A stretch of 64,000 nt of DNA from a bacterium (GCA_031441465.1 JANOEP010000016.1:64001-128000); one strand, 5' to 3'; shown: positions 1 through 64,000, counted from the stretch's first letter. The notes: generated from the letters alone by a model not told the origin. A program made the numbers and translations.

Positions 1-294
1 GCGCACGGGCTCATCGACGAGTTCATGGACCGCGGCCGCATCCACGGCCCGGCCGGGCGCGAGCCGTCCAGTCCGGCCCAGGCCTGGCTGGAGCACATGG
101 CGCTGCTGCTGGTGCGCTCGCGCTGGGTGCAGCAGACCCCGGCGGCGCGCGAATCGCTGCGCACGCTGCTGAAACACGCGTCGGTCCCGATCCTCAAGTT
201 GGTCATGGATCACGAGCACCGGCTGGATCGCCGGCTCGCCGATTCGGAACTGCGGACCTACCTGACGCAGGTGCAGATCGCCCACGCCGCCTAG
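1..294 (+). CDS. 3' end of a hypothetical protein (truncated by window edge)
   Basis: Frame open from base 1 to TAG at 292-294 with GC3-rich codons; followed by a hairpin. No family recognised. Confidence 0.6.
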   Translation, partial: AHGLIDEFMDRGRIHGPAGREPSSPAQAWLEHMALLLVRSRWVQQTPAARESLRTLLKHASVPILKLVMDHEHRLDRRLADSELRTYLTQVQIAHAA

Positions 295-339
295 GCGACG
301 GCCGGCGGCGGACCTCACCGAGAATCTCCGGAAACTTCA

Positions 340-372
340 AGAGGCGGGACCCCCTGAACGGGTCCCGCCTCT
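340..372. terminator. Hairpin between convergent genes (probable bidirectional terminator)
   Basis: Perfect 13-bp stem AGAGGCGGGACCC / GGGTCCCGCCTCT with a 7-nt loop. Confidence 0.7.
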
Positions 373-404
373 GCTTCGAGGCTCTCAAACCTGCCGGTCG
401 CGGC

Positions 405-2942
405 TCAGCGCACCAACAGGCCCTTCTGGGTGCGCACGTCGCCGCCCGCCTCCAACCGGAAGACGTAGCCGCCGCTGCTCATGGCGCGGCCCTGGGCATC
501 GGTGCCGTCCCACACGGCGGCGTGCTCGCCCGCGGGCAGCTCGCCGTCGCTCAGGATCTTCACCAGATGGCCGCGCATGTCGTGGACCGACAGCCGGGCC
601 TGGCCGGCCGACGGCAGGTCGAAGCGGACCTCGGTGCGCGGGTTGAACGGGTTGGGCGCCACGGCGCGCAGGTTGGCCTGGCCGGCCTGCGGCAGGTCGC
701 CGGCATCGGTTCCCAGGGAACGCTGGAGACCCCAGATCTCGACTTCGTCGAGGTTCCAGCCCGAGTACAACCAACTGGAGTCGGTGGTCCCCATGGTCCA
801 GCGGACGTAGACCGTGGCGTGGCCGTCGGCCACCGCCGAGATGTCGTACTCGACGAGCGACCACGCGGCGTCGATGACCTCGGAGGTGTTCTGCCAGACC
901 GTGGTCCAACTGACGCCGTCGTTGCTGACGCGCAGCAGGGCGTGGTCGTACGCGGGCTGCTCGACGTTCAGCCAGCGCCGGAACTTCAGGGTGACCGCCG
1001 CCAGACCGCTGCAATCCAGGGCCTGGGTGGTGAGGTGGCGCTCGGGCAGGTTGTTGGCGTAATCGCCCGCGAGGTTGTAGCCGTAGACCGCGCCGCCGTT
1101 CCAGCCGCCGGTGGGGTCGTTCTCGCCGTGCTCGCCGCCGAGGCCGGTCGGCACGCCCCAGGCCCACTGGCCCTCGACGCTCCAGCCGGGGTTGGTGCTC
1201 ATGTCGAACCCGAAGACCAGCTCGGGGTGGCCGACCTGCAGGGACAGGGGCGCCGTCGCGTCGCCTTCGTGGTCGGTGGTGTTGGTGAACGACAGCGTGC
1301 CGGTGTGGATGCCGGTCGCCAGCGTGTTCGCCGCGGCGTTGAGCGAGACGGTGACGATGACGTCGCCGCCCGCGGGGATCGTGCCGCCGGCGTTGGCGAC
1401 GCTCACCCAGGCGGCGTCGGCCGCGACCAGGTAATTGACGGCGGTGTCGCCGGCGTTGGACAGCGTGTAGTCCTTGCTCGCGGGCGTGAACGGGCCGCCG
1501 ACCTCGCCCTGCGCGGACAGGCCGCTCGACGGTGCGACGCGCAGGCCGGACGCGTAAGGGGCCAGCAGGTCGAGCGTCTGCGCGCCGGTGCCCGAGGGGT
1601 CGAGCCAGTTGCTCAGGCGCGTGGCCGGGGTGCCGCCGCCGGTCCAGGAAACGGAGAGGCGACCGTACCAGTCGGCGAGATTGTTGCCGCAGGCGGCGTA
1701 GCCGCCGTGCAGCTGGCCCACGACGTGGTGGTTCTGGTCGAACAGCGGCGAGCCCGAGGAGCCGCCCTCGGTGGTGCCCACGTCCCAGTCCGCGACGCGC
1801 AGGTGGGTGCCGTTGCCGGGGGCGACGTCCTGCAGGTAGGTGGTCGTGGTCAGGGGGTCGTTCTCGAAGCTGATGCTCTTCTCGTCGGTGCTCGGGTGGT
1901 GGATGCCCGTAGCCGAGGTCGGGTTCTGGGTGCCGCGGTCCCAGCCCGCGTAGGCGACGTTCCAGGAGGCGTCGGGCACGGAGTTCAGCTCGACCAGCGT
2001 GAAGTCCGACGTGCTGGACTCGGCGCGGAAGGTGCTGCCGGTCAGGAACTGGGACAGCGAGCCGCCGCCGTGCTGGCCGCAGGCCGGGCTGTTGAAGTTC
2101 CAGTAGGTGACGAGTGTCGGCGCCTGCAAGGTGTGGATCCCGCAGTGGTAGGCCGTCATGAAGAAGGAGCGCTCGTCCTGGGCGGTGTTGTTGATCATGA
2201 AGCCGGAGCAGAACGTGCTGCCGCCGGTCGAGATCACGGCCACCGACTGGATGTCGTCGCGCCAGCCGTCGCCGTCGGGGCAGACGACGTCGATGTTGCA
2301 GGTGCCGGACTTGTCGACGAGGGTCTCGCCGAAGGTCTTGTAGCCCACGTTCACCGAGGTCAGCTCGAGTTCCAGGTCGGCCGCGGCCTTGGCCGCGATC
2401 TGCACCTCGACGACCATCTCGGCGCCGGGGACGATGGGCGTCCAGAGCTGGCCGTGGTCGCGGTTGTCGGCGGCGGTGAAGGCGATCGCCGGTTGCGACA
2501 GGTCGGCCGGGTAGATCAGCAGGCGGCCGTTCTCGGGCATGACGAAGCGCGTGAACCCGAGATTCAGCGACACGGCGCCGGGGCTGGAGATCCGCAGGCG
2601 CCACAGCCGGGTGCTCTCGCTCAGGACTTCCCAGGTGCCGTGGGTGTCGGGCGCGATGAAAGTCCGCTGGGGGATGGCGAAGCGGGGCGGTTCGCCGTCG
2701 CGTGCGCGGACGGCGTCCTCGGCCAGGGCCTGGTCGCGATCGACGGTGTCGGCCGCGAAGACCTCGACGCTCGCCAGGGGGCGCAGGCCGGTTGCCGCCG
2801 CGGGGCTGGCCGTGCGGTCGGCGGCCTCGGCGCTCAGGCTCAGGGCCGTCAGCAGGGCGAGCGCCAGCAACAGCGCCGGGACGGCGACGCGCAGCGCGTT
2901 GCGACTGCGCGCCACGACTTCGATTCCGACTTTGGTCATCAT
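405..2942 (-). CDS. Secreted lysyl-endopeptidase-like (S1) serine protease with propeptide, BACON-like domain, jelly-roll domain and C-terminal FlgD-Ig domain
   Basis: Signal peptide; KSGTCNIDVVCPDGDG resembles the mature N-terminus of Achromobacter protease I; triad motifs TAYHC, DFTLVEL, GGSSGSP; C-terminal PNPFNP...WDG. Start chosen after GAGG RBS (ATGs at 2948/2942/2939). Confidence 0.85.
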   Translation of the reverse strand: MMTKVGIEVVARSRNALRVAVPALLLALALLTALSLSAEAADRTASPAAATGLRPLASVEVFAADTVDRDQALAEDAVRARDGEPPRFAIPQRTFIAPDTHGTWEVLSESTRLWRLRISSPGAVSLNLGFTRFVMPENGRLLIYPADLSQPAIAFTAADNRDHGQLWTPIVPGAEMVVEVQIAAKAAADLELELTSVNVGYKTFGETLVDKSGTCNIDVVCPDGDGWRDDIQSVAVISTGGSTFCSGFMINNTAQDERSFFMTAYHCGIHTLQAPTLVTYWNFNSPACGQHGGGSLSQFLTGSTFRAESSTSDFTLVELNSVPDASWNVAYAGWDRGTQNPTSATGIHHPSTDEKSISFENDPLTTTTYLQDVAPGNGTHLRVADWDVGTTEGGSSGSPLFDQNHHVVGQLHGGYAACGNNLADWYGRLSVSWTGGGTPATRLSNWLDPSGTGAQTLDLLAPYASGLRVAPSSGLSAQGEVGGPFTPASKDYTLSNAGDTAVNYLVAADAAWVSVANAGGTIPAGGDVIVTVSLNAAANTLATGIHTGTLSFTNTTDHEGDATAPLSLQVGHPELVFGFDMSTNPGWSVEGQWAWGVPTGLGGEHGENDPTGGWNGGAVYGYNLAGDYANNLPERHLTTQALDCSGLAAVTLKFRRWLNVEQPAYDHALLRVSNDGVSWTTVWQNTSEVIDAAWSLVEYDISAVADGHATVYVRWTMGTTDSSWLYSGWNLDEVEIWGLQRSLGTDAGDLPQAGQANLRAVAPNPFNPRTEVRFDLPSAGQARLSVHDMRGHLVKILSDGELPAGEHAAVWDGTDAQGRAMSSGGYVFRLEAGGDVRTQKGLLVR

Positions 2943-3040
2943 TCCCATCCTCGCGGATCGGGTGTTTGGAGGCATGGGAACCAGTCCCATGGTCGATCTA
3001 CCGGAGGGAGGGGCGAGGACCCCAACGTCCACATCGTACA

Positions 3041-3070
3041 ATGATAGCTTAAAAAGCCGGATCAGTGCAA
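3041..3070 (-). promoter_or_regulatory. Putative sigma70 promoter of the protease gene
   Basis: Minus strand TTGCAC-18 nt-TATCAT in an AT-rich patch. Confidence 0.5.
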
Positions 3071-3111
3071 AAAAGAAGGCAGAATTAGTCGGAGATAAGG
3101 GTGGAGGCGCG

Positions 3112-3888
3112 TCAGCGCGCGCCTGCGCCCGTCAGGACCACGCGGACCGTGGACAGCAGGATGCGCAGATCCAGCGTCCAACCGGCCCTCGTGATGTAGA
3201 AAGTGTCCAGGCGCAGCTTGCGTTGGACCGAGCGCAGGTCATCGTCGTAGCCGTTGTTGACCTGGGCCAAGCCCGTGATGCCCGGCAGGGCGTCCAGGCG
3301 AGCCAGGTAGCCGGGGACCGTGGCCTCGTACTGGCGCACGAAGCACAGCCGCTCGGGCCGGGGGCCGATCAGGGTCATCTCGCCCTTCAGGACGTTCCAG
3401 AACTGGGGCACCTCGTCCAGACGCGTCTGGCGCAGGAAACGTCCGACCCGGGTGATGCGGGCGTCGCTGGCCTGAGCCAACTGGGGGCCGTTGCGCTCGG
3501 CGTCGGTCCGCATGGAACGCAGCTTCCAGATGCGGAACGGGCGGCCCGGGTAGATCACCTTGCGGCGTTCGCAACTCGTGTGGCCGGCGTTGCGGCGGCG
3601 CAGATTGCGGCCGATGCGGGTCTGGGAGTAGAAGACGGGGCCGCGCGAATCCACGAAGATCGCCAAGGCGATGATCGGCAGCAACACCGTGAACAGGGAC
3701 AGCGCGATCACCGATGCGGCGATATCGCCGGTGCGGCGCAGTCCGAGGTACAGCGGCGAGTGCCGGGGTTCGGCGCGGGGCGCCGTCCTCTCCAGGTCGT
3801 GAAAAAGGCGTGCTGTTTCATGACCGACGTTGTCGAGCGCCGTCGGCTGCAGCAGCGTGGCTTGAGCGTTGTCACTGAAATTGACCAT
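3112..3888 (-). CDS. Bacterial sugar transferase (polyprenyl-phosphate hexose-1-phosphate transferase family)
   Basis: Motifs GPVFYSQTRIG, WKLRSM, DARITRVGRFLRQTRLDEVPQFWNVLKGEMTLIGPRPE, PGITGLAQV. Start uncertain (3888 vs 3942). Confidence 0.9.
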   Translation of the reverse strand: MVNFSDNAQATLLQPTALDNVGHETARLFHDLERTAPRAEPRHSPLYLGLRRTGDIAASVIALSLFTVLLPIIALAIFVDSRGPVFYSQTRIGRNLRRRNAGHTSCERRKVIYPGRPFRIWKLRSMRTDAERNGPQLAQASDARITRVGRFLRQTRLDEVPQFWNVLKGEMTLIGPRPERLCFVRQYEATVPGYLARLDALPGITGLAQVNNGYDDDLRSVQRKLRLDTFYITRAGWTLDLRILLSTVRVVLTGAGAR

Positions 3889-3986
3889 GATGTTCGACTG
3901 AGTCCCTCTGATGTTCGATCCCACGTGGTGCTCTCGCACCATCTTCGTCAGGCTGATCGCTGCTTGATCATCCGTGAGAGTGCTCC

Positions 3987-4042
3987 ATTATAAAGGAGAC
4001 TTCTCAGGTAGTCTATAGCGACATCGATAAAAATCGATGTCG
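3987..4042 (-). promoter_or_regulatory. Putative sigma70 promoter plus upstream perfect palindrome
   Basis: Minus strand TAGACT-17 nt-TATAAT (4015..3987); palindrome CGACATCGAT-AAAA-ATCGATGTCG at 4019-4042. Confidence 0.5.
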
Positions 4043-4360
4043 AAAGCATGCGAATTCACAAATGGTAAGCTCATTCCCGGCCCCCCAGCCGAGAACAGGA
4101 TCACAATACCACGAACCGACCAAAGGTCAAGGCAATTTCCTGTTGAAAATACAACATCACGAAACATACCTGACCGGTTCCGGATTCTGTCATCAGTGGG
4201 CAAGTTCCTCCAGGAAGGCGGCGTCGACCCACCAAATGGCCGACCGGCCGTTGCCGGGGGCGTCTTCCAGTGGGCGACCAGGACGGCGCCGAGGATGCGC
4301 TTGACCCCGATCCTGCGACCTGTTCCCATGCGGGCATCCTATTGTCCGGGAGGTCGGAAC

Positions 4361-4828
4361 ATGTTCGAACGAAGGATCTCCACGTGCGGCGCCGCGGCCC
4401 TGTTGGCCGTGTTGCTGCTGTCCGGCTGCGCCGGCACGTCCCCCGATCTGCGCGGCTCCTGGGTCCTGGTGAGCGCCGGCGATCAGAAGTTCCCAGCGGT
4501 CGAGGCGCCCGGCCCAGAGGACATCGTCAAGATCCTGAACGACGACGCCTTCGCCACCACGGGTCGGGCCGCCGGCAAGTTCGACGGCGGCGCGGGCACC
4601 TGGTCCTACCGCGACGGCGTCTACACCGAGTGTGTCCGCGTCCACTCGAACGAGGCGATGATGGGTGAGAAGATCAGCTTCACCTGCCGCGTCGAGGGGG
4701 ACTTCTGGCACCACGCGGCGGACTTTGTGGCCAAGGGCCGTCGCTACGTCATCGACGAAGTGTGGCGCCGGCTCGCGCCCGAAACGTGCCAAGCCGTCCC
4801 GACCGAACCCGAGGGCGTGCCGGAGTGA
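4361..4828 (+). CDS. Lipoprotein, lipocalin-like beta-barrel of unknown function
   Basis: GGAGG RBS, lipobox LSGC, then GSWVLVS...GGAGTW...EVWRR pattern. Confidence 0.7.
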   Translation: MFERRISTCGAAALLAVLLLSGCAGTSPDLRGSWVLVSAGDQKFPAVEAPGPEDIVKILNDDAFATTGRAAGKFDGGAGTWSYRDGVYTECVRVHSNEAMMGEKISFTCRVEGDFWHHAADFVAKGRRYVIDEVWRRLAPETCQAVPTEPEGVPE

Positions 4829-4832
4829 CATC

Positions 4833-6068
4833 ATGACCACCTCCCGCCTCACCTGCACCGTCGTCGTGAAACCGGGCCGCGAGGACGCGGTGCCCGGGCG
4901 GCATCCCTGGATCTTCAAGGGTTCGATCGCCCGCGTGATGGGTTACCACGCGCCGGGCGATCCGTGCGCGTTCGTGACCGAGGACGGCGGCGCGCTGGGC
5001 TGGGGCTACGTCAACACGCGGTCGCTGCTGGCGGGGCGGATCGTGAGCCTCGAAGGGCCGGTGACGCACCGCCTGCTGCACGAGCGGCTGGGCGAGGCCG
5101 TCGCCGCGCGCGCGGCCCTGGGCCTGGGTGACGGCGGGCCCCTGGGAAACGGCGGCACCCCGAGCCGCCGGGGCGAGGAACAGACCGACTGCTATCGGTT
5201 GGTGAACTCCGAAGGGGACAGCCTGCCCGGACTGGTCATCGACCGCTACGGGACGGGCCTGGTCCTGCAGTTCCTGACCGCGGGCGCCGAGCGCTGGCGG
5301 CAGGAAGTGATCGCCGCGCTGACCGAGCACCTCGCCCCGACGTTCATCTACGAGCGCAGCGACTCGCGGACCCGCACCGACGAAGGGCTCGAGGCGGCGC
5401 GGGGGCTGCTGTCGGGCGCGTTGACCGATCCGGTGCTGGTGCGTGAGAACGGGCTGATCTACGAGACCTCGCCCGAGGCGGGTCACAAGACCGGCCTGTA
5501 CCTCGACCAGCGCGAGAACCGTGCGCTCGTCGGCGCCCTGGCGCGCGATCGCCGCGTGCTGAACTGCTTTGCCTACACCGGCGGCTTCTCGATGTCGGCG
5601 GCCGCCGGCGGCGCCGAGAACGTGGTGTCGGTGGACGCCTCGAAGTCGGCCTGCGCGGCGGCGGAGCGCAACCTGCGGCGCAACGGTTTCCCCGAAGCGG
5701 CCGGGTTGGTGCAACGCGAGGATGTGTTCCGTTTCCTGCGCCCGGGCCGTGATCGATACGACCTGGTGATCCTCGACCCGCCGAAGTTCGCCCGTTCGCA
5801 GCGCGAACTCGACGGGGCGGAGCGCGGCTACCGCGAGATCAACCGCCTGGGCGTCGACAAGCTGGCGCCGGGCGGGCTGCTGCTCACCTTCTCCTGCAGC
5901 CAGGCGATGAACCTGCTGCGCTTCCAGCAAGTGGCGCAGGAAGCCGTGCTCGCCGCAGGCCGCCGCGCCCGCGTGCTGCGCCGCCTATCAGGTGGCCCGG
6001 ATCACCCATGGATGCTGGGTCACCGCGAAGGTGAGTATCTCAAGGGCTTGCTGCTGCTCGTGAGCTGA
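4833..6068 (+). CDS. rlmI: Class I SAM-dependent rRNA methyltransferase, RlmI (23S m5C1962) family
   Basis: RHPWIF PUA start, RLVNSEGDSLPGLVIDRY, GHKTGLYLDQRENR, VLNCFAYTGGFS, DLVILDPPKF, FSCS, EGEYLKG. Confidence 0.9.
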   Translation: MTTSRLTCTVVVKPGREDAVPGRHPWIFKGSIARVMGYHAPGDPCAFVTEDGGALGWGYVNTRSLLAGRIVSLEGPVTHRLLHERLGEAVAARAALGLGDGGPLGNGGTPSRRGEEQTDCYRLVNSEGDSLPGLVIDRYGTGLVLQFLTAGAERWRQEVIAALTEHLAPTFIYERSDSRTRTDEGLEAARGLLSGALTDPVLVRENGLIYETSPEAGHKTGLYLDQRENRALVGALARDRRVLNCFAYTGGFSMSAAAGGAENVVSVDASKSACAAAERNLRRNGFPEAAGLVQREDVFRFLRPGRDRYDLVILDPPKFARSQRELDGAERGYREINRLGVDKLAPGGLLLTFSCSQAMNLLRFQQVAQEAVLAAGRRARVLRRLSGGPDHPWMLGHREGEYLKGLLLLVS

Positions 6069-6098
6069 AGTTCCGCTGTTCCCTGCCCACATCCATCT

Positions 6099-6246
6099 CG
6101 TCCCGGGTACACACACGCGTCCCGTCGGGGGTGTCTGCCGGGTTCCGGCGCCAGGTGGGCGCCGGAGGCCGACAGCCAAGCGATGCCGGGCACAGGATGT
6201 GCCCGGCGAGCGCCCCCCGACGGGACGCGTGTGTGTACCCGGGACG
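6099..6246. repeat. 148-bp element with perfect 33-bp terminal inverted repeats and two internal hairpins (MITE/REP-like)
   Basis: 6099-6131 CGTCCCGGGTACACACACGCGTCCCGTCGGGGG is the exact reverse complement of 6214-6246; internal stems at about 6143-6166 and 6185-6207. Confidence 0.8.
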
Positions 6247-6331
6247 TAGGCCGCACTTGGTCAGGCACCTTGCGGATGCTACACTTCAAATCTGCAAGAG
6301 CATGTCCAGGGCGACCGGAAGGGATGGGTTC

Positions 6332-7108
6332 ATGGCGGTAAAGGCATATCTGCGACCGAAGTCGGCCGCCGAGGCGCTGGCCTTGGTAGAGGGGGACGAG
6401 CGCGCTGCGCTGATCGGGGGCGGGGCCTATCTGCGGCTGGCAGCGCGTGGATACGAGACGGCAGTCGATCTGTGCGATGCTGGGCTCGACCGTGTGCGCG
6501 TCGAGGGCGGGATGCTGTGGATCGGGGCCATGGTGACCTACCGGCGGCTGGAGACCGATTCCGTGGTGAGGGACTGGTGCGGCGGGCTGCTGGGGCGCTG
6601 CGTGGAGAACATCGTCGGGGTGCAGGTGCGCAACATCGTGACCGTGGGCGGCACGGTGGCGGGACGCTATGCGTTCGCCAATTTGACCACGGCGTTGTTG
6701 GCGCTGGGGGCCGAGGTGGTGCTGGAGCGCGGCGGTCGCAAGCCGCTGGAACAGTTCCTGGCCGACAAGGCGCTGGTGCGCGACGTGCTGGTCGAGGTGG
6801 TGGTGCCGGCGAAGCCGCAGCGGGGCGCCTGGCGGGACCTGACGCGGGTGCGGACGGATTTCGCGGTGCTGAACGCGGCGGCGGTGAGGCGCGGCGCCGA
6901 ATGGCGCGTCGCGGTCGGCGCGCGTCCCGGGGTCGCAAGGCTGTCGTACGGGGCCGCGAAAGCGGCGGCGGCCGGCGACGCGCTCGGCGCCGGCGCGGCG
7001 GCGGCCGCGGAGTTGGACTTCGGCGACGACCTGCGCGCATCGGCCGCTTATCGCCGACGGGTCTGCAGCACGCTGGTCGCGCGCGCGGTCGAGGAGGTCC
7101 TGTCATGA
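6332..7108 (+). CDS. Xanthine dehydrogenase-family FAD-binding subunit (YgfM/CoxM-like)
   Basis: YLRPKS..EAL, IGGGAYL, IGAMVT, QVRNIVTVGG, DDLRASAAYRR. Confidence 0.85.
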   Translation: MAVKAYLRPKSAAEALALVEGDERAALIGGGAYLRLAARGYETAVDLCDAGLDRVRVEGGMLWIGAMVTYRRLETDSVVRDWCGGLLGRCVENIVGVQVRNIVTVGGTVAGRYAFANLTTALLALGAEVVLERGGRKPLEQFLADKALVRDVLVEVVVPAKPQRGAWRDLTRVRTDFAVLNAAAVRRGAEWRVAVGARPGVARLSYGAAKAAAAGDALGAGAAAAAELDFGDDLRASAAYRRRVCSTLVARAVEEVLS

Positions 7109-7557
7109 ACATCTCCCTGGAACTGAACGGGCGGCACGCGGACTGGGACGTCGAGCCCGGCGAAGCGCTGCTGGAAGCGCTGCGGCGCCACGGCGTGCTG
7201 AGCGTGAAGCGAGGCTGCGACACGGCCTCTTGCGGAACCTGCACCGTGCTGCTGGACGGGGCGCCGGTGCCGTCGTGCGCCGTGCCGGCGCCGCGCGCCG
7301 ACGGTCGTTCCGTGACCACGGTCGAGGGGCTGCCCGAGGAGACGGCGCGGCTGGGCGCCTGCCTGGCGGCCGAGGGGGCCGACCAGTGCGGCTTCTGCGC
7401 GCCCGGCCTGGTGGTCGCGGTGGTAGCGATGAGCCGCGAACTGGCCACTCCCGACGATGACGCGATCAACCACTACCTGGCCGGCAACCTCTGCCGTTGC
7501 GGCGGCTACGTCAGCCAGACCCGCGCGATCCGCCGCTACCTGGAGGAGGCGCGATGA
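7105..7557 (+). CDS. Xanthine dehydrogenase-family [2Fe-2S] subunit
   Basis: GCDTASCGTC...C and QCGFC...NLCRC; ATGA overlap with upstream gene; RBS GGAGG. Confidence 0.9.
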   Translation: MNISLELNGRHADWDVEPGEALLEALRRHGVLSVKRGCDTASCGTCTVLLDGAPVPSCAVPAPRADGRSVTTVEGLPEETARLGACLAAEGADQCGFCAPGLVVAVVAMSRELATPDDDAINHYLAGNLCRCGGYVSQTRAIRRYLEEAR

Positions 7558-9851
7558 ACGAAGTCGGCAAATCCCTGCCCAAGATCGACGCCCTGGGCCT
7601 GGTGCGCGGCACGCCCGCCTTCACCGACGACTTGGCGCCGCGCACATCGCTGTGCGTGGTGGCGGTGCGCAGCCCGCACGCCCACGCGCGCATCCTCTCG
7701 ATCGACGCGTCCGCGGCGCTGGCGCTGCCCGGAGTGCTGGCCGCGTTCACCTGGCAGGACGTGCCGCGCGTCGCGGTGACGCGCGCCGGCCAGGGCCACC
7801 CCGAGCCCTCGCCCCGCGACCGCTTCATCCTGGACGAGTACGTGCGCCACGTGGGCGACGAGGTCGCCATCGTCGCGGCCGAGACCGAGGAGCAGGCCCG
7901 CGAGGCGGCGCGCGCGGTGCGCGTGGAGTACGAGGTGCTCACGCCGGTGCTCGACTTCGAGACCGCCCTGGACAACCCCGTCGTGCTGCACCCCGAGCCC
8001 GAGATCCACGAGAACTTCCCGATCGGCTTCGAGCCCAAGCGCAACGTGGCCAGCGCCTACAGTATGCACGTCGGTGACGTGGACGCGGTCGTCGCGCGGT
8101 CGGAGGTCGTGCTGCGCCGGCGCTATTTCACGCAGGCCCAGCAGCACGTGGCGCTCGAACCGCACTGCGCCTGCACCTGGCTGGACGTGCACGGGCGGCT
8201 GAACGTGATGAGTTCGACGCAGACCCCGTGGCACGTGCGGCGCATCATGGCGCGCGCCCTGGAGCGCGAGGTGAAGGAGATCCGCGTCGTGAAGCCGCGC
8301 ATCGGCGGCGGCTTCGGCGGCAAGCAGATGCTCCACGGCGAGCTGTTCTGCGCGCTGGCGACCCTGCGCACGGGACGGCCCGCGAAGATGGTCTACACGC
8401 GGCGCGAGGTCTTCGAGGCCACCAACACGCGCCACCCGATGCGGTTGGACGTGACCCTGGGCTCGGATCGCGACGGCACGCTGCGCGCGATCGACCTGGA
8501 AGTGCTGTCCGACACCGGCGCCTACGGCGAGCACGCCCTGACGGTGTTCATGGTCGCGGGCGCCAAGACGCTGCCGCTGTACAACAAGGTCGAGGCGGTG
8601 CGCTTCGGCGGCCGCACGGTCTACACCAACCGCGTGCCCGGCGGCGCCTTCCGCGGCTACGGGGCGATCCAGGGCAACTTCGCCCTGGAGTCGGCCCTGG
8701 ACGAGCTGGCGGGCGAACTGGGGTTGGACCCGGTCGTCCTGCGCGAGAAGAACATGATCGCCGAGGGGGAGACCTCGCCCATCTTCGCCATCATGGGCGA
8801 GGGTACCGAGGGCGTGGAGATGATCGTCGAGAGCTGCAAGCTGCCCGAGTGCCTCCGCCGCGGCAAGGAACTGATCGGATGGGACGCCAAGGGCGCGCGC
8901 CGCGAGGTCGCGCCAGGCGTGTTCCGCGGCCTGGGCATGGCCCTGGCGATGCAGGGCTCGGGCATCCCGACCATCGACATGGCGGCCGCGACGCTCAAGC
9001 TCAACGACTTCGGCTCGTTCAACCTGCTGATCGGGGCGACGGACCTCGGCACCGGCAGCGACACGATCTTGGCGCAGATCGCGGCCGAGACGCTCGGCGT
9101 GCCGACCGGCGACATCATCGTCTACGCCTCGGACACCGACCGCACGCCCTTCGACACCGGCGCCTACGCCTCGAGCACGACCTACGTCACGGGGCACGCC
9201 GTGCGGACCGCGGCGCTGAAGATGCGCGAGGAGATCCTGGTCGAGGGGGCGCGGTCGCTGGGCTGCGCGCCGGCGTCGGCGACGTTCGACGGGCGCGAGG
9301 TGCGCGGGCCCGAAGGTGCGATCACGCTGCGGGACCTGTCGACGAAGCTGCTCTACAACGAGCACCAGAAGCAGTTGATGACCACCGGCAGCCACCTCTG
9401 CGAGAAGTCGCCACCGCCTTACATGGCGGCCTTCGCCGAGGTCGAGGTGGACACGGGCACCGGCGAGGTCAGGTTGATCGACTACGTGGCGGTGGTGGAC
9501 TGCGGCCAGGCCATCAACCCGAACCTGGCGCTGGTGCAGGTCGAGGGCGGGCTGGCGCAGGGGATCGGGATGGCGTTGTGGGAGGAGGTCGTGTACGGGC
9601 CGCAGGGCCACCTGCGGACGCGCGACCTGATGAGCTACAAGATCCCGGGGCGCGAGGACATCCCGTCGATCCGCGCCGAGCTGGTGGCGAGCCACGAGCC
9701 GAGCGGGCCCTACGGGGCCAAGAGCGTCGGGGAGATCGGGATCGACACGCCGCCGGCGGCGATCGCGAATGCGGTGGCGGCGGCGGTGGGCGCGCGGGTG
9801 CGGGATCTGCCGGTCACGCCGGAGAAGGTGCTCAACGCGCTCCCGGGCTAA
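7554..9851 (+). CDS. Xanthine dehydrogenase-family molybdopterin-binding subunit (XdhD-like)
   Basis: GGGFGGK, AFRGYG, DLGTG, YASSTT, QVEGG, GAKSVGE motifs; ATGA coupling. Confidence 0.9.
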   Translation: MNEVGKSLPKIDALGLVRGTPAFTDDLAPRTSLCVVAVRSPHAHARILSIDASAALALPGVLAAFTWQDVPRVAVTRAGQGHPEPSPRDRFILDEYVRHVGDEVAIVAAETEEQAREAARAVRVEYEVLTPVLDFETALDNPVVLHPEPEIHENFPIGFEPKRNVASAYSMHVGDVDAVVARSEVVLRRRYFTQAQQHVALEPHCACTWLDVHGRLNVMSSTQTPWHVRRIMARALEREVKEIRVVKPRIGGGFGGKQMLHGELFCALATLRTGRPAKMVYTRREVFEATNTRHPMRLDVTLGSDRDGTLRAIDLEVLSDTGAYGEHALTVFMVAGAKTLPLYNKVEAVRFGGRTVYTNRVPGGAFRGYGAIQGNFALESALDELAGELGLDPVVLREKNMIAEGETSPIFAIMGEGTEGVEMIVESCKLPECLRRGKELIGWDAKGARREVAPGVFRGLGMALAMQGSGIPTIDMAAATLKLNDFGSFNLLIGATDLGTGSDTILAQIAAETLGVPTGDIIVYASDTDRTPFDTGAYASSTTYVTGHAVRTAALKMREEILVEGARSLGCAPASATFDGREVRGPEGAITLRDLSTKLLYNEHQKQLMTTGSHLCEKSPPPYMAAFAEVEVDTGTGEVRLIDYVAVVDCGQAINPNLALVQVEGGLAQGIGMALWEEVVYGPQGHLRTRDLMSYKIPGREDIPSIRAELVASHEPSGPYGAKSVGEIGIDTPPAAIANAVAAAVGARVRDLPVTPEKVLNALPG

Positions 9852-9889
9852 CCCGCGGGCGCGGCGGCGCGGCGTCCCGCCGTCGGCCG

Positions 9890-10924
9890 TCAGTCGGCGG
9901 CCAGCGCCGGCTTGGGGGCGCGGTCGGCGCCGAACAGCCCCCAGTGCTTCTCGACCTCGTGTGGGTCGTCGCTGCCCTTCCAGTTCTCGTCGAAGGCCTC
10001 GAACCAGAACGAAGCCAGGCGCGCGACCGCGACCCAGGCGCGGTAGCGCCGGAAGAACTCGGTCTGGCTCGCCTCGTCGGTACGGCCCGTGATCAGCCGC
10101 CCCTGGTTCCCCTCGGTCCTGCGGTCGGTCGCCCAGCCGACCTCGCCCAGCGCCAGCGTCGCGCCCGGGTGCGCGGCGCGCACCTCGGCCAGGCGGGCGT
10201 CGAGCCACGGCAGCGCCTCGTCCAGAGAGCGGCCGTTCCACAGCGGATGCGCGTGCAGGGTGACGAAGTCGAGCTCGCGGGCCACCTCGCGGCTGGCGGG
10301 CTCACGCCAGTAGGCGAAATCGTCGGCGGTGCTGACCGGGACCGTCACGGCCGCGCGCACTTGGCGGATCCTGGCGATCAGCGTCGCCGGGGAGCAACGG
10401 TTCCCCGACCAGGACACCTGGGTCTCGTTGCCCACGCACACGGCGAGGACCACGTCGGGGTAGGCGTTGGCCAGTCGGATCGCGGCCGCGCATTCCCGCT
10501 CGTTGGCGTCGGTCTTCTCGGCGTCCGGCGCGCCTTGGTCGCCGTCTCCCCGTTCGGGTTCGATCCACGCGCCCAGCATGACCTTCATGCCCAGGGAATC
10601 GGCGCGGATCGTCGCGAGGACCGTCTCGGCGGTCTCCGCCGCGCCGTAGGTCCGCAGCAAGCGCCACCGCGGCCGCATCAGACGCAGGTCCTCGAGGATC
10701 TGGTCGGCCGCGGGGCCGGGCCCGCCCGGTCTCTGGCCGTCGCGGTGCGGTCCGTAACAGATCGCCTCGCCGATCCAGGCGTCGTCTTCGCAGGGCTGGA
10801 AGGGGCGGATGTCCACGGCAGCCTCCCGTTGCGGGGTGGTGTCGAACGGCGCAGCCATCCCGCCGGCCGCCGGTCCGACAAGGACGAGCGCCGCAGTGGC
10901 CGCGGGGATCACCAGCAACCACAT
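9890..10924 (-). CDS. Secreted GH17-family beta-1,3-glucanase/glucosidase
   Basis: GGAGGT RBS, signal peptide; AICYGP, LRTYG, VGNE (acid/base), GEVGW (nucleophile), FEAFDENWK, EKHWGLF. Confidence 0.85.
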   Translation of the reverse strand: MWLLVIPAATAALVLVGPAAGGMAAPFDTTPQREAAVDIRPFQPCEDDAWIGEAICYGPHRDGQRPGGPGPAADQILEDLRLMRPRWRLLRTYGAAETAETVLATIRADSLGMKVMLGAWIEPERGDGDQGAPDAEKTDANERECAAAIRLANAYPDVVLAVCVGNETQVSWSGNRCSPATLIARIRQVRAAVTVPVSTADDFAYWREPASREVARELDFVTLHAHPLWNGRSLDEALPWLDARLAEVRAAHPGATLALGEVGWATDRRTEGNQGRLITGRTDEASQTEFFRRYRAWVAVARLASFWFEAFDENWKGSDDPHEVEKHWGLFGADRAPKPALAAD

Positions 10925-11097
10925 GATAGCACCTCCGCGGGGAGCGCGATGGCGACGAGGCCGACGACGGGATGGGCGTCCAACGGGCGCGTGCGTTCGA
11001 TGTCGTCCGGAGTCGGCAAAGCGCCGGGTAGGCCCATCATCGCCGGATTCAAACCCAGGCCGACCTTCGCGGGCTGGGACCGATGATGTCCAGCACG

Positions 11098-11120
11098 CTT
11101 TGTACGAGACCCGAACAAAG
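11098..11120. promoter_or_regulatory. Operator copy A (upstream of GH17)
   Basis: CTTTGTACGAGACCCGAACAAAG; matches the 23-bp palindrome found six times in the window. Confidence 0.75.
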
Positions 11121-11254
11121 TACCTGAATCCGAAATGCTGGCCAACAAGTTCCAGGATTTGGAATCTTTTAATGATTTAACTATTCATCTCATTATTTAT
11201 GATACCTGCTAAAAATTAACAATTACTCATTTTTTTTAATCTCGCGAAAATCTA

Positions 11255-11285
11255 CTTGATTCGGTCACCGAACATAGTTTATAAT
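11255..11285 (+). promoter_or_regulatory. Operator copy B overlapping a sigma70 promoter
   Basis: CTTGATTCGGTCACCGAACATAG (11255-11277); -35 TTGATT 11256-11261, 18-nt spacer, -10 TATAAT 11280-11285. Confidence 0.8.
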
Positions 11286-11411
11286 CTCCCCAGTGGAGGA
11301 ACCTTGATACTGTGATGGCAAGATCGTTGACAACCGCACAGGGCGGCGTCCAGGTATCCGGGTATTCCGCGACAACCCCAGGGACAGCACACCTCAAATC
11401 AAGGAGTCGTC

Positions 11412-12104
11412 ATGATGAGGACAAAAGGTAACGTCGCTCTTCGCACACTGTTGGTCCTGCTCGCGCTCGTCTCGTTCGGCACGGCCGTCGCCCAGGCCCA
11501 GACCGACGTCACGGTCGATCCGGCGGCGATCACCTTCGGGTACATGAACGTGTTCGATCTGGGCGGCGCCTTCCTGTGGGGCAGCGGCTGGGGAATCGGC
11601 GATCTGACGGCCGTCTACAGCGGCTCCATCCTGACCCTGGGGCCGAACACGATCGGCGATCCGAACGAGTACTGGTACCAGTGCGTCGGCGGGGTCTCGC
11701 CGCCGAACTGCGGCGGTCCGGGCGCGCCGGGCAACAAGATCATGGAAGCCAACCTCTACGCCCAGGTCGATGGTTCCCTCGCGGGCCAGACCGTGACGTT
11801 CTCCGGCGAGATCCTGTCCAACACCTTGACCAGCGCCCACACGGTCCTGGCCTTCATCAAGGACTTCGCCCCCGACTTCTCGTCGTTCGTGCAGACCACG
11901 GTGGTCCTGTCCGCGCCCGGGCCGTTCAGCGTGACGCAGACCGCCATCAACGATCCGGGCCGCCACGTGCAGTGGGGATTCCAGACCACCGGCGTCAACG
12001 TCTGGGTCACCGACCTGGCTCCCTTCGGAACGATGGTCGTCGGTCCGGAAGGGACGGTCGGCTCGGAGACCATGAGCTGGGGCACGATCAAGGCGCTCTA
12101 CTAG
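11412..12104 (+). CDS. Secreted protein of unknown function with C-terminal SWGTIKALY tail
   Basis: AAGGAG RBS, signal peptide (AQA), aromatic-rich beta domain, ends GTVGSETMSWGTIKALY. Confidence 0.8.
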   Translation: MMRTKGNVALRTLLVLLALVSFGTAVAQAQTDVTVDPAAITFGYMNVFDLGGAFLWGSGWGIGDLTAVYSGSILTLGPNTIGDPNEYWYQCVGGVSPPNCGGPGAPGNKIMEANLYAQVDGSLAGQTVTFSGEILSNTLTSAHTVLAFIKDFAPDFSSFVQTTVVLSAPGPFSVTQTAINDPGRHVQWGFQTTGVNVWVTDLAPFGTMVVGPEGTVGSETMSWGTIKALY

Positions 12105-12144
12105 ACATCTCGCCCGCGTCGTGTCGCGCCGCTGCGCGCAATGA

Positions 12145-12175
12145 AGAGGGGGTCCGGCGGCGCCGGACCCCCTCT
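12145..12175. terminator. Hairpin between convergent genes
   Basis: 14-bp stem AGAGGGGGTCCGGC / GCCGGACCCCCTCT. Confidence 0.7.
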
Positions 12176-12196
12176 CTCGTCCCAGCCGGGGCGCGT

Positions 12197-13819
12197 TCAC
12201 CTGACCAGGGACAGGCCACCGGTTTCGATGAAGTCGTCACCCCGCAGCCGAACCAGGTAGACTCCCGATGGCAGCGCCGATCCCTCGCCGTCGCATCCGT
12301 CCCACTCGACGGCATGCGCCCCGGCCGGGAATCCGCTGCGGACCAGCGTCCGCACGCGCCGGCCCGCCAGGTCGAAGATCTCGAGTTCGACCCGGCCCGC
12401 GCGGTCGAGTTCGAAGCGCAGCGTCGTGGAGGGGTTGAACGGGTTCGGTGAGGCGGGCAGCAGGCGGCCTGCCGCGGTCATGGGCGTGCCGGGGCGGCGG
12501 TCGTCAGGGAGGTCGGTCGCGCCTTCCGGCACGAAGCGGAAGTCGCTGATCACGACCTCCTGGTTCGTCGCCGGCGTGCCCGAGAGCTTCCAGAGGTTCA
12601 GGTGTGTCCGCGGCTGCTCGGGACGCGGGATGTGTGGGCCGGTGTAGGTCCAGGCGTGGATCAGGTTCCCGGCCGACTCGTCCTGCGGCCCGCCGCGCCA
12701 GACGCGGAATTCGACGCGGTCGGGCAGCCAGCGCATCGCGTGGCTGGTGACCTCGCCGACGGCGAACGTGGCGTCGAAGCGGGTCAGGTTGCCGCTCCAG
12801 TCCCAGGGCTGGGCCACGAATTGCCCGATACCCTGCGAGGGGACGCCCCAGCGGCCGTACTCGATGTCGATCTCGTTGAACGCGTTCCACCAGAGGTAGC
12901 CCTCGTCCCAGCAGGGGCCGTACTCCCACAGGAACAGACCGAGCACGACCTGGGGATCGAGCAGGTCGAGCCGGCCGACCGTCGTCACCACGTAGTCGCC
13001 GTAGCCGAGCGCCGCCTCGGCGGCGACCTCGGTGCAGTACCAGTTGCTGCCGACCCTCTGCGCCGTCAGGTGCAGGGCCCCGGCCGCATCGACCCAGACG
13101 CTCGCCTGGGAGTCGCTGAAGAGGTTGCCGCCGGGGCCGTAGTAGCCCGGGCCCTTGACGCGCCAGAGGCGGCCGGCGAAATCCAGGGTCCTGCCTCCGG
13201 GGAAGTCGTTCCACTGCACGTCGTCGATCGTCGGCGCGGCGGTGGAATAGAACGTGACCTGGTCGTAGTAGACGTCGGGCGAGGGATCGGAAGGGCTCTG
13301 CAGCACACCGAGCAGCAGGCGGGCCGTGGCGGAGCCCGCCGGCGCCGGCCCAGCCGTCAGCGCGAAGGGGAGGTACGCGTCGGTCGCACTGCTCGCGGTG
13401 GCGACGGTGTTGGAGTCGTAGTCGATCAGGCTACCGGCGCTGTCGCGCCATTCCACGTTGACCAGGGCGAGGCACGCTCCGGTCAGGGGCCTTTGCGACG
13501 GGACCAGCACGTTGCCGGCCACTTCGAACGACTCGCCCGCGGTGCAGGTTTGCGCCTGCCAGTAGCCGGATACGTCCCAGCCGCCGGCGTTGGGTCCCCG
13601 CACGCGCGCGGCCTTGTGGCCGTGGCTGGCGATCGTCGAGAGCCCGACCGAACCGAACTGGTTCCAGCCGCCGAAGACGACGCCGGCCGAGCCGGCGACC
13701 TCGAAGCTGGGGTTGGCCAGGATGCACTGGGCAGGCGCGGCGCCGGCGAGCGCCGCCACCATGACCAGGGCGAGGAGCGGGGCGCGGGCGGGCGCCGGCA
13801 GCGATGGCTTGGGATGCAC
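12197..13819 (-). CDS. Secreted GH16-type glycoside hydrolase with N-terminal CBM-like module and C-terminal FlgD-Ig domain
   Basis: GTG start after AGGAG; signal peptide; NPSFE CBM-like start; catalytic NEIDIE; PNPFNP...WDG tail. Confidence 0.75.
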   Translation of the reverse strand: MHPKPSLPAPARAPLLALVMVAALAGAAPAQCILANPSFEVAGSAGVVFGGWNQFGSVGLSTIASHGHKAARVRGPNAGGWDVSGYWQAQTCTAGESFEVAGNVLVPSQRPLTGACLALVNVEWRDSAGSLIDYDSNTVATASSATDAYLPFALTAGPAPAGSATARLLLGVLQSPSDPSPDVYYDQVTFYSTAAPTIDDVQWNDFPGGRTLDFAGRLWRVKGPGYYGPGGNLFSDSQASVWVDAAGALHLTAQRVGSNWYCTEVAAEAALGYGDYVVTTVGRLDLLDPQVVLGLFLWEYGPCWDEGYLWWNAFNEIDIEYGRWGVPSQGIGQFVAQPWDWSGNLTRFDATFAVGEVTSHAMRWLPDRVEFRVWRGGPQDESAGNLIHAWTYTGPHIPRPEQPRTHLNLWKLSGTPATNQEVVISDFRFVPEGATDLPDDRRPGTPMTAAGRLLPASPNPFNPSTTLRFELDRAGRVELEIFDLAGRRVRTLVRSGFPAGAHAVEWDGCDGEGSALPSGVYLVRLRGDDFIETGGLSLVR

Positions 13820-13875
13820 GGTCGGCTCCTGGTGCGGGTCCGGTCGCGACGGACCGCCGGCTGATGCCGCAGGCA

Positions 13876-16800
13876 TCAAGCCGGGCGCGGCACGGCGACA
13901 TCGACCTCGATGAGTGCGACCCGGCCGCTGCGGGCGAACAGCTCGGCGCTCGTGGCCGGGGACAGCCCGTCGCCGTCTTGCCGGGACGACGAGCCGTCGG
14001 CGAACGCGATGCGCAGATGCGGCGGCCCGTCGTTCCGGGTATACACGACCGGCACCTGGCAGTAGGTGAACGCCAACTGGCCGGCCGACAGGGAGATGGT
14101 CTGCTCGCGCCCTTCCACATCGTAATACCGGAAGGCAGAAGGCTGCGCGAGGAACTCGTCACTCCGCAGCAGGCGTGGACGGAAGCGCACGGCGCCCGCG
14201 GACACGCGCACGCCCAACTCGCCGAACCTGGCCAGGATCTCCTCCTTCACCTGACCGGTCATTCCCGGCTGCTTGGCGCCGCCGTGGGCCGGGGTGTGCG
14301 AATAGGGGTCGGTCGGGAAGGCGCCGAACTCCGCGACGCTCTTCTCGGGGCCGAGGCCGGCGCGGATGCGGAAGTAGGCCGCGGCCAGGCCGTCGCGGAT
14401 CGCGGCCGGCGCGTTGTCGCGCTCGGCTGTCAGGGCAGCCGCCTGGGTCGCCAGCAGGAGCTTCGCGACCATGTGCCAGTAGATGCAGCCCAACCCCTCG
14501 TAACCGTACATCACGCCGGAGCGCCCGGTGTAGGAGCGGTGGCTGAACACGCGTTCGTAAAGCTCGCGCACGGCCTCGCGATCGCGGGCGACGGCCCCGG
14601 CCCGGCCCGGGCGCTCGGCCAGCGCGTCGAGCGCCGCTTCGAGGTCGTGTTCGTTGCGCAGGCCGGCGGCGAAGCGGATGGCGCCGTCGGCGTCGCGGGC
14701 GACCAGCGCGCCGTCGCCGGCGGCGAGCGACTCCCGCAGCAGGGGCACCGCCTCCGCTAGGTCGCCCGGCACGAGGTTGCGCGCCAGGAATCCCGGCAGC
14801 TCGCGTTCCGGGTACAGCAGGAAGCTGCGGCGATCCGGGCGGTAGAGGTCGCTGGCGAACAGCTGCTCGATCACCGCGAGCGAGGCGGCCGGGTCCAGCG
14901 CGCCCGAATCGAGCGCGGCGACCTGCCCCTCGAGCATCACCGGCAGGCGACCCACCTCGACCCGGGAACCGTCGGGGGAGAAGTGCAGCAGGTTGTAGCC
15001 GTGGAACAGGCCGTCGTCGCGTCGGTTGGCCGCGATGCTGCGTTCCGTCCAGGCCAGGGCGGTACGGCACAGGCGGGCGGCGCGCGCCGGCGCGAGGCCG
15101 ATGTCGCCGTTCAGCCCGCCCGCGTATGCCGCCCGGCGGTAGTCGTCGAAGGCGCCGCCGAGACGGTCCAGCAGCCGCTTGCGGTCGCGCGGGTCGAGCG
15201 GGCCCGCGCCGGATGGGAGCGCTTCCTCCTCGAAGACCTGCGCGAGGCCGTCGAACCAGGCGGCGATCTCGGCCGCGACGGGCAGTTCGGTCTCGCCGGC
15301 CGCCGCGAAGCGTTCGGCGAGGAAAGCCAGGTAGCGTCTCAGGTGGCAGAGCGTGACCACCGAGACGCCGCCGCCGGCCAGCGCGTTGTTGGCGTCGTTC
15401 CACTCCGGTCGCTGCGTGTTCATCCAGATGCCGGCGTCGGGAACCAGGTTCGACAGCTTGGACAGCGCGGGCACCAGCAGCTTCTCGAACAGGTTCGCGC
15501 GGCGGACCGCGCCGTCCCCGCTGCGCAGCAGCTTGCCGTCGGTGCCGATCGCGGCGACGCGCGCCCCGATCCGCGCCGCGAGCTCCGTGTCGAACTCGAT
15601 CGTGTCGCACGGGTTCTTCAGGATCTCGGCGTAGGGCCTGATGCGGTACGGCACCTCGACGTAGGTGTAGATCCGGTCGCCGAGCGCCGCGCCGAACGCC
15701 GCGGGCTCGTGGCGGTGCCAGAGTTCGAGCAGGCGCAGCAGGTAGACCACCTGGTGATCGCCCCAGTAGCCGATGTTGCTCCAGGAATCCGACGGCGTGA
15801 CGGTCTCCCAGTCCACGCCGTCGCGGGAGATGCGGAACGGGTTGAAGCCGTCGACCGTCGATGCGTTGACGAACTTGGCGACGACGTTCGGCAGGAAGCC
15901 GGGATAGGAGACGCAGAGTGCCTCCCAGTTCTGGAAGATGTCCCGCCAGTTGCCCTCGTAGCCCAGCGATCGGGCCCCGCCGTGGCCCCGCGCGCGGATC
16001 GAGAACGTGTTCCAGGGCCGGCTCGGGTCGCCGTGGCGGCGCCCGAAGTGCAGGGGCAGGTACTCCAGGGCGTACCGCGCGAGGTCGGGGTCGCCGGAGG
16101 CGACGGCCGCCGCGCGCAGCTCGCGGATCGACGGCGTCTCGGGCAGGGCGTCGAGCAACCCGCGCCGGCGCGCGGCGACCCTGCGGTCGCGGGCGAGCAC
16201 GAAGGTGGCGAAATCGTCGGTGGGAGCCGTCTCGTTCCGCCAGAAGACGCCGCCGCGCATGTTGTTGAACAGGACGTTCGCGAAGTGGTGGGCCCAGGCC
16301 TCGGGACGACCGGTGGCCTGCAGGCCGTCGGCGGCGGCGACGATCCGCCGCAGACCATCGCCGGCCCGGTCCAGCGCCGCGGCGACGCGGGCGTCCAGGT
16401 CCGATTCCTCGCGCAGCAGGCCCCGCAGGGCCGCGACCGCGACGTGGTCGCGGCCGGTGTCGCAGACCAGGCGCCAGCGCACCGCGGCGCCCGGACCCAG
16501 CTTCAGGCTCGCGCCGACCAGGTAGTTGCCGCGGACGCCGTTGAGCGTCGTGTCGGCGGCGGCGGCGCGGCCGCGGCGGAAGTCATCGAGCGCCCGGCGC
16601 GACAGGTGGCGGCGGCTTCCCGCGAGCCCGCAGCACCAGACGACGTTGGCTCTCAGCGATTCGAGAGCTTCGGCCCGGTCGGTGATGCCGGCGGTCAGCG
16701 AGAACACTCCCAGGCCCGTGGCGGGATCGATCTCGGACTTCTTGTAGGCGTCGATCAGGTTCGGCGTCTGCTGGTACAGGCTCAGCGGCGCCCCGTGAGG

Positions 16801-17358
16801 CAGCACGTTGAGCAAGCCGTCCAGCAGGTCCAGGCGCCGGGTCGCGCCGCTCCGGTTCTCCAGCGTGGCGGTGCGCACCCACCCGAACTCGTCGCAGCCG
16901 GCCCACTCGTGGCGGAACGCCAGGCCGAGCGCGTGATCGATCTCCTCGAAGACGAGGCGCGTGCCGGCGGCGTTCTTGTAGAGGTTCCTCTCGACCTGCG
17001 CCTCGCCGGCGCGGTCGGTGAACGGTTCCCACAGGGTCGTCGCCGCTTCGGCGGACGCCAGCCGGATCAGCGTGCGGGGACCGGTGTGGTGGTGGGCGTC
17101 GTGCAGCTCGTCGGCCGTCACGTAGGGGAACAACGCTCCGTCCGGGTCGATCCGGCCCGCGGTCAGACCACCGCGCGAAGAGACGAACAGCCACAGGTCG
17201 GCGTCGTTGGCCAGGGTCATCAGGAAGGGTTCGAGGCGGTCGTAGGCCGCGATGCGATAGAACTGCTCCCCGTCGAGCGTGACGAAGCCGCCCGTGGGCG
17301 CCGACGACGGGAGCGCCGGCGGGGTCAGGGGATGTGCGGGCGCCGGCTTACCCTCCAT
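13876..17358 (-). CDS. GH149-type beta-1,3-glucan phosphorylase (cytoplasmic)
   Basis: 1160 aa, no signal peptide; RRHGDPSRPWN, YEGNWRDIFQNWE, IGYWGDHQ, PEWNDANNAL, YEGLGCIYWHM, GAFPTDPYSHTP, QPGMTGQVKE, recalled as GH149 motifs. Confidence 0.8.
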   Translation of the reverse strand: MEGKPAPAHPLTPPALPSSAPTGGFVTLDGEQFYRIAAYDRLEPFLMTLANDADLWLFVSSRGGLTAGRIDPDGALFPYVTADELHDAHHHTGPRTLIRLASAEAATTLWEPFTDRAGEAQVERNLYKNAAGTRLVFEEIDHALGLAFRHEWAGCDEFGWVRTATLENRSGATRRLDLLDGLLNVLPHGAPLSLYQQTPNLIDAYKKSEIDPATGLGVFSLTAGITDRAEALESLRANVVWCCGLAGSRRHLSRRALDDFRRGRAAAADTTLNGVRGNYLVGASLKLGPGAAVRWRLVCDTGRDHVAVAALRGLLREESDLDARVAAALDRAGDGLRRIVAAADGLQATGRPEAWAHHFANVLFNNMRGGVFWRNETAPTDDFATFVLARDRRVAARRRGLLDALPETPSIRELRAAAVASGDPDLARYALEYLPLHFGRRHGDPSRPWNTFSIRARGHGGARSLGYEGNWRDIFQNWEALCVSYPGFLPNVVAKFVNASTVDGFNPFRISRDGVDWETVTPSDSWSNIGYWGDHQVVYLLRLLELWHRHEPAAFGAALGDRIYTYVEVPYRIRPYAEILKNPCDTIEFDTELAARIGARVAAIGTDGKLLRSGDGAVRRANLFEKLLVPALSKLSNLVPDAGIWMNTQRPEWNDANNALAGGGVSVVTLCHLRRYLAFLAERFAAAGETELPVAAEIAAWFDGLAQVFEEEALPSGAGPLDPRDRKRLLDRLGGAFDDYRRAAYAGGLNGDIGLAPARAARLCRTALAWTERSIAANRRDDGLFHGYNLLHFSPDGSRVEVGRLPVMLEGQVAALDSGALDPAASLAVIEQLFASDLYRPDRRSFLLYPERELPGFLARNLVPGDLAEAVPLLRESLAAGDGALVARDADGAIRFAAGLRNEHDLEAALDALAERPGRAGAVARDREAVRELYERVFSHRSYTGRSGVMYGYEGLGCIYWHMVAKLLLATQAAALTAERDNAPAAIRDGLAAAYFRIRAGLGPEKSVAEFGAFPTDPYSHTPAHGGAKQPGMTGQVKEEILARFGELGVRVSAGAVRFRPRLLRSDEFLAQPSAFRYYDVEGREQTISLSAGQLAFTYCQVPVVYTRNDGPPHLRIAFADGSSSRQDGDGLSPATSAELFARSGRVALIEVDVAVPRPA

Positions 17359-17460
17359 GCTTCGCCTGCCTGACGTTGTGTTGCGTGTTCACGGAGGCTC
17401 CGATTCGCTTGAGGGTGGGAGGGGGACGGCGGCGTCCGCCCCCCTCCGCGACCGCGCAGG

Positions 17461-18432
17461 CTATTTCACCAGGGTCATGCTGCGGGACACGTCGCCGGCC
17501 ACCGTCTTCAGGACGCAGCGGTACTGCCCGGCCGGGGCGGCCCGGCCGTTGCCGTCGCGTCCGTCCCAGACCGCGCTGTGCCCGCCGGCGGCGAACATGC
17601 CGTCCGCCAGCACGGCGATGCGGCGGCCGCCGAGGTCGTACACCGCGATCTCGACCGGGCCGGCGGCGTCCAGTGCGAACTCGATCCGCGTGGACGGGTT
17701 GAACGGATTGGGATGGTTCTGCGCGAGCCTGACGCCGGGCAGCGTCGCGGCGGGCGCGGCGGTGGAGTTGTCCAGGTGGAAGTCCACGTTGTCGTAGAAG
17801 ATGCCCGAGGGCTCGAACAGCGTCACGAGGTTCATGAAACCGAACTGAAACAGCTGGCCGACCAGCCCGGCGTCGATCGTGAGCGAGACCTGGTAGCCGC
17901 CCCAGGTCGCGGGGATCGCGGTCATGTCGGCGGTCACGAAGTTGGTCATCGCGTAGCCGTTGGCGGGGTCGATGGTCTTGATGAACGCCAGAGCCGTCGA
18001 GCCGCCGCCGAGGTTGCCCATCTTGGCCTGGAACGCGAAGACCCAGGTGTCGCCGACGTCGCCGGCGACGATCGTCTGTTCCTTGAAGATGTTCGCCTGG
18101 ATCCAGTTGCCGCCGCCCTGGGCCTGGTTCTGGTAGTCGCCGTAGACCGACAGCTGCCTGCTGCCCTGATCGACGCCGCCCTCGCCGGTCGCGATCGCGC
18201 AGAACGCGGCGCCGTCGTTGGGAGCGGGGTAGGGGCCGTAACCGTACATCCAGACCATCGACGGATTGAAGGCGTTGCCGTAGACCAGCCAGCCGTCGCC
18301 GATCAGTCGCCCGACCGCCGGCAGGGGCATGCCCTCGAATGTCTGGGTGTAGGGAGTGAGCGCTTGGCTGACCCCGGAGAGCAGGCAGAGCAGAGCCGCT
18401 GCCGCAACGATCGTGGTGACTTTGGTTTTCAT
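17461..18432 (-). CDS. Secreted protein with uncharacterised beta domain and C-terminal FlgD-Ig domain
   Basis: GAGG RBS, signal peptide MKTKVTTIVAAAALLCLLSGVSQA; no catalytic motif recognised; NHPNPFNP...WDG tail. Confidence 0.8.
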   Translation of the reverse strand: MKTKVTTIVAAAALLCLLSGVSQALTPYTQTFEGMPLPAVGRLIGDGWLVYGNAFNPSMVWMYGYGPYPAPNDGAAFCAIATGEGGVDQGSRQLSVYGDYQNQAQGGGNWIQANIFKEQTIVAGDVGDTWVFAFQAKMGNLGGGSTALAFIKTIDPANGYAMTNFVTADMTAIPATWGGYQVSLTIDAGLVGQLFQFGFMNLVTLFEPSGIFYDNVDFHLDNSTAAPAATLPGVRLAQNHPNPFNPSTRIEFALDAAGPVEIAVYDLGGRRIAVLADGMFAAGGHSAVWDGRDGNGRAAPAGQYRCVLKTVAGDVSRSMTLVK

Positions 18433-18551
18433 CTCGACAACCTCTCGTTGAAGACGGCTCCCGCACCTGCGGACCGCGTCAGGTCGACCGCGGCGGGCGA
18501 TGGCGGCGATGCGCCCGCCTGCGCGGATTCCTGCCTTGACAGGGCCTCCAG

Positions 18552-18583
18552 TATCATACACTATGTTCGGAGTCCGAACAAAG
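18552..18583. promoter_or_regulatory. Operator copy C between divergent operons
   Basis: CTATGTTCGGAGTCCGAACAAAG (18561-18583); minus strand reads TTGTTC...TG-TATGAT; TTGACA on plus strand at 18536-18541. Confidence 0.8.
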
Positions 18584-18673
18584 ATTTTTTTCTGGGTTGT
18601 CCGGGGGCTTGCCTGATGACCGGGCGCGGTCGGAAACTCCGGTGGACCACGGCGTGAGGGGAGTCGAAGGACC

Positions 18674-20050
18674 ATGACCCTCCATCGTTTTCCTGAGGGA
18701 TTCCTCTGGGGTGTCGCCACCTCCGCCCAGCAGATCGAGGGCGCGCGTCGCGACGACGGTCGCGGCGACTCCATCTGGGACCGCTTCGCCGACACGCCCG
18801 GAAAGATCGCCGACGGCGCCGACCCCGGCGTGGCCTGCGACCACTACCACCGTTGGCGCGAGGACATCGATCTCATGCAGCGGATGGGCCTGAACGCCTA
18901 CCGCTTCTCGATCGCCTGGCCGCGGATCCTGCCCGAGGGCCGCGGGACCGTCAACGCTGCCGGCCTCGGCTTCTACGATGCGCTGATCGACGCGCTGCTG
19001 GAGGCCGGGCTCGAACCTCTGCCGACGCTCTACCACTGGGATCTGCCCCAGGCCCTGCAGGACCGCGGCGGCTGGTCGTCTCGCGACACGGTCGATGACT
19101 TCGCCGACTATGCGTCGGCGGTCGCGCGGCGCCTCGGCGACCGGGTCCGCTGGTGGACCACCCACAACGAACCCTGGTGCGTGGCGACGCTCGGCCACGA
19201 GGAGGGGCATCACGCGCCCGGCCACGCCGATCCGGCCGAGGCCCTGCGCGTCGCGCACCACCTGCTGCTCTCGCACGCACGCGCGTCGGCGATGATCCGC
19301 CGCGATGCGCCCGGCGCCGAGGTCGGGCTGGTGACGAACTACTGCCCCGCCCACCCGGCCACCGACAGCGAGGCCGATGGCGACGCCGCCCGCTGGTTCG
19401 ACGGCTTCTTCAACCGCTGGTACCTGGATCCCCTGTTCTGCGGGGAGTATCCGGCGGACGCCGTCGCCGACCGCATCGCCGCCGGCCACCTCGCCGGTCC
19501 GGAGTTGCCGTTCGTGCGGGACGGCGACCTCGCCGCCATCTCGCAGCCGCTCTCGTTCCTCGGTATCAACTACTACAGCCGCGTCGTGATGCGCGCGGGA
19601 GCGGACGGCCGCCGCGAGGCGGTGCCGCCGGCGCCGCCGGCGGCGGTCACGGACATGGGCTGGGAGGTACGGCCCGAATGTCTGCACGAGAGCCTGCTGC
19701 GCCTCACGCGCGACTACGCGCCGCGCCGGCTCCTGATCACCGAGAACGGTGCGGCCTACGACGATCCGCCGGGCCCGGACGGCCGCATCGCCGACGCCCG
19801 CCGGATCGATTACCTGCGCGGCCACCTGCTGGCCGCCCAGCGGGCGATCGCGGATGGCGTGCCCCTGCAGGGGTACTTCGCCTGGTCGCTGCTGGACAAC
19901 TTCGAGTGGAGCTTCGGCTACCGCATGAAGTTCGGGCTCCACGCGGTCGATCCGCGGACCCTGGCGCGTCTGCCCAAGGACAGCGCCGTCTGGTACGCGG
20001 ATACCGTCTCAGCCAACGCCGTCGAAGACAACCTCCCGTCCACCGGATAA
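18674..20050 (+). CDS. GH1 beta-glucosidase (cytoplasmic)
   Basis: FLWGVATSAQQIEG, YRFSIAWPRI, TLYHWDLP, THNEP, ITENG, WSLLDNFEW. Confidence 0.95.
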   Translation: MTLHRFPEGFLWGVATSAQQIEGARRDDGRGDSIWDRFADTPGKIADGADPGVACDHYHRWREDIDLMQRMGLNAYRFSIAWPRILPEGRGTVNAAGLGFYDALIDALLEAGLEPLPTLYHWDLPQALQDRGGWSSRDTVDDFADYASAVARRLGDRVRWWTTHNEPWCVATLGHEEGHHAPGHADPAEALRVAHHLLLSHARASAMIRRDAPGAEVGLVTNYCPAHPATDSEADGDAARWFDGFFNRWYLDPLFCGEYPADAVADRIAAGHLAGPELPFVRDGDLAAISQPLSFLGINYYSRVVMRAGADGRREAVPPAPPAAVTDMGWEVRPECLHESLLRLTRDYAPRRLLITENGAAYDDPPGPDGRIADARRIDYLRGHLLAAQRAIADGVPLQGYFAWSLLDNFEWSFGYRMKFGLHAVDPRTLARLPKDSAVWYADTVSANAVEDNLPSTG

Positions 20051-20061
20051 AGGAGACTCCC

Positions 20062-23000
20062 GTGCACTCGAATCCAGCCGGACGCTTCCGCCGCCCTCCC
20101 ACCGCGGTCCTGCTCGCGTGCCTGCCGCTGCTGCTGGCCGCGTCGTCGGGCATCCTCCCGGCCCGGGCCGCGCCGCCGCCGCGCGTCGTGGTGGTGACCG
20201 ACGACAGTGGTTCGCGCCTGCAGGTCGGCGGCCGCGACTTCCCGGTCTTCGGGATGAACTGGGACTACATGCCGATCGGCCACAACTACACCTACAACCT
20301 GTGGGCGCAGCCGGACGAGGTGATCGTCGCGGCGCTGGAAAGGGAGATGTCCCTGCTGCAGAACATGGGCGTCAACGCGATCCGCCAGAGCGTCGGCGTG
20401 CCGCCGCGGTGGGTGGCGTACATCCACGAGAAATACGGCATCTTCACGGTGCTCAACCACGTGGTCGGCCGCTACGGCCTGACCCTGGGCGGCGTGTGGA
20501 CCCCGGCCACCGACTACGGCGATCCGGCGACGCGCGCCCAGTTGCGGGGCGAGGTGTCGGCGATGGTCGAGCAGTACCGCGGCACTCCGGGCGTGCTGAT
20601 GTGGCTGCTGGGCAACGAGAACAACTACGGACTCTCCTGGAAGTCCTTCGAGATCGAGGCGCTGCCCGAGGGCGAGCGCGACGTCGCGCGGGCGCGCCGC
20701 CTGTACTCCCTGTTCGGGGAGATCGTCCGCGACGTCCACCGCCTCGACCCGGACCGCCCTGTCGCGATCGCCAACGGCGACGTGCAGTACATCGACCTGA
20801 TCGCCGAGGAGTGCCCCGACCTGGACGTGTTCGGCACCAACGTGTACCGCGGCGGCTCGGCGCGCGACCTCTTCCAGGTGGTCCGCGACAAGCTGGGGAC
20901 GCCGGTGATGTTCACCGAGTTCGGAGCCGACGCCTTCAACGCGGTCACGATGCGGGAGGACCAAACCATGCAGGCCCGGTACCTGCTGGCCCAGTGGCGC
21001 GAGATCTACGCGCAGGCCGCCGGTCAAGGCCGGGTGGGCAACGCGATCGGCGGCCTGGTCTTCCAGTGGAGCGACGGCTGGTGGAAGTACCTGCAGGACA
21101 GCCGGCTCGACGTCCACGACACGAACGCCTCGTGGCCCAACGGCGGCTACGTCGAGGACTTCCGCGAAGGCGACAACAACATGAACGAGGAGTGGTGGGG
21201 CATCGCCGCCAAGGGTCCGCCCGACGCGCACGGCCTCTACGAGGTCTATCCCCGCGCCGCCTACTACGCGCTGCGCGACGCGTTCAGCCTGGACCCCTAC
21301 GCGCCGGGGACGGATCCCGCCGCCATCGCGGCACACTTCGACCGCATCACCGCGACGGGCGCGGCGCTCGAGGCGCGCGGCGCCTCCGCCAGCCTGGAGA
21401 CCGACGCGCTGGGCAAGGTTCGCGTGGCGGGCCTGCGTCTGGAGTACGAGACCTACAGCACCGGCGGCGAGAACGTCAGCACGCCGCCGTCGTCGGCGCC
21501 GCAGGAGGCGTTCCCCTCCTACCGCGGCTTCGACAACGGCCAGTCGTTCTACGTCGATCTCGAGGCCAAGCCCAGCGGCGCGGTCACCGGCCGCCTCTCG
21601 CTGAACGTGCTGGGCCACGTGGCCCGCAACCGGATCGACGAGGTGTTCTACGAGAACCGCGGCCGACCCCAGGCGGTGCGCGCCGCCGACGGCGGCGTCC
21701 TGCAGCTCGACGCCAACGAGCGGGTCAAGGTCTACCGGTCGTCGCTGTCGTGGAACGACAAGCGCTTCGACCTCGAGGCGTTCTACCGCACCGGCCATCT
21801 GCACTGGCAGTACGAGGGTGATTTCTTCGGACTGTACCGCGATGCCTATTACGGCGAAAACGTCGACATCTACAACGGCGAGGCGCCGATCGGCTTCGAG
21901 ATCGCGGGCAAACGGGGGCTCGCCGGGCTCAAGGCGGCCTTCGGGCCGCAGCTCTGGTGGGGCGCGAACCCGGCGATGTTCGTCAAGTACCAGCGGCGCG
22001 CGGCGGGTGCGGACTGGACAGCCTTGTTCCAGGACGACTTCACGCAGCAGACGCAGCTGAGCAGCTCGGTCGCGATTCCCGTGCGCAAGACCCGCAAGGC
22101 GTCGCTGCAGCTGAAGGCGCCGGTCGGCCGGTTCTTGTTCGAGGGGGGCGTGCTCTGGTCGGGGCGGCCGCGCGTCGGCGAGACGTTCCAGCTCGTGGAC
22201 GAGGACTTGCTGGCGTCGGGCGCGTCGCTCTCGCCCGCCGACGTCAGGCAGGACGCGATCGTCGACGGCGACACGTTCGGCTGCAAAGGCAAGCTCACCT
22301 GGCAGCGCGGCCGCTGGAACTGGTACGCCCAGGGCGCCTACATGGGCCTGGTCGCCGAGGCCGGCCCCACGGCCATCCCCACCTTCACCGGCTGGGAGCT
22401 GCGGGACAGCGGCTCGGGCAACCAGGTCAACGCGCTGTCCGGCGTCGCGGTGACGCTGGGCGACTGGCAGGTCGGGCCGAACCTGCTGTGGCAGAAGCCC
22501 ATTGTCGGGCCCATGCCGGGCGCGGAGCAGCTCGCCTACACCCAGGGACGCCCGCGCAACATCCTCGACGACCCGTTCGCGGTGCGCGGCAACCGCGAGA
22601 CCAAAGCCGCCGAGCTGATGGTCGTCTACGATCCCACGCCCGCCACCTGGATGTGGACCTGGGACAGCGACGCGCGCGAGGATGCCGACCTGGCCGCCAG
22701 CCTCGGCCTGGTGTTCCGCCGCCACGAGACCACGGCCGACGCGGGCCTGTTCATCTCGGCCGAGAATCTGATCTACCCCTTCCCGGGCGGCACGCCCCCG
22801 CGCGACCTGTGGGAGCTGCACGCCCGCGTCGCCAACCGCGTGGGCGCGGGAGCGCGCATGGTCGGCCACCTGTACTGGGGCACGTCCGAACCGAACGGCG
22901 CCGACCGCCGCCTGATCCACCGCTTCGGCACCGACGCGCGCATCGGCTGGCGGTCGGCGGCGCTGGCGGGCCATCTGAAGCTCAACGACTTCGGCCCCTA

Positions 23001-23259
23001 CGATTACCAACGCGACTTCAACCTGACCTACCCGCTGCAGGCGATGGCGGACGCGTCGTTCACGCTCGGCTCGCCGGTCTGGTTCAGCCTGCCCCAGACG
23101 AAGCTCGGCGTGCGTCTGACCTACCGCACGCTCGACCGCCACTCGAACCGGTATGCGCCTGAGGGGTACGCAGCGCCGGTTGTGGGGGAGCTGTATCCTG
23201 AGGGTCTGCCGGGCGGACGGGAGTGGGAGATCCGTACCTACCTGCACCTGAGTCTCTAA
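20062..23259 (+). CDS. Secreted GH-A clan (GH2-like) TIM-barrel glycosidase fused to a probable outer-membrane beta-barrel
   Basis: GTG after AAGGAG; signal peptide; MGVNAIR, LLGNEN, FTEFG, FQWSDGWWK; C-terminal ~620 aa of amphipathic beta-strands ending EWEIRTYLHLSL. Confidence 0.75.
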   Translation: MHSNPAGRFRRPPTAVLLACLPLLLAASSGILPARAAPPPRVVVVTDDSGSRLQVGGRDFPVFGMNWDYMPIGHNYTYNLWAQPDEVIVAALEREMSLLQNMGVNAIRQSVGVPPRWVAYIHEKYGIFTVLNHVVGRYGLTLGGVWTPATDYGDPATRAQLRGEVSAMVEQYRGTPGVLMWLLGNENNYGLSWKSFEIEALPEGERDVARARRLYSLFGEIVRDVHRLDPDRPVAIANGDVQYIDLIAEECPDLDVFGTNVYRGGSARDLFQVVRDKLGTPVMFTEFGADAFNAVTMREDQTMQARYLLAQWREIYAQAAGQGRVGNAIGGLVFQWSDGWWKYLQDSRLDVHDTNASWPNGGYVEDFREGDNNMNEEWWGIAAKGPPDAHGLYEVYPRAAYYALRDAFSLDPYAPGTDPAAIAAHFDRITATGAALEARGASASLETDALGKVRVAGLRLEYETYSTGGENVSTPPSSAPQEAFPSYRGFDNGQSFYVDLEAKPSGAVTGRLSLNVLGHVARNRIDEVFYENRGRPQAVRAADGGVLQLDANERVKVYRSSLSWNDKRFDLEAFYRTGHLHWQYEGDFFGLYRDAYYGENVDIYNGEAPIGFEIAGKRGLAGLKAAFGPQLWWGANPAMFVKYQRRAAGADWTALFQDDFTQQTQLSSSVAIPVRKTRKASLQLKAPVGRFLFEGGVLWSGRPRVGETFQLVDEDLLASGASLSPADVRQDAIVDGDTFGCKGKLTWQRGRWNWYAQGAYMGLVAEAGPTAIPTFTGWELRDSGSGNQVNALSGVAVTLGDWQVGPNLLWQKPIVGPMPGAEQLAYTQGRPRNILDDPFAVRGNRETKAAELMVVYDPTPATWMWTWDSDAREDADLAASLGLVFRRHETTADAGLFISAENLIYPFPGGTPPRDLWELHARVANRVGAGARMVGHLYWGTSEPNGADRRLIHRFGTDARIGWRSAALAGHLKLNDFGPYDYQRDFNLTYPLQAMADASFTLGSPVWFSLPQTKLGVRLTYRTLDRHSNRYAPEGYAAPVVGELYPEGLPGGREWEIRTYLHLSL

Positions 23260-23281
23260 GCGGTCCCGCGCAGGACGACGA

Positions 23282-23309
23282 GGGGCCCGGCCGTTTCGGC
23301 CGGGCCTTT
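23282..23309 (+). terminator. Rho-independent terminator
   Basis: Stem GGCCCGGCCG / CGGCCGGGCC followed by TTT. Confidence 0.7.
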
Positions 23310-23359
23310 CCGTGTCGGCGGCGGGACGGGGAGGCCGTCGTCCCGGGGAGTCGCGGTGC

Positions 23360-24169
23360 CTACCGTAAATCGCCGTAGACGCGGACCCAATCGACGAGCA
23401 TCGCCTGCGGGAAGACGGTCGAATCGTCGGGCGGGCCGACCCAGTTGCCGCCCACCGCGACGTTCAGCAGGATGAAGAAGGGGCGGTCGAAGACCCAGGA
23501 CGCGCCGGCGGGCAGAGCGGAGCGGTCGACCGCCAGGTAGGCGTAGCCGTCGATGAACCAGGTGATCGACCTGTCGTTCCAATCGATCGCGTAGATGTGG
23601 AAACCGAAGTCGTAGCCGCCCTGGGAGATCGAGTGGGCGGCGGTGAGCGCCGCGCCGCCGGCGTAGCCGGGGCCGTGCAGGCTGCCGTGGATCGTGCGCG
23701 GCTCCTGGCCCCGGTACTCCATGACATCGATCTCACCGCACGCCGGCCACCCGACCTCGCGCACGTCGGCGCCGAGCAGCCAGAAGGCGGGCCACAGGCC
23801 GCGGCCGGAGGGCAGCTTGAGGCGCGCCTCGAAGCGGCCGTGCGCCTGCGCGAACAGTCCCTCGGTCTTGAGGCGGGCCGAGGTGTAGGCGCGGTCTTCC
23901 CACTCCTGCGCGCGGGCCGTGATCGCGAGGCGGCCCTCGCCGTCGAGACACGCGTTCTCGGCGCGGTCGGTGTCGTACTCGAGCTGGGCGTTGCCCCAAC
24001 CGGTGCCGATGTCGAAGCACCACTTGGCGGGATCGGGCTGCTGGCCGGCGGGGCCTTCGAAGTCATCCTCGAAGGTCAGGCCGTAGGGCGCCGGCGCCTC
24101 CTCATCGGTGCAGCCGCCGGCAGCGCCGAGGGCGAGCAGCGCCGCGAGCAGCGCCGCGGCGGTCTTCAC
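23360..24169 (-). CDS. GH16 laminarinase-type lipoprotein
   Basis: Lipobox AGGC; GWGNAQLEY, YTSARL, GLWPAFWLLG, WPACGEIDVME, FFILLNVAVGG, VDWVRVY. Confidence 0.9.
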   Translation of the reverse strand: MKTAAALLAALLALGAAGGCTDEEAPAPYGLTFEDDFEGPAGQQPDPAKWCFDIGTGWGNAQLEYDTDRAENACLDGEGRLAITARAQEWEDRAYTSARLKTEGLFAQAHGRFEARLKLPSGRGLWPAFWLLGADVREVGWPACGEIDVMEYRGQEPRTIHGSLHGPGYAGGAALTAAHSISQGGYDFGFHIYAIDWNDRSITWFIDGYAYLAVDRSALPAGASWVFDRPFFILLNVAVGGNWVGPPDDSTVFPQAMLVDWVRVYGDLR

Positions 24170-25431
24170 GCCAGGGCGTCGCCGGCGCGCGCCGGGACAG
24201 CGACCGTTGGGAACAGGTGGGAATCCTCGAGCGCCGTTTTCAGGACCAGCGTCGCCGCCCCGATCGCCACCGACAGCGGACCCAGCTCGCTGGTGCGGAT
24301 CTCAGCCGCGGCCAGCGAGCTGACCAGCGTGCGGTTGCGGATGTGTTCGCGCAGCGGTCCGAGCAGCAGGTCGCCGAGACGGGCGAGGTCGCCGCCGACG
24401 ATCACCAGAGACGGGTTCATCAGGTTCATCATGCCGGCCACGGCGCGGCCGAGATGTTCGGTCGCCTCGGTCGCCACGCGCAGCGCCAGCGGATCGCCGG
24501 CCAAGGCGGCGTTCTCGATGTCGTGGACCGAGATCGCGAGGCCGGTCAGCGAGCTGCCCGGGTAATCGGCGCCCAGTTCCAGCGCGCGTTCGACCAGCGC
24601 CTGGCTGCCTGCCAGGGTGACCAGGCATCCCTGCAGTCCGCAGATGCAGCGCTTGCCCTTGGGGTCGATCGAGATGTGTCCGATCTCGCCCGCGGTGCCG
24701 GTGGCCCCGCGGTAGATCTCGCCGCCGATCACGTGCCCGGAGCCGATGCCGGTGGCGACCTTGATGTAGGCGAGGTCGTCGACGCCGCGGCCCACGCCCC
24801 ACCAGTGCTCGGCCAGGGCGCCCAGGTTGGCGTCGTTGTCGACCATCAGCGGCGCGGCGAGCCGGCGCGACAGGTCCTCCAGCCCGAGACGGCCGCCCCA
24901 GGCGGGAATGACGATCTCGGAGAGGCGGCCGGGGTGAGAGGGGTCGAGCGGGCAGGGCACCGCGACGCCGACGCCCACCAGTGGCCGCTCTGCGGCCGCC
25001 GGCGAGGCGAGGCATTCGTGGCACAGCGTCTCGATCAGCCGGCGCGTGCCGTGCGGATCGTTGCGCACGGGGTGTTCGCGTGCGGCGTGGGCCAGCACGC
25101 GGCCGCGCAGGTCGGTCAGCGCGACGGTGACGTGGGCCGCGCCCATCTCGACGCCCAGGATCGTGCAGGCGTCGTCGCGGAATTCGAGCACGATGGGGCG
25201 GCGGCCGCCCTGCGACGGGCCCTCGCCGCACTCGATGACGATCCCCATGGGCAGGATCTCGTTGACGATCTCAGAGACGGTGGAGCGCGACAGGCCGGCG
25301 AGCCGCGCGATGTCGGCGCGCGAAACGCGGCGGTGCTGCCAGATCAGCCGCAGCACGGCGTCGGCGAGGGGTCGCGGTCGGTCCGGACCCGACCGACGCA
25401 GCCCCTTCCAGTGCAGGTTACCGTTGTTCAT
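24166..25431 (-). CDS. ROK-family transcriptional repressor (XylR/NagC-like)
   Basis: N-terminal HTH SRADIARLAGLSRSTVS, GGRRP linker, DNDANLGALAE, GIGSG, GEIGH, CICGLQGC zinc motif. Confidence 0.9.
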   Translation of the reverse strand: MNNGNLHWKGLRRSGPDRPRPLADAVLRLIWQHRRVSRADIARLAGLSRSTVSEIVNEILPMGIVIECGEGPSQGGRRPIVLEFRDDACTILGVEMGAAHVTVALTDLRGRVLAHAAREHPVRNDPHGTRRLIETLCHECLASPAAAERPLVGVGVAVPCPLDPSHPGRLSEIVIPAWGGRLGLEDLSRRLAAPLMVDNDANLGALAEHWWGVGRGVDDLAYIKVATGIGSGHVIGGEIYRGATGTAGEIGHISIDPKGKRCICGLQGCLVTLAGSQALVERALELGADYPGSSLTGLAISVHDIENAALAGDPLALRVATEATEHLGRAVAGMMNLMNPSLVIVGGDLARLGDLLLGPLREHIRNRTLVSSLAAAEIRTSELGPLSVAIGAATLVLKTALEDSHLFPTVAVPARAGDALA

Positions 25432-25473
25432 GCGGCCGATTCCTCCGGTGCGTCCCGTGGCGATCGAGGCATC

Positions 25474-26856
25474 CTACCTGTGGAAGTAGACGTTGTCCAC
25501 CAGCACGACACTCGCGTCGGGGGTACTCAGCACGATCTGGCCCAGATGGTCCAGCGGCACGGTGAACCCGAAGTCAGCCAGGGGGATCTCCAGCGACGAC
25601 CAGCCGCCGGCGACGAAGGCGGGCGTCGTCGACGCGTCGAAGGCCAGCTCAGAACTGCCGGTGCCCCAGCCGTTGTCGCCGCTGAACGGGACCAACTTCA
25701 CCAGGAAGCGGGTCCCGGCCGGCGCGAACACGTCGAGGTGCAGGTGTGTCATCGCCGTCACGTCGATCGTGTGCAGGTGGAAGTCGAAGCCCACGAAGTT
25801 CAGGAAGGTGTAGAAGCGCGACAAGTCGCCGTCGATCGTGAAGAGACCGTCCTCGGTCGTCGAATACTGCCAGCGGGGGTTCCAGTTGACGACGGTCGCG
25901 TCCGGGTAGACGCCGCTGAACAGCGAGATCACGTCGGCGCCCGGCAGCGTCGGCGGCGTTGCGGGCACCGGCGGCGGCTGGTAGCCGCTGACGGTCACGG
26001 CGCCCTCGACCGGCATCCCGGCGAGGGTGGCCGTGATGACGGCCTCGCCGAGACCGACCATTCGGATCTCGTTGCGGATGACCGTCGCCACCGACGGGTC
26101 CGACGAGCTGAAATCGAAGTAGCCGGGCATGTGGTCGACCCGCACCGGGGCCCCGTCCACGGCGAAGACGGTGTGGACGCTGTCCAGCCTGGCGGTCGTG
26201 CCGATGAAGTACTGCTTGTTCAGGGGCTTCAGGGTGGGCTGGGGGTCGGTGACGTTGTCGAGCCGCGCGAAGCGGATGTCGTCGATCCAGATCCGGTGGC
26301 CCTCGGGATAGCCGACCTCGCGGCCCTCGGCGAAGGTGAACATGCCGCGCTCGGACACCAGCTTCGCGGGCGCGGGGATCGGCACGACCACGAACGACCA
26401 GGCAGTCGTCAGGGGAATGCCCGAGCGGCCGGCGGTCAGGTGCGAGGTGCCGGTGTTGTCGTTGCCGTAGCCGAACACGTCCATCGCACAGGGGATGCTG
26501 GCGCGGGCATAAAAGGTCAGCGCGTTGAAGTCGGCCAGGTCGCGGCCGGCGACGGCGGTCAGCACGCCGCCCGCCCACGCTCCCAGGTTCGAGCCCTCGG
26601 GCGGCACGGTGATCGTCAGCGAGCGGTCGCCGGACTGCACGAACACCGAATCGGCGCCCACCGCGTACGGATCGGTGTCCATGAAGGCCTGGAAGTAGAC
26701 GTCGGGGGCGTAGGCGTCGTCGAAGACCAGGGGGTCGATCGGCGCGCGCGCCTGGTCCAGGTCGGCGGGGTTGCGGTTGCCGCAGCCGGCGCCGGTCAGG
26801 GCCAGGGCGCACAGCAGGGCCAACGCGAGGGACGACGAGGGACGGATCGGCATCAC
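25474..26856 (-). CDS. Lipoprotein with Ig-like domain and putative carbohydrate-binding modules
   Basis: GGAGG RBS, lipobox GAGC; FSSSDPSVATV Ig-like (Big_2) motif; Pro-rich linker then DVISLFS...THLHLDVF module; no catalytic motif. Confidence 0.7.
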   Translation of the reverse strand: MMPIRPSSSLALALLCALALTGAGCGNRNPADLDQARAPIDPLVFDDAYAPDVYFQAFMDTDPYAVGADSVFVQSGDRSLTITVPPEGSNLGAWAGGVLTAVAGRDLADFNALTFYARASIPCAMDVFGYGNDNTGTSHLTAGRSGIPLTTAWSFVVVPIPAPAKLVSERGMFTFAEGREVGYPEGHRIWIDDIRFARLDNVTDPQPTLKPLNKQYFIGTTARLDSVHTVFAVDGAPVRVDHMPGYFDFSSSDPSVATVIRNEIRMVGLGEAVITATLAGMPVEGAVTVSGYQPPPVPATPPTLPGADVISLFSGVYPDATVVNWNPRWQYSTTEDGLFTIDGDLSRFYTFLNFVGFDFHLHTIDVTAMTHLHLDVFAPAGTRFLVKLVPFSGDNGWGTGSSELAFDASTTPAFVAGGWSSLEIPLADFGFTVPLDHLGQIVLSTPDASVVLVDNVYFHR

Positions 26857-26915
26857 GATCGCCTCCGTGGGGATGCGCCGCCGGGTTCGGACCCGGAATC
26901 CGGCTGTCGAGCGGC

Positions 26916-26965
26916 CTTTGTGCGGTTACCGATCAAAGTATGGATGAGGGGATCATCGATGTCAA
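26916..26965 (-). promoter_or_regulatory. Operator copy D plus sigma70 promoter of lipoprotein-ROK-GH16 operon
   Basis: CTTTGTGCGGTTACCGATCAAAG (26916-26938); minus strand TTGACA-17 nt-CATACT abuts the operator. Confidence 0.8.
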
Positions 26966-27021
26966 GCGCGGGGGACGCAAGCAGGCCAACATGCGCCATC
27001 ATCCCCGCCCGCGGTGGCGGA

Positions 27022-27807
27022 TCATCCGTCACGACCGGCGTCGCCCCGTCCCTGCATCTCCCGCAGGAACGCGTACTTCAGGAACGTGTAGACCCCCGCC
27101 ATCACGGCGATGCACAGGCCGCGGAAGCCGTCCAGATAGGCGCGCTGCAGCACCAGCCGACGGAACAGCGCGATCTTGGGGCGCACCAGCAGGTCGGTCC
27201 AGCGGGCGCGGCGGCCGTCTTCGTGCATGGCGGCGGCGGCGGCGCGGGCCGAGGCGACGTTCTTGCGCAGGTGCTCGGCGAGGTCGGCGTAGGTGTAGTG
27301 GAGCAGGTCGCCGTCGAGGCGGGCGCGGACGCGGCCGCGGAACTCCACACCGGGGTGAGGTTCGCGGCCGGACCAGACGGCGCAGCCCTTGCGGTACAGG
27401 AAGGTGCGCCATTCGGGATACCAGCCCGAGTGGTTGATGAGGCGGCCGGCGTAGACGCCGTGGCGGTTCAGCTCAAAGGCGTCGGCGGCAGGGTCGCCGC
27501 CGCGGAAGGCGGCCTCGATCGAGGCGCGCAGAGCGGGGGTGACGACCTCGTCGGCGTCCAGGCAGAGGACCCAGGGTCGGGCGGCCTGCTCGACGCCGAA
27601 GTTCTTCTGGTCGCGGTAACCGGTCCAGGCGCGGTTCAGCACGCGGGCGCCGCGCTCGCGGGCGATCCCGACGGTGCGGTCGGCGGAGCCGGAGTCGACG
27701 ACCAGCAGTTCGTCGCAGAAGTCGGCGGCGTCGAGGCAGCGCCCGAGGTTGCGCTCCTCGTCGCAGGCGACCACGACCAGGGTGATGGGCAGCTTGGGTG
27801 CGGTCAC
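27022..27807 (-). CDS. GT2 glycosyltransferase (WaaE/KdtX-like)
   Basis: DEERNLGRCL, VVDSGSADRT, QKNFG, LDADE, LLHYTY, YLDGFRG, KYA; GTGA overlap with upstream gene. Confidence 0.9.
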   Translation of the reverse strand: MTAPKLPITLVVVACDEERNLGRCLDAADFCDELLVVDSGSADRTVGIARERGARVLNRAWTGYRDQKNFGVEQAARPWVLCLDADEVVTPALRASIEAAFRGGDPAADAFELNRHGVYAGRLINHSGWYPEWRTFLYRKGCAVWSGREPHPGVEFRGRVRARLDGDLLHYTYADLAEHLRKNVASARAAAAAMHEDGRRARWTDLLVRPKIALFRRLVLQRAYLDGFRGLCIAVMAGVYTFLKYAFLREMQGRGDAGRDG

Positions 27808-28106
27808 GACGGGTCTCCCGCGCCGGGTCGGACCCGGACGCCGAACCAGCGGTTCAGGGTGCGCGCGGTGCGCTCCCTGACGCCCGGCGGGAGGCGGCGG
27901 GACACGTAGACGATCGCCGCCGCGACCACGCCGAGGTCGTCCAGGAGGCCGACCAGCGGTGTGGGGTCGGCCACCGCGTCCAGCGGGAACAGCAAATACG
28001 CCAGCGCGCCGAAGATCGCCAGCTTCGCCCAGGCGGGCGTGGCCGGATCGCGGGCGGCATGGTACAGCCACAGCAACCGTTCGACGACGCCGCGGACGGG
28101 TTTCAT
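27804..28106 (-). CDS. YkvA/DUF1232-family membrane protein
   Basis: DPATPAWAK..GALAYLLFPLDAVADPTPLVGLLDD. Confidence 0.85.
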   Translation of the reverse strand: MKPVRGVVERLLWLYHAARDPATPAWAKLAIFGALAYLLFPLDAVADPTPLVGLLDDLGVVAAAIVYVSRRLPPGVRERTARTLNRWFGVRVRPGAGDPS

Positions 28107-28219
28107 TCCGGCTTCTTCGACTGTTTCTCCTTCTTCAGCGCCTTCTTCTCCTTCGCGGTATGCTGCGGCTTCTTGCGGGTCTCGCGGTTGCCCTTGTCCT
28201 TGCTGCCCTTCTCTGCCAT
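28103..28219 (-). CDS. 38-aa Lys-rich small protein
   Basis: GGAGG RBS 7 nt before ATG; MAEKGSKDKGNRETRKKPQHTAKEKKALKKEKQSKKPE; ATGA overlap with the YkvA gene. Confidence 0.65.
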   Translation of the reverse strand: MAEKGSKDKGNRETRKKPQHTAKEKKALKKEKQSKKPE

Positions 28220-28389
28220 GACGTTGCCTCCGTGTGCGTCGGTTCGTCGGCGGACCGCGGGCGGTCCGTTCTCACCCCGACAGAGTAGCAGATCCGGCGG
28301 CGGGCACAAACGTCCGATCCGGGGGCTTTTGGACGTGATAAGATCGGCGCGGGTCCGGCCCGGGGGGGTGCTTCCAGGAGGTGGGGTCG

Positions 28390-29883
28390 ATGAGGACGCG
28401 TTGCTTGGCGGCATGGTGCGCGCTGGTCTGTGCGGCCGGTACGGCCGGAGCCGGCTGGATCGTGGAGGAGATCGGCGGCAACGAGACCGACGCCGACCGG
28501 CCGACGCTGGCGATCTCGCCCGGCGGCGCGGCGGTGGTCGCCTGGGAAGAGGAGGCGGGCGGCGTCTGGACGCTCTTCGTCGACGCCTACGCCGGCGATG
28601 GGATCATCGAGTACCCGACCGAGTGCCAGGGGAGCGGTCACGACCCCGTCGCGGCCTGGACCTGGCGCGGGTTCCTGCTGGTCTGGATCGACGGCCAGAA
28701 CATCCAGTACCGCTACGGCGACAACTTCGGCTGGGGCGACTCGCCGCAGACGATCCCCACAGGGCTCGACCTCACCCACGTGAAGCTCGACCTGCAGGGC
28801 TGCGCAGAGCCGGGCTGGGACGTTGGCTGGTTGGCCTACACCGTGCAGGTGGGCATCGTCGGGCAGGAAGGCTCCTACGGGCAGGACTGGTTCGTGCGCG
28901 TGCACAAGGGCGGCCACGACGCGCCGGAGACGGTGGCGACCTGCGAGAACGAGTGGGGACCCGCTCAGATCGCGTCGTACCCCTCGCAGGATCCGCACGC
29001 GCTGCAGCCTTTGCCGCGGTACTACTACATCCCCGAGTTCGCCCGGATCGCCCAGCTCACCGGCCAGCAGGAGGGCGGCTGGGAACCGGCCGCACTTCTG
29101 CCGCACCAGTGGTACGGCACGATCTTCGACGTGCGCGGCCGCGACAACGGCAGCCAGTGCCTGCTCGCATTGGAGCCGCAGCCCTGGTGTCCCTGCAACC
29201 AGGTTCAGTTCAACGAGCAGGACGCGCAGGGCGTCTGGTCGGACGCGACCGTCATCATGCCGTCGCACGACTTCAACGACTGGCCGCATTCGCCGCGGGT
29301 CGCCTGGGGCGCCGGCGACGAGGTCCACGCCTTCTGGGTCCAGACGACCAGCAACCACGAGATGGTGCCCGGCCGGACCCACCTCGAGTACCACCGGCGC
29401 GTCGGCGGCGTGTGGCAGGACGAGAGCGAGGTTTTCGAAGCCTACGAGCGCCGCAGCCTGGGCCTGCACGTCGCGATGGACGTGACGGCGTCGGGCGACC
29501 CGCTGTTCGCCTGGACGCGCCTGGACACGCTGATCTCGGGACCGCAGCCGCGGCGGGTGTGGCTGGCGCGGCCGCAGTCGACGGTGGCCGCCCCGGCGCT
29601 CGACGGGGGTGGACTGGCGCTGACCGCGTGGCCCAACCCCGGTCGATCGCGCATCGCGTTCGCGGGAACGGCGCCGGCCGGCAGCGACGCCGTGCTCGCG
29701 GTCTACGACCTCGCGGGACGGCGGGTGGCGTCGCCCCCGCTGTCGGCCGACGGTCCCGGCCGATTCGCCGCGATGTGGGACGGGCGCGACGCCGCCGGGC
29801 GGGAGGTGCCGGCAGGGATGTACCTGATGCGCTTGACGGCGACGGGCGGGACGGTCGCGCGGCGGGTGGTGCTGGCGCGATGA
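28390..29883 (+). CDS. Secreted protein (possible beta-propeller) with C-terminal FlgD-Ig domain
   Basis: AGGAGG RBS, signal peptide, repeated VAW/AFW/FAW strands, AWPNP...WDGRD...GMYLMRL tail. Confidence 0.75.
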   Translation: MRTRCLAAWCALVCAAGTAGAGWIVEEIGGNETDADRPTLAISPGGAAVVAWEEEAGGVWTLFVDAYAGDGIIEYPTECQGSGHDPVAAWTWRGFLLVWIDGQNIQYRYGDNFGWGDSPQTIPTGLDLTHVKLDLQGCAEPGWDVGWLAYTVQVGIVGQEGSYGQDWFVRVHKGGHDAPETVATCENEWGPAQIASYPSQDPHALQPLPRYYYIPEFARIAQLTGQQEGGWEPAALLPHQWYGTIFDVRGRDNGSQCLLALEPQPWCPCNQVQFNEQDAQGVWSDATVIMPSHDFNDWPHSPRVAWGAGDEVHAFWVQTTSNHEMVPGRTHLEYHRRVGGVWQDESEVFEAYERRSLGLHVAMDVTASGDPLFAWTRLDTLISGPQPRRVWLARPQSTVAAPALDGGGLALTAWPNPGRSRIAFAGTAPAGSDAVLAVYDLAGRRVASPPLSADGPGRFAAMWDGRDAAGREVPAGMYLMRLTATGGTVARRVVLAR

Positions 29884-30827
29884 GCCCGGCCCTGCCGCGG
29901 TGCCTGCTCGCGGCGCTGGCTCTGGCTGCCGGCGTCGCGGGTTGTTCGTCCGGCGACAAGGTGGATGCCGACTTCGACACGCGCGTGGCGCGGCCCGCGT
30001 ACGAAGTCGACGGCCCCCTGACGCTGTTCGACGAGGCCCATCACAACTGGCACCGCGCTCGCAAGAGCTACCGCCCGTTCGTCGAACTCATCGAGGCCGA
30101 CGGCTATCGCGTCGAGCGGAACACCCGAAAGATCACCGCCGATGCGCTCGCCCCGGCGGCGGTGCTGGTCGTGGTCAATGCGGTCGGCGCGAACGACCGC
30201 AACGACGATCCCGCCTTCGCTGACGAGGAATGCGACGCCATCCAGTCCTGGGTCCGCGCCGGCGGGGCCCTGCTGCTGGTGACCGACCACTACCCGACCG
30301 GTCACGCCGCCGAGCGCTTGGCGGGCCGCTTCGGCGTGCAGCTCAGCAAGGGACAGGTCGGGGACCCGATCCACTTCGATCCTGCGTACGAACCGACCCA
30401 TCTGGTCTTCTCGCAGGAGAACGCCGGGCTCGCCGCGCACCCGATCGTCGAGGGCAGGGACGCCGCGGAAAGGATCGGCCGCGTCCTGACCTTCACCGGC
30501 GAGGCGGTCCACGCCGACCCGCCCGCGGTCGGGTTCCTGCGCCTGTCGCCCGACGCGGTGGCCCGCCCGCCGCAGGCGACCGTGGAGAAGCGGGGCGGCG
30601 ACGTGATCGTCAGCGTCACGTACGGGGACCCCGCCGCGGTCCCGGGGTGGTCGCAGGGACTGGCGCTCGCCTACGGGAACGGCCGCGTCGTCGTGCTCGG
30701 GGAGGCCGCCATGCTCTCGGCGCAGTTCAGCGGCTACGACGGCCGGCCGATCGGCATGAACGTCCCGGGTTACGACAACCGTCAGCTCGCGCTGAACATC
30801 ATGCACTGGCTGACGAAGATGATTTGA
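29880..30827 (+). CDS. Lipoprotein with class I glutamine-amidotransferase-like (DUF4350-like) domain
   Basis: Lipobox VAGC; LFDEAHHN, WVRAGGALLLVTDH, GNGRVVVLGE, NRQLALNIMHWL. Confidence 0.7.
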   Translation: MSPALPRCLLAALALAAGVAGCSSGDKVDADFDTRVARPAYEVDGPLTLFDEAHHNWHRARKSYRPFVELIEADGYRVERNTRKITADALAPAAVLVVVNAVGANDRNDDPAFADEECDAIQSWVRAGGALLLVTDHYPTGHAAERLAGRFGVQLSKGQVGDPIHFDPAYEPTHLVFSQENAGLAAHPIVEGRDAAERIGRVLTFTGEAVHADPPAVGFLRLSPDAVARPPQATVEKRGGDVIVSVTYGDPAAVPGWSQGLALAYGNGRVVVLGEAAMLSAQFSGYDGRPIGMNVPGYDNRQLALNIMHWLTKMI

Positions 30828-30944
30828 TGGCCTCCCGCACCATGGCCGGCCGTCGTCGCGGCGCCGAGCAATAATCGGACTAATATGGTATACTATCCCC
30901 TCGCATCTTCACCCATGCTTTCCACCTGCACCAGGGGGTCATCC

Positions 30945-31685
30945 ATGTCAGTTCGCTCAAAGATCCGGGGGACGGGGCTCCTCGTCGCGCTCGGGCTCTT
31001 GGCCTTTTCCGCGGCGGCCCACGCCGAGTGCTGCATCGTCGCGGACAACGGGTTCGGCACGGCGACGCTGCCGCCGATCACCACCGGGGCGACCTGCGTC
31101 TACCTGGGCACGTCGGAGATCACGTCGGGGCTGCCCGCAGGGACGACCATCCAGATCGTGACGACCATCGGCTTCTTCATCAACCAGATCGAGTACGCCG
31201 GCGGCGGGCTCGGCGGCACGGTCAGCGAGTGGGACGGACTCTGCGAGATGCAGATGACCGGCACCGGCACGCTGGCGAGTTTCAGCCACACCGTCCAGAT
31301 CCCGCTGAGCGGCACCCAGAACAACATGATGGAGTGGGGCCCGCGGACCGCCTACGCGCCGGTCCAGTCGGCGCCGGCTGACGTCTACCGCCTCTTCGGC
31401 GTGACGTTCAGTCACCCGCAGTTCGACCTGCTGCGCGTCGTCGGCGGCAACGACTTCGGCTTGCCGTCGCCGGGGCAGATCCAGCTCGTGCAGTCGGGGG
31501 GCGGCTGGGCGGTGGCCGGCTACTTTGACCTGGCCCACCGCATCGACTTCGTCGGCTCGCCCTCCGGCTCGCTGTCGGGCTACTCGGGCAGCACGACCAT
31601 CCAGCGGCGGTTCGAGATCTGCCCGCAGACCGTGGCGGACGAGGACATGTCGTGGTCGGGCGTGAAGGCGATGTACGGCAACTGA
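30945..31685 (+). CDS. Secreted protein of unknown function with C-terminal SWSGVKAMY tail
   Basis: Signal peptide (AHA), Gly/Thr-rich beta domain, ends TVADEDMSWSGVKAMYGN; TGG-TATACT -10 box upstream. Confidence 0.75.
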   Translation: MSVRSKIRGTGLLVALGLLAFSAAAHAECCIVADNGFGTATLPPITTGATCVYLGTSEITSGLPAGTTIQIVTTIGFFINQIEYAGGGLGGTVSEWDGLCEMQMTGTGTLASFSHTVQIPLSGTQNNMMEWGPRTAYAPVQSAPADVYRLFGVTFSHPQFDLLRVVGGNDFGLPSPGQIQLVQSGGGWAVAGYFDLAHRIDFVGSPSGSLSGYSGSTTIQRRFEICPQTVADEDMSWSGVKAMYGN

Positions 31686-31749
31686 ATCTGCAGATCGGCA
31701 AAGGGCGCGGCATACGGCATCGTCCAGTGACAACGAAGAAGGAGTTTCC

Positions 31750-32139
31750 ATGACCGACAATCTCGCCCTGATCCGCAGCGGCTACGAGGCCTTCTCCCGT
31801 GGGGACGTGCCGGCGGTGCTCGGCCTGCTGGCGTCCGACGTGAGCTGGACCGAAGCCGAAGGCTTCCCCTACGGAGGCACCTACGTGGGCCCGGAGGCTG
31901 TGCTCCAGGGAGTGTTCATGAAGCTAGGCACCGAGTGGGTCGGCTACGCGGCGGTACCGAGCGAGTTCGTGGCCGACGGCGACACCGTCGTCGCGCTGGG
32001 CACGTACAGCGGCAAGTACAAGGCCACCGGCAAGAGCTTCGCGGCGCCGTTCGCCCACGTGTGGGAGTTCCGCGACGGGAAGGTCGTAAAGTTCCGCCAG
32101 TACACCGACACTGTGGTGGTCCGGGCCGCACTGACGTAG
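31750..32139 (+). CDS. SnoaL/NTF2-like (ketosteroid isomerase-like) protein
   Basis: AAGGAG RBS; YEAFSRGD, WTEAEGFPYGGTYVG, HVWEFRDGKV, QYTDT. Confidence 0.85.
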   Translation: MTDNLALIRSGYEAFSRGDVPAVLGLLASDVSWTEAEGFPYGGTYVGPEAVLQGVFMKLGTEWVGYAAVPSEFVADGDTVVALGTYSGKYKATGKSFAAPFAHVWEFRDGKVVKFRQYTDTVVVRAALT

Positions 32140-32416
32140 AGCCGGACGGCAAGGACACCGGGATGCGGACCATGTGGCAGGGGGCGACCGGCTCCCTGCC
32201 GTTGTTCATGCTCTTCAGGCTTGATGACCGCGCACCGCCGCTCCCGTCACAAATGGCATTGAGTCGCCGCGCCGCGCGGGATATCCTGCGGCGATCAACG
32301 CCCATCGCGACCGATATCCGCCATGCCGTCAGCGCTGGGGCTGCGAGCATGCGCGAGATGTCGTGGGCGTGGGAGGTCGCGATGCTCGTCCACATCGCAC
32401 ACACCAGGGAGGCGCC

Positions 32417-33277
32417 ATGCGCTGGCAGGGACGTCGCGGCAGCGGGAACGTGGTGGATCGCCGGGGTGTCGGCGGGCGGATGATGGTCGGCGGCGGGCTC
32501 GGCGGCGTCGGCATCATCGTCGTGATCGTGTACCTGCTGCTGGGGGGCGACCCTAGCGCGCTGCTGGAACAGACATCGACGGGGACGGACGGCTACACCG
32601 AGAAGGGGCAAGCCGGCGTACCCGTGGACGCTTCTTCGGACGAGGGGGCGCGGTTCGTGTCGGTGGTCCTGGCGGACACCGAGGACGTCTGGCGGGAGTT
32701 GTTCTCGCAGATGGGGCGCACGTACGAGGAACCGCGGCTGGTGTTGTTCAGCGACGCGGTGGATTCGCGCTGCGGCTACGCCGGGGCGGCGGTGGGGCCG
32801 TTCTACTGCCCGGCCGACCGGACCATCTACATCGACCTGGGCTTTTACGAGTTGCTGCGGCGGCGCTTCGGTGCGGCTGGGGACTTCGCCCAGGCCTACG
32901 TGATCGCGCACGAGGTGGGGCACCACGTGCAGAACCTGCTGGGGATCTCCGATCAGGCCGACGCGCAGCGGGGTCAGGCGGACGAGCGGGAGATGAACGC
33001 GCTGTCGGTGAAGCTGGAACTGCAGGCGGATTTCCTGGCGGGGGTCTGGGCGCACCATGCGGAACAGCGCTTCGCGATCCTTGAGCCCGGCGATATCGAA
33101 GAGGCTTTGACGGCCGCCAATGCGATCGGGGACGACAACATCCAGAAGCAGACGCAGGGGCGGGTGGTGCCGGACAGCTTCACGCATGGGAGCGGGGAGC
33201 AGCGGGTGCACTGGTTCAGGTTGGGGTTCGAGACGGGGGATCTGGGGCGGGGGGACACGTTCGTGGAAGATCTCTAG
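32417..33277 (+). CDS. ypfJ: Neutral zinc metallopeptidase, YpfJ family
   Basis: MRWQGRRGSGNVVDRR, GPFYCPAD, AHEVGHHVQ, ELQADFLAG, PDSFTHGS. Confidence 0.85.
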   Translation: MRWQGRRGSGNVVDRRGVGGRMMVGGGLGGVGIIVVIVYLLLGGDPSALLEQTSTGTDGYTEKGQAGVPVDASSDEGARFVSVVLADTEDVWRELFSQMGRTYEEPRLVLFSDAVDSRCGYAGAAVGPFYCPADRTIYIDLGFYELLRRRFGAAGDFAQAYVIAHEVGHHVQNLLGISDQADAQRGQADEREMNALSVKLELQADFLAGVWAHHAEQRFAILEPGDIEEALTAANAIGDDNIQKQTQGRVVPDSFTHGSGEQRVHWFRLGFETGDLGRGDTFVEDL

Positions 33278-33343
33278 TCCGGTCGAGCGGCGGGAACGTC
33301 ACCGGTCGGCGTATTCTATCTGGATCAAGAGAGGATGTGGATC

Positions 33344-33472
33344 ATGAGTAAACTTCTGCGCGGGGTGGCTGCCGGCTGGGGTGCCAAGAAACTCGGCGGC
33401 GGCTGCTTCGGCACCGTCGTCGTCTTCCTGGTGCTCTGGTGGCTGTTGGGGAATTTCGACATCTTCAAATAG
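33344..33472 (+). CDS. 42-aa single-pass membrane small protein (below ORF-track cutoff)
   Basis: GAGGA RBS; MSKLLRGVAAGWGAKKLGGGCFGTVVVFLVLWWLLGNFDIFK, TAG at 33470-33472; host-like codon usage. Confidence 0.65.
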   Translation: MSKLLRGVAAGWGAKKLGGGCFGTVVVFLVLWWLLGNFDIFK

Positions 33473-33614
33473 TTCACTGGCCTCAATCCAACCCGACTCT
33501 TCGTTCTGGGATTGCTGGTGCTTGCCTCGTTCTCGGTCAACGCCTCTGAATTGTGCCGGGTGTTCGGGGCGTCGGGGTCGCGATGACATCGGCACGCCAA
33601 TCGTCGGGAGACGT

Positions 33615-34028
33615 ATGAACGGCATTTCCAGAGTCCATTTCATCCTCTACATCCGCGACCAGGAAGCCAGCCGAATCTTCTACGAGAGCGTGCTGGGCGG
33701 GCCGCCGACGCTGCACGTGACCGGGATGACGGAGTTCGAGGTCGCGCCGGGGGTAATCCTCGGTCTCATGCCCGAGCGCGGGATCACCAGGCTGCTGAAT
33801 CTGGAGGCGGCGAAGAAGCCTGGCAGTGAGATCCGCGGGGAGGTGTACCTGGTCGTGGGGTCTCCTGGTTCGTATCACCGGCGTGCGCTGGCTGCCGGCG
33901 CGAAGGAACTGAGCGCCTTGGCGCCGCGCGACTGGGGGGCCCGGGTTGCTTACAGTCTGGATGCCGACGGGTATGTGTTGGCGTTTGCGGAGCCGATGGT
34001 GGAGGGTGCGGATGATCTTGCGAATTGA
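33615..34028 (+). CDS. VOC/glyoxalase-family protein
   Basis: ILYIRDQEASRIFY, PRDWGARVAYSLDADGYVLAFA. Confidence 0.8.
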   Translation: MNGISRVHFILYIRDQEASRIFYESVLGGPPTLHVTGMTEFEVAPGVILGLMPERGITRLLNLEAAKKPGSEIRGEVYLVVGSPGSYHRRALAAGAKELSALAPRDWGARVAYSLDADGYVLAFAEPMVEGADDLAN

Positions 34029-34194
34029 GCACGGGTCGTGGCATGATGACAAAGGTCGGGATCGGGAAGGAAGGTCCGCCAGGCTCCTGACCAGATGGGC
34101 GTGAGGGAAGAGGACGGACAGCATCATGGACGGTCACCAATCCGCGGATATCAGTCTGATCGCTCGTCGACCAAACTGCTTCCCTCCGATCAGC

Positions 34195-34225
34195 AGAAAG
34201 GCCCCGGTCGTTGCCGGCCGGGGCC
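34195..34225 (-). terminator. Terminator of GH16 gene
   Basis: GC stem with GCAA tetraloop on the minus strand, followed by TTTCT. Confidence 0.65.
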
Positions 34226-34264
34226 CAGGGACAGGCACGTTCTCAGTTGACTAGCCGCTCCATA

Positions 34265-36061
34265 TCATTTCACAAGTATCATCTGCCGAGTCGCCGAATC
34301 AGAACCTGCTTGGAGGCGGTAGTAGTAGACGCCCGACCCCAAGTTGGCGCCCCTGTCGTTGCGGCCGTCCCAGAGCAGCGAGTTGCCTCCGGCGGAGCCC
34401 ACTCCGCCGAAGCCGGCCACCCTGCGCCCGGTGACGTCGTAGATCTCCAGTTCATAAATGCCCGCAGAGGGCAGGTCGAAGCGGATCTCCGTCCGGGCGT
34501 TGAAGGGATTCGGCGTGTTGGCATGGAGATCCAACCGGCGCCCAGAGGCAACGCCATCATCGACGGCGCCGGTGCTGCCGCCTCCGTCCCAGTAGATGTC
34601 GTCCAGGGCGAACGTGCAAGCCGTGCCATTCTCCTCGAGGATGACGAACTCGTAACTCAGCATGCGCAGGTCGATGGCCGTTCCCCTCAGGTCGCTGACA
34701 GGGATCGAGGCCTGTCCCCAACCGCCGTTCCGCACCAGTCCGTATTTCGTCTGGTACGCCGGGAATTGGACGTAGTGCTGGTTGCCCCAGGTATCGATGA
34801 TCCCGATCTTGAAGGTGACGTTCGCGGGAATATTGATCCGGAACTTCAGGTGCCCGTCGCCGAAACCGAACAGGTTCACCGGCTGCATGGACATGATGCC
34901 GGCTCCGAACCAGCCGCTGCCCGCGGTCTGCCAGGAGAGGACGTTGTCGCCCTCGTAAGGGGCGATGGAGCCGTTGGTCAGTGTGCCCTCCCATACGTAG
35001 ATCTCCGCGGACACATCCGGCACCAGACCGTCATCGGTGGGCGTTTCGTCGGTATAGATCCCGAACGTCCCGATTTCCTGGAGCGGTGGTCCCAGGCTGA
35101 CTTCACCCTGGCCGTTCCATTGGTACAGCCGGATGTAATCAACGTACATTTCGGCCGGGAGCGGCATCGAGACCGGAGCGCCGCTGCCGGGGTTGCCGAG
35201 TTGGTACGCATCGGTGAAGGCCCCGCCGATGGCCAGATTCGCGATCAGGTAGAAGGGCGCCTGGAATTCGGCGGAGGCGCTGTCGATGGTGAACGGGGAC
35301 GTGTACAGGTCGTGTTCCACGCCGCCATCGACGACGGTCATGCGCAGGCTGTTATCGTCCCAGTACAACCGGTAGATCAGGAAGCGCTCGACGAGCGGAT
35401 TCGCATAGCTGTAGTACGGGCGGCAGAAATCGTCGTCCGGGTCCCAGGACAGGCTGGCCGCCCCCGAAGGATTCTGGGGCGTGACGGCAGCGGCCGAGTA
35501 GTAGACGGCGTTGGCCGCCACCGACTGATTGACCGTGGAATTGTTCAGTCCGTTGCCGCCGTTGTGCGTGTCGTGCAGATCCCTGTAGGCTTGCTTGGCG
35601 CCCATCTCCGTCATGTCGATCTCGCCGCAACGGGGCCAGGCGTAGTTGGCGGATCCCAGCAGCCAGACCGCGGGCCAGCCGCCCAGATCGATGTCCGGGA
35701 TGCGCACCCTGCACTCGATCATGCCGTACTTGACGGTCACGAACGACTTGCTGACGACCTTTCCCGACGTGTAGGCCAGAGGATTGCCCCACTGATCGAC
35801 GATGCCGGGTCCGCTCTCCTGCCTGGCCGTGATGCGCAGGGCCGTGTTCCCGGCTTCCCCGGGAATCGGCGCGATCCCGACATTCTCCTGCTTGTAGAAT
35901 TCCAGCTCGCCGTTGCCCCAGCCCCAATAGCCGTTCCCGGTGATGGTGAGCCAGTTGTCCAGGTCGTCGAAATTCTCTTCCCAGATCAGGTCGCCGACCT
36001 GGGCCAGAGCGGGGTTGCAGACGAAGAACAGGATCGCCAGCGGCAGGTGGATCTTCTTCAC
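34265..36061 (-). CDS. Secreted GH16 beta-glucanase with CBM-like module and C-terminal FlgD-Ig domain
   Basis: GTG after GGAG; signal peptide; LIWEENF, GWGNGELEFY, WPAVWLLG, GEIDMTE, YVDYIRLY; NTPNPFN...WDG tail. Confidence 0.85.
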   Translation of the reverse strand: MKKIHLPLAILFFVCNPALAQVGDLIWEENFDDLDNWLTITGNGYWGWGNGELEFYKQENVGIAPIPGEAGNTALRITARQESGPGIVDQWGNPLAYTSGKVVSKSFVTVKYGMIECRVRIPDIDLGGWPAVWLLGSANYAWPRCGEIDMTEMGAKQAYRDLHDTHNGGNGLNNSTVNQSVAANAVYYSAAAVTPQNPSGAASLSWDPDDDFCRPYYSYANPLVERFLIYRLYWDDNSLRMTVVDGGVEHDLYTSPFTIDSASAEFQAPFYLIANLAIGGAFTDAYQLGNPGSGAPVSMPLPAEMYVDYIRLYQWNGQGEVSLGPPLQEIGTFGIYTDETPTDDGLVPDVSAEIYVWEGTLTNGSIAPYEGDNVLSWQTAGSGWFGAGIMSMQPVNLFGFGDGHLKFRINIPANVTFKIGIIDTWGNQHYVQFPAYQTKYGLVRNGGWGQASIPVSDLRGTAIDLRMLSYEFVILEENGTACTFALDDIYWDGGGSTGAVDDGVASGRRLDLHANTPNPFNARTEIRFDLPSAGIYELEIYDVTGRRVAGFGGVGSAGGNSLLWDGRNDRGANLGSGVYYYRLQAGSDSATRQMILVK

Positions 36062-36159
36062 GGCGTTTCTCCCAATTCCATTGCGGACTGAAGAATGCGG
36101 GATCGCGGTCCTTGCGGGTCGTCCCAAGCGGTTCCGTACGGACCTCGTCGCTAGTCGGA

Positions 36160-36189
36160 GTCTACACTTTGTACGGTCTCAGAACAATG
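36160..36189 (-). promoter_or_regulatory. Operator copy E overlapping promoter of GH16
   Basis: CTTTGTACGGTCTCAGAACAATG (36167-36189); minus strand TTGTTC...TG-TAGACT. Confidence 0.75.
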
Positions 36190-36366
36190 AGGGAGTTTTC
36201 GCAATCTTGGGAGCCAACCCCACGAGGTGATCACCTAGACCGATCACGAGGCGTCGGGGGTCACAAATCCTAATTGGTGAACCTAACGGTCCGCACATTG
36301 GACTTAATTGTAATAATGACATACATTTATAATTTTATGGCAATCATCGGCAGGAATGAAGAAAGT

Positions 36367-36397
36367 GATTGTTCGGTAACCGAACATAGTGTAGGAT
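36367..36397 (+). promoter_or_regulatory. Operator copy F overlapping promoter
   Basis: GATTGTTCGGTAACCGAACATAG (36367-36389) followed by TG-TAGGAT. Confidence 0.8.
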
Positions 36398-36541
36398 GGT
36401 CCCGAGTCGGTCAAGTCGCCTCGTTCCAATTCGTCTTGTCCACGATGGGCATCGCATCATGGGCCGAACCGAGAGCGACATGGCGCAGGACTCGAGGATC
36501 TTCGTGTGATGGGAAAACGGATCGTTGAAAGGAGAATCGTC

Positions 36542-37171
36542 ATGAAATTTGTGAAATCCATCCTGGTGACCGGCGGCATCCTGGCGGTGCTGGCACTTCC
36601 CCTCGTTGGTGGAGTGAGCGTTGCATTGGCTGAAAACCTCCTGTCGAATCCCGGTTTTGAATCCGGCGACTTGACGGGGTGGCTGGTGTTCGGGGAGAGC
36701 CCCGACTCCCACATCGTCGTCCAGACCGGCGACAATGGCCCGTCGGCGCCCGGGACGCACAATGCGTACCTGAGCAATCAGGGAGAGGCTCTGGCTCTGG
36801 TCCTCAAGCAGTCGACTCCGGCCGGCAGTGCGATTCCGGGGACGGTCCTCTACTCGTTCGACCTGAAGCTGGACCAGGCCGACGTCGGCGGCGTGCTCTT
36901 CGTCAACATCTTCGCCGAGCAGGCTGGCGGCGGCGTCATCGGCGGCTCCGGCCTGATGGGTCCCTTCTGGCCGTGGAACGCGTGGGCCTCTTACAACGGC
37001 TCGTTCCAGGCTCCGGCCAACACGAGCTTCCTGACGATCCAGATTGAAGCAGTCACCGGCGCGAACTCCAGCAGCAGCTGCCTGACCCACGTGGACAACG
37101 TGGTCCTGGACCAGGGAACGGTGGCCGCGGAGGAAATGAGCTGGAGCGGCATCAAGACCCTGTATCGCTGA
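36542..37171 (+). CDS. Secreted CBM-like protein with C-terminal SWSGIKTLY tail
   Basis: AAGGAG RBS, signal peptide, ENLLSNPGFESG...VDNVVL jelly-roll pattern, ends GTVAAEEMSWSGIKTLYR. Confidence 0.8.
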   Translation: MKFVKSILVTGGILAVLALPLVGGVSVALAENLLSNPGFESGDLTGWLVFGESPDSHIVVQTGDNGPSAPGTHNAYLSNQGEALALVLKQSTPAGSAIPGTVLYSFDLKLDQADVGGVLFVNIFAEQAGGGVIGGSGLMGPFWPWNAWASYNGSFQAPANTSFLTIQIEAVTGANSSSSCLTHVDNVVLDQGTVAAEEMSWSGIKTLYR

Positions 37172-37189
37172 TTTGGAGTGACCCGTGTC

Positions 37190-37226
37190 AAGGCCGTCTT
37201 CCTTCGGGGAGGCGGCCTTTCTCTTT
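37190..37226 (+). terminator. Rho-independent terminator
   Basis: AAGGCCGTCTTCC-TTCG-GGGAGGCGGCCTT then TCTCTTT. Confidence 0.8.
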
Positions 37227-37431
37227 CCCGCGTGCGTTTCCGACCTCAGCAGATGAATCGTTTCCGGTAGGTCGGAACTTTCATTTCGCAAGTGTTGGAT
37301 GATCCCTACGGGACCGGTGTGGGTGGAGTGAGGCATCCCATGCATAGCGGCTTGGCCAACCCCCGTCACAAGTGCTACGCTATCGATCCGATACGCATGC
37401 CGACCGCCCATCCGGCCCCAGGAGCCGACCC

Positions 37432-39663
37432 ATGCCCGCATCCAGCGACCACCGCAGCGTCGGCAACCCCCTACATCGACTGGACGCCTGGGACAAAGTC
37501 ACCGGTGTCACGCTTTTCCTGCCGGACCAGCCCCAGCCGGGCGCTTGGCTCGGCGCCGCCGTCCGTTCCCCGCTCCCGCATGCCCACCTGATCTCGATCT
37601 CGAAGACCGCAACGTTCCCGGCAGAGGCCGTCCTGCTGACAGCCCCCGACCTCCCCTGCGCCAACCTCGTCGCCATGGTCCGCGAAGATCTCCCGCTCCT
37701 GGCCACCGACGAAATCCGCTTCGCGACCCAGCCCGTCGCCCTGGTCGCCGCCCCCGACCGCGACACCCTGAAGGCCGCCCTCGCCGCCGTCATCGTCGAA
37801 CTCGAGGAACTCCCGGCCGTCCTGGGCATCGAAGCTTCCCTGCGTGGCGAAGGCCCCGTCTGGGGCGCGGACAACGTCGTCGCCGAGTACCGCGTCGACC
37901 GCGGCGACCCCGACGCCGCTTTCGCCACGGCCGCCACGGTCGTCGAGGGCACCTACTATACCGGCTACCAGGAACACATGTACCTCGAGCCCCACGGCAT
38001 CGTCGCCACTCCGCGCCCCGACGGCGGCATCGAGATCCTGGGTTCCCTGCAGTGCCCCTACTACATCCACAACGCGATGAAGCGCGCCCTCGGCCTCGAC
38101 GGCGACCGCGTCGTGGTGCGGCAGTCGCCCACCGGCGGCGCCTTCGGGGGCAAGGAGGACTACCCGTCCATCCTGGCCCTGCAGGCCGCCGTGCTGGCGC
38201 TGCGTTGCGGGCATCCGGTGTCGATGATCTACGAGCGGCGCGAGGACGTCGCTTGCACGACCAAGCGGCACCCGTCGCGCACGCGCTACCGCTCGGCCTT
38301 CGACCGGGACGGCAAGCTGCTGGCCGTCGATGTGGACCTGGTGCTCGACGCCGGCGCCTACACGACACTCAGCCCCGTGGTCCTGTCGCGCGGCGTGCTG
38401 CACGTGGCCGGGCCGTACCGCATCCCGCACGCGCGCATCCGCGGCCGCACCGTGGCCACGCACACCCCGCCCAACGGGGCCTTCCGCGGCTTCGGCGTGC
38501 CGCAGGCCGCGTTCGCCTGCGAGCGGCAGATGGACCGCGCGGCGCGCCGGTTGGGCTTGGACCCCGCCGAGCTGCGCCGGCGCAACCTGCTGCGCGACGG
38601 CGACACCTTCGTCTTCGGGCAGACGCTGCGTCCGGGCATGGCCGCGGCCGACCTCGTGCTCGAACGCGTGCTGGAGCGCTCCGGGTACGAGCAGCGCAAA
38701 CGAGAGGCGCACGCCTTCAACGCCGACAACAACCGTGGTGGAGGCGGCCCGCTGCGCCGCGGCGTGGGCGTGACGCTGACCATGCACGGCGGCGGTTTCA
38801 CCGGCGACGGCGAGGACCGCATCAAGGGCAAGGCCGCGGTGCGCCTGGATCCCGATGGTATCGTGACCCTGCTGGTCAGCAGCGTCGAGATGGGCCAGGG
38901 CGCGGCCACCGTGCTGCCGCAGATCGCGGCCGAGGCGCTGGGCGTGCCCATCGAACGGATCCGCTTCCACCAGCCCGACACTTCGGAAGTGCCCGACTCC
39001 GGCCCGACGGTCGCCTCCCGCACCACAATGGTCGTCGGGCGCATCCTGGTCGCGGCTTGCCGGCAGCTCGTGGACAAGGCCCGGGCTTTCGCGGGCGACA
39101 AGTCCGCCGACCCGCTGCTGGACGCCGGTCACGCCGGCCTGACCGCGACCGCGGTCTACGAACCCGATCCCGACATCGAGTGGGACCAGGCCACCTTGCA
39201 TGGCGACGCCTACCAGGGTTGGTCGTGGGCGGCGGCCGTGGCCGAGGTCGAGGTCGACACCGATACCATGGAGGTGCGGCCGGTCAAGCTGACCCACGTC
39301 GTGGAGATCGGGCGCGCCGTCAACCCCGTGCTGTGCGTCGGGCAGGTCGAGGGCGGCGCGCTGCAGGGCCTGGCCTGGGGCCACCTCGAAGAGATGAAGC
39401 TGAAGGACGGGCGCTACTGGAACGACCGCATGTCCACCTACATCATCCCCACCAGCCTCGACGCTCCCGACTTCGACGTGGAACTGGTCGAGCTGCCCAG
39501 CCCGCGCGGCCCCTTCGGCGCCAAGGGCCTAGGAGAGCTGCCGATGAACGCCGGCGCGCCCGCGCTGGCCGCGGCGATCGAGGATGCGCTGGGCATGGAA
39601 GTGTTCGAGGCCCCGGTCACGCCCGAGATTCTGCTGGCGCGCCGGCGGGAGGTGCGCCGATGA
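37432..39663 (+). CDS. Xanthine dehydrogenase-family molybdopterin-binding subunit (XdhA/PucD-like)
   Basis: QEHMYLEP, SLQCPYY, GGAFGGKED, AFRGFG, EMGQG, DSGPTVASRT, GAKGLGE. Confidence 0.9.
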   Translation: MPASSDHRSVGNPLHRLDAWDKVTGVTLFLPDQPQPGAWLGAAVRSPLPHAHLISISKTATFPAEAVLLTAPDLPCANLVAMVREDLPLLATDEIRFATQPVALVAAPDRDTLKAALAAVIVELEELPAVLGIEASLRGEGPVWGADNVVAEYRVDRGDPDAAFATAATVVEGTYYTGYQEHMYLEPHGIVATPRPDGGIEILGSLQCPYYIHNAMKRALGLDGDRVVVRQSPTGGAFGGKEDYPSILALQAAVLALRCGHPVSMIYERREDVACTTKRHPSRTRYRSAFDRDGKLLAVDVDLVLDAGAYTTLSPVVLSRGVLHVAGPYRIPHARIRGRTVATHTPPNGAFRGFGVPQAAFACERQMDRAARRLGLDPAELRRRNLLRDGDTFVFGQTLRPGMAAADLVLERVLERSGYEQRKREAHAFNADNNRGGGGPLRRGVGVTLTMHGGGFTGDGEDRIKGKAAVRLDPDGIVTLLVSSVEMGQGAATVLPQIAAEALGVPIERIRFHQPDTSEVPDSGPTVASRTTMVVGRILVAACRQLVDKARAFAGDKSADPLLDAGHAGLTATAVYEPDPDIEWDQATLHGDAYQGWSWAAAVAEVEVDTDTMEVRPVKLTHVVEIGRAVNPVLCVGQVEGGALQGLAWGHLEEMKLKDGRYWNDRMSTYIIPTSLDAPDFDVELVELPSPRGPFGAKGLGELPMNAGAPALAAAIEDALGMEVFEAPVTPEILLARRREVRR

Positions 39664-41033
39664 AGATGTCGATGTGGGTCAACGGCGTGAACCGCACCCT
39701 CGATGTTCAGCCGCTCAAGCGACTCTTGGACGTGCTGCGCGAGGACCTGGGCCTGGTCGGTGCGAAGGAGGGCTGCGGCGAGGGGGAGTGCGGCGCCTGC
39801 GCCGTGATCCTCGACGGACGGCTGGTCAACAGCTGCCTGCTGCCGGCCTACCGCGCCCACGGGCGGGTCGTGCGCACCATCGAGGGGCTGGGCACGCAGG
39901 AGAATCCCGACCCGGTGCAGGCCGCGTTCGTGGCCGAAGGCGCCGTGCAGTGCGGTTACTGCATCCCCGGTCTGGTGATGGCTTCGCGCGCGCTGCTGGA
40001 CGAGGAGGCCGTGCCGTCGCGCCCGCGCATCCGTGAGGCGCTGGCCGGCAATCTCTGTCGCTGCACCGGCTACGAACGGGTCGTGCGGGCCGTGGAGCGT
40101 GCGGCGCAGACGCCGGGGCGCGTCTGCGGGACCGAGCCCGTGGCCAATCCCGCTTCGGACCTCGAGGCTTCGCCCGGCGACGAGGTCTTCGTGCACATGC
40201 CGGGTTCGCTGCGCACGGCCTGCGCGGAACTCGCCGAGGGCGGCGTCACCGTGGTCGGCGGCGCGACCGACCTGGGCGTGCTGCTGCACGAAGAGGTCGT
40301 GACGCCCAAGGTGGTGCTCGACCTGAGCCGCGTGGCGGAGCTGCACGGCGTGCGCCGCGAGCAGGGCGCGCTGGTGATCGGCGCCGCGACTTCCTACGCC
40401 GACCTGCTGCGCGATCCCGACGTCGCGCGCGACCTGTCCTGCCTGCACGCCGCGGTGCGCACCGTGGGCGCTCCCGCCATCCAGAGCCTCGGCACGCTCG
40501 GCGGCAACCTCGTCAACGGTTCGCCCGGCGCCGACGCCGTGCCGCCGCTGCTGGCTCTGGGCGCGCGCATCCGTCTGGTGTCGAACGCGGGCGTGCGCGA
40601 AGTCGCGGCCGAGGCCTTCTTCACCGGCTACCGCGCCACCGTGCGCCGCGCCGACGAACTCGTGGCCGCGGTCGTGGTACCGGTGCCCGTCGCCGGCACG
40701 CGCCAGTCGTTCCGCAAGGCGGGCACGCGCCGGGCCCAAGCCATCGCCAAAGTGAACCTGGCCGCCTGCGCGCGGGTCGAGGACGGCGCGCTGCGCGGGG
40801 TGCGACTGGCGGCGGGGAGCGTGGGGCCGACGGTCGTCCTGCTCCGCGAGGCGATGGCGATTCTGGAGGGTGGGCTGGTTGCCGATCTCGAGCGATTGGC
40901 CCAGGCCGCGGCCGCCGCGGCGCGGGACGAGGTGTCGCCGATCGACGATGTGCGGTCGACGGAAGAGTACCGGCGCGAGGTGACGGGGAATCTGGTGGCG
41001 AGGTTCGTGGTGTTGCTATCTAATTATATTTAA
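39660..41033 (+). CDS. Fused [2Fe-2S] and FAD-binding subunit of xanthine dehydrogenase family
   Basis: GCGEGECGAC, QCGYC, NLCRC followed in frame by GGATDL, TLGGNLVNGSPGAD, PIDDVRST; ATGA overlap. Confidence 0.9.
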   Translation: MKMSMWVNGVNRTLDVQPLKRLLDVLREDLGLVGAKEGCGEGECGACAVILDGRLVNSCLLPAYRAHGRVVRTIEGLGTQENPDPVQAAFVAEGAVQCGYCIPGLVMASRALLDEEAVPSRPRIREALAGNLCRCTGYERVVRAVERAAQTPGRVCGTEPVANPASDLEASPGDEVFVHMPGSLRTACAELAEGGVTVVGGATDLGVLLHEEVVTPKVVLDLSRVAELHGVRREQGALVIGAATSYADLLRDPDVARDLSCLHAAVRTVGAPAIQSLGTLGGNLVNGSPGADAVPPLLALGARIRLVSNAGVREVAAEAFFTGYRATVRRADELVAAVVVPVPVAGTRQSFRKAGTRRAQAIAKVNLAACARVEDGALRGVRLAAGSVGPTVVLLREAMAILEGGLVADLERLAQAAAAAARDEVSPIDDVRSTEEYRREVTGNLVARFVVLLSNYI

Positions 41034-41108
41034 TAAAGTTACAGACACCCATCTATTGTGCAGCGGCATTGCATGATAGCCGGAGGCGTCGGCAGGCACA
41101 AAATATAG

Positions 41109-41142
41109 CTTGCAAATCGGGAAACAATTCCCATACTGCAAG
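41109..41142 (+). promoter_or_regulatory. Putative leaderless promoter within an imperfect palindrome
   Basis: TTGCAA-16 nt-CATACT ends 7 nt before ATG; no SD; CTTGCA/GGGAA...TTCCC/TGCAAG symmetry. Confidence 0.5.
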
Positions 41143-41144
41143 TC

Positions 41145-42296
41145 ATGATTGCCCGCCGCTACGCCGGTCTCACTCGCGAGAGGCTTGCCGCCTTCCCGGC
41201 TGTCGCCTTACTCGGTCCGCGCCAGTGTGGCAAGACGACGCTCGCCAGGCAGCTCGGGGGCAGCTACTTCGACCTGGAAAACGACGGCCACGCCGCCCGC
41301 CTCGACGCGGAGTGGGACGCGCTGGTCGCAGGCGAGCGGTTGCTCGTGCTCGACGAGGCCCAGCGCGCGCCGTGGGTCTTCTCACGGCTGCGCGGCGCCA
41401 TCGACACCGACCGTAAGCGCAATGGGCGGTTCCTGCTGCTGGGTTCGGTGTCGCCGGCCCTCATGCAGGACGTCTCCGAATCGCTGGCGGGCCGGCTCGG
41501 CCTCGTGCACATGAGCCCGTTGATCCTCCCGGAGCTGAAAGCCGGTCAGCTTGATGACCTCTGGCTGCGCGGCGGCTACCCAGACGGCGGCATCCTCGTT
41601 CCCGGCATGTACCCGGCTTGGCAACAGGCTTACCTGGAACTCCTGGCCACCCGCGACCTCCCGATGTGGGGATTGCCGGCGAAACCGCAGACGACGCAAC
41701 GCCTGATGCAGATGCTGGCTGTCTTGCACGGCCAACCCTGGAACGCCTCGCAGATCGGGTCGAGCCTCTCGCTGGACCATAAGACCGTGTCCAGCTATTG
41801 CGATCATCTCGAGGGCGCCTTCCTGATCCGACGCCTGCCGCCCTACTTCGCCAACACGCGCAAGCGGCTGGTGAAGGCGCCGCGCGTCTATTGGCGGGAC
41901 AGCGGATTGCTGCACTCGTTGATGGGGGTGGCTGGTCTCGACCAGCTCTACCAGCAGCCGTGGCTGGGAGCGAGCTGGGAGGGATTCGTCATCGAACAGA
42001 CTCTCGCGAGCTTGGCGGCCGCGGGCAGGCAGGTGCAGCCCTACTATTTCCGCACGTCCGATGGCCGGGAACTCGACCTCGTGCTCGACTATGGTCACGA
42101 ACGCTGCGCCGTCGAGGTGAAGCTCACTTCGAATCCGACCCGCAGCATGCTGGATCAGTTGATGCTGACGTCCGAACTGGCCCAAGCCGGGCGTGCTGTC
42201 CTGGTCTGCCGCGTCGCGCGGAAGATCGAGAACGACAAGTTGCTGGTCACCAATCTTACCGGCTGGCTCCGCGGGTTGACCGCGAATCCGGGCTAG
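41145..42296 (+). CDS. AAA+ ATPase (AAA_14) with DUF4143 and C-terminal PD-(D/E)xK-like motif
   Basis: GPRQCGKTT, LVLDEAQR, FLLLGS, ESLAGR, RGGYP, YWRDSG, ELDLV..AVEVK. Confidence 0.85.
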   Translation: MIARRYAGLTRERLAAFPAVALLGPRQCGKTTLARQLGGSYFDLENDGHAARLDAEWDALVAGERLLVLDEAQRAPWVFSRLRGAIDTDRKRNGRFLLLGSVSPALMQDVSESLAGRLGLVHMSPLILPELKAGQLDDLWLRGGYPDGGILVPGMYPAWQQAYLELLATRDLPMWGLPAKPQTTQRLMQMLAVLHGQPWNASQIGSSLSLDHKTVSSYCDHLEGAFLIRRLPPYFANTRKRLVKAPRVYWRDSGLLHSLMGVAGLDQLYQQPWLGASWEGFVIEQTLASLAAAGRQVQPYYFRTSDGRELDLVLDYGHERCAVEVKLTSNPTRSMLDQLMLTSELAQAGRAVLVCRVARKIENDKLLVTNLTGWLRGLTANPG

Positions 42297-43261
42297 GCCT
42301 GCTGCGCAGGCTCGAGTTCGGTCCGGACCGGGTACGATCGGGCGCTCTTCGCCGTGACACTGTCCCGCCAGCCAGGGTAATGCTCGTCCATCAGCCCCCC
42401 GCAGATCTCCTCGAACTTCTCGCGCTCCTGCGGGGACCACCCGCCGGGCTGCGAAGAAACCCGCCCCGCGTTGGACGTCGGCAGGAGCGGACCGCCGGGC
42501 GGCACCCCGAGGGCGGCCAGCAGTTCGTCCCGCGTGGCCGCCGAGGTGGTCAGATCCTCGAGGCGGAAGGTGTGCGTGGCGATGCGGTCGAGGTTGCGGT
42601 TCGTGTGGACCCAGAACCGGCAAGCCTGGGCGAAGACGTCGCCGGGGAAGACCGGCTTCACGCGGTTCCAGGGGCTGTCCTTGACGTACCAGCCGCGGTT
42701 GAGGCCCGACTGGACGACGCGGCGCCCGTCGCGGATCAGGCGAACGACGGCGTCGGCGCCGATCGCACCAGGCATCAGGGAGAAGTGCGGGGCGCACTCG
42801 ATCTCATGGTTGAAACCATCGACGAAGGCGCGCACTTCTTCGACGCGGCCGTCCGCGATCATCGGCAGCAGGTAGGGCCAGAGCGTCTCGTGGCGGGCGC
42901 GCAGGACGACGCCGTCGAGGTCGGTCCGCCCGTCGAGCCAGTGCGCGACCGACTGCGTCCCGCAGCGGCCCGAGCCGGTGATCAACCCGCGTAGGCGGCG
43001 GGCCTTCGGGCGGGCGTGCAGGGCGACCGGCCGCTTCACCAGGCGGCGCAGCAAGTGGGGGTGCCGCACCGACAGGCTCACCTCGGCCCAGACCGGCAGG
43101 TCGATGATGTCCAGGGTGTCGAGCGCGGCGGGGAACCGCAGGGTGCGTGAATCGATCCCGGGGGCCGAGACGCGCACCAGCCGCTCGCGCTTCCAGTGCG
43201 GCTCGTCCTTGAACAGGCGCAGGGCGCCGCTGCATGCGATCACGTCGTAGGCTTCGTTCAC
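42293..43261 (-). CDS. Sulfotransferase-like protein
   Basis: ITGSGRCGTQSV (5'-PSB-like loop), LIRDGRRVVQS (3'-PB-like), RLEDL. Confidence 0.6.
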   Translation of the reverse strand: MNEAYDVIACSGALRLFKDEPHWKRERLVRVSAPGIDSRTLRFPAALDTLDIIDLPVWAEVSLSVRHPHLLRRLVKRPVALHARPKARRLRGLITGSGRCGTQSVAHWLDGRTDLDGVVLRARHETLWPYLLPMIADGRVEEVRAFVDGFNHEIECAPHFSLMPGAIGADAVVRLIRDGRRVVQSGLNRGWYVKDSPWNRVKPVFPGDVFAQACRFWVHTNRNLDRIATHTFRLEDLTTSAATRDELLAALGVPPGGPLLPTSNAGRVSSQPGGWSPQEREKFEEICGGLMDEHYPGWRDSVTAKSARSYPVRTELEPAQQA

Positions 43262-43857
43262 GAGCCGACCGCCTCCATCAAGCTCTTCACTTCGGCCTGC
43301 GCCGGCGTCTCAGGGACGTCGCGGCGACCCACGACGCGCGCCGGGTAGCCGGCCAGGATCGAGAACGGCGGGTAGGCCTTCTTCGCCACGACGCTGCGCG
43401 CGGCCACGACGCAGCCTTCGGGCAGTTCGACGCCGGGCATCACGAAGACGTCGGCGCCCAGCCAGCAGTCGCGGCCGACGACCACCGGCGCGTAGTCGTA
43501 ACCCTGGGCGCTGATCGACTTGCGGAGGTCGTCGAAGCGGTGGTTGATCGTCCAGATCTTCACGCCGGGCCCGAGGATCACATCGTCGCCGAGCCGCAGC
43601 CCGCCGCTGGCCTGCAGGAAGCAGCCGACGCCGATCTCGACGCGGTTGCCGCAGCGGATCTTGTGAGCGCCGCGGTAGCGGACGCCCTCGTGGATGACGA
43701 TGCCGCCGCCGGCGGCGGCGAAGTGCCGCGGGACGTGCCGGTTGCGCCAGATGAAGCCGAGGGTGCCGGGTGTCCGCATCCAGATCGCGTTGAGCAGGTT
43801 GAACCGGCCGATCTCGTCCCGCCAGTCCCAACGCAGCCGCTTGAAGGCTTCGAGCAT
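43258..43857 (-). CDS. Hexapeptide-repeat (LbH) O-acyltransferase
   Basis: GGAGG RBS; LGDDVILGPGV, VGRDCWLGADVFVMPGV, VVAARSVV, AGYPARVV. Confidence 0.85.
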   Translation of the reverse strand: MLEAFKRLRWDWRDEIGRFNLLNAIWMRTPGTLGFIWRNRHVPRHFAAAGGGIVIHEGVRYRGAHKIRCGNRVEIGVGCFLQASGGLRLGDDVILGPGVKIWTINHRFDDLRKSISAQGYDYAPVVVGRDCWLGADVFVMPGVELPEGCVVAARSVVAKKAYPPFSILAGYPARVVGRRDVPETPAQAEVKSLMEAVGS

Positions 43858-44119
43858 GCCGGTCCTCCCGGGATCGGGTTGGTCGCCGGGAGAACAGGGC
43901 GCGGTCCTCTGAGGTGTGTTGTTGAGGTGCTGGACCGTGCCCATGTCTCCACAGCGTGAGGTGTGGTGCCGGGCCGGGGTGGGGGTCGGGCGTTGCGGTC
44001 CTCGAGGGGACCTCTGCCGGGACCCGGATCCAACCGGCGGCTCAGCTCACGGGAACATGATAGAGGGGCCGTATGTGGGGGAGGTGACGGCGGCGTGAAA
44101 TCTTGACGAAGGAGGGGGA

Positions 44120-45535
44120 TCAGTCGGGGGTGCGGTCGCGCCCGCGCAGGGCCTTTTCCAGGGCCACGGCGGGGCCCCAGTGGCCACGACGGCGCAGCCA
44201 GGCGGCCAGGCGGCGCGGCTCGAAGGAGCGGGCCGCTGTGAAGATCAAGAAACCCAGCGTGACGGCGCGCACGCCCATCCAGGCGGCGTCGCTCCAGGGC
44301 GCGCCGGCGGCCACGACCACGGCGGCGATCACCAGCAGCGGCAGCCAGAACGCGGGTCGCGACAGGTCGCGCAGACCGCTGAGCACGGCCTGCCGGCGCG
44401 TCGGGGGCGGGGCGTCGGCGTCGCGCAGGCCCTCGAGCCGGCGGGCCATGAGATTCTGGAAGCGGCGCGGCAGCGTGCGGCGGCGCCAGGTGATCAGGGT
44501 CGCCGTGCAGGCGACCGCGCCCCACAGCACGATCCAGCCGGCGATGACCGCGCCCAGCGCGGGGGGGCTCACGTGCCAGTGCCGCGCGACCCAGCCGGTC
44601 AGCGCGCCGTAGGCGCGCAGCAGGTGCTCGCCCACCAGCAGCCACTGCAGGACGATGCCCTGCGACGCGGCCCAAGCGCCCACCAGCCAGCCGCCCAGCC
44701 CGACGCCCAGCGCGTTCCAGCCCAGGGTGGAGATCGCGCCGCCGTAGAGCAGGCCCTGCATCGAGATCGCGAGCATCGGCCGCAGGCGGCTGCCGGCCGG
44801 CGACAGCGCCTTGAGGCCCGCGGCGATCAGCGGCACCCAGACCACGCGCCCGCGCCGGCCCAGACCGGAGCCGGCCAGCGTCATGACCGAGGCCTGCAGG
44901 CTGGACATCAGCAGGCCGCGCAGCGGGATCCTCATGCCGTGCAGCGCCGAGCCCAGGCTCATCTCCAGCCCGCCCGCGCCGGCGCCGAAGCCGCCGACGC
45001 GCATCCAGTCGCGGTGCTCGCGGTAGGCGCTGCGCAGCTTCTCCCAGGCGCCAGGGTCCTCGGCGTCGATCACGAGGTCGAAGGGGCGACCCAGTCGCTG
45101 CTTGACCGCATCGAGCACGTCGGTGCGCACGGAGATCACCACGACCTCCGGCTCGGCCGCCGCCAGGTCGGGCCAAAGGGCCAGGTGCCCCTCGCCGCGG
45201 GCCTCGAGCAGGCCGAACTCGTCGAGCACGACCAGGGGACGCGGCGCCTCGCCGCGCAGGCCCGTCGCCCAGACGCGGGCGGCGTTCAGGGTGTCGGCGC
45301 AGAAGACGTAGGCGGGGCGCCCGGGGCCGGAGCGCTCGGCGAAGGGCATGACGCGCCCGTCGGCGACCCATTCCAGTTCGTAGCCCGCGGCGCCGAGCAG
45401 GGGGTTGATGCGGCGCACGGCGCGGGCCAGGAAGCCGTCGGGGGCGAAGCCCTGCGCGCGGGACCAGGCGGCCAACGTGGCCAGCAGCGTGGTCTTGCCC
45501 GAACCGACCGGTCCCGTGACGGCGATCAGCAGCAT
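44120..45535 (-). CDS. THEP1/DUF2478-like P-loop NTPase fused to a multi-pass membrane domain
   Basis: Walker A GPVGSGKT, Walker B VVLDEFG; C-terminal half has several hydrophobic helices. Confidence 0.65.
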   Translation of the reverse strand: MLLIAVTGPVGSGKTTLLATLAAWSRAQGFAPDGFLARAVRRINPLLGAAGYELEWVADGRVMPFAERSGPGRPAYVFCADTLNAARVWATGLRGEAPRPLVVLDEFGLLEARGEGHLALWPDLAAAEPEVVVISVRTDVLDAVKQRLGRPFDLVIDAEDPGAWEKLRSAYREHRDWMRVGGFGAGAGGLEMSLGSALHGMRIPLRGLLMSSLQASVMTLAGSGLGRRGRVVWVPLIAAGLKALSPAGSRLRPMLAISMQGLLYGGAISTLGWNALGVGLGGWLVGAWAASQGIVLQWLLVGEHLLRAYGALTGWVARHWHVSPPALGAVIAGWIVLWGAVACTATLITWRRRTLPRRFQNLMARRLEGLRDADAPPPTRRQAVLSGLRDLSRPAFWLPLLVIAAVVVAAGAPWSDAAWMGVRAVTLGFLIFTAARSFEPRRLAAWLRRRGHWGPAVALEKALRGRDRTPD

Positions 45536-45548
45536 GCCCGCCCCGCCG

Positions 45549-45896
45549 TCACTCGTACTGCCGGGGCACGGCGCAGATGAAGACGAAGGGTTCGTCGCCC
45601 GCGTTGCGGAACTGGTGGGTCTCGTGCGGGGAGACGAAGGCGAAGTCGCCGGGCTCCACGGCGTGGGCCTGGCCGGCGGCGTCGCGCAGCTCGCCGCGCC
45701 CGCTGATGACGTAGTTCAGGTGCTCCGACGGGTGGCTGTGGCAGGGCGTGTGGCCGCCCTTCTCCACGGTGAACACGCGCAGCGAGAAGTTGGGCACGCC
45801 GTCGGCGGAGCCCAGGACGAGCTGCTTGGCGGCATCGCGGACGCCGTCCATGGTCACGGTCTCGCGCGGAACGTCGGCAAGTTTCTTGATCTTCAA
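45549..45896 (-). CDS. Cupin-domain protein
   Basis: GGHTPCHSHPSEH...G...PGD...ETHQFRN; TTG start. Confidence 0.85.
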   Translation of the reverse strand: MKIKKLADVPRETVTMDGVRDAAKQLVLGSADGVPNFSLRVFTVEKGGHTPCHSHPSEHLNYVISGRGELRDAAGQAHAVEPGDFAFVSPHETHQFRNAGDEPFVFICAVPRQYE

Positions 45897-46069
45897 GGCG
45901 GGGCTCCCGGTTCGGGGTGTCTTCGTTCCAGGGGAATCTAACGCCGGGGGGGGCGTCTGTCACCCGCCGGCGGTCGGCCGGCGGCAATACATGGGGTGGG
46001 ACGGTTGAGATCGGGATACTATCATGGTGGAGGTCCGCAGTCGGTCAGGGAGCCAAGGGAGCGCGCGCA

Positions 46070-47308
46070 ATGGTTTCGGAACGGCCACTTCACCGGGTCC
46101 TGGTCATCGACGAGGAATTCGCCATCCGCCCGGACACCGGCAAGCGGCAGCGGTCGTTGTCTTTGATGCGCGGGCTTTTCGGGCGGTACCGCGTGACATA
46201 TCTGGCCTTCGTCGGCGACGAGCACGAGGAGCGGGAAGTCAGGGGTTTCTACGAACCGCTCGGCGTCGAGGTGGTGCCCGTCCGGCGGCCCCGGGTCTAC
46301 AAGAAGGGGGCGAAGCAGACGATCACGGCGCTGAAGGTGCTCGGTCGACGGGAACCGGCCAGCGTCGCCGCCTATCGGAGCCGGGCCTTCCTGGACGCGG
46401 TGTCCCGGCTGCTCGCCGAGCGCAGCTACGATCTGATCCACTGCGAGATCACGCAGATGAGTTGGGCGGTCCCCTTCGGTTGCGGCGTGCCGACCGTCCT
46501 GAACGCGCACAACGTCGAATCCGTCATCTGGAAGCGCTTGGCCGCGGTGTCGAGCCCCGTGCGCCGGCTCGTGTTTTCCAGTCAGGCCGGGAAGATGGCC
46601 GCCTTCGAACGGGAAGTCCTGCCGCGGTTCGACCACGTCGTCAGCGTGAGCGAAGCGGACCGCGACTGCATGTGTCGGGGCTACCGTGACGGGTCGATCG
46701 ACGTCATCGCCAACGGCGCCTGCCTGGACGAGCCCGCACTCCCGCGTCGTCGCGGCGGCACGCCCGTGATCCTGTTTCCGGGCTCCCTGAACTGGCGACC
46801 CGGCCAGGACGCCGCGCACCACCTGGTCACCGCCGTGATGCCCGCGCTCCGGCTCGCGTGCCCGGGCGTGCGCTGCCTGCTGGTCGGCAAGGGGCCTCCG
46901 CAGTGGTTGCTCGACCTGTGCGCGAAGACGCCGGACGTGGAATGCCGGGCCGACGTGCCGTCGATGACCCCCTACTTCGAGCAGTCCGACCTGGTGGTCG
47001 TGCCCCTGCGGGTCGGCAGCGGCAGCCGCCTGAAGATCCTCGAGGCGTTCGCCATGGGACGCGCCGTGGTCTCGACGCCGGTCGGCGCCGAGGGGCTCGC
47101 CGTTCAGGATGGGGTTCACCTCGATCTCGCGGCGCCGGGCCCGCCGTTCGCGGCGGCGGTCCGCGATCTGCTGCTGGACGAAGCGCGACGCGAGCGGTAT
47201 ATCCGCAGTGCGAGGCAGTTCGTCGAGGAGCACCACGCCTGGAACAAGTTGGGCAACGACCTCGACGCAGTCTGGCGACGATTGATCGGCGGCGCCGGTC
47301 GAGCCTGA
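46070..47308 (+). CDS. GT4 glycosyltransferase
   Basis: HNVES, VSEAD, VVPLRVGSGSRLKILEAFAMG, STPVGAEG. Confidence 0.9.
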   Translation: MVSERPLHRVLVIDEEFAIRPDTGKRQRSLSLMRGLFGRYRVTYLAFVGDEHEEREVRGFYEPLGVEVVPVRRPRVYKKGAKQTITALKVLGRREPASVAAYRSRAFLDAVSRLLAERSYDLIHCEITQMSWAVPFGCGVPTVLNAHNVESVIWKRLAAVSSPVRRLVFSSQAGKMAAFEREVLPRFDHVVSVSEADRDCMCRGYRDGSIDVIANGACLDEPALPRRRGGTPVILFPGSLNWRPGQDAAHHLVTAVMPALRLACPGVRCLLVGKGPPQWLLDLCAKTPDVECRADVPSMTPYFEQSDLVVVPLRVGSGSRLKILEAFAMGRAVVSTPVGAEGLAVQDGVHLDLAAPGPPFAAAVRDLLLDEARRERYIRSARQFVEEHHAWNKLGNDLDAVWRRLIGGAGRA

Positions 47309-47338
47309 TCCCGGCGACCCGACAAGGAGACCGTTGCG

Positions 47339-48760
47339 ATGCGCCCCCTGGTCTGGTTCCGCAGCGACCTGCGGACCGCCGACAACTCCGCCCTGTACAC
47401 CGCCTGCGCCGCCGCGGAGGGACCGGTCTGCGCCCTGTTCCTGGTCTGCGCCGACCAGTGGCGCGAGCACGACTGGGGCCGGCCGCGCACGGACTTCCTG
47501 CGCCGCTCGGTGGCGCAGTTGGGCGCGGACCTCGCGGCGCTGGACATCCCCCTGCTGGTGCGCGCCGTCGGGTCCTTCGACGCGGCGCCCGCGGCTGTGG
47601 TCGACGTCGCGCGGCATGCCGGTTGCGACGCGGTCTTCTGCAACGTGGAACCGGAGTGGAACGAGCTGCAGCGCGACCTCGCCGCCGCGCGGGCCTGCGC
47701 CGACGCCGGGCTCGCCTGGCACCTCCACGACGACCAGACCGTGCTGCCGCCGTCGTCGCTCGCCACCCGCCAGGGCGGTGCCTACACCGTCTACACGCCC
47801 TACTGGAACACCTGGCGCCTCAACCTGCTGCGCGCGGGCGCGCCGGAGCCCGCACCCGTTCCGCGCGGCCGACCGGCACGCGTGGTGGAGCCCGAGCCCG
47901 GGCCCCCGGATTGGGGGGAGTTCGCGGGACCCGTCGTGCCGGCGACGCGCTGGCCCGCGGGCGAGCGCGCGGCCCGGCGCCGGCTGGACGCCTTCGTCGC
48001 CGGACCGATCAACCTCTACCACGAGCGGCGCAACCAGGCCGATCTCGCGGGAGGCACCAGCGAGCTGTCGCCGTACCTGGCCGTCGGCGCGATCTCGGCG
48101 CGGCAGTGCCTGTCCGCGGTCCTGAAGCGCAACGGCGGCCTGCTGGACACGCTCGGCCTGGGGCCGGCGGTCTGGGTCAAGGAGCTGGTCTGGCGCGAGT
48201 TCTACCGGCACGTGATGACGGGCTACCCGCGCGTGAGTCGCGGGCGCGCCTTCAAGGTCGCGACCGAACGCTTGGCGTGGCGCAGCGACGACGACGAACT
48301 GTCGGCCTGGCAGCAGGGGCGCACCGGCTACCCCTACGTCGATGCCGGCATGAGGCAGCTCGCGGCCGAGGGCTGGATGCACAACCGCCTGCGCATGATC
48401 ACCGCGATGTTCCTGACCAAGCACCTGCTGCACGACTGGCGCGAGGGCGAACAGTGGTTCGCGCAATCGCTGGTCGACGTCGACCTGTCCAGCAACAACG
48501 GCGGCTGGCAGTGGTGCGCCTCTACGGGCACCGACGCCTCGCCCTATTTCCGGGTCTTCAATCCCGCGACCCAGGGTCGCCGCCACGATCCCGACGGCGT
48601 GTACGTGCGACGCTGGGTGCCGGAGCTGGCGGGCCTGAGCGCCCGCGAGGTCCACGAGCCGTCGCCCGCCGCCCGCCGGCACTGTGGCTATCCGGAGCCG
48701 ATCGTGGACCACGTCCTGGCCCGTCACCGCGTCATGGGAGCGTTCCGCGGGCTGATGTGA
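47339..48760 (+). CDS. phrB: Deoxyribodipyrimidine photolyase (class I CPD)
   Basis: VWFRSDLRTADN, TSELSPYL, ELVWREFY, TGYPYVDAGMRQL, WMHNRLRM, NNGGWQW, YFRVFNP. Confidence 0.95.
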   Translation: MRPLVWFRSDLRTADNSALYTACAAAEGPVCALFLVCADQWREHDWGRPRTDFLRRSVAQLGADLAALDIPLLVRAVGSFDAAPAAVVDVARHAGCDAVFCNVEPEWNELQRDLAAARACADAGLAWHLHDDQTVLPPSSLATRQGGAYTVYTPYWNTWRLNLLRAGAPEPAPVPRGRPARVVEPEPGPPDWGEFAGPVVPATRWPAGERAARRRLDAFVAGPINLYHERRNQADLAGGTSELSPYLAVGAISARQCLSAVLKRNGGLLDTLGLGPAVWVKELVWREFYRHVMTGYPRVSRGRAFKVATERLAWRSDDDELSAWQQGRTGYPYVDAGMRQLAAEGWMHNRLRMITAMFLTKHLLHDWREGEQWFAQSLVDVDLSSNNGGWQWCASTGTDASPYFRVFNPATQGRRHDPDGVYVRRWVPELAGLSAREVHEPSPAARRHCGYPEPIVDHVLARHRVMGAFRGLM

Positions 48761-48775
48761 GGCGAAGGGGAAGTC

Positions 48776-50212
48776 ATGGAGTCGCACGACAGGGACCAGG
48801 CCGTTCGCGAGAAGCGGTCCGCCGCCGGCAAGTCGGTGGTCGCGGCCGTGGCGCTCACCGGCCTGAAGCTCGTCGTGGGCCTGATGACCGGCAGCCTCGG
48901 CATCCTCGCCGAGGCGCTGCATTCGGCCCTGGATCTCGTGGCGGCGGTGGTGACCTACTTCGCGGTCAGCGTCTCGGACCGCCCCGCCGACCGCGAGCAC
49001 CACTACGGGCACGGCAAGGTCGAGAACCTCGCCGCGATGTTCGAGACCGCGCTGCTGATGGTGACCTGCGTGTGGATCGTCTACGAGGCCGTGCAGCGCC
49101 TGCTCTTCAAGAAGGTGGAGATCGAAGCCACCTGGTGGGCCTTCGGCGTGATGCTCTTCTCGATCGTCGTGGATGTGTCCCGCTCGCGCATGCTGAAGCG
49201 GGCGGCCCTCAAGCACAACAGCCAGGCGCTCGAGGCCGACGCGCTTCACTTCTCGACCGACGTGTGGAGTTCGGCGGTGGTGCTCGTCGGCCTGGGCCTG
49301 GTGTGGCTCGGAGAGCGTTTGGGTTCCACCTGGGGCTGGATGGCGCAGGCCGACGCCGTGGCGGCGTTGGGTGTGGCGGTCATCGTCATGGTGGTCTGCC
49401 TGCAGCTGGGCAAGCGCGCCGTCGCGGCCCTGCTCGACGCGGCCCCGCCGGGCCTCCTGGCCGACGTCGCCGCCGCGGTCGCGGAGGTGCCCGGCGTCCA
49501 GGCGGTCGGGCCGGTGCGCGTGCGTGCGAGCGGGGCGTCGACCTTCGTCGACCTGACCGTGGACGTCGCCCGCAGCGCCGCGCTCGAGGAGGCGCACGCC
49601 GTCGCGGTCGCGGTCGAGGAGCGCGTGCGCTCCCTGGTGCCGCGCTGCGACGTGGTAGTCCACGTCGACCCCGTGAAGAACCGCGACGAGAGCCTGCCGC
49701 GCACCGTGCTGGCCGTGGCCGCGCGGCTCGGCCTGCGCACGCACGGCGTGCATTCCCACGAGGTGCGCGGCCGCTACTTCCTGGACCTGCACGTCGAGAT
49801 GCCCGAGCACCTCACCCTGGCCGAAGCCCACGCCGCGGTCGACCGTTTCGAGGCGGCCGTGCGCGCCGAACTGCCCCACGTCCAGGACATCCGCAGCCAC
49901 CTGGAGCCCTTCGCGGTGCCGCTGGACGAACCATCGCCCCTGACCCCCGCCGCAGAGGCCGAACTCGCGGCGCGGATCGGCGCGGCGGTCGCCGGGGTCT
50001 TCGGCACCGGGCGCTGCCGCGTCGACCGCCTCCACGCGACGCCCGGCGGTCTCGACGCCGTGCTGACCTGCCGGGCCGATCCGGGCCTGACCGTGGGCGA
50101 GGCCCACCAGCTGGCGCACGCGGCCGAAGCCCGCCTGCGCTCGCAGGTGGCCGGGATCGGGCAGGTGCTCATCCACGTGGAGCCCGAGGGCCGGACGGGG
50201 GACCCGCTCTAG
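48776..50212 (+). CDS. Cation diffusion facilitator with three tandem C-terminal dimerisation domains
   Basis: AEALHSALD, HHYGHGKVE, ADALHFSTD; repeats ending HVDP, HLEP, HVEP. Confidence 0.9.
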   Translation: MESHDRDQAVREKRSAAGKSVVAAVALTGLKLVVGLMTGSLGILAEALHSALDLVAAVVTYFAVSVSDRPADREHHYGHGKVENLAAMFETALLMVTCVWIVYEAVQRLLFKKVEIEATWWAFGVMLFSIVVDVSRSRMLKRAALKHNSQALEADALHFSTDVWSSAVVLVGLGLVWLGERLGSTWGWMAQADAVAALGVAVIVMVVCLQLGKRAVAALLDAAPPGLLADVAAAVAEVPGVQAVGPVRVRASGASTFVDLTVDVARSAALEEAHAVAVAVEERVRSLVPRCDVVVHVDPVKNRDESLPRTVLAVAARLGLRTHGVHSHEVRGRYFLDLHVEMPEHLTLAEAHAAVDRFEAAVRAELPHVQDIRSHLEPFAVPLDEPSPLTPAAEAELAARIGAAVAGVFGTGRCRVDRLHATPGGLDAVLTCRADPGLTVGEAHQLAHAAEARLRSQVAGIGQVLIHVEPEGRTGDPL

Positions 50213-51717
50213 CGTGCCCGCTTCTTCTCGCCGATCAGGAGCGTCGTCTGGTTGGGACAGTCGCAGACCGTGTATTCGGCGGCGGGAATGGTGTAGACGC
50301 GCCGCTCCTCGAAGCCCGCCATCAGGTTGGTCGACGACCAGGTCGCGGGGAAGACGGCGATCCAGTCCATCTGCTGGTAGAGATCGTTCAGCTTGGTGCG
50401 GCCGAAGGCGCGGCCGTGCAGGTTCAGCCCGATCAGGTCCAGGACGCGGCGGTCGGAGAAATAGCGCAGCGCGCCGGCGTCGTTCACGCCGACGACCGCG
50501 TCGGCGGGCGTGGCGCTGCGCAACCACAGCGCGGGCTGGATGTTCATGCGCGCGATCGCGGCGCCGTCGGATTCCAGGCGGGAGCGGCGCTCGCCCCAGG
50601 CCCCGAGGCAGCCGGCAAGCGCGCTGAACAGCAGCACGCCGCCCAGGACGCGGCCCATCGTGCGCCGTCGGTCGGGCAACAGACCGGGCGCCCGCGCGAT
50701 CGCGATGCCGAAGCCCGCGCCCGCGGCGGCGGTCAGGGCCAGGGCCGGCGGGTCGGCCCAGCGCGTCCAGTAGTAGCCGGACAGACCGATCTGGCGTCCC
50801 GCGACCACGGCCAGCAGGTACACGATCGGCGCCAGCAACAGTGAGAGGCCCACGATGCCGGCCGTGCGCCCGCGGCGTCGCGCGAGCGACAGGGCCAGGG
50901 TTGCGGCCCCGAGCAGCAGGACCGACGCGGTGATCGGGCCGTTCTGCGCGAGCAGGTTCCACGCCAGACGCAGGCGGTCCAACCCCAGCCCGAATCCGGC
51001 GGACTTCACGTAGAAGGTGGCCGGCAGGGGGCGTCCCGTCGCGGACAAGCAGAACAGCACCCACAACACGGCCGGCAGCAGCGCCGCGCCGGCATCGCGC
51101 GCGAGCCGCCGCCGCCCGCCGCGATCCGACCATCCCGGCACCAGCACCGGCAGCGCGACCAGCGGCGCTACGAGCGCCATCTCGGGCCGCGCCGTCACGC
51201 CCAGCCCCAACAGCAGCAGCCCCGCCGTGCGGCGGCCGGCGACAAGCGCCGCCGTCCCGCCCAGCCACAGCGCGAGCGTCAGCGGGGTCTCCATCCCCGA
51301 CAGGGCGGCGAAGGCCAGTCGCGGGTCCGCCGCCAGCACGCAGGCCGCGACGATCCCCGCAGTGCGCGATCCGGCCGTCTTTTCCGTCAGCGAGACCAGC
51401 GCGAACAGAGCGGCGAGCGCCGCCAGCAGTCCGATCACCTTGACGGCCAGCACGACGGCGTCGTCGCCGGCGAACTGCAGCGCATGGGCCGGCGCGCTGA
51501 CGATCGCCCACAAGGGGCTCGTGGCGCCGGTCTCCTGCTGTCCGGGGTTGTAGGCGAAGCCCTGCAGGTGCGCGAAGGAGCGGGCATAGACGCGGTGGAT
51601 CCAGGCATCGTCCAGCGGGAAGCCGGTGCGCGCGTGCGGGCCGCCGCCCAGCAGCCAGGCGGCGCCGGCCAGCAGGACGAGGGCGGGCAGCAGATCGAGC
51701 GGGCGCGGCCTGGGCAT
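50209..51717 (-). CDS. Multi-pass membrane GT-C-fold glycosyltransferase-like protein
   Basis: DDAWIHRVYA, GATSPLW, SGMET, ARPE, NDAGALRY, DLIGL; many TM helices. Confidence 0.7.
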   Translation of the reverse strand: MPRPRPLDLLPALVLLAGAAWLLGGGPHARTGFPLDDAWIHRVYARSFAHLQGFAYNPGQQETGATSPLWAIVSAPAHALQFAGDDAVVLAVKVIGLLAALAALFALVSLTEKTAGSRTAGIVAACVLAADPRLAFAALSGMETPLTLALWLGGTAALVAGRRTAGLLLLGLGVTARPEMALVAPLVALPVLVPGWSDRGGRRRLARDAGAALLPAVLWVLFCLSATGRPLPATFYVKSAGFGLGLDRLRLAWNLLAQNGPITASVLLLGAATLALSLARRRGRTAGIVGLSLLLAPIVYLLAVVAGRQIGLSGYYWTRWADPPALALTAAAGAGFGIAIARAPGLLPDRRRTMGRVLGGVLLFSALAGCLGAWGERRSRLESDGAAIARMNIQPALWLRSATPADAVVGVNDAGALRYFSDRRVLDLIGLNLHGRAFGRTKLNDLYQQMDWIAVFPATWSSTNLMAGFEERRVYTIPAAEYTVCDCPNQTTLLIGEKKRAR

Positions 51718-51851
51718 GGGGAATCCTTTCGTCGGCGGACTCCCGGAACCATAGAAGAACCAGTGATCCGCGTCCAGGCGCCTATTGCAACGACCGCCGG
51801 CCGGCGCGACAATGTCTCCGGAGGACGAATCCTCTCTCCGGGGACGGTATC

Positions 51852-52811
51852 GTGAGACCAGCCAGCAAGCCGTTCGTACTCGTTCTCCTGATCGCGGCGT
51901 TGACCGTGCCGATGCGAGCCGCCGGTCAACCTGCAGGGGACGCCGTTCCCACGACCGTGATGTCCTTCAACATCCGCTACGGGACCGCGGACGACGGCCC
52001 GAACGCCTGGGAGCACCGTCGCTACCTCGTACGCCTGGCGATCCGCGAGCGGCAGCCGGCGATCCTCGCGGTCCAGGAGTGCCTCTGGGACCAGGGCCTC
52101 GAACTGGAACGCGCCTTCTCCGAGTACCGGATCACGGGCGTCGGGCGCGACGACGGCAAGCGCGCCGGAGAGATGTGCCTGATCTTCACGTGCCGCGACC
52201 GCTACCGCCTGCTGGACCAGGGCAACTTCTGGCTGAGCGAGACGCCGCAGACGCCGGGCAGCCGGGGCTGGGACGCCGCCTGCCCGCGCCTCGTGACCTG
52301 GGTGAAGCTCTACGACCGCGCCTGCGATCCCGACACGCTCTACGTGTTCAACACCCACCTCGACCACCAGGGTGAACGGGCCCGCGAACAGGGCGCCCTG
52401 CTGCTGCGGCGGCGGATGGGCGAGATCGCCCGCCACCACGCCGCGCTGCTGCTGGGCGACTTCAACGCGCCGGCCGATCCCGGCAGCCCGCCCTACCGGA
52501 TCCTGGCGCAGGAAGGCTGGCGCGACGGCATCGCCCTGCGCGACTCTTGGCACGCCGCGACACCGGCGGCGCGCGCTCAGCCGGACGGCACCTTCCACGG
52601 CTTCACCGGCACGCCCAGCCGGGGGCGCATCGACTGGATCCTGGCCGGGGCCGCGCTGCCGCCCGCCGGCGCCGGGATCGCGCGCTTCAGCCAGGACGGG
52701 CGCTGGCCCTCGGACCACTTCCCGGTCTGGGCCGTCTTCCGCCAAACGCGCCACCCGCCCCGCCCCGGCGATGTGGTCGACGGCGCGACGGGCGCTTCCC
52801 CCCGCTACTGA
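51852..52811 (+). CDS. Secreted endonuclease/exonuclease/phosphatase-family protein
   Basis: Signal peptide; MSFNIRY, VQE, NTHLDH, GDFN, IDWI, SDHFPV. Confidence 0.9.
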   Translation: MRPASKPFVLVLLIAALTVPMRAAGQPAGDAVPTTVMSFNIRYGTADDGPNAWEHRRYLVRLAIRERQPAILAVQECLWDQGLELERAFSEYRITGVGRDDGKRAGEMCLIFTCRDRYRLLDQGNFWLSETPQTPGSRGWDAACPRLVTWVKLYDRACDPDTLYVFNTHLDHQGERAREQGALLLRRRMGEIARHHAALLLGDFNAPADPGSPPYRILAQEGWRDGIALRDSWHAATPAARAQPDGTFHGFTGTPSRGRIDWILAGAALPPAGAGIARFSQDGRWPSDHFPVWAVFRQTRHPPRPGDVVDGATGASPRY

Positions 52812-53074
52812 ACGGCGGATATTCCCGAACGAAGCGAGTCGGGGGAGTCCGGTATCGTCGCCGGCGCCCGGCGTCCAGACCGCCCGCCGGTTCCCGGACG
52901 TGCCGCCGCGCGACGATACCGTGGGGCTGGACCCGGGCGGCGGTTCCCGGTACGATGTCGGCCGCTGTGATGCGGGTCGGCGCGAGGCCGAGTCCGCCCG
53001 GCACGCCGGCCGGCCATGGAAGTCATGGCTGCGTGGGCGGCAGCCGGCGGCAGCACGAACAAGGGAGTGGCTGG

Positions 53075-55468
<2,394 letters not shown>

Positions 55469-55540
55469 CGCGGAGGCGGGGCGGCGAGCCCATCGGCGGC
55501 ATCGCTGGACTATTTGCGGTTTGGGCCGGTCCGAGCCGCC

Positions 55541-55568
55541 GATTCACCGAAAATTCACAATATTCAAA
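55541..55568 (+). promoter_or_regulatory. Candidate PHO box
   Basis: ATTCAC at 55542 and 55553 (11-bp period) in an AT-rich patch upstream of pstS. Confidence 0.5.
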
Positions 55569-55653
55569 CTCCGCCCACATGATCCGGAGCGATGCTGTGG
55601 GCACCGCTCCCGGTATCCTTTCCGCCGGGGCACAACCGCGATGGAGGCCGAAG

Positions 55654-56700
55654 TTGAACAAGCTCCTTGCCTGGATCCTGATGTGCCTGGCGGTCGCGAT
55701 GGCCGCCGGTTCCGCGACCGTCGCCGCCGCCGCCGACCTCACGGGCGCGGGCGCCACGTTCCCCTACCCGCTTTATGGCCAGTGGGCCGACACCTACAAG
55801 AAGCTGACCGGCGTGGGCCTGAACTACCAGTCGATCGGCTCGGGCGGCGGCATCGCGCAGATCAAGGCGAAGACCGTGGACTTCGGGGCTTCGGACGCGC
55901 CGCTGACCAAGGCGGACCTCGACGCGGCCGGCCTGCTGCAGTTCCCGATGATCGTCGGCGGCGTGGTGCCGGTCGTGCACATCGAGGGCGTCGACGCCGG
56001 CGCGTTGAAACTGTCGGCGGCGCTGCTGGCCGACATCTACCTCGGCGCGGTGACGAAGTGGAACGACCCCGCCGTGGCCGCCCTGAACCCCGGCCTGGCC
56101 CTGCCCGCGCGCGACATCACCGTGGTCCACCGCGCCGACGGCTCGGGCACGACCTGGATCTTCACGAACTACCTCGACAAGGTGTCGCCCGCGTGGCACG
56201 ACAAGGTCGGCTGCGGCAAGGAAGTCGCCTGGCCCGCCGGCGTCGGCGGCAAGGGCAACGAGGGCGTCGCCGCCTACGTCCAGCGCATCAACGGCGCCGT
56301 CGGGTACGTCGAGTACGCCTACGCGCTGCAGAACAAGCTGGCGCACATCCTGCTCGAGAACCGCGCCGGCAAGTTCGTGGCGCCCACGCAGGCGTCCTTC
56401 CAGTCCGCCGCCGCCGGCGCCGACTGGAAAACGGCGCCCGGCCTCTACCTGGTGCTCACCGACCAGCCCGGCGACGGCAGCTGGCCGATCACGGGCGCCT
56501 CGTTCGTGCTCATCCACCGCGAACAGCAGGACGCCGCCCGCGCGAAGTCGATGCTCGACTTCTTCGCCTGGTGCTTCGCCAGCGGCGACGAGGCCGCCAG
56601 CAAGCTCGACTACGTGCCCATGCCCGACGACGTGGTCGCCCTGGTCGAATCGCTGTGGGGCACCACGGTGAAGTCCGCCGGCGTCCCTGTCTGGAAGTGA
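55654..56700 (+). CDS. pstS: Phosphate ABC transporter substrate-binding protein
   Basis: TTG after GGAGG; TGAGATFP, YQSIGSGGG, DFGASD, RADGSGTT, GKGNEGV. Confidence 0.95.
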   Translation: MNKLLAWILMCLAVAMAAGSATVAAAADLTGAGATFPYPLYGQWADTYKKLTGVGLNYQSIGSGGGIAQIKAKTVDFGASDAPLTKADLDAAGLLQFPMIVGGVVPVVHIEGVDAGALKLSAALLADIYLGAVTKWNDPAVAALNPGLALPARDITVVHRADGSGTTWIFTNYLDKVSPAWHDKVGCGKEVAWPAGVGGKGNEGVAAYVQRINGAVGYVEYAYALQNKLAHILLENRAGKFVAPTQASFQSAAAGADWKTAPGLYLVLTDQPGDGSWPITGASFVLIHREQQDAARAKSMLDFFAWCFASGDEAASKLDYVPMPDDVVALVESLWGTTVKSAGVPVWK

Positions 56701-56715
56701 TCTGTCTGGAAGTGA
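56687..56715 (+). repeat. Tandem duplication of the last 14 bp of pstS
   Basis: CTGTCTGGAAGTGA-T-CTGTCTGGAAGTGA. Confidence 0.8.
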
Positions 56716-56734
56716 CTCGACCGCGGGAGTGCCC

Positions 56735-57700
56735 ATGATGCCGAACCGCGGCGCGACCGCGCCGGAGCCGGCCCGCCGTCGTCCGCGACCGTGGGGGGAT
56801 CCCCTGTTCCGCAGTCTCGCCGCGGCGGCTGCCGGGATCTTTCTGGTGCTGACCGCGGCGATCTGCCTGGAGTTGGTGCGCGGATCGGCGCTCTCGCTGG
56901 CGAAGTTCGGCCCCGGGTTCCTGTGGAGCGCGTCCTGGAATCCGGTGACCCAGGACTTCGGCGCGCTCTCCTCGATCGCCGGCACGCTGGTCTCCACGCT
57001 TATCGCGATGCTGCTGGCCGTGCCGCTGTCGCTCATCATCGCGCTGTTCCTGGTCGAGCTGGCCCCGCCGGCGATCTCGAAGCCGGTGGGCGCGGCCATC
57101 GAGCTGCTGGCGGCCGTGCCCAGCATCATCTACGGCATGTGGGGCCTCTTCGTGTTCGCGCCGTTCATGTCCGACCACATCCAGCCCTTCCTGTCGTCCC
57201 GCTTCGGCTGGCTGCCCCTGTTCAAGGGCCCGCCCATGGGCATCGGCCTGCTCACGGCGGGCATCATCCTGGCCCTGATGATCCTGCCTTTCATCACCTC
57301 GGTGATGCGCGACGTCCTGCGGATGGTCCCGCCCGTGGTGAAAGAGGCGGGCTACGGCATGGGCAGCACCGTCTGGGAAGTGGCCCGCAAGGTCACCGTG
57401 CGCTACGGCGTGCGCGGCATGGCCGGCGCCTGCCTGCTGGGCCTCGGCCGCGCGGTGGGCGAGACGATGGCCGTGACCTTCGTCATCGGCAACGACCACC
57501 GCGTGAGCGCGTCGCTCTTCGCCGCCGGCAACTCCATCGCCTCGGCCCTGGCCAACGAGTTCGCCGAGGCGTCCGAACCCCTGTACCTCTCGGCGCTGGT
57601 CGAACTGGGCCTGGTGCTCTTCCTGATGACCTTCGCCATCCAGGGCCTGACCCACGCCTGGATCCGGCGCCTGGAGCGCAGCGCGGGGAGGGGGCTCTGA
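56735..57700 (+). CDS. pstC: Phosphate ABC transporter permease PstC
   Basis: ELLAAVPSIIYGMWG, LGRAVGETMAV. Confidence 0.95.
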   Translation: MMPNRGATAPEPARRRPRPWGDPLFRSLAAAAAGIFLVLTAAICLELVRGSALSLAKFGPGFLWSASWNPVTQDFGALSSIAGTLVSTLIAMLLAVPLSLIIALFLVELAPPAISKPVGAAIELLAAVPSIIYGMWGLFVFAPFMSDHIQPFLSSRFGWLPLFKGPPMGIGLLTAGIILALMILPFITSVMRDVLRMVPPVVKEAGYGMGSTVWEVARKVTVRYGVRGMAGACLLGLGRAVGETMAVTFVIGNDHRVSASLFAAGNSIASALANEFAEASEPLYLSALVELGLVLFLMTFAIQGLTHAWIRRLERSAGRGL

Positions 57701-58542
57701 TGGAGCGCCGCGACGCCCGTGGCCGCAAGGCCGTCGACTTCGCGGTGCGCACGGCCGCGAGCCTCGCCGCGCTGCTCGGCATCGGCGCGCTGATCTGGAT
57801 CCTCACCGAGGTTGTCCGTCGCGGCGCGCCCGCGCTCAATCCCGCCTTCTTCACTGCCCTGCCCGGCCCGCCCGGCGTCGCCGGGGGTGGCCTGGCCAAC
57901 GCCATCCTGGGCACGATGGCGCTCACGGTCGCGGCGACCGCGGTCGGTGTGCCCCTGGGCATGCTCGCCGGCGTCTACCTGTCGGAGTTCGGGCGCGACA
58001 CGCGCCTGGGCGCGGCGGTGCGCTTCTGCGTGAACGTGTTGATGGGCCTGCCCTCGATCCTGGTGGGCCTGTTCGTTTGGACCGTGCTGGTGGTGCCTTT
58101 CCGCAGCTTCTCCGGCTACGCCGGCGCCACGGCGCTGGCGCTGATCATGCTGCCGGTGGTCGCCCGCACCACTGAGGACATGCTGTCGCTGGTGCCGCAC
58201 GCCCTGCGCGAGGGGGCGCTGGCCCTGGGCACGCCGCGCTGGCGCACCACCCTGATCGCCTTCAAGGCGGCCCGCGGTGGTCTGATCACCGGCGTGCTGC
58301 TGGCCGTGGCCCGCGTCAGCGGCGAGACCGCGCCGCTGCTGTTCACGGCCCTGAACAGCCCCTTCTGGCCCCGGTCGATGTCCGAGCCCGTCGCCAACCT
58401 GACGGTCACCGTCTTCCAGTACGCCATGTCGCCCTACGCCGACTGGCAGGCCAAGGCCTGGGGCGCCTCGCTGCTGATCATGGCCGCCGTGCTGACCACC
58501 TCGCTGCTGGCGCGCACCTTCGCCAGGGAGAGAACGCGATGA
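57700..58542 (+). CDS. pstA: Phosphate ABC transporter permease PstA
   Basis: [36 protein letters not shown]. Confidence 0.95.
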
Positions 58543-59390
58543 ACGCCACGTCCCCAGAGTCCCCGCTTTCGGCGCTGCCGTTCGCCGCGCCCCGTCCCCG
58601 CGCCGTCGACCGACCCGGCGACCCCGAGGGATCCGTGCCGCCGAAGATCTCGGTCCGCGGCTTGAACTTCTACTACGGCAAACAGCAGGCCCTCTTCGGC
58701 AACGACCTCGACGTCGCGACCAACCGCGTGACCGCGGTCATCGGCCCCTCCGGCTGCGGCAAGTCGACGCACCTGCGCGTCTACAACCGCATCTACCAGC
58801 TCTACCGCGACCAGCGCGCCGAGGGGAGCGTCGTGCTCGACGGCGAGGACCTGCTGTCGCCGACCACCGACCTCATCGAACTGCGGCGCAAGGTCGGCAT
58901 GATCTTCCAGAAGCCGACGCCCTTCCCCATGAGCGTCTACGAAAATGTGGCCTACGGCCTGAAGCTGCACTACAGTCTGTCGAAGAGCGGGCTGGCCGAG
59001 GCCGTCGAGAAGGCCCTGCGCGGCGCCGCGCTCTGGGACGAGGTCAAGGATGCGCTCGATCGCCCGGGCACGGCACTCTCCGGCGGCCAGCAGCAGCGGC
59101 TCTGCATCGCACGCGCGATCGCGGTGCGCCCCGAGGTGCTGCTCATGGACGAACCCACTTCGGCCATCGACCCGGTCGCCACGGCCAAGATCGAGGACCT
59201 GATCGAGGAGCTGAAACGGGAGTTCACGATCGTCATCGTGACGCACAACATGCAGCAGGCGGCGCGCGTCTCGGACTACACGGCCTTCTTCTTCGAGGGC
59301 CGCATCGTCGAGTTCGGGGCCACGCAGCAGATCTTCACGAAGCCGGTGCACCGCCAGACCGAGGATTACATCACGGGCCGGTTCGGGTAG
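58539..59390 (+). CDS. pstB: Phosphate ABC transporter ATPase
   Basis: [43 protein letters not shown]. Confidence 0.97.
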
Positions 59391-59406
59391 CCCGGGGGAG
59401 TGGAGC

Positions 59407-60114
59407 ATGTCCGTTCATCTCAGACGCGCGATCGAGCAGCTCAAGGAACAGGTGCTGGCCCTCAGCGCGACGGTCGAAGAAGCCGTCTGGCTGGCGGTGC
59501 GCGCCGTGCAGGAGCACGACCCGGCCCTGGCCCGCAGCGTGCTGGCGGGCGACCGCGCCATCGACGAGTGCGAGGTGCGGGTCGAGGAGGAGTGCCTGAA
59601 GATCCTGGCGCTGCACCAGCCGGTGGCCAGCGACCTGCGCTTCCTGGTGACGGTCCTGAAGATCACCAACGACCTCGAGCGCATCGGCGACCTCGCCGTG
59701 AACATCGCGGAACGCGCCATCTACCTGGCGTCCCGCGAGGAAGCGCCGACCACCTTCGACTTCGTGGGCATGGCGACCCGGACGCAGGAGATGCTGCACA
59801 CCGCGCTGGACGCCCTGGTCAACGTCGACCCGGTGCGTGCACGGGACGTCTGCGCCATGGACGACGAGGTCGACGCCATCAACCGCGGGATGTACGGGCA
59901 GGTGCAGGCGGGGATCCGCGAGCGCCCCGCGCAGGCGGACTTCTACCTCCAGCAGCTATCCATCTCCCGACAGCTCGAGCGCATCGCCGACCACGCGACG
60001 AACATCGCCGAGGACGTCATCTACATGTCCGAGGGGAGGGTCGTGCGGCACCACGTCGAGGAATTCCGCGTGCCGGAAAGGGGCGCGGCTCCGGAGCCGC
60101 CCGCCGCCGATTGA
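59407..60114 (+). CDS. phoU: Phosphate signalling protein PhoU
   Basis: QPVASDLR, DLERIGDLAVNIA, LERIADHATNIAEDV. Confidence 0.95.
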   Translation: MSVHLRRAIEQLKEQVLALSATVEEAVWLAVRAVQEHDPALARSVLAGDRAIDECEVRVEEECLKILALHQPVASDLRFLVTVLKITNDLERIGDLAVNIAERAIYLASREEAPTTFDFVGMATRTQEMLHTALDALVNVDPVRARDVCAMDDEVDAINRGMYGQVQAGIRERPAQADFYLQQLSISRQLERIADHATNIAEDVIYMSEGRVVRHHVEEFRVPERGAAPEPPAAD

Positions 60115-60271
60115 GCGCGGCCGGGCACCCCGCCCGCGAGCCCCCGGACCCCCGCCCTGTACGAACCCGGACGGATGTGCTAGCTTCCCGCCCGCGCGCA
60201 CCCGCACCGGCGCCTGCTGGTTGGCGCGCAACCGGTCGGCGTCCGGAATCGGCGCGGCATTCCCGGCGGTG

Positions 60272-62011
60272 ATGATGACCCACAAGACAACCGTGCTGGT
60301 GTTGCTCGCAACGCTGGCTTCCGCGCCGGCGCTCGGCGCCGAAGACGCGTCGCGGGGCGGGCGCGTCGGCGACCGGCTGCGGCAGCGGCTCGAGGCGGTC
60401 CCGGCGGGGTCGGTCGTGACGGCGCTCGGCGAGCCCCTGCACCGCGGCGATCTCGTTCTGCGCTTCTACCAGGGCCGCGACTACGCTCCAGCCTGGACCG
60501 GCGACCGCGGCCCCCTGGCCGTGGCCGATTCGCTGGGCGCGGCGCTCGCCGGCCTCGACGCCGACGGCCTGCAGCTCCGCGACTACCATCCCGACGCGCT
60601 CGCCCAGGGCCTCGCCCGCCTGCACGACCGACGGTGGTGGCGAACCAGCCCCGATCCGGGAGATCTCGCCGAACTCGATCTGCTGGCGACCGACGCCTAC
60701 CTGCTCGCCGCGACCCAATGCCTGGGCGGCCGCTTGGACCCGCGAGCCTTCGACCCCGACTGGATCGCCGAGCGCCGCTCCGCCGACGTGGTCGCGGTGC
60801 TGTCGGGAGCCCTGGCCGCCGACGAGATCGGCGGCTCGCTACACCGGTTGCTGCCCGCGCAGCCCGAGTACGCCCGGCTGCGGCGCGCGTTCGCGCAGCA
60901 CCGTGCCCTCGCCACGGTGGGCGCCTGGCCGGTCGTGCCGGCCGGCGACAAGCTCGAGCCCGGCGATCTCGACTCCCGCGTGCCCTTGCTGCGGGCGCGC
61001 CTCGCGGCCGCGGGCGACCTCGCCCCGGGCAGCGCCCTGAGTCCCGACCCCGAGTACTACGACGAGGACCTCGCCGCCGCGGTCCGCCGGTTCCAGACCC
61101 GATTCGGTCTCGATCAGGACGGGGTGATCGGCCAGGCCACGCAGGCCGAACTCGGCGCTTCGGTCGAGGACCGCATCCGGCAGATCCGGGTGAATCTCGA
61201 GCGCTGGCGCTGGTTGCCGGCGGATCTCGGCCACCGTCGCGTCGAGGTCAACATCCCCGATTATCGGCTCCAGGTGCTCCACGGAGACAGCGTGGTGCTC
61301 GCCATGCCCGTCATCGTCGGCCTCCCGACGCGGCGCACGCCGGTCTTCAGCGCGAAGCTGAACTCGCTGGTGTTCAGTCCCGACTGGGAGGTCCCGCCCA
61401 AGCTCGCGATCGAGGACAAGCTCCCGCTGATCCAGCAGGATCCCGGCTACCTCCAGGAATTCGGCTTCGAGGTGATCGCGGGCTGGGGGGAGAAGGCGAC
61501 GGTGGTCGACCCCGCCGGTGTGGAGTGGGGCAACGTGCCGGCCGGCAGTTTCCCGTACCGACTGCGCCAGCTGCCGGGCCCGCTCAACGCGCTCGGGCTG
61601 GTGAAGTTCAACTTGCCGAACCGCTTCAACGTGTACCTGCACGACACGGCGAATCGGGGTCTCTTCGCGCGGGCGAAGCGCGCCTTCAGCGCCGGCTGCG
61701 TCCGCATCCAGAAGCCCGAGGAATTCGCGGTCTACCTGCTGACCGGCGACGTTCGTTGGCCGCGCTCGCGCATCGCCGAGGCCATGGCTTCGGGCCGCGA
61801 GCAGGCCGTGCGCCTGCCCGCGCCGATCCCGATCCACCTGCTGTACTGGACGGCGTGGGTCGACCGGCAGGGGTCGATCGTCTTCCGCCCCGACATCTAC
61901 CAGATCGACAACCTGACCGCGGCGGCCCTCGAGGCTCCCTACCAGTGGATCGTGGAGCTGAAGCCGCCCCCGGACAACGCCGTTCCCAAGGACGTGATCG
62001 CCGTCCCGTAG
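60272..62011 (+). CDS. Murein L,D-transpeptidase, YcbB/LdtD type
   Basis: Signal peptide; PG-binding AVRRFQ..GL..DG; NLERWRW, VNIP, NALGLVKF, YLHDT, SAGCVR. Confidence 0.9.
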   Translation: MMTHKTTVLVLLATLASAPALGAEDASRGGRVGDRLRQRLEAVPAGSVVTALGEPLHRGDLVLRFYQGRDYAPAWTGDRGPLAVADSLGAALAGLDADGLQLRDYHPDALAQGLARLHDRRWWRTSPDPGDLAELDLLATDAYLLAATQCLGGRLDPRAFDPDWIAERRSADVVAVLSGALAADEIGGSLHRLLPAQPEYARLRRAFAQHRALATVGAWPVVPAGDKLEPGDLDSRVPLLRARLAAAGDLAPGSALSPDPEYYDEDLAAAVRRFQTRFGLDQDGVIGQATQAELGASVEDRIRQIRVNLERWRWLPADLGHRRVEVNIPDYRLQVLHGDSVVLAMPVIVGLPTRRTPVFSAKLNSLVFSPDWEVPPKLAIEDKLPLIQQDPGYLQEFGFEVIAGWGEKATVVDPAGVEWGNVPAGSFPYRLRQLPGPLNALGLVKFNLPNRFNVYLHDTANRGLFARAKRAFSAGCVRIQKPEEFAVYLLTGDVRWPRSRIAEAMASGREQAVRLPAPIPIHLLYWTAWVDRQGSIVFRPDIYQIDNLTAAALEAPYQWIVELKPPPDNAVPKDVIAVP

Positions 62012-62012
62012 G

Positions 62013-63383
62013 CTAGGTCTCGCGGCTCCGTCCGTCGCTGCCCAGCAGGACGGCGACCGCCAGCGTCGCCGTGATCAGCGGCGCCGTCCGGTTGCCGAGT
62101 CCCGTCTCGGCCAGACCCACCAGCAACAGCCCGACCAATCCGGCGGCGACCCCCCAGGCCACCGACGTCCGGGACAACCCGGCGTCGCCTGCGACGGCGC
62201 CGACCGCGGGGCGCCGTGCCGTCCGCCAGGCCGCGACCGCGGCGGCGACCAGGGAGGCCAGGGCGAGCAGCGCCGCGGGTAGGCCCAGGCGCCGCGCCAG
62301 CTCCAGGGGGATGCTGGGGGCGAAGGCCTCGGCGCCCTCGCCGGTCAGCGGGTGCGCGGCGATCGCGCCGAACGATTCGCGCCAGGCCGGCACGCGCGTG
62401 GAGAAGAAGTCCCCGGCCAGGGAAGCCCGCAGCTTGTAGGCGAAGGAGTCGCCCGCCAACTCGGGCCGCAGCACGAGCACGATCGCGACGGCGCCCAGCG
62501 CCGCCAGCGCGATCAGCGGTGCGCGCAGACGCCGCCGGTCGCCGGTCAGGGCCGTCGCGATGACGAGGACCGCCGCGGTCGCCGCCAGGCTGCCCATCGC
62601 GCCGCGCGAGGCGGTCAGGGGCAGGCAGGCCGCGGCCGCGAGCCAGGCGAGGGCGCCGGCCAGGCGCCAGCGGCGGCCGGAATCGCCGAGCCAGAGGGCC
62701 AGGCCCAGCGGCGCGAAGAACGCCAGGTGCACGGCCAGGCCCACCGAGCCGCGGTAGAAGGAGCCCGGCTCCTCGTCCGACTTGCCGGCGATCGCCAGCA
62801 GAAACTCCGCGATACCCCCCACCGCCAGCAGGACCACCGCTCCCAACGTGGCGGCCGTCCACCAGACCGGCAGTCCGGGCTGTCGGTCGCCGTCGTCGGT
62901 CAGCAGCAGCGGGATGCACCCGGCCAGCCAAAGCAGGCGGACGCCCCGCAGCCAGGTCGCACTCGCGGGGCCGCCGCCCGGTCCGGCCGCCAGGGCGACG
63001 AAGCCGAACGTGGCTACCAAGCCGACCGCGGCGAAGGCGAGCCACAGCAGGATCGCCGGTGCCGGCCGGACCCAGGGACGCGGCGCGAGCGCGCGGCGCG
63101 CCAGCCACCAGGCCGCCGCGGCGAGCAGCACGACCTCGGTGGCGTAGATCTCGCGACCAGGGGTCAGGAAGAAGAAGTCGAGCAGGGGGCCGACCGGGAT
63201 GATCGCCGCGACCGGCAGGCGCGGCCGCGGCTGTGCGAACCAGGCCAGCGCGCCGACGCCGAGCAGCAGCAGCGGCAGCCTTCCCGACGAGGTTGCGCCC
63301 GCGCCGGCCAGCGCACCGACCAGCAGGGCCAGGCAGAGCAGGGCGCCGAGCGTCGCGGGCGCCACGCGCAGGATGCGGCTCAC
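62013..63383 (-). CDS. O-antigen ligase/polymerase-family membrane protein
   Basis: Many TM helices; TASRGA, R..AW...HPLTGEG, LELARRLG. Confidence 0.7.
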   Translation of the reverse strand: MSRILRVAPATLGALLCLALLVGALAGAGATSSGRLPLLLLGVGALAWFAQPRPRLPVAAIIPVGPLLDFFFLTPGREIYATEVVLLAAAAWWLARRALAPRPWVRPAPAILLWLAFAAVGLVATFGFVALAAGPGGGPASATWLRGVRLLWLAGCIPLLLTDDGDRQPGLPVWWTAATLGAVVLLAVGGIAEFLLAIAGKSDEEPGSFYRGSVGLAVHLAFFAPLGLALWLGDSGRRWRLAGALAWLAAAACLPLTASRGAMGSLAATAAVLVIATALTGDRRRLRAPLIALAALGAVAIVLVLRPELAGDSFAYKLRASLAGDFFSTRVPAWRESFGAIAAHPLTGEGAEAFAPSIPLELARRLGLPAALLALASLVAAAVAAWRTARRPAVGAVAGDAGLSRTSVAWGVAAGLVGLLLVGLAETGLGNRTAPLITATLAVAVLLGSDGRSRET

Positions 63384-63766
63384 GGCGTCACCTCCCGGTC
63401 CCGGTCCTGATCCCCGTCACGCGGCGGCGATCCTCGGCGGCGCGGTGGGAAGCGCCGGGCCAGGTAGCAGCCCAGGGCCAGGCCCACGAGACCGGCGGTG
63501 ACGTCCAGGGCCAGGTCGACGCCGGGCGGCCGGATGTACTCGACGCGCGTCTTGGCGAAGACGTCGAACAGCTCCTTGCCCGCGATCAGGGCGACGGCCA
63601 GCAGCACGACCCGCCGCAGCGGCAGCACGCGCGAGGCGCCCCAGGCGATCGCGGCCGCGAAGACCAGGTGGAAGAACCAGTCCACCGGCACGCCCAGCAC
63701 GCGCATCTTGCTGAAGAATTCCAGTCCGCCGCGGATCTCCCGCAGTACATCCAGGACCTGCTCCAT
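63380..63766 (-). CDS. Small membrane protein (VanZ-like)
   Basis: GGAGG RBS; DWFFH...KELFD...DLALD pattern; GTGA overlap with downstream gene. Confidence 0.6.
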   Translation of the reverse strand: MEQVLDVLREIRGGLEFFSKMRVLGVPVDWFFHLVFAAAIAWGASRVLPLRRVVLLAVALIAGKELFDVFAKTRVEYIRPPGVDLALDVTAGLVGLALGCYLARRFPPRRRGSPPRDGDQDRDREVTP

Positions 63767-64000
63767 GCCTCGACCCTCCCGGGTTGGGTCGGCGCGCCCG
63801 ACCGGCGGGCATGATAGCAGCGATCCCGACGTCACGACAGTCCCGAACCAGCCCCGACCCGTCCCGGACAAATCCGCGGTCGACCTCCGAAAAGGCTGTT
63901 GACTTTCCCACACACGCATATAGTTTGACGCAACTCGCGAGGGTGTCGCCGGGATCGGCGTCCACCGGGATCGCGGGTCCGTGCTCGTGCCCAGGGAGGG

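Follow-up and report, generated by a model that had tools for sequence, protein, structure and literature searches.

A single gene of the window (the whole stretch of bacterial DNA that was analysed, 64,000 nt in length) encodes a protein in which an active-looking, putative GH158-like endo-β-1,3-glucanase domain is followed by a predicted outer-membrane barrel. Our preferred reading, to which we assign a probability of about one half, is that the fusion is a channel for glucan that works independently of TonB and keeps its glucanase tethered in the periplasm. The initial annotation knew of no characterised protein with such an architecture, and the literature searched likewise yielded no description of it. 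The features on which the argument is built are collected in Table 1.

Table 1. The fusion gene, the parts of its product and the surrounding features of the window
Feature	Coordinates	Strand	Evidence
Whole gene, GH158-like glucanase plus predicted outer-membrane barrel, 1065 aa (P0001)	20062..23259	+	translation, start context
Sec/SPI-type signal peptide, up to residue ~36	20062..20169	+	by-eye reading, AF2 helix
Clan GH-A (β/α)8 catalytic domain, residues 42-418	20185..21315	+	Pfam, profile vs PDB, Foldseek
Linker, two helices (419-427, 431-449) into strand 1	21316..21417	+	DSSP of AF2 model
Predicted outer-membrane β-barrel, ~24 strands, residues 453-1064	21418..23253	+	AF2, Foldseek, VIA-align
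GH1 β-glucosidase, no signal peptide, first gene of operon	18674..20050	+	Pfam Glyco_hydro_1 E 1.1e-154, N-terminus
Palindrome TGTTCGG-AGT-CCGAACA, perfect 7-3-7	18564..18580	.	94 nt upstream of GH1 start
Palindrome copy, 2 mismatches	26919..26935	.	upstream of partner A-ROK-GH16 operon
GC-rich hairpin GGCCCGGCC-GTTTC-GGCCGGGCC	23284..23306	.	between convergent fusion and GH16 genes, by eye
GH16 laminarinase-type lipoprotein (…LGAAGGC-TDEE…)	23360..24169	-	Pfam GH16 E 2.6e-22, N-terminus
ROK-family regulator, N-terminal winged helix	24166..25431	-	Pfam ROK E 1.1e-51
Partner A, 460-aa lipoprotein (P0271)	25474..26856	-	synteny, lipobox
GH149 β-1,3-oligoglucan phosphorylase, cytoplasmic (P0272)	13876..17358	-	phmmer vs PDB
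Secreted protein, FlgD_ig-type C-terminal domain	17461..18432	-	Pfam FlgD_ig E 6.4e-8; ATG at 18432
GH17-like secreted protein	9890..10924	-	Pfam Glyco_hydro_17 E 4.7e-6, below curated cut-off
GH16/SKN1-like secreted protein, FlgD_ig C-terminal domain	34265..36127	-	

The fusion ORF starts with GTG, 6 nt 3' of AGGAG and separated by an 11-nt gap from the stop codon of the GH1 gene. (Its reading frame is open from 19153, and this upstream stretch overlaps GH1.) The start at 20062 agrees with a database protein of 1065 residues and 94% identity, as well as with a homologous locus (L001) that is matched over residues 1-1065. Read by eye, the N-terminus presents RFRR, a hydrophobic run and then ARA/AP; AF2 forms a helix at residues 15-28, with low pLDDT across residues 1-14 and 27-35. 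Eight of nine orthologue N-termini have a hydrophobic run and are devoid of a cysteine lipobox ahead of the TIM domain; the ninth (L045) represents an over-long ORF start.

The closest solved relatives of the TIM domain are the endo-β-1,3-glucanases of families GH158 and GH157, and the similarity is remote. The family profile, run against PDB, matches 6pal_A (E 3.2e-12 over 193 positions) and GH158(Pro) 9oro_A (E 4.7e-12), and Foldseek matches BuGH158 6pal_A (E 3.7e-14, target-normalised TM 0.57), 9p26 (E 9.9e-14) and LaGH157 (E 1e-12), with only 12-15% identity in the alignments to GH158/GH157. (Single-sequence phmmer with the fusion gives no GH158 match at E up to 1.) Pfam assigns residues 91-307 to Glyco_hydro_2_C (E 8.7e-6; 25.5 bits vs a cut-off of 21), which is a weaker match than that of the GH158 profile. 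The N-terminal sugar-binding and Ig-like domains of the GH2 type are absent (Pfam, E up to 1), and the TIM domain starts at residue ~42, right after the signal peptide. Two glutamates, E186 in LLGNEN and E286 in FTEFG, constitute the putative acid/base and the putative nucleophile, respectively; of 149 full-length homologues, 144 retain the former and 144 the latter. In the profile alignment, GNE of the family falls on GNE in both 6pal and 9oro, and its TEFG on TEWG in 6pal and TEFG in 9oro; the two aligned glutamates (that of NE behind strand 4 and that of TE behind strand 7) are those that we take to be the catalytic residues of BuGH158. The initial annotation had read this part of the gene as a signal peptide followed by a ~400-aa TIM barrel with intact GH-A glutamates, presumably acting on β-1,3-glucan; the N-terminal signal, the agreement of Pfam, profile, Foldseek and residue conservation, and the proximity to GH158/GH157 support it. 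The solved GH158 enzymes (BuGH158, 6PAL; GH158(Pro), 9ORO/9P25/9P26) and GH157 enzyme (LaGH157, 9FZ9/9G4N) share with the fusion the clan GH-A TIM barrel and an occurrence in β-1,3-glucan loci. They are, however, proteins of 400-530 residues, whereas the catalytic domain of the fusion has a 610-residue membrane barrel after it. Relatives of the TIM domain can be processive, as reported for GH158(Pro) (PMC13195107).

AF2 models the whole protein with pLDDT 86.6 and pTM 0.71, and the C-terminal part alone with pLDDT 89.7 and pTM 0.84. Residues 453-1064 of the model are a continuous array of 24 long antiparallel strands of 7-18 residues each, connected as hairpins. The odd connectors have 18, 37, 34, 7, 18, 39, 26, 34, 25, 9, 11 and 27 residues, and the even connectors 2, 3, 6, 2, 2, 2, 2, 20, 2, 2 and 12. 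One face of the strands is hydrophobic at 108 of 136 positions and charged at 14; on the other face 54 of 136 are hydrophobic and 39 charged. Among the Foldseek matches listed all are outer-membrane barrels (best PfeA, E 8.5e-12; TM-scores of 0.33-0.41 against TonB-dependent receptors), and the VIA-align matches listed, 50 of 50, are membrane barrels with no sandwich among them, AlgE being at the top (Z 15.3) and OccD2 (Z 14.0), FimD (12.7), maltoporin (12.0), PapC (11.5) and MtrB (10.8) also present. FimD, PapC and MtrB align across the whole barrel (model residues 23-636), and this full-range alignment to closed barrels suggests that the barrel of the fusion is likewise closed. No Pfam family covers the region, and neither Plug (PF07715) nor TonB_dep_Rec (PF00593) has a match in the fusion at E up to 1; the same Pfam library did detect both in the SusC genes of two loci (L067 and L068). 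As modelled, the barrel is plug-less, has ~24 strands and constitutes an undescribed family, and its location is probably the outer membrane.

Because connector lengths alternate, both termini of the barrel, and with them the place where the TIM domain joins it, would lie on the short-turn side, which is the periplasmic side in solved outer-membrane proteins. (Whether the barrel closes, how wide its pore is and on which side the TIM domain sits are read from DSSP together with the lengths of the connectors and the ranges of the alignments.) Two grounds, standard barrel topology and the signal-peptide types, would thus place the enzyme in the periplasm. Loops L3, L4 and L11 are more conserved (0.81, 0.89 and 0.83) than the strands (0.66), as is a 20-residue turn on the short-turn side, T8 (0.78), which lends the periplasmic placement some further weight. 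The last strand, EWEIRTYLHLS (residues 1052-1064), reaches the C-terminus, and 141 of 149 homologues retain its Y1060. The terminal residue is L (in the family, I in 85 of 149, L in 22 and F, Y or W in 17), whereas that of a classical β-signal is aromatic. The initial annotation had taken ~620 aa of alternating strands for a probable outer-membrane barrel with no recognisable plug, and had proposed AlphaFold and Foldseek as a check on the C-terminal region. A membrane-type barrel is indeed what was modelled; of the β-signal-like final strand that it also described, the strand and its tyrosine are real and the terminal aromatic residue is absent.

The genomic surroundings place the fusion gene, as far as sequence can tell, in a ROK-controlled β-1,3-glucan (laminarin-type) regulon that comprises GH1, GH149, GH16, GH17-like and ROK genes, in keeping with the β-glucan setting first proposed for it. 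The palindrome ahead of GH1 is a candidate operator through which ROK would control the GH1-fusion operon. It has 6 matches at up to 2 mismatches, vs 0.20 expected, and 6 of 6 sit in promoter gaps of β-1,3-glucan regulon genes, with copies at 11101 and 11258 upstream of the GH17-like gene and at 36170 and 36370 upstream of the GH16/SKN1-like gene. The GH149 protein matches 6hq6_A over residues 22-1154 (phmmer, E 3.2e-294), and the FlgD_ig-type gene is divergent from GH1. The hairpin downstream of the fusion is terminator-like; having < 5 T, it was not flagged by the terminator scan. Pfam finds no inner-membrane sugar transporter in the 64,000-nt window.

Partner A, the usual and conserved neighbour of the fusion, matches no Pfam family, the SusD family included. 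In six loci of Bacteroidota, Ignavibacteria and Calditrichota, the gene that comes directly after the fusion has 33-40% identity to it. Acidic residues come after the lipobox cysteine in 12 of 12 partner A orthologues, and a lipobox is present in 6 of 7 GH16 orthologues. In 80 loci, genes near the fusion include partner A in 50, GH16 in 51, GH149 in 25 and ROK in 22. Complex prediction with the barrel and residues 24-296 of partner A gives a score of 0.41 (the best of 3 controls, 0.00), with 70% or more of the contacts shared between runs and a partner pLDDT of at least 83. (Of 157 solved complexes 116 reach the mark for such scores, as do 2 of 215 mismatched pairs; at 0.60 or under it is reached by only 18 of the 157 and by both mismatches that pass.) The prediction lends weak support to a putative binding of partner A to the barrel.

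A channel with a tethered glucanase would most likely work as follows. Surface lipoproteins (partner A, with CBM-like β-sandwiches, and GH16) would capture and nick the glucan; a chain would then go into the barrel, where the long loops, which are unusually conserved, would line or narrow the pore. The glucanase on the periplasmic short-turn side would cut the chain as it emerges, so that passage would be made one-way through hydrolysis and not through TonB. Oligomers would be imported and then finished in the cytoplasm by the GH149 phosphorylase and the GH1 β-glucosidase. Glucan passage and TonB independence are, in this scheme, presumptive. An extension that we hold only tentatively is that the fusion and its partner lipoprotein are a third kind of outer-membrane glycan importer, besides passive porins and TonB-powered SusC/D. 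In such an importer a plug-less pore of ~24 strands would thread β-1,3-glucan into the tethered periplasmic glucanase, and hydrolysis, rather than proton-motive force, would give uptake its direction.

The known systems resemble the fusion in part. Like SusC/SusD, the fusion and partner A pair a large outer-membrane barrel with a surface lipoprotein, and in Bacteroidota loci they fill regulator/big barrel/lipoprotein/GH16 positions; however, SusC has 22 strands, a plug and TonB_dep_Rec, and the fusion ~24 strands and neither signature. The best VIA-align scores belong to passive plug-less sugar and polymer barrels (AlgE, OccD/OpdK, maltoporin, chitoporin, CymA, BcsC, PgaA). Channels of the AlgE type have 14-18 strands and align to part of the model only (e.g. 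residues 77-495), and none has a fused enzyme or a sequence-family match to the fusion. The whole-barrel alignment to the 24-strand ushers FimD and PapC and to the 26-strand MtrB supports the size class, but their functions in pilus assembly and as an electron conduit are unlike that of the fusion, and ushers have a plug domain inside the pore and further domains, N- and C-terminal, in the periplasm.

The strongest competing explanation, which we consider rather unlikely, is that of a barrel-anchored surface enzyme. The linker helix would pass through a wide barrel (a route comparable with that in type V autotransporters or of the FhaC H1 helix), the GH158-like domain would lie outside the cell and the barrel would be mainly an anchor. 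The fusion would then do the surface job of BuGH158, reportedly a surface lipoprotein enzyme in Bacteroides, and oligosaccharides would enter through SusC/D or other channels. Type Va autotransporters (EstA, NalP) consist of a signal peptide, an enzyme passenger, an α-helix and a C-terminal 12-strand barrel, and the fusion has this same order (TIM domain 42-418, helices 419-449 with one of ~19 residues, barrel from 453). Yet 24 strands, with loops conserved above strand level, far exceed the needs of an anchor and are twice the autotransporter number; the Pfam Autotransporter family is unmatched in the fusion, and the linker helix is its least conserved segment (0.55). A homologue with an N-terminal CBM_4_9 (P0162) fits a surface enzyme (CBM_4_9 in neighbouring genes accompanies T9SS-secreted proteins), but the gene just ahead of the fusion in one locus (L074) encodes a TIM-only paralogue with a plain signal peptide and without an anchor, which also speaks for a periplasmic enzyme, and the GH16 lipoprotein is already a likely surface endo-glucanase.

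The distribution of SusC/SusD bears on the same question. Both genes lie directly upstream of the fusion, in the same orientation, in 2 of 26 loci examined (L067 and L068), which favors surface hydrolysis followed by SusC/D uptake and implies that the fusion is no simple SusC/D substitute. In the other 24 loci SusC/SusD are missing within 8 kb, and the genome of the window (96.8% complete) has no SusD match; its 8 TonB-receptor matches are all outside the window's contig. The absence of susCD, which the initial annotation had proposed to check in homologue neighbourhoods, therefore holds for these 24 and fails for two.

It is far less probable that the barrel is an exporter, secreting self-made β-glucan in the manner of AlgE, PgaA and BcsC while the hydrolase trims or clears polymer in the periplasm. 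AlgE is the top VIA-align match, with the PgaA and BcsC barrels among the matches listed, and other parts of the window encode glycosyltransferases (27022-28071 and 45917-47308). The barrel region is also linked to DUF6029, as a feature-space neighbour only (protein-atlas search, score 0.93); Pfam DUF6029 (PF19494) is unmatched in P0001 and in five barrel-only or N-terminally short homologues. One study ties DUF6029 tentatively to polysaccharide secretion (PMC9603273). The conserved neighbours, on the other hand, are all catabolic or uptake-regulatory (GH149, GH1, GH16, GH17-like, ROK or BguR-type regulators), related loci have MFS_2 importers, the palindrome regulon takes in hydrolase genes only, and neither a glucan synthase nor a TPR scaffold is linked to the fusion.

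A divergent TonB-dependent transporter, in which the N-terminal region would have taken the place of the plug or would conceal it, is less credible still: PfeA, BtuB, PirA and FepA are the best Foldseek matches listed (E 8.5e-12 and weaker), but the TM-scores are low, the model has 24 strands and not 22, the Pfam signatures are unmatched, and a 377-residue TIM barrel with its helices would presumably be too large for the barrel interior. An ordinary secreted multidomain glucanase with C-terminal soluble β-sandwich or CBM domains, the outcome that the initial annotation had set against its own reading, would also be β-rich with alternating hydrophobicity, but the C-terminal 610 residues model as one continuous membrane-type array with only membrane barrels among the matches listed, which makes it the least plausible of all and leaves that reading standing.

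Laminarin-type β-1,3-glucans represent a major carbon flux (laminarin is among the most abundant marine glycans), and current models of laminarin uptake by diderms rest on SusC/D or other TonB-dependent transporters. Should the fusion prove to be a channel that carries its enzyme with it, a principle of import independent of energy would be added to the known ones, and cultured Flavobacterium and Flavilitoribacter species would provide a tractable experimental target. Such a channel would also explain the outer-membrane passage of polymer in clusters without susCD, as noted for GH149 loci (PMC5827456). If the third-importer suggestion is true, this kind of importer would be widespread in the FCB group (Gemmatimonadota, Krumholzibacteriota, Ignavibacteria, Calditrichota, Bacteroidota), which would make it relevant to laminarin turnover.

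Database names of homologues are confined to 'glycosidase', 'GH2 TIM barrel-domain containing protein' and 'beta-galactosidase', much as the initial annotation had supposed; since only the enzyme part is named, metagenomic CAZyme surveys may count the fusion as soluble and miss the barrel. Species genomes with the fusion number at least 596 and belong to Gemmatimonadota, Krumholzibacteriota, Bacteroidota and other groups. Homologues in its length class number more than 4565, the fusion recurs in more than 2000 protein clusters at 50% identity, and it is single-copy in the genome of the window.

In silico, the fusion presents two folds, an intact catalytic pair, a standard outer-membrane topology, membership of a regulon and conserved synteny. 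It is rated as a candidate glycan channel joined to a GH-A glucanase, with a barrel of an undescribed family. The analysis supports the interpretation of the initial annotation in architecture and context; glucan transport and the orientation of the enzyme remain predictions. The secreted hydrolase-barrel fusion that the annotation had observed is itself borne out by the start site, the folds and the catalytic pair.

The G+C content of the window is ~70% and spurious overlapping ORFs are many; real genes were told from these by third-position G+C. The frame of the fusion is open from 19153, its upstream stretch overlapping the GH1 gene, and the start is the GTG at 20062, with AGGAG 6 nt and the GH1 stop 11 nt before it. 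The product has 1065 residues, as does a 94% identical database protein ('glycosidase [Gemmatimonas sp.]'), and residues 1-1065 are matched by L001, a related locus. By eye, the N-terminus has a Sec-type signal (RFRR, a hydrophobic run, then ARA/AP). A scan of 18300-23500 found no sigma-70 promoters. A GC-rich hairpin with a 9-bp stem separates the fusion from the convergent GH16 gene; it lacks a T run but resembles a terminator that the two genes share.

The only Pfam match of the N-terminal domain is Glyco_hydro_2_C (residues 91-307, E 8.7e-6), and NCBIfam yields only weak beta-galactosidase matches. A profile built from 42 homologues and compared with PDB sequences places 6pal_A first (E 3.2e-12) and the 'GH158(Pro)' 9oro_A at E 4.7e-12, with GH2 beta-galactosidases at 5e-7 at best; the GNE and TEFG motifs of the fusion family align to GNE and TEWG of 6pal and to GNE and TEFG of 9oro. 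For the AlphaFold2 model of the whole protein (pLDDT 86.6, pTM 0.71), the top Foldseek match is BuGH158 ('Bacteroides uniformis endo-laminarinase', E 3.7e-14), with GH158(Pro) at E 9.9e-14, LaGH157 at 1e-12 and GH2 enzymes ranking lower. The TIM barrel claimed earlier is thus recovered as a GH-A fold, and each of its two catalytic glutamates (E186, E286) is present in 144 of 149 full-length homologues. These ranks and the conserved glutamates imply an intact clan GH-A domain that, as judged from sequence and model, is nearest, remotely, to two known endo-beta-1,3-glucanase families. Identity to the nearest GH158 and GH157 structures is only 12-15%, so any CAZy membership in these families would be tentative.

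The C-terminal region, modelled alone from 41 sequences (pLDDT 89.7, pTM 0.84), has 24 long strands by DSSP. Short connectors (2, 3, 6, 2, 2, 2, 2, 20, 2, 2 and 12 residues) alternate with long ones (18, 37, 34, 7, 18, 39, 26, 34, 25, 9, 11 and 27 residues), and one strand face is 108/136 hydrophobic with 14 charged residues, the other 54/136 with 39. All Foldseek matches listed for the barrel alone are outer-membrane barrels (PfeA at E 8.5e-12, BtuB, LptD, MOMP, AlgE, Occ porins and OmpF), at TM-scores of only 0.3-0.4; the best 50 rows of a VIA-align comparison with 48,161 chains are membrane barrels without exception (Z of 15.3 for AlgE, 14.0 for OccD2 and 13.7 for MOMP). Alignments with the ushers FimD and PapC (24 strands) and with MtrB (26 strands) span the whole barrel model. 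The outer-membrane-type barrel of the initial annotation stands on this model and these matches. The opposite case, a C-terminal region folded as soluble beta-sandwiches, is contradicted by the strand pattern and by structural matches that, as listed, are membrane barrels, and is a weak reading.

In Pfam, at E up to 1, the fusion has no match to Plug, TonB_dep_Rec, autotransporter or porin families, in agreement with the lack of a plug noted from the sequence; a TonB-dependent transporter is a weak reading of this protein. Pfam and NCBIfam place no family on the C-terminal region, the sole weak GH2/beta-galactosidase matches falling on the N-terminal domain, and PDB sequence searches by single sequence and by profile likewise match the N-terminal domain alone. 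By these sequence comparisons the barrel is a member of no described family. (A protein-atlas search of the region returned unnamed clusters and DUF6029 at 0.93, an identity that Pfam did not confirm on the fusion or its homologues. Four homologous proteins resembling standalone barrels, P0227, P0230, P0257 and P0267, were rejected as a split form: they are without signal peptides and resemble truncated gene calls.) Conservation of four long loops of the model (L3, L4, L7 and L11) and of the 20-residue short-side turn T8 is 0.76-0.89 vs 0.66 for the strands, which suggests pore-lining or docking roles.

More than 4565 proteins among 8000 scored candidates match the barrel region, nearly all of them ~1040-1080 residues long. 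Exhaustive search of 50%-identity representatives gives 2050 matches at E<=1e-3 and 325 at <=1e-30, and in contigs taken one genome per species at least 596 stretches encode a relative (596 of 600 candidates). The carriers are Gemmatimonadota, Krumholzibacteriota, Eisenbacteria, Ignavibacteria, Calditrichota, Bacteroidota and a few Myxococcota, the Bacteroidota including the cultured species Flavobacterium terrisoli, F. chungnamense and Flavilitoribacter nigricans. In the window's genome (3.49 Mb, 96.8% complete) the fusion is single-copy, SusD has no match, and TonB receptors have eight, none on the window's contig.

Neighbours were counted by tblastn in 80 kept loci, many of them short contigs: GH16 occurs in 51, partner A in 50, GH149 in 25, ROK in 22, GH17-like genes in 18 and GH1 in 13. 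Partner A is a 460-residue lipoprotein without a Pfam match, and comparison with PDB sequences gave nothing informative (best E 0.83). In loci of the Bacteroidota type a regulator (Y_Y_Y/Reg_prop type) is followed by the fusion, then by partner A and by GH16, often with GH149, GH17 and MFS_2. Polysaccharide utilisation loci have this layout; here the fusion occupies the SusC position and partner A that of SusD. As seen by eye, 12 of 12 partner A orthologues and 6 of 7 GH16 orthologues carry a lipobox Cys with acidic residues after it, a pattern that we take to resemble the surface-export signal of Bacteroidota. Fusion orthologues, also by eye, have a hydrophobic signal without a lipobox in eight of nine cases (the ORF start in locus L045 is over-long).

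SusC and SusD were sought within 8 kb of the fusion in two scans. The first, with Pfam, covered 8 of 12 loci (L001, L007, L013 and L023 were dropped because greedy longest-ORF calls are unreliable at high GC) and ORFs of at least 110 residues other than the fusion genes, and found the pair in none. The second, confined to ORFs of at least 400 residues, drew 98 from 18 loci and examined 49 of them, fusion, partner A and GH149 orthologues having been removed beforehand; it found the pair in two loci (L067 and L068, from marine Flavobacteriaceae), where SusC and SusD, then a CBM/PKD protein, lie directly 5' of the fusion. The predicted absence of susCD thus holds in 24 of 26 loci and fails in these two: the fusion usually occurs without SusC/D, yet is able to coexist with them.

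In the window, the fusion is surrounded by beta-glucan genes and secreted proteins (see the table). The 1160-residue protein matches the GH149 beta-1,3-oligosaccharide phosphorylase 6hq6 at E 3.2e-294. A perfect palindrome, TGTTCGG-N3-CCGAACA (7-3-7), lies 94 nt 5' of the GH1 start. The window holds six copies with at most two mismatches, one of them the site that supplied the search pattern, vs 0.20 expected, and six were reached in 0 of 100 shuffles. All six are in promoter gaps of beta-glucan genes: GH17-like/orf230, GH1-fusion, partner A-ROK-GH16, and the GH16-like gene. The palindrome probably serves the ROK regulator as its operator. Because every copy is in such a gap, the fusion is assigned to one beta-1,3-glucan regulon, which would most simply be controlled by the ROK protein. 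The secreted orf230 protein (230 residues, without a Pfam match) is probably in the same regulon, since two copies precede its gene.

Features of the window and of related loci (positions in the latter follow the locus name)
Feature	Position	Strand	Remarks
GH17-like gene			with FlgD_ig-type carriers, surrounds fusion
GH149-type phosphorylase		-	5' of fusion; 1160 aa, cytoplasmic
FlgD_ig-type carrier	405-3041	-	
Palindrome copy	11101-11117		
Palindrome copy	11258-11274		
orf230	11412-12104	+	3' of two palindrome copies
FlgD_ig-type carrier	12197-13879	-	
FlgD_ig-type carrier	17461-18432	-	
Palindrome copy	18564-18580		
GH1	18674-20050		immediately 5' of fusion
Fusion	20062-23259	+	
Hairpin	23284-23306		
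Operon of partner A, ROK regulator and GH16 lipoprotein			convergent, 3' of fusion
ROK regulator	24166-25431		
Partner A	25474-26856	-	
Palindrome copy	26919-26935		
FlgD_ig-type carrier	28381-29883	+	
Low-G+C stretch	34001-38000		
FlgD_ig-type carrier, GH16-like gene	34265-36127	-	
Long gap	36128-37371		
Palindrome copy	36170-36186		
Palindrome copy	36370-36386		
SusC+SusD, CBM/PKD protein	L067:65-4578		
SusC+SusD, CBM/PKD protein	L068:65-4299		
TIM-only paralogue	L074:7953-9209	+	418 aa
Full-length fusion	L074:9517-12681	+	immediately 3' of paralogue
MFS_2-GH3 frame	L044:3-2711	-	

The five FlgD_ig-type carriers, a trypsin-like protease and a GH16-like enzyme among them, are secreted proteins with a common C-terminal domain of ~80-95 residues (pairwise identity 31-51%), which may be a sorting tag, by analogy with Por_Secre_tail on equivalent Bacteroidota neighbours. 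G+C is 0.62-0.63 in the low-G+C stretch vs ~0.71 elsewhere in the window; this stretch surrounds the GH16-like gene and the long gap.

The short-turn side is the periplasmic side of solved outer-membrane proteins. Because the connector pattern of the model puts the N-terminus of strand 1 on that side, the TIM domain would most simply sit in the periplasm, where the barrel has its inner mouth. Conservation of T8 supports this placement, as does the ability of the GH16 lipoprotein to act as the surface endo-enzyme. A further support is the TIM-only paralogue of locus L074, which carries an ordinary signal peptide, lacks an anchor and stops at the linker-helix position; it may have arisen by duplication or represent a natural 'enzyme without barrel' form. 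That the barrel instead anchors an enzyme at the surface is unlikely, yet several points keep this rival alive: autotransporters also have the order enzyme-helix-barrel, SusC/D coexists with the fusion in 2 of 26 loci, a CBM_4_9-fused variant exists, and the model shows only indirectly how wide the pore is, whether the barrel closes and on which side the enzyme lies. An exporter is a weak reading of the same barrel.

With uptake as the preferred reading, glucan would be captured and nicked at the surface by partner A and GH16, and a chain would thread through the barrel; its cleavage by the tethered glucanase would make uptake one-way. The oligomers would then be imported (related loci have MFS_2 genes; none was found within the window) and would undergo GH149 phosphorolysis and GH1 hydrolysis in the cytoplasm. 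When the barrel is co-folded with residues 24-296 of partner A, the score is 0.41 (best control 0.00), a weak hint of binding. Of 157 solved complexes 116 reach the mark, as do 2 of 215 mismatched pairs; of those that reach it, just 18 solved complexes and both mismatched pairs score 0.60 or less.

No paper listed by the literature searches describes a protein of a beta-glucan locus that combines a glycoside hydrolase with an outer-membrane barrel; supplementary tables or PUL figures may show the gene uncommented. A passage in PMC5827456 describes some Bacteroidetes GH149 clusters as 'lacking susCD-like gene pairs'. GH158 is among the laminarin PUL markers of marine surveys, in passages of PMC10108472 and bioRxiv 10.64898/2026.01.10.698779 that leave a barrel unmentioned, and GH17-MFS fusions occur in laminarin loci according to a passage of the former. 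In one related locus, L044, a single open frame encodes MFS_2 (residues 44-467) and then a GH3 N-terminal domain (523-837). This frame may join a transporter to a glycosidase, or could be an artefact of ORF calling where the contig ends.
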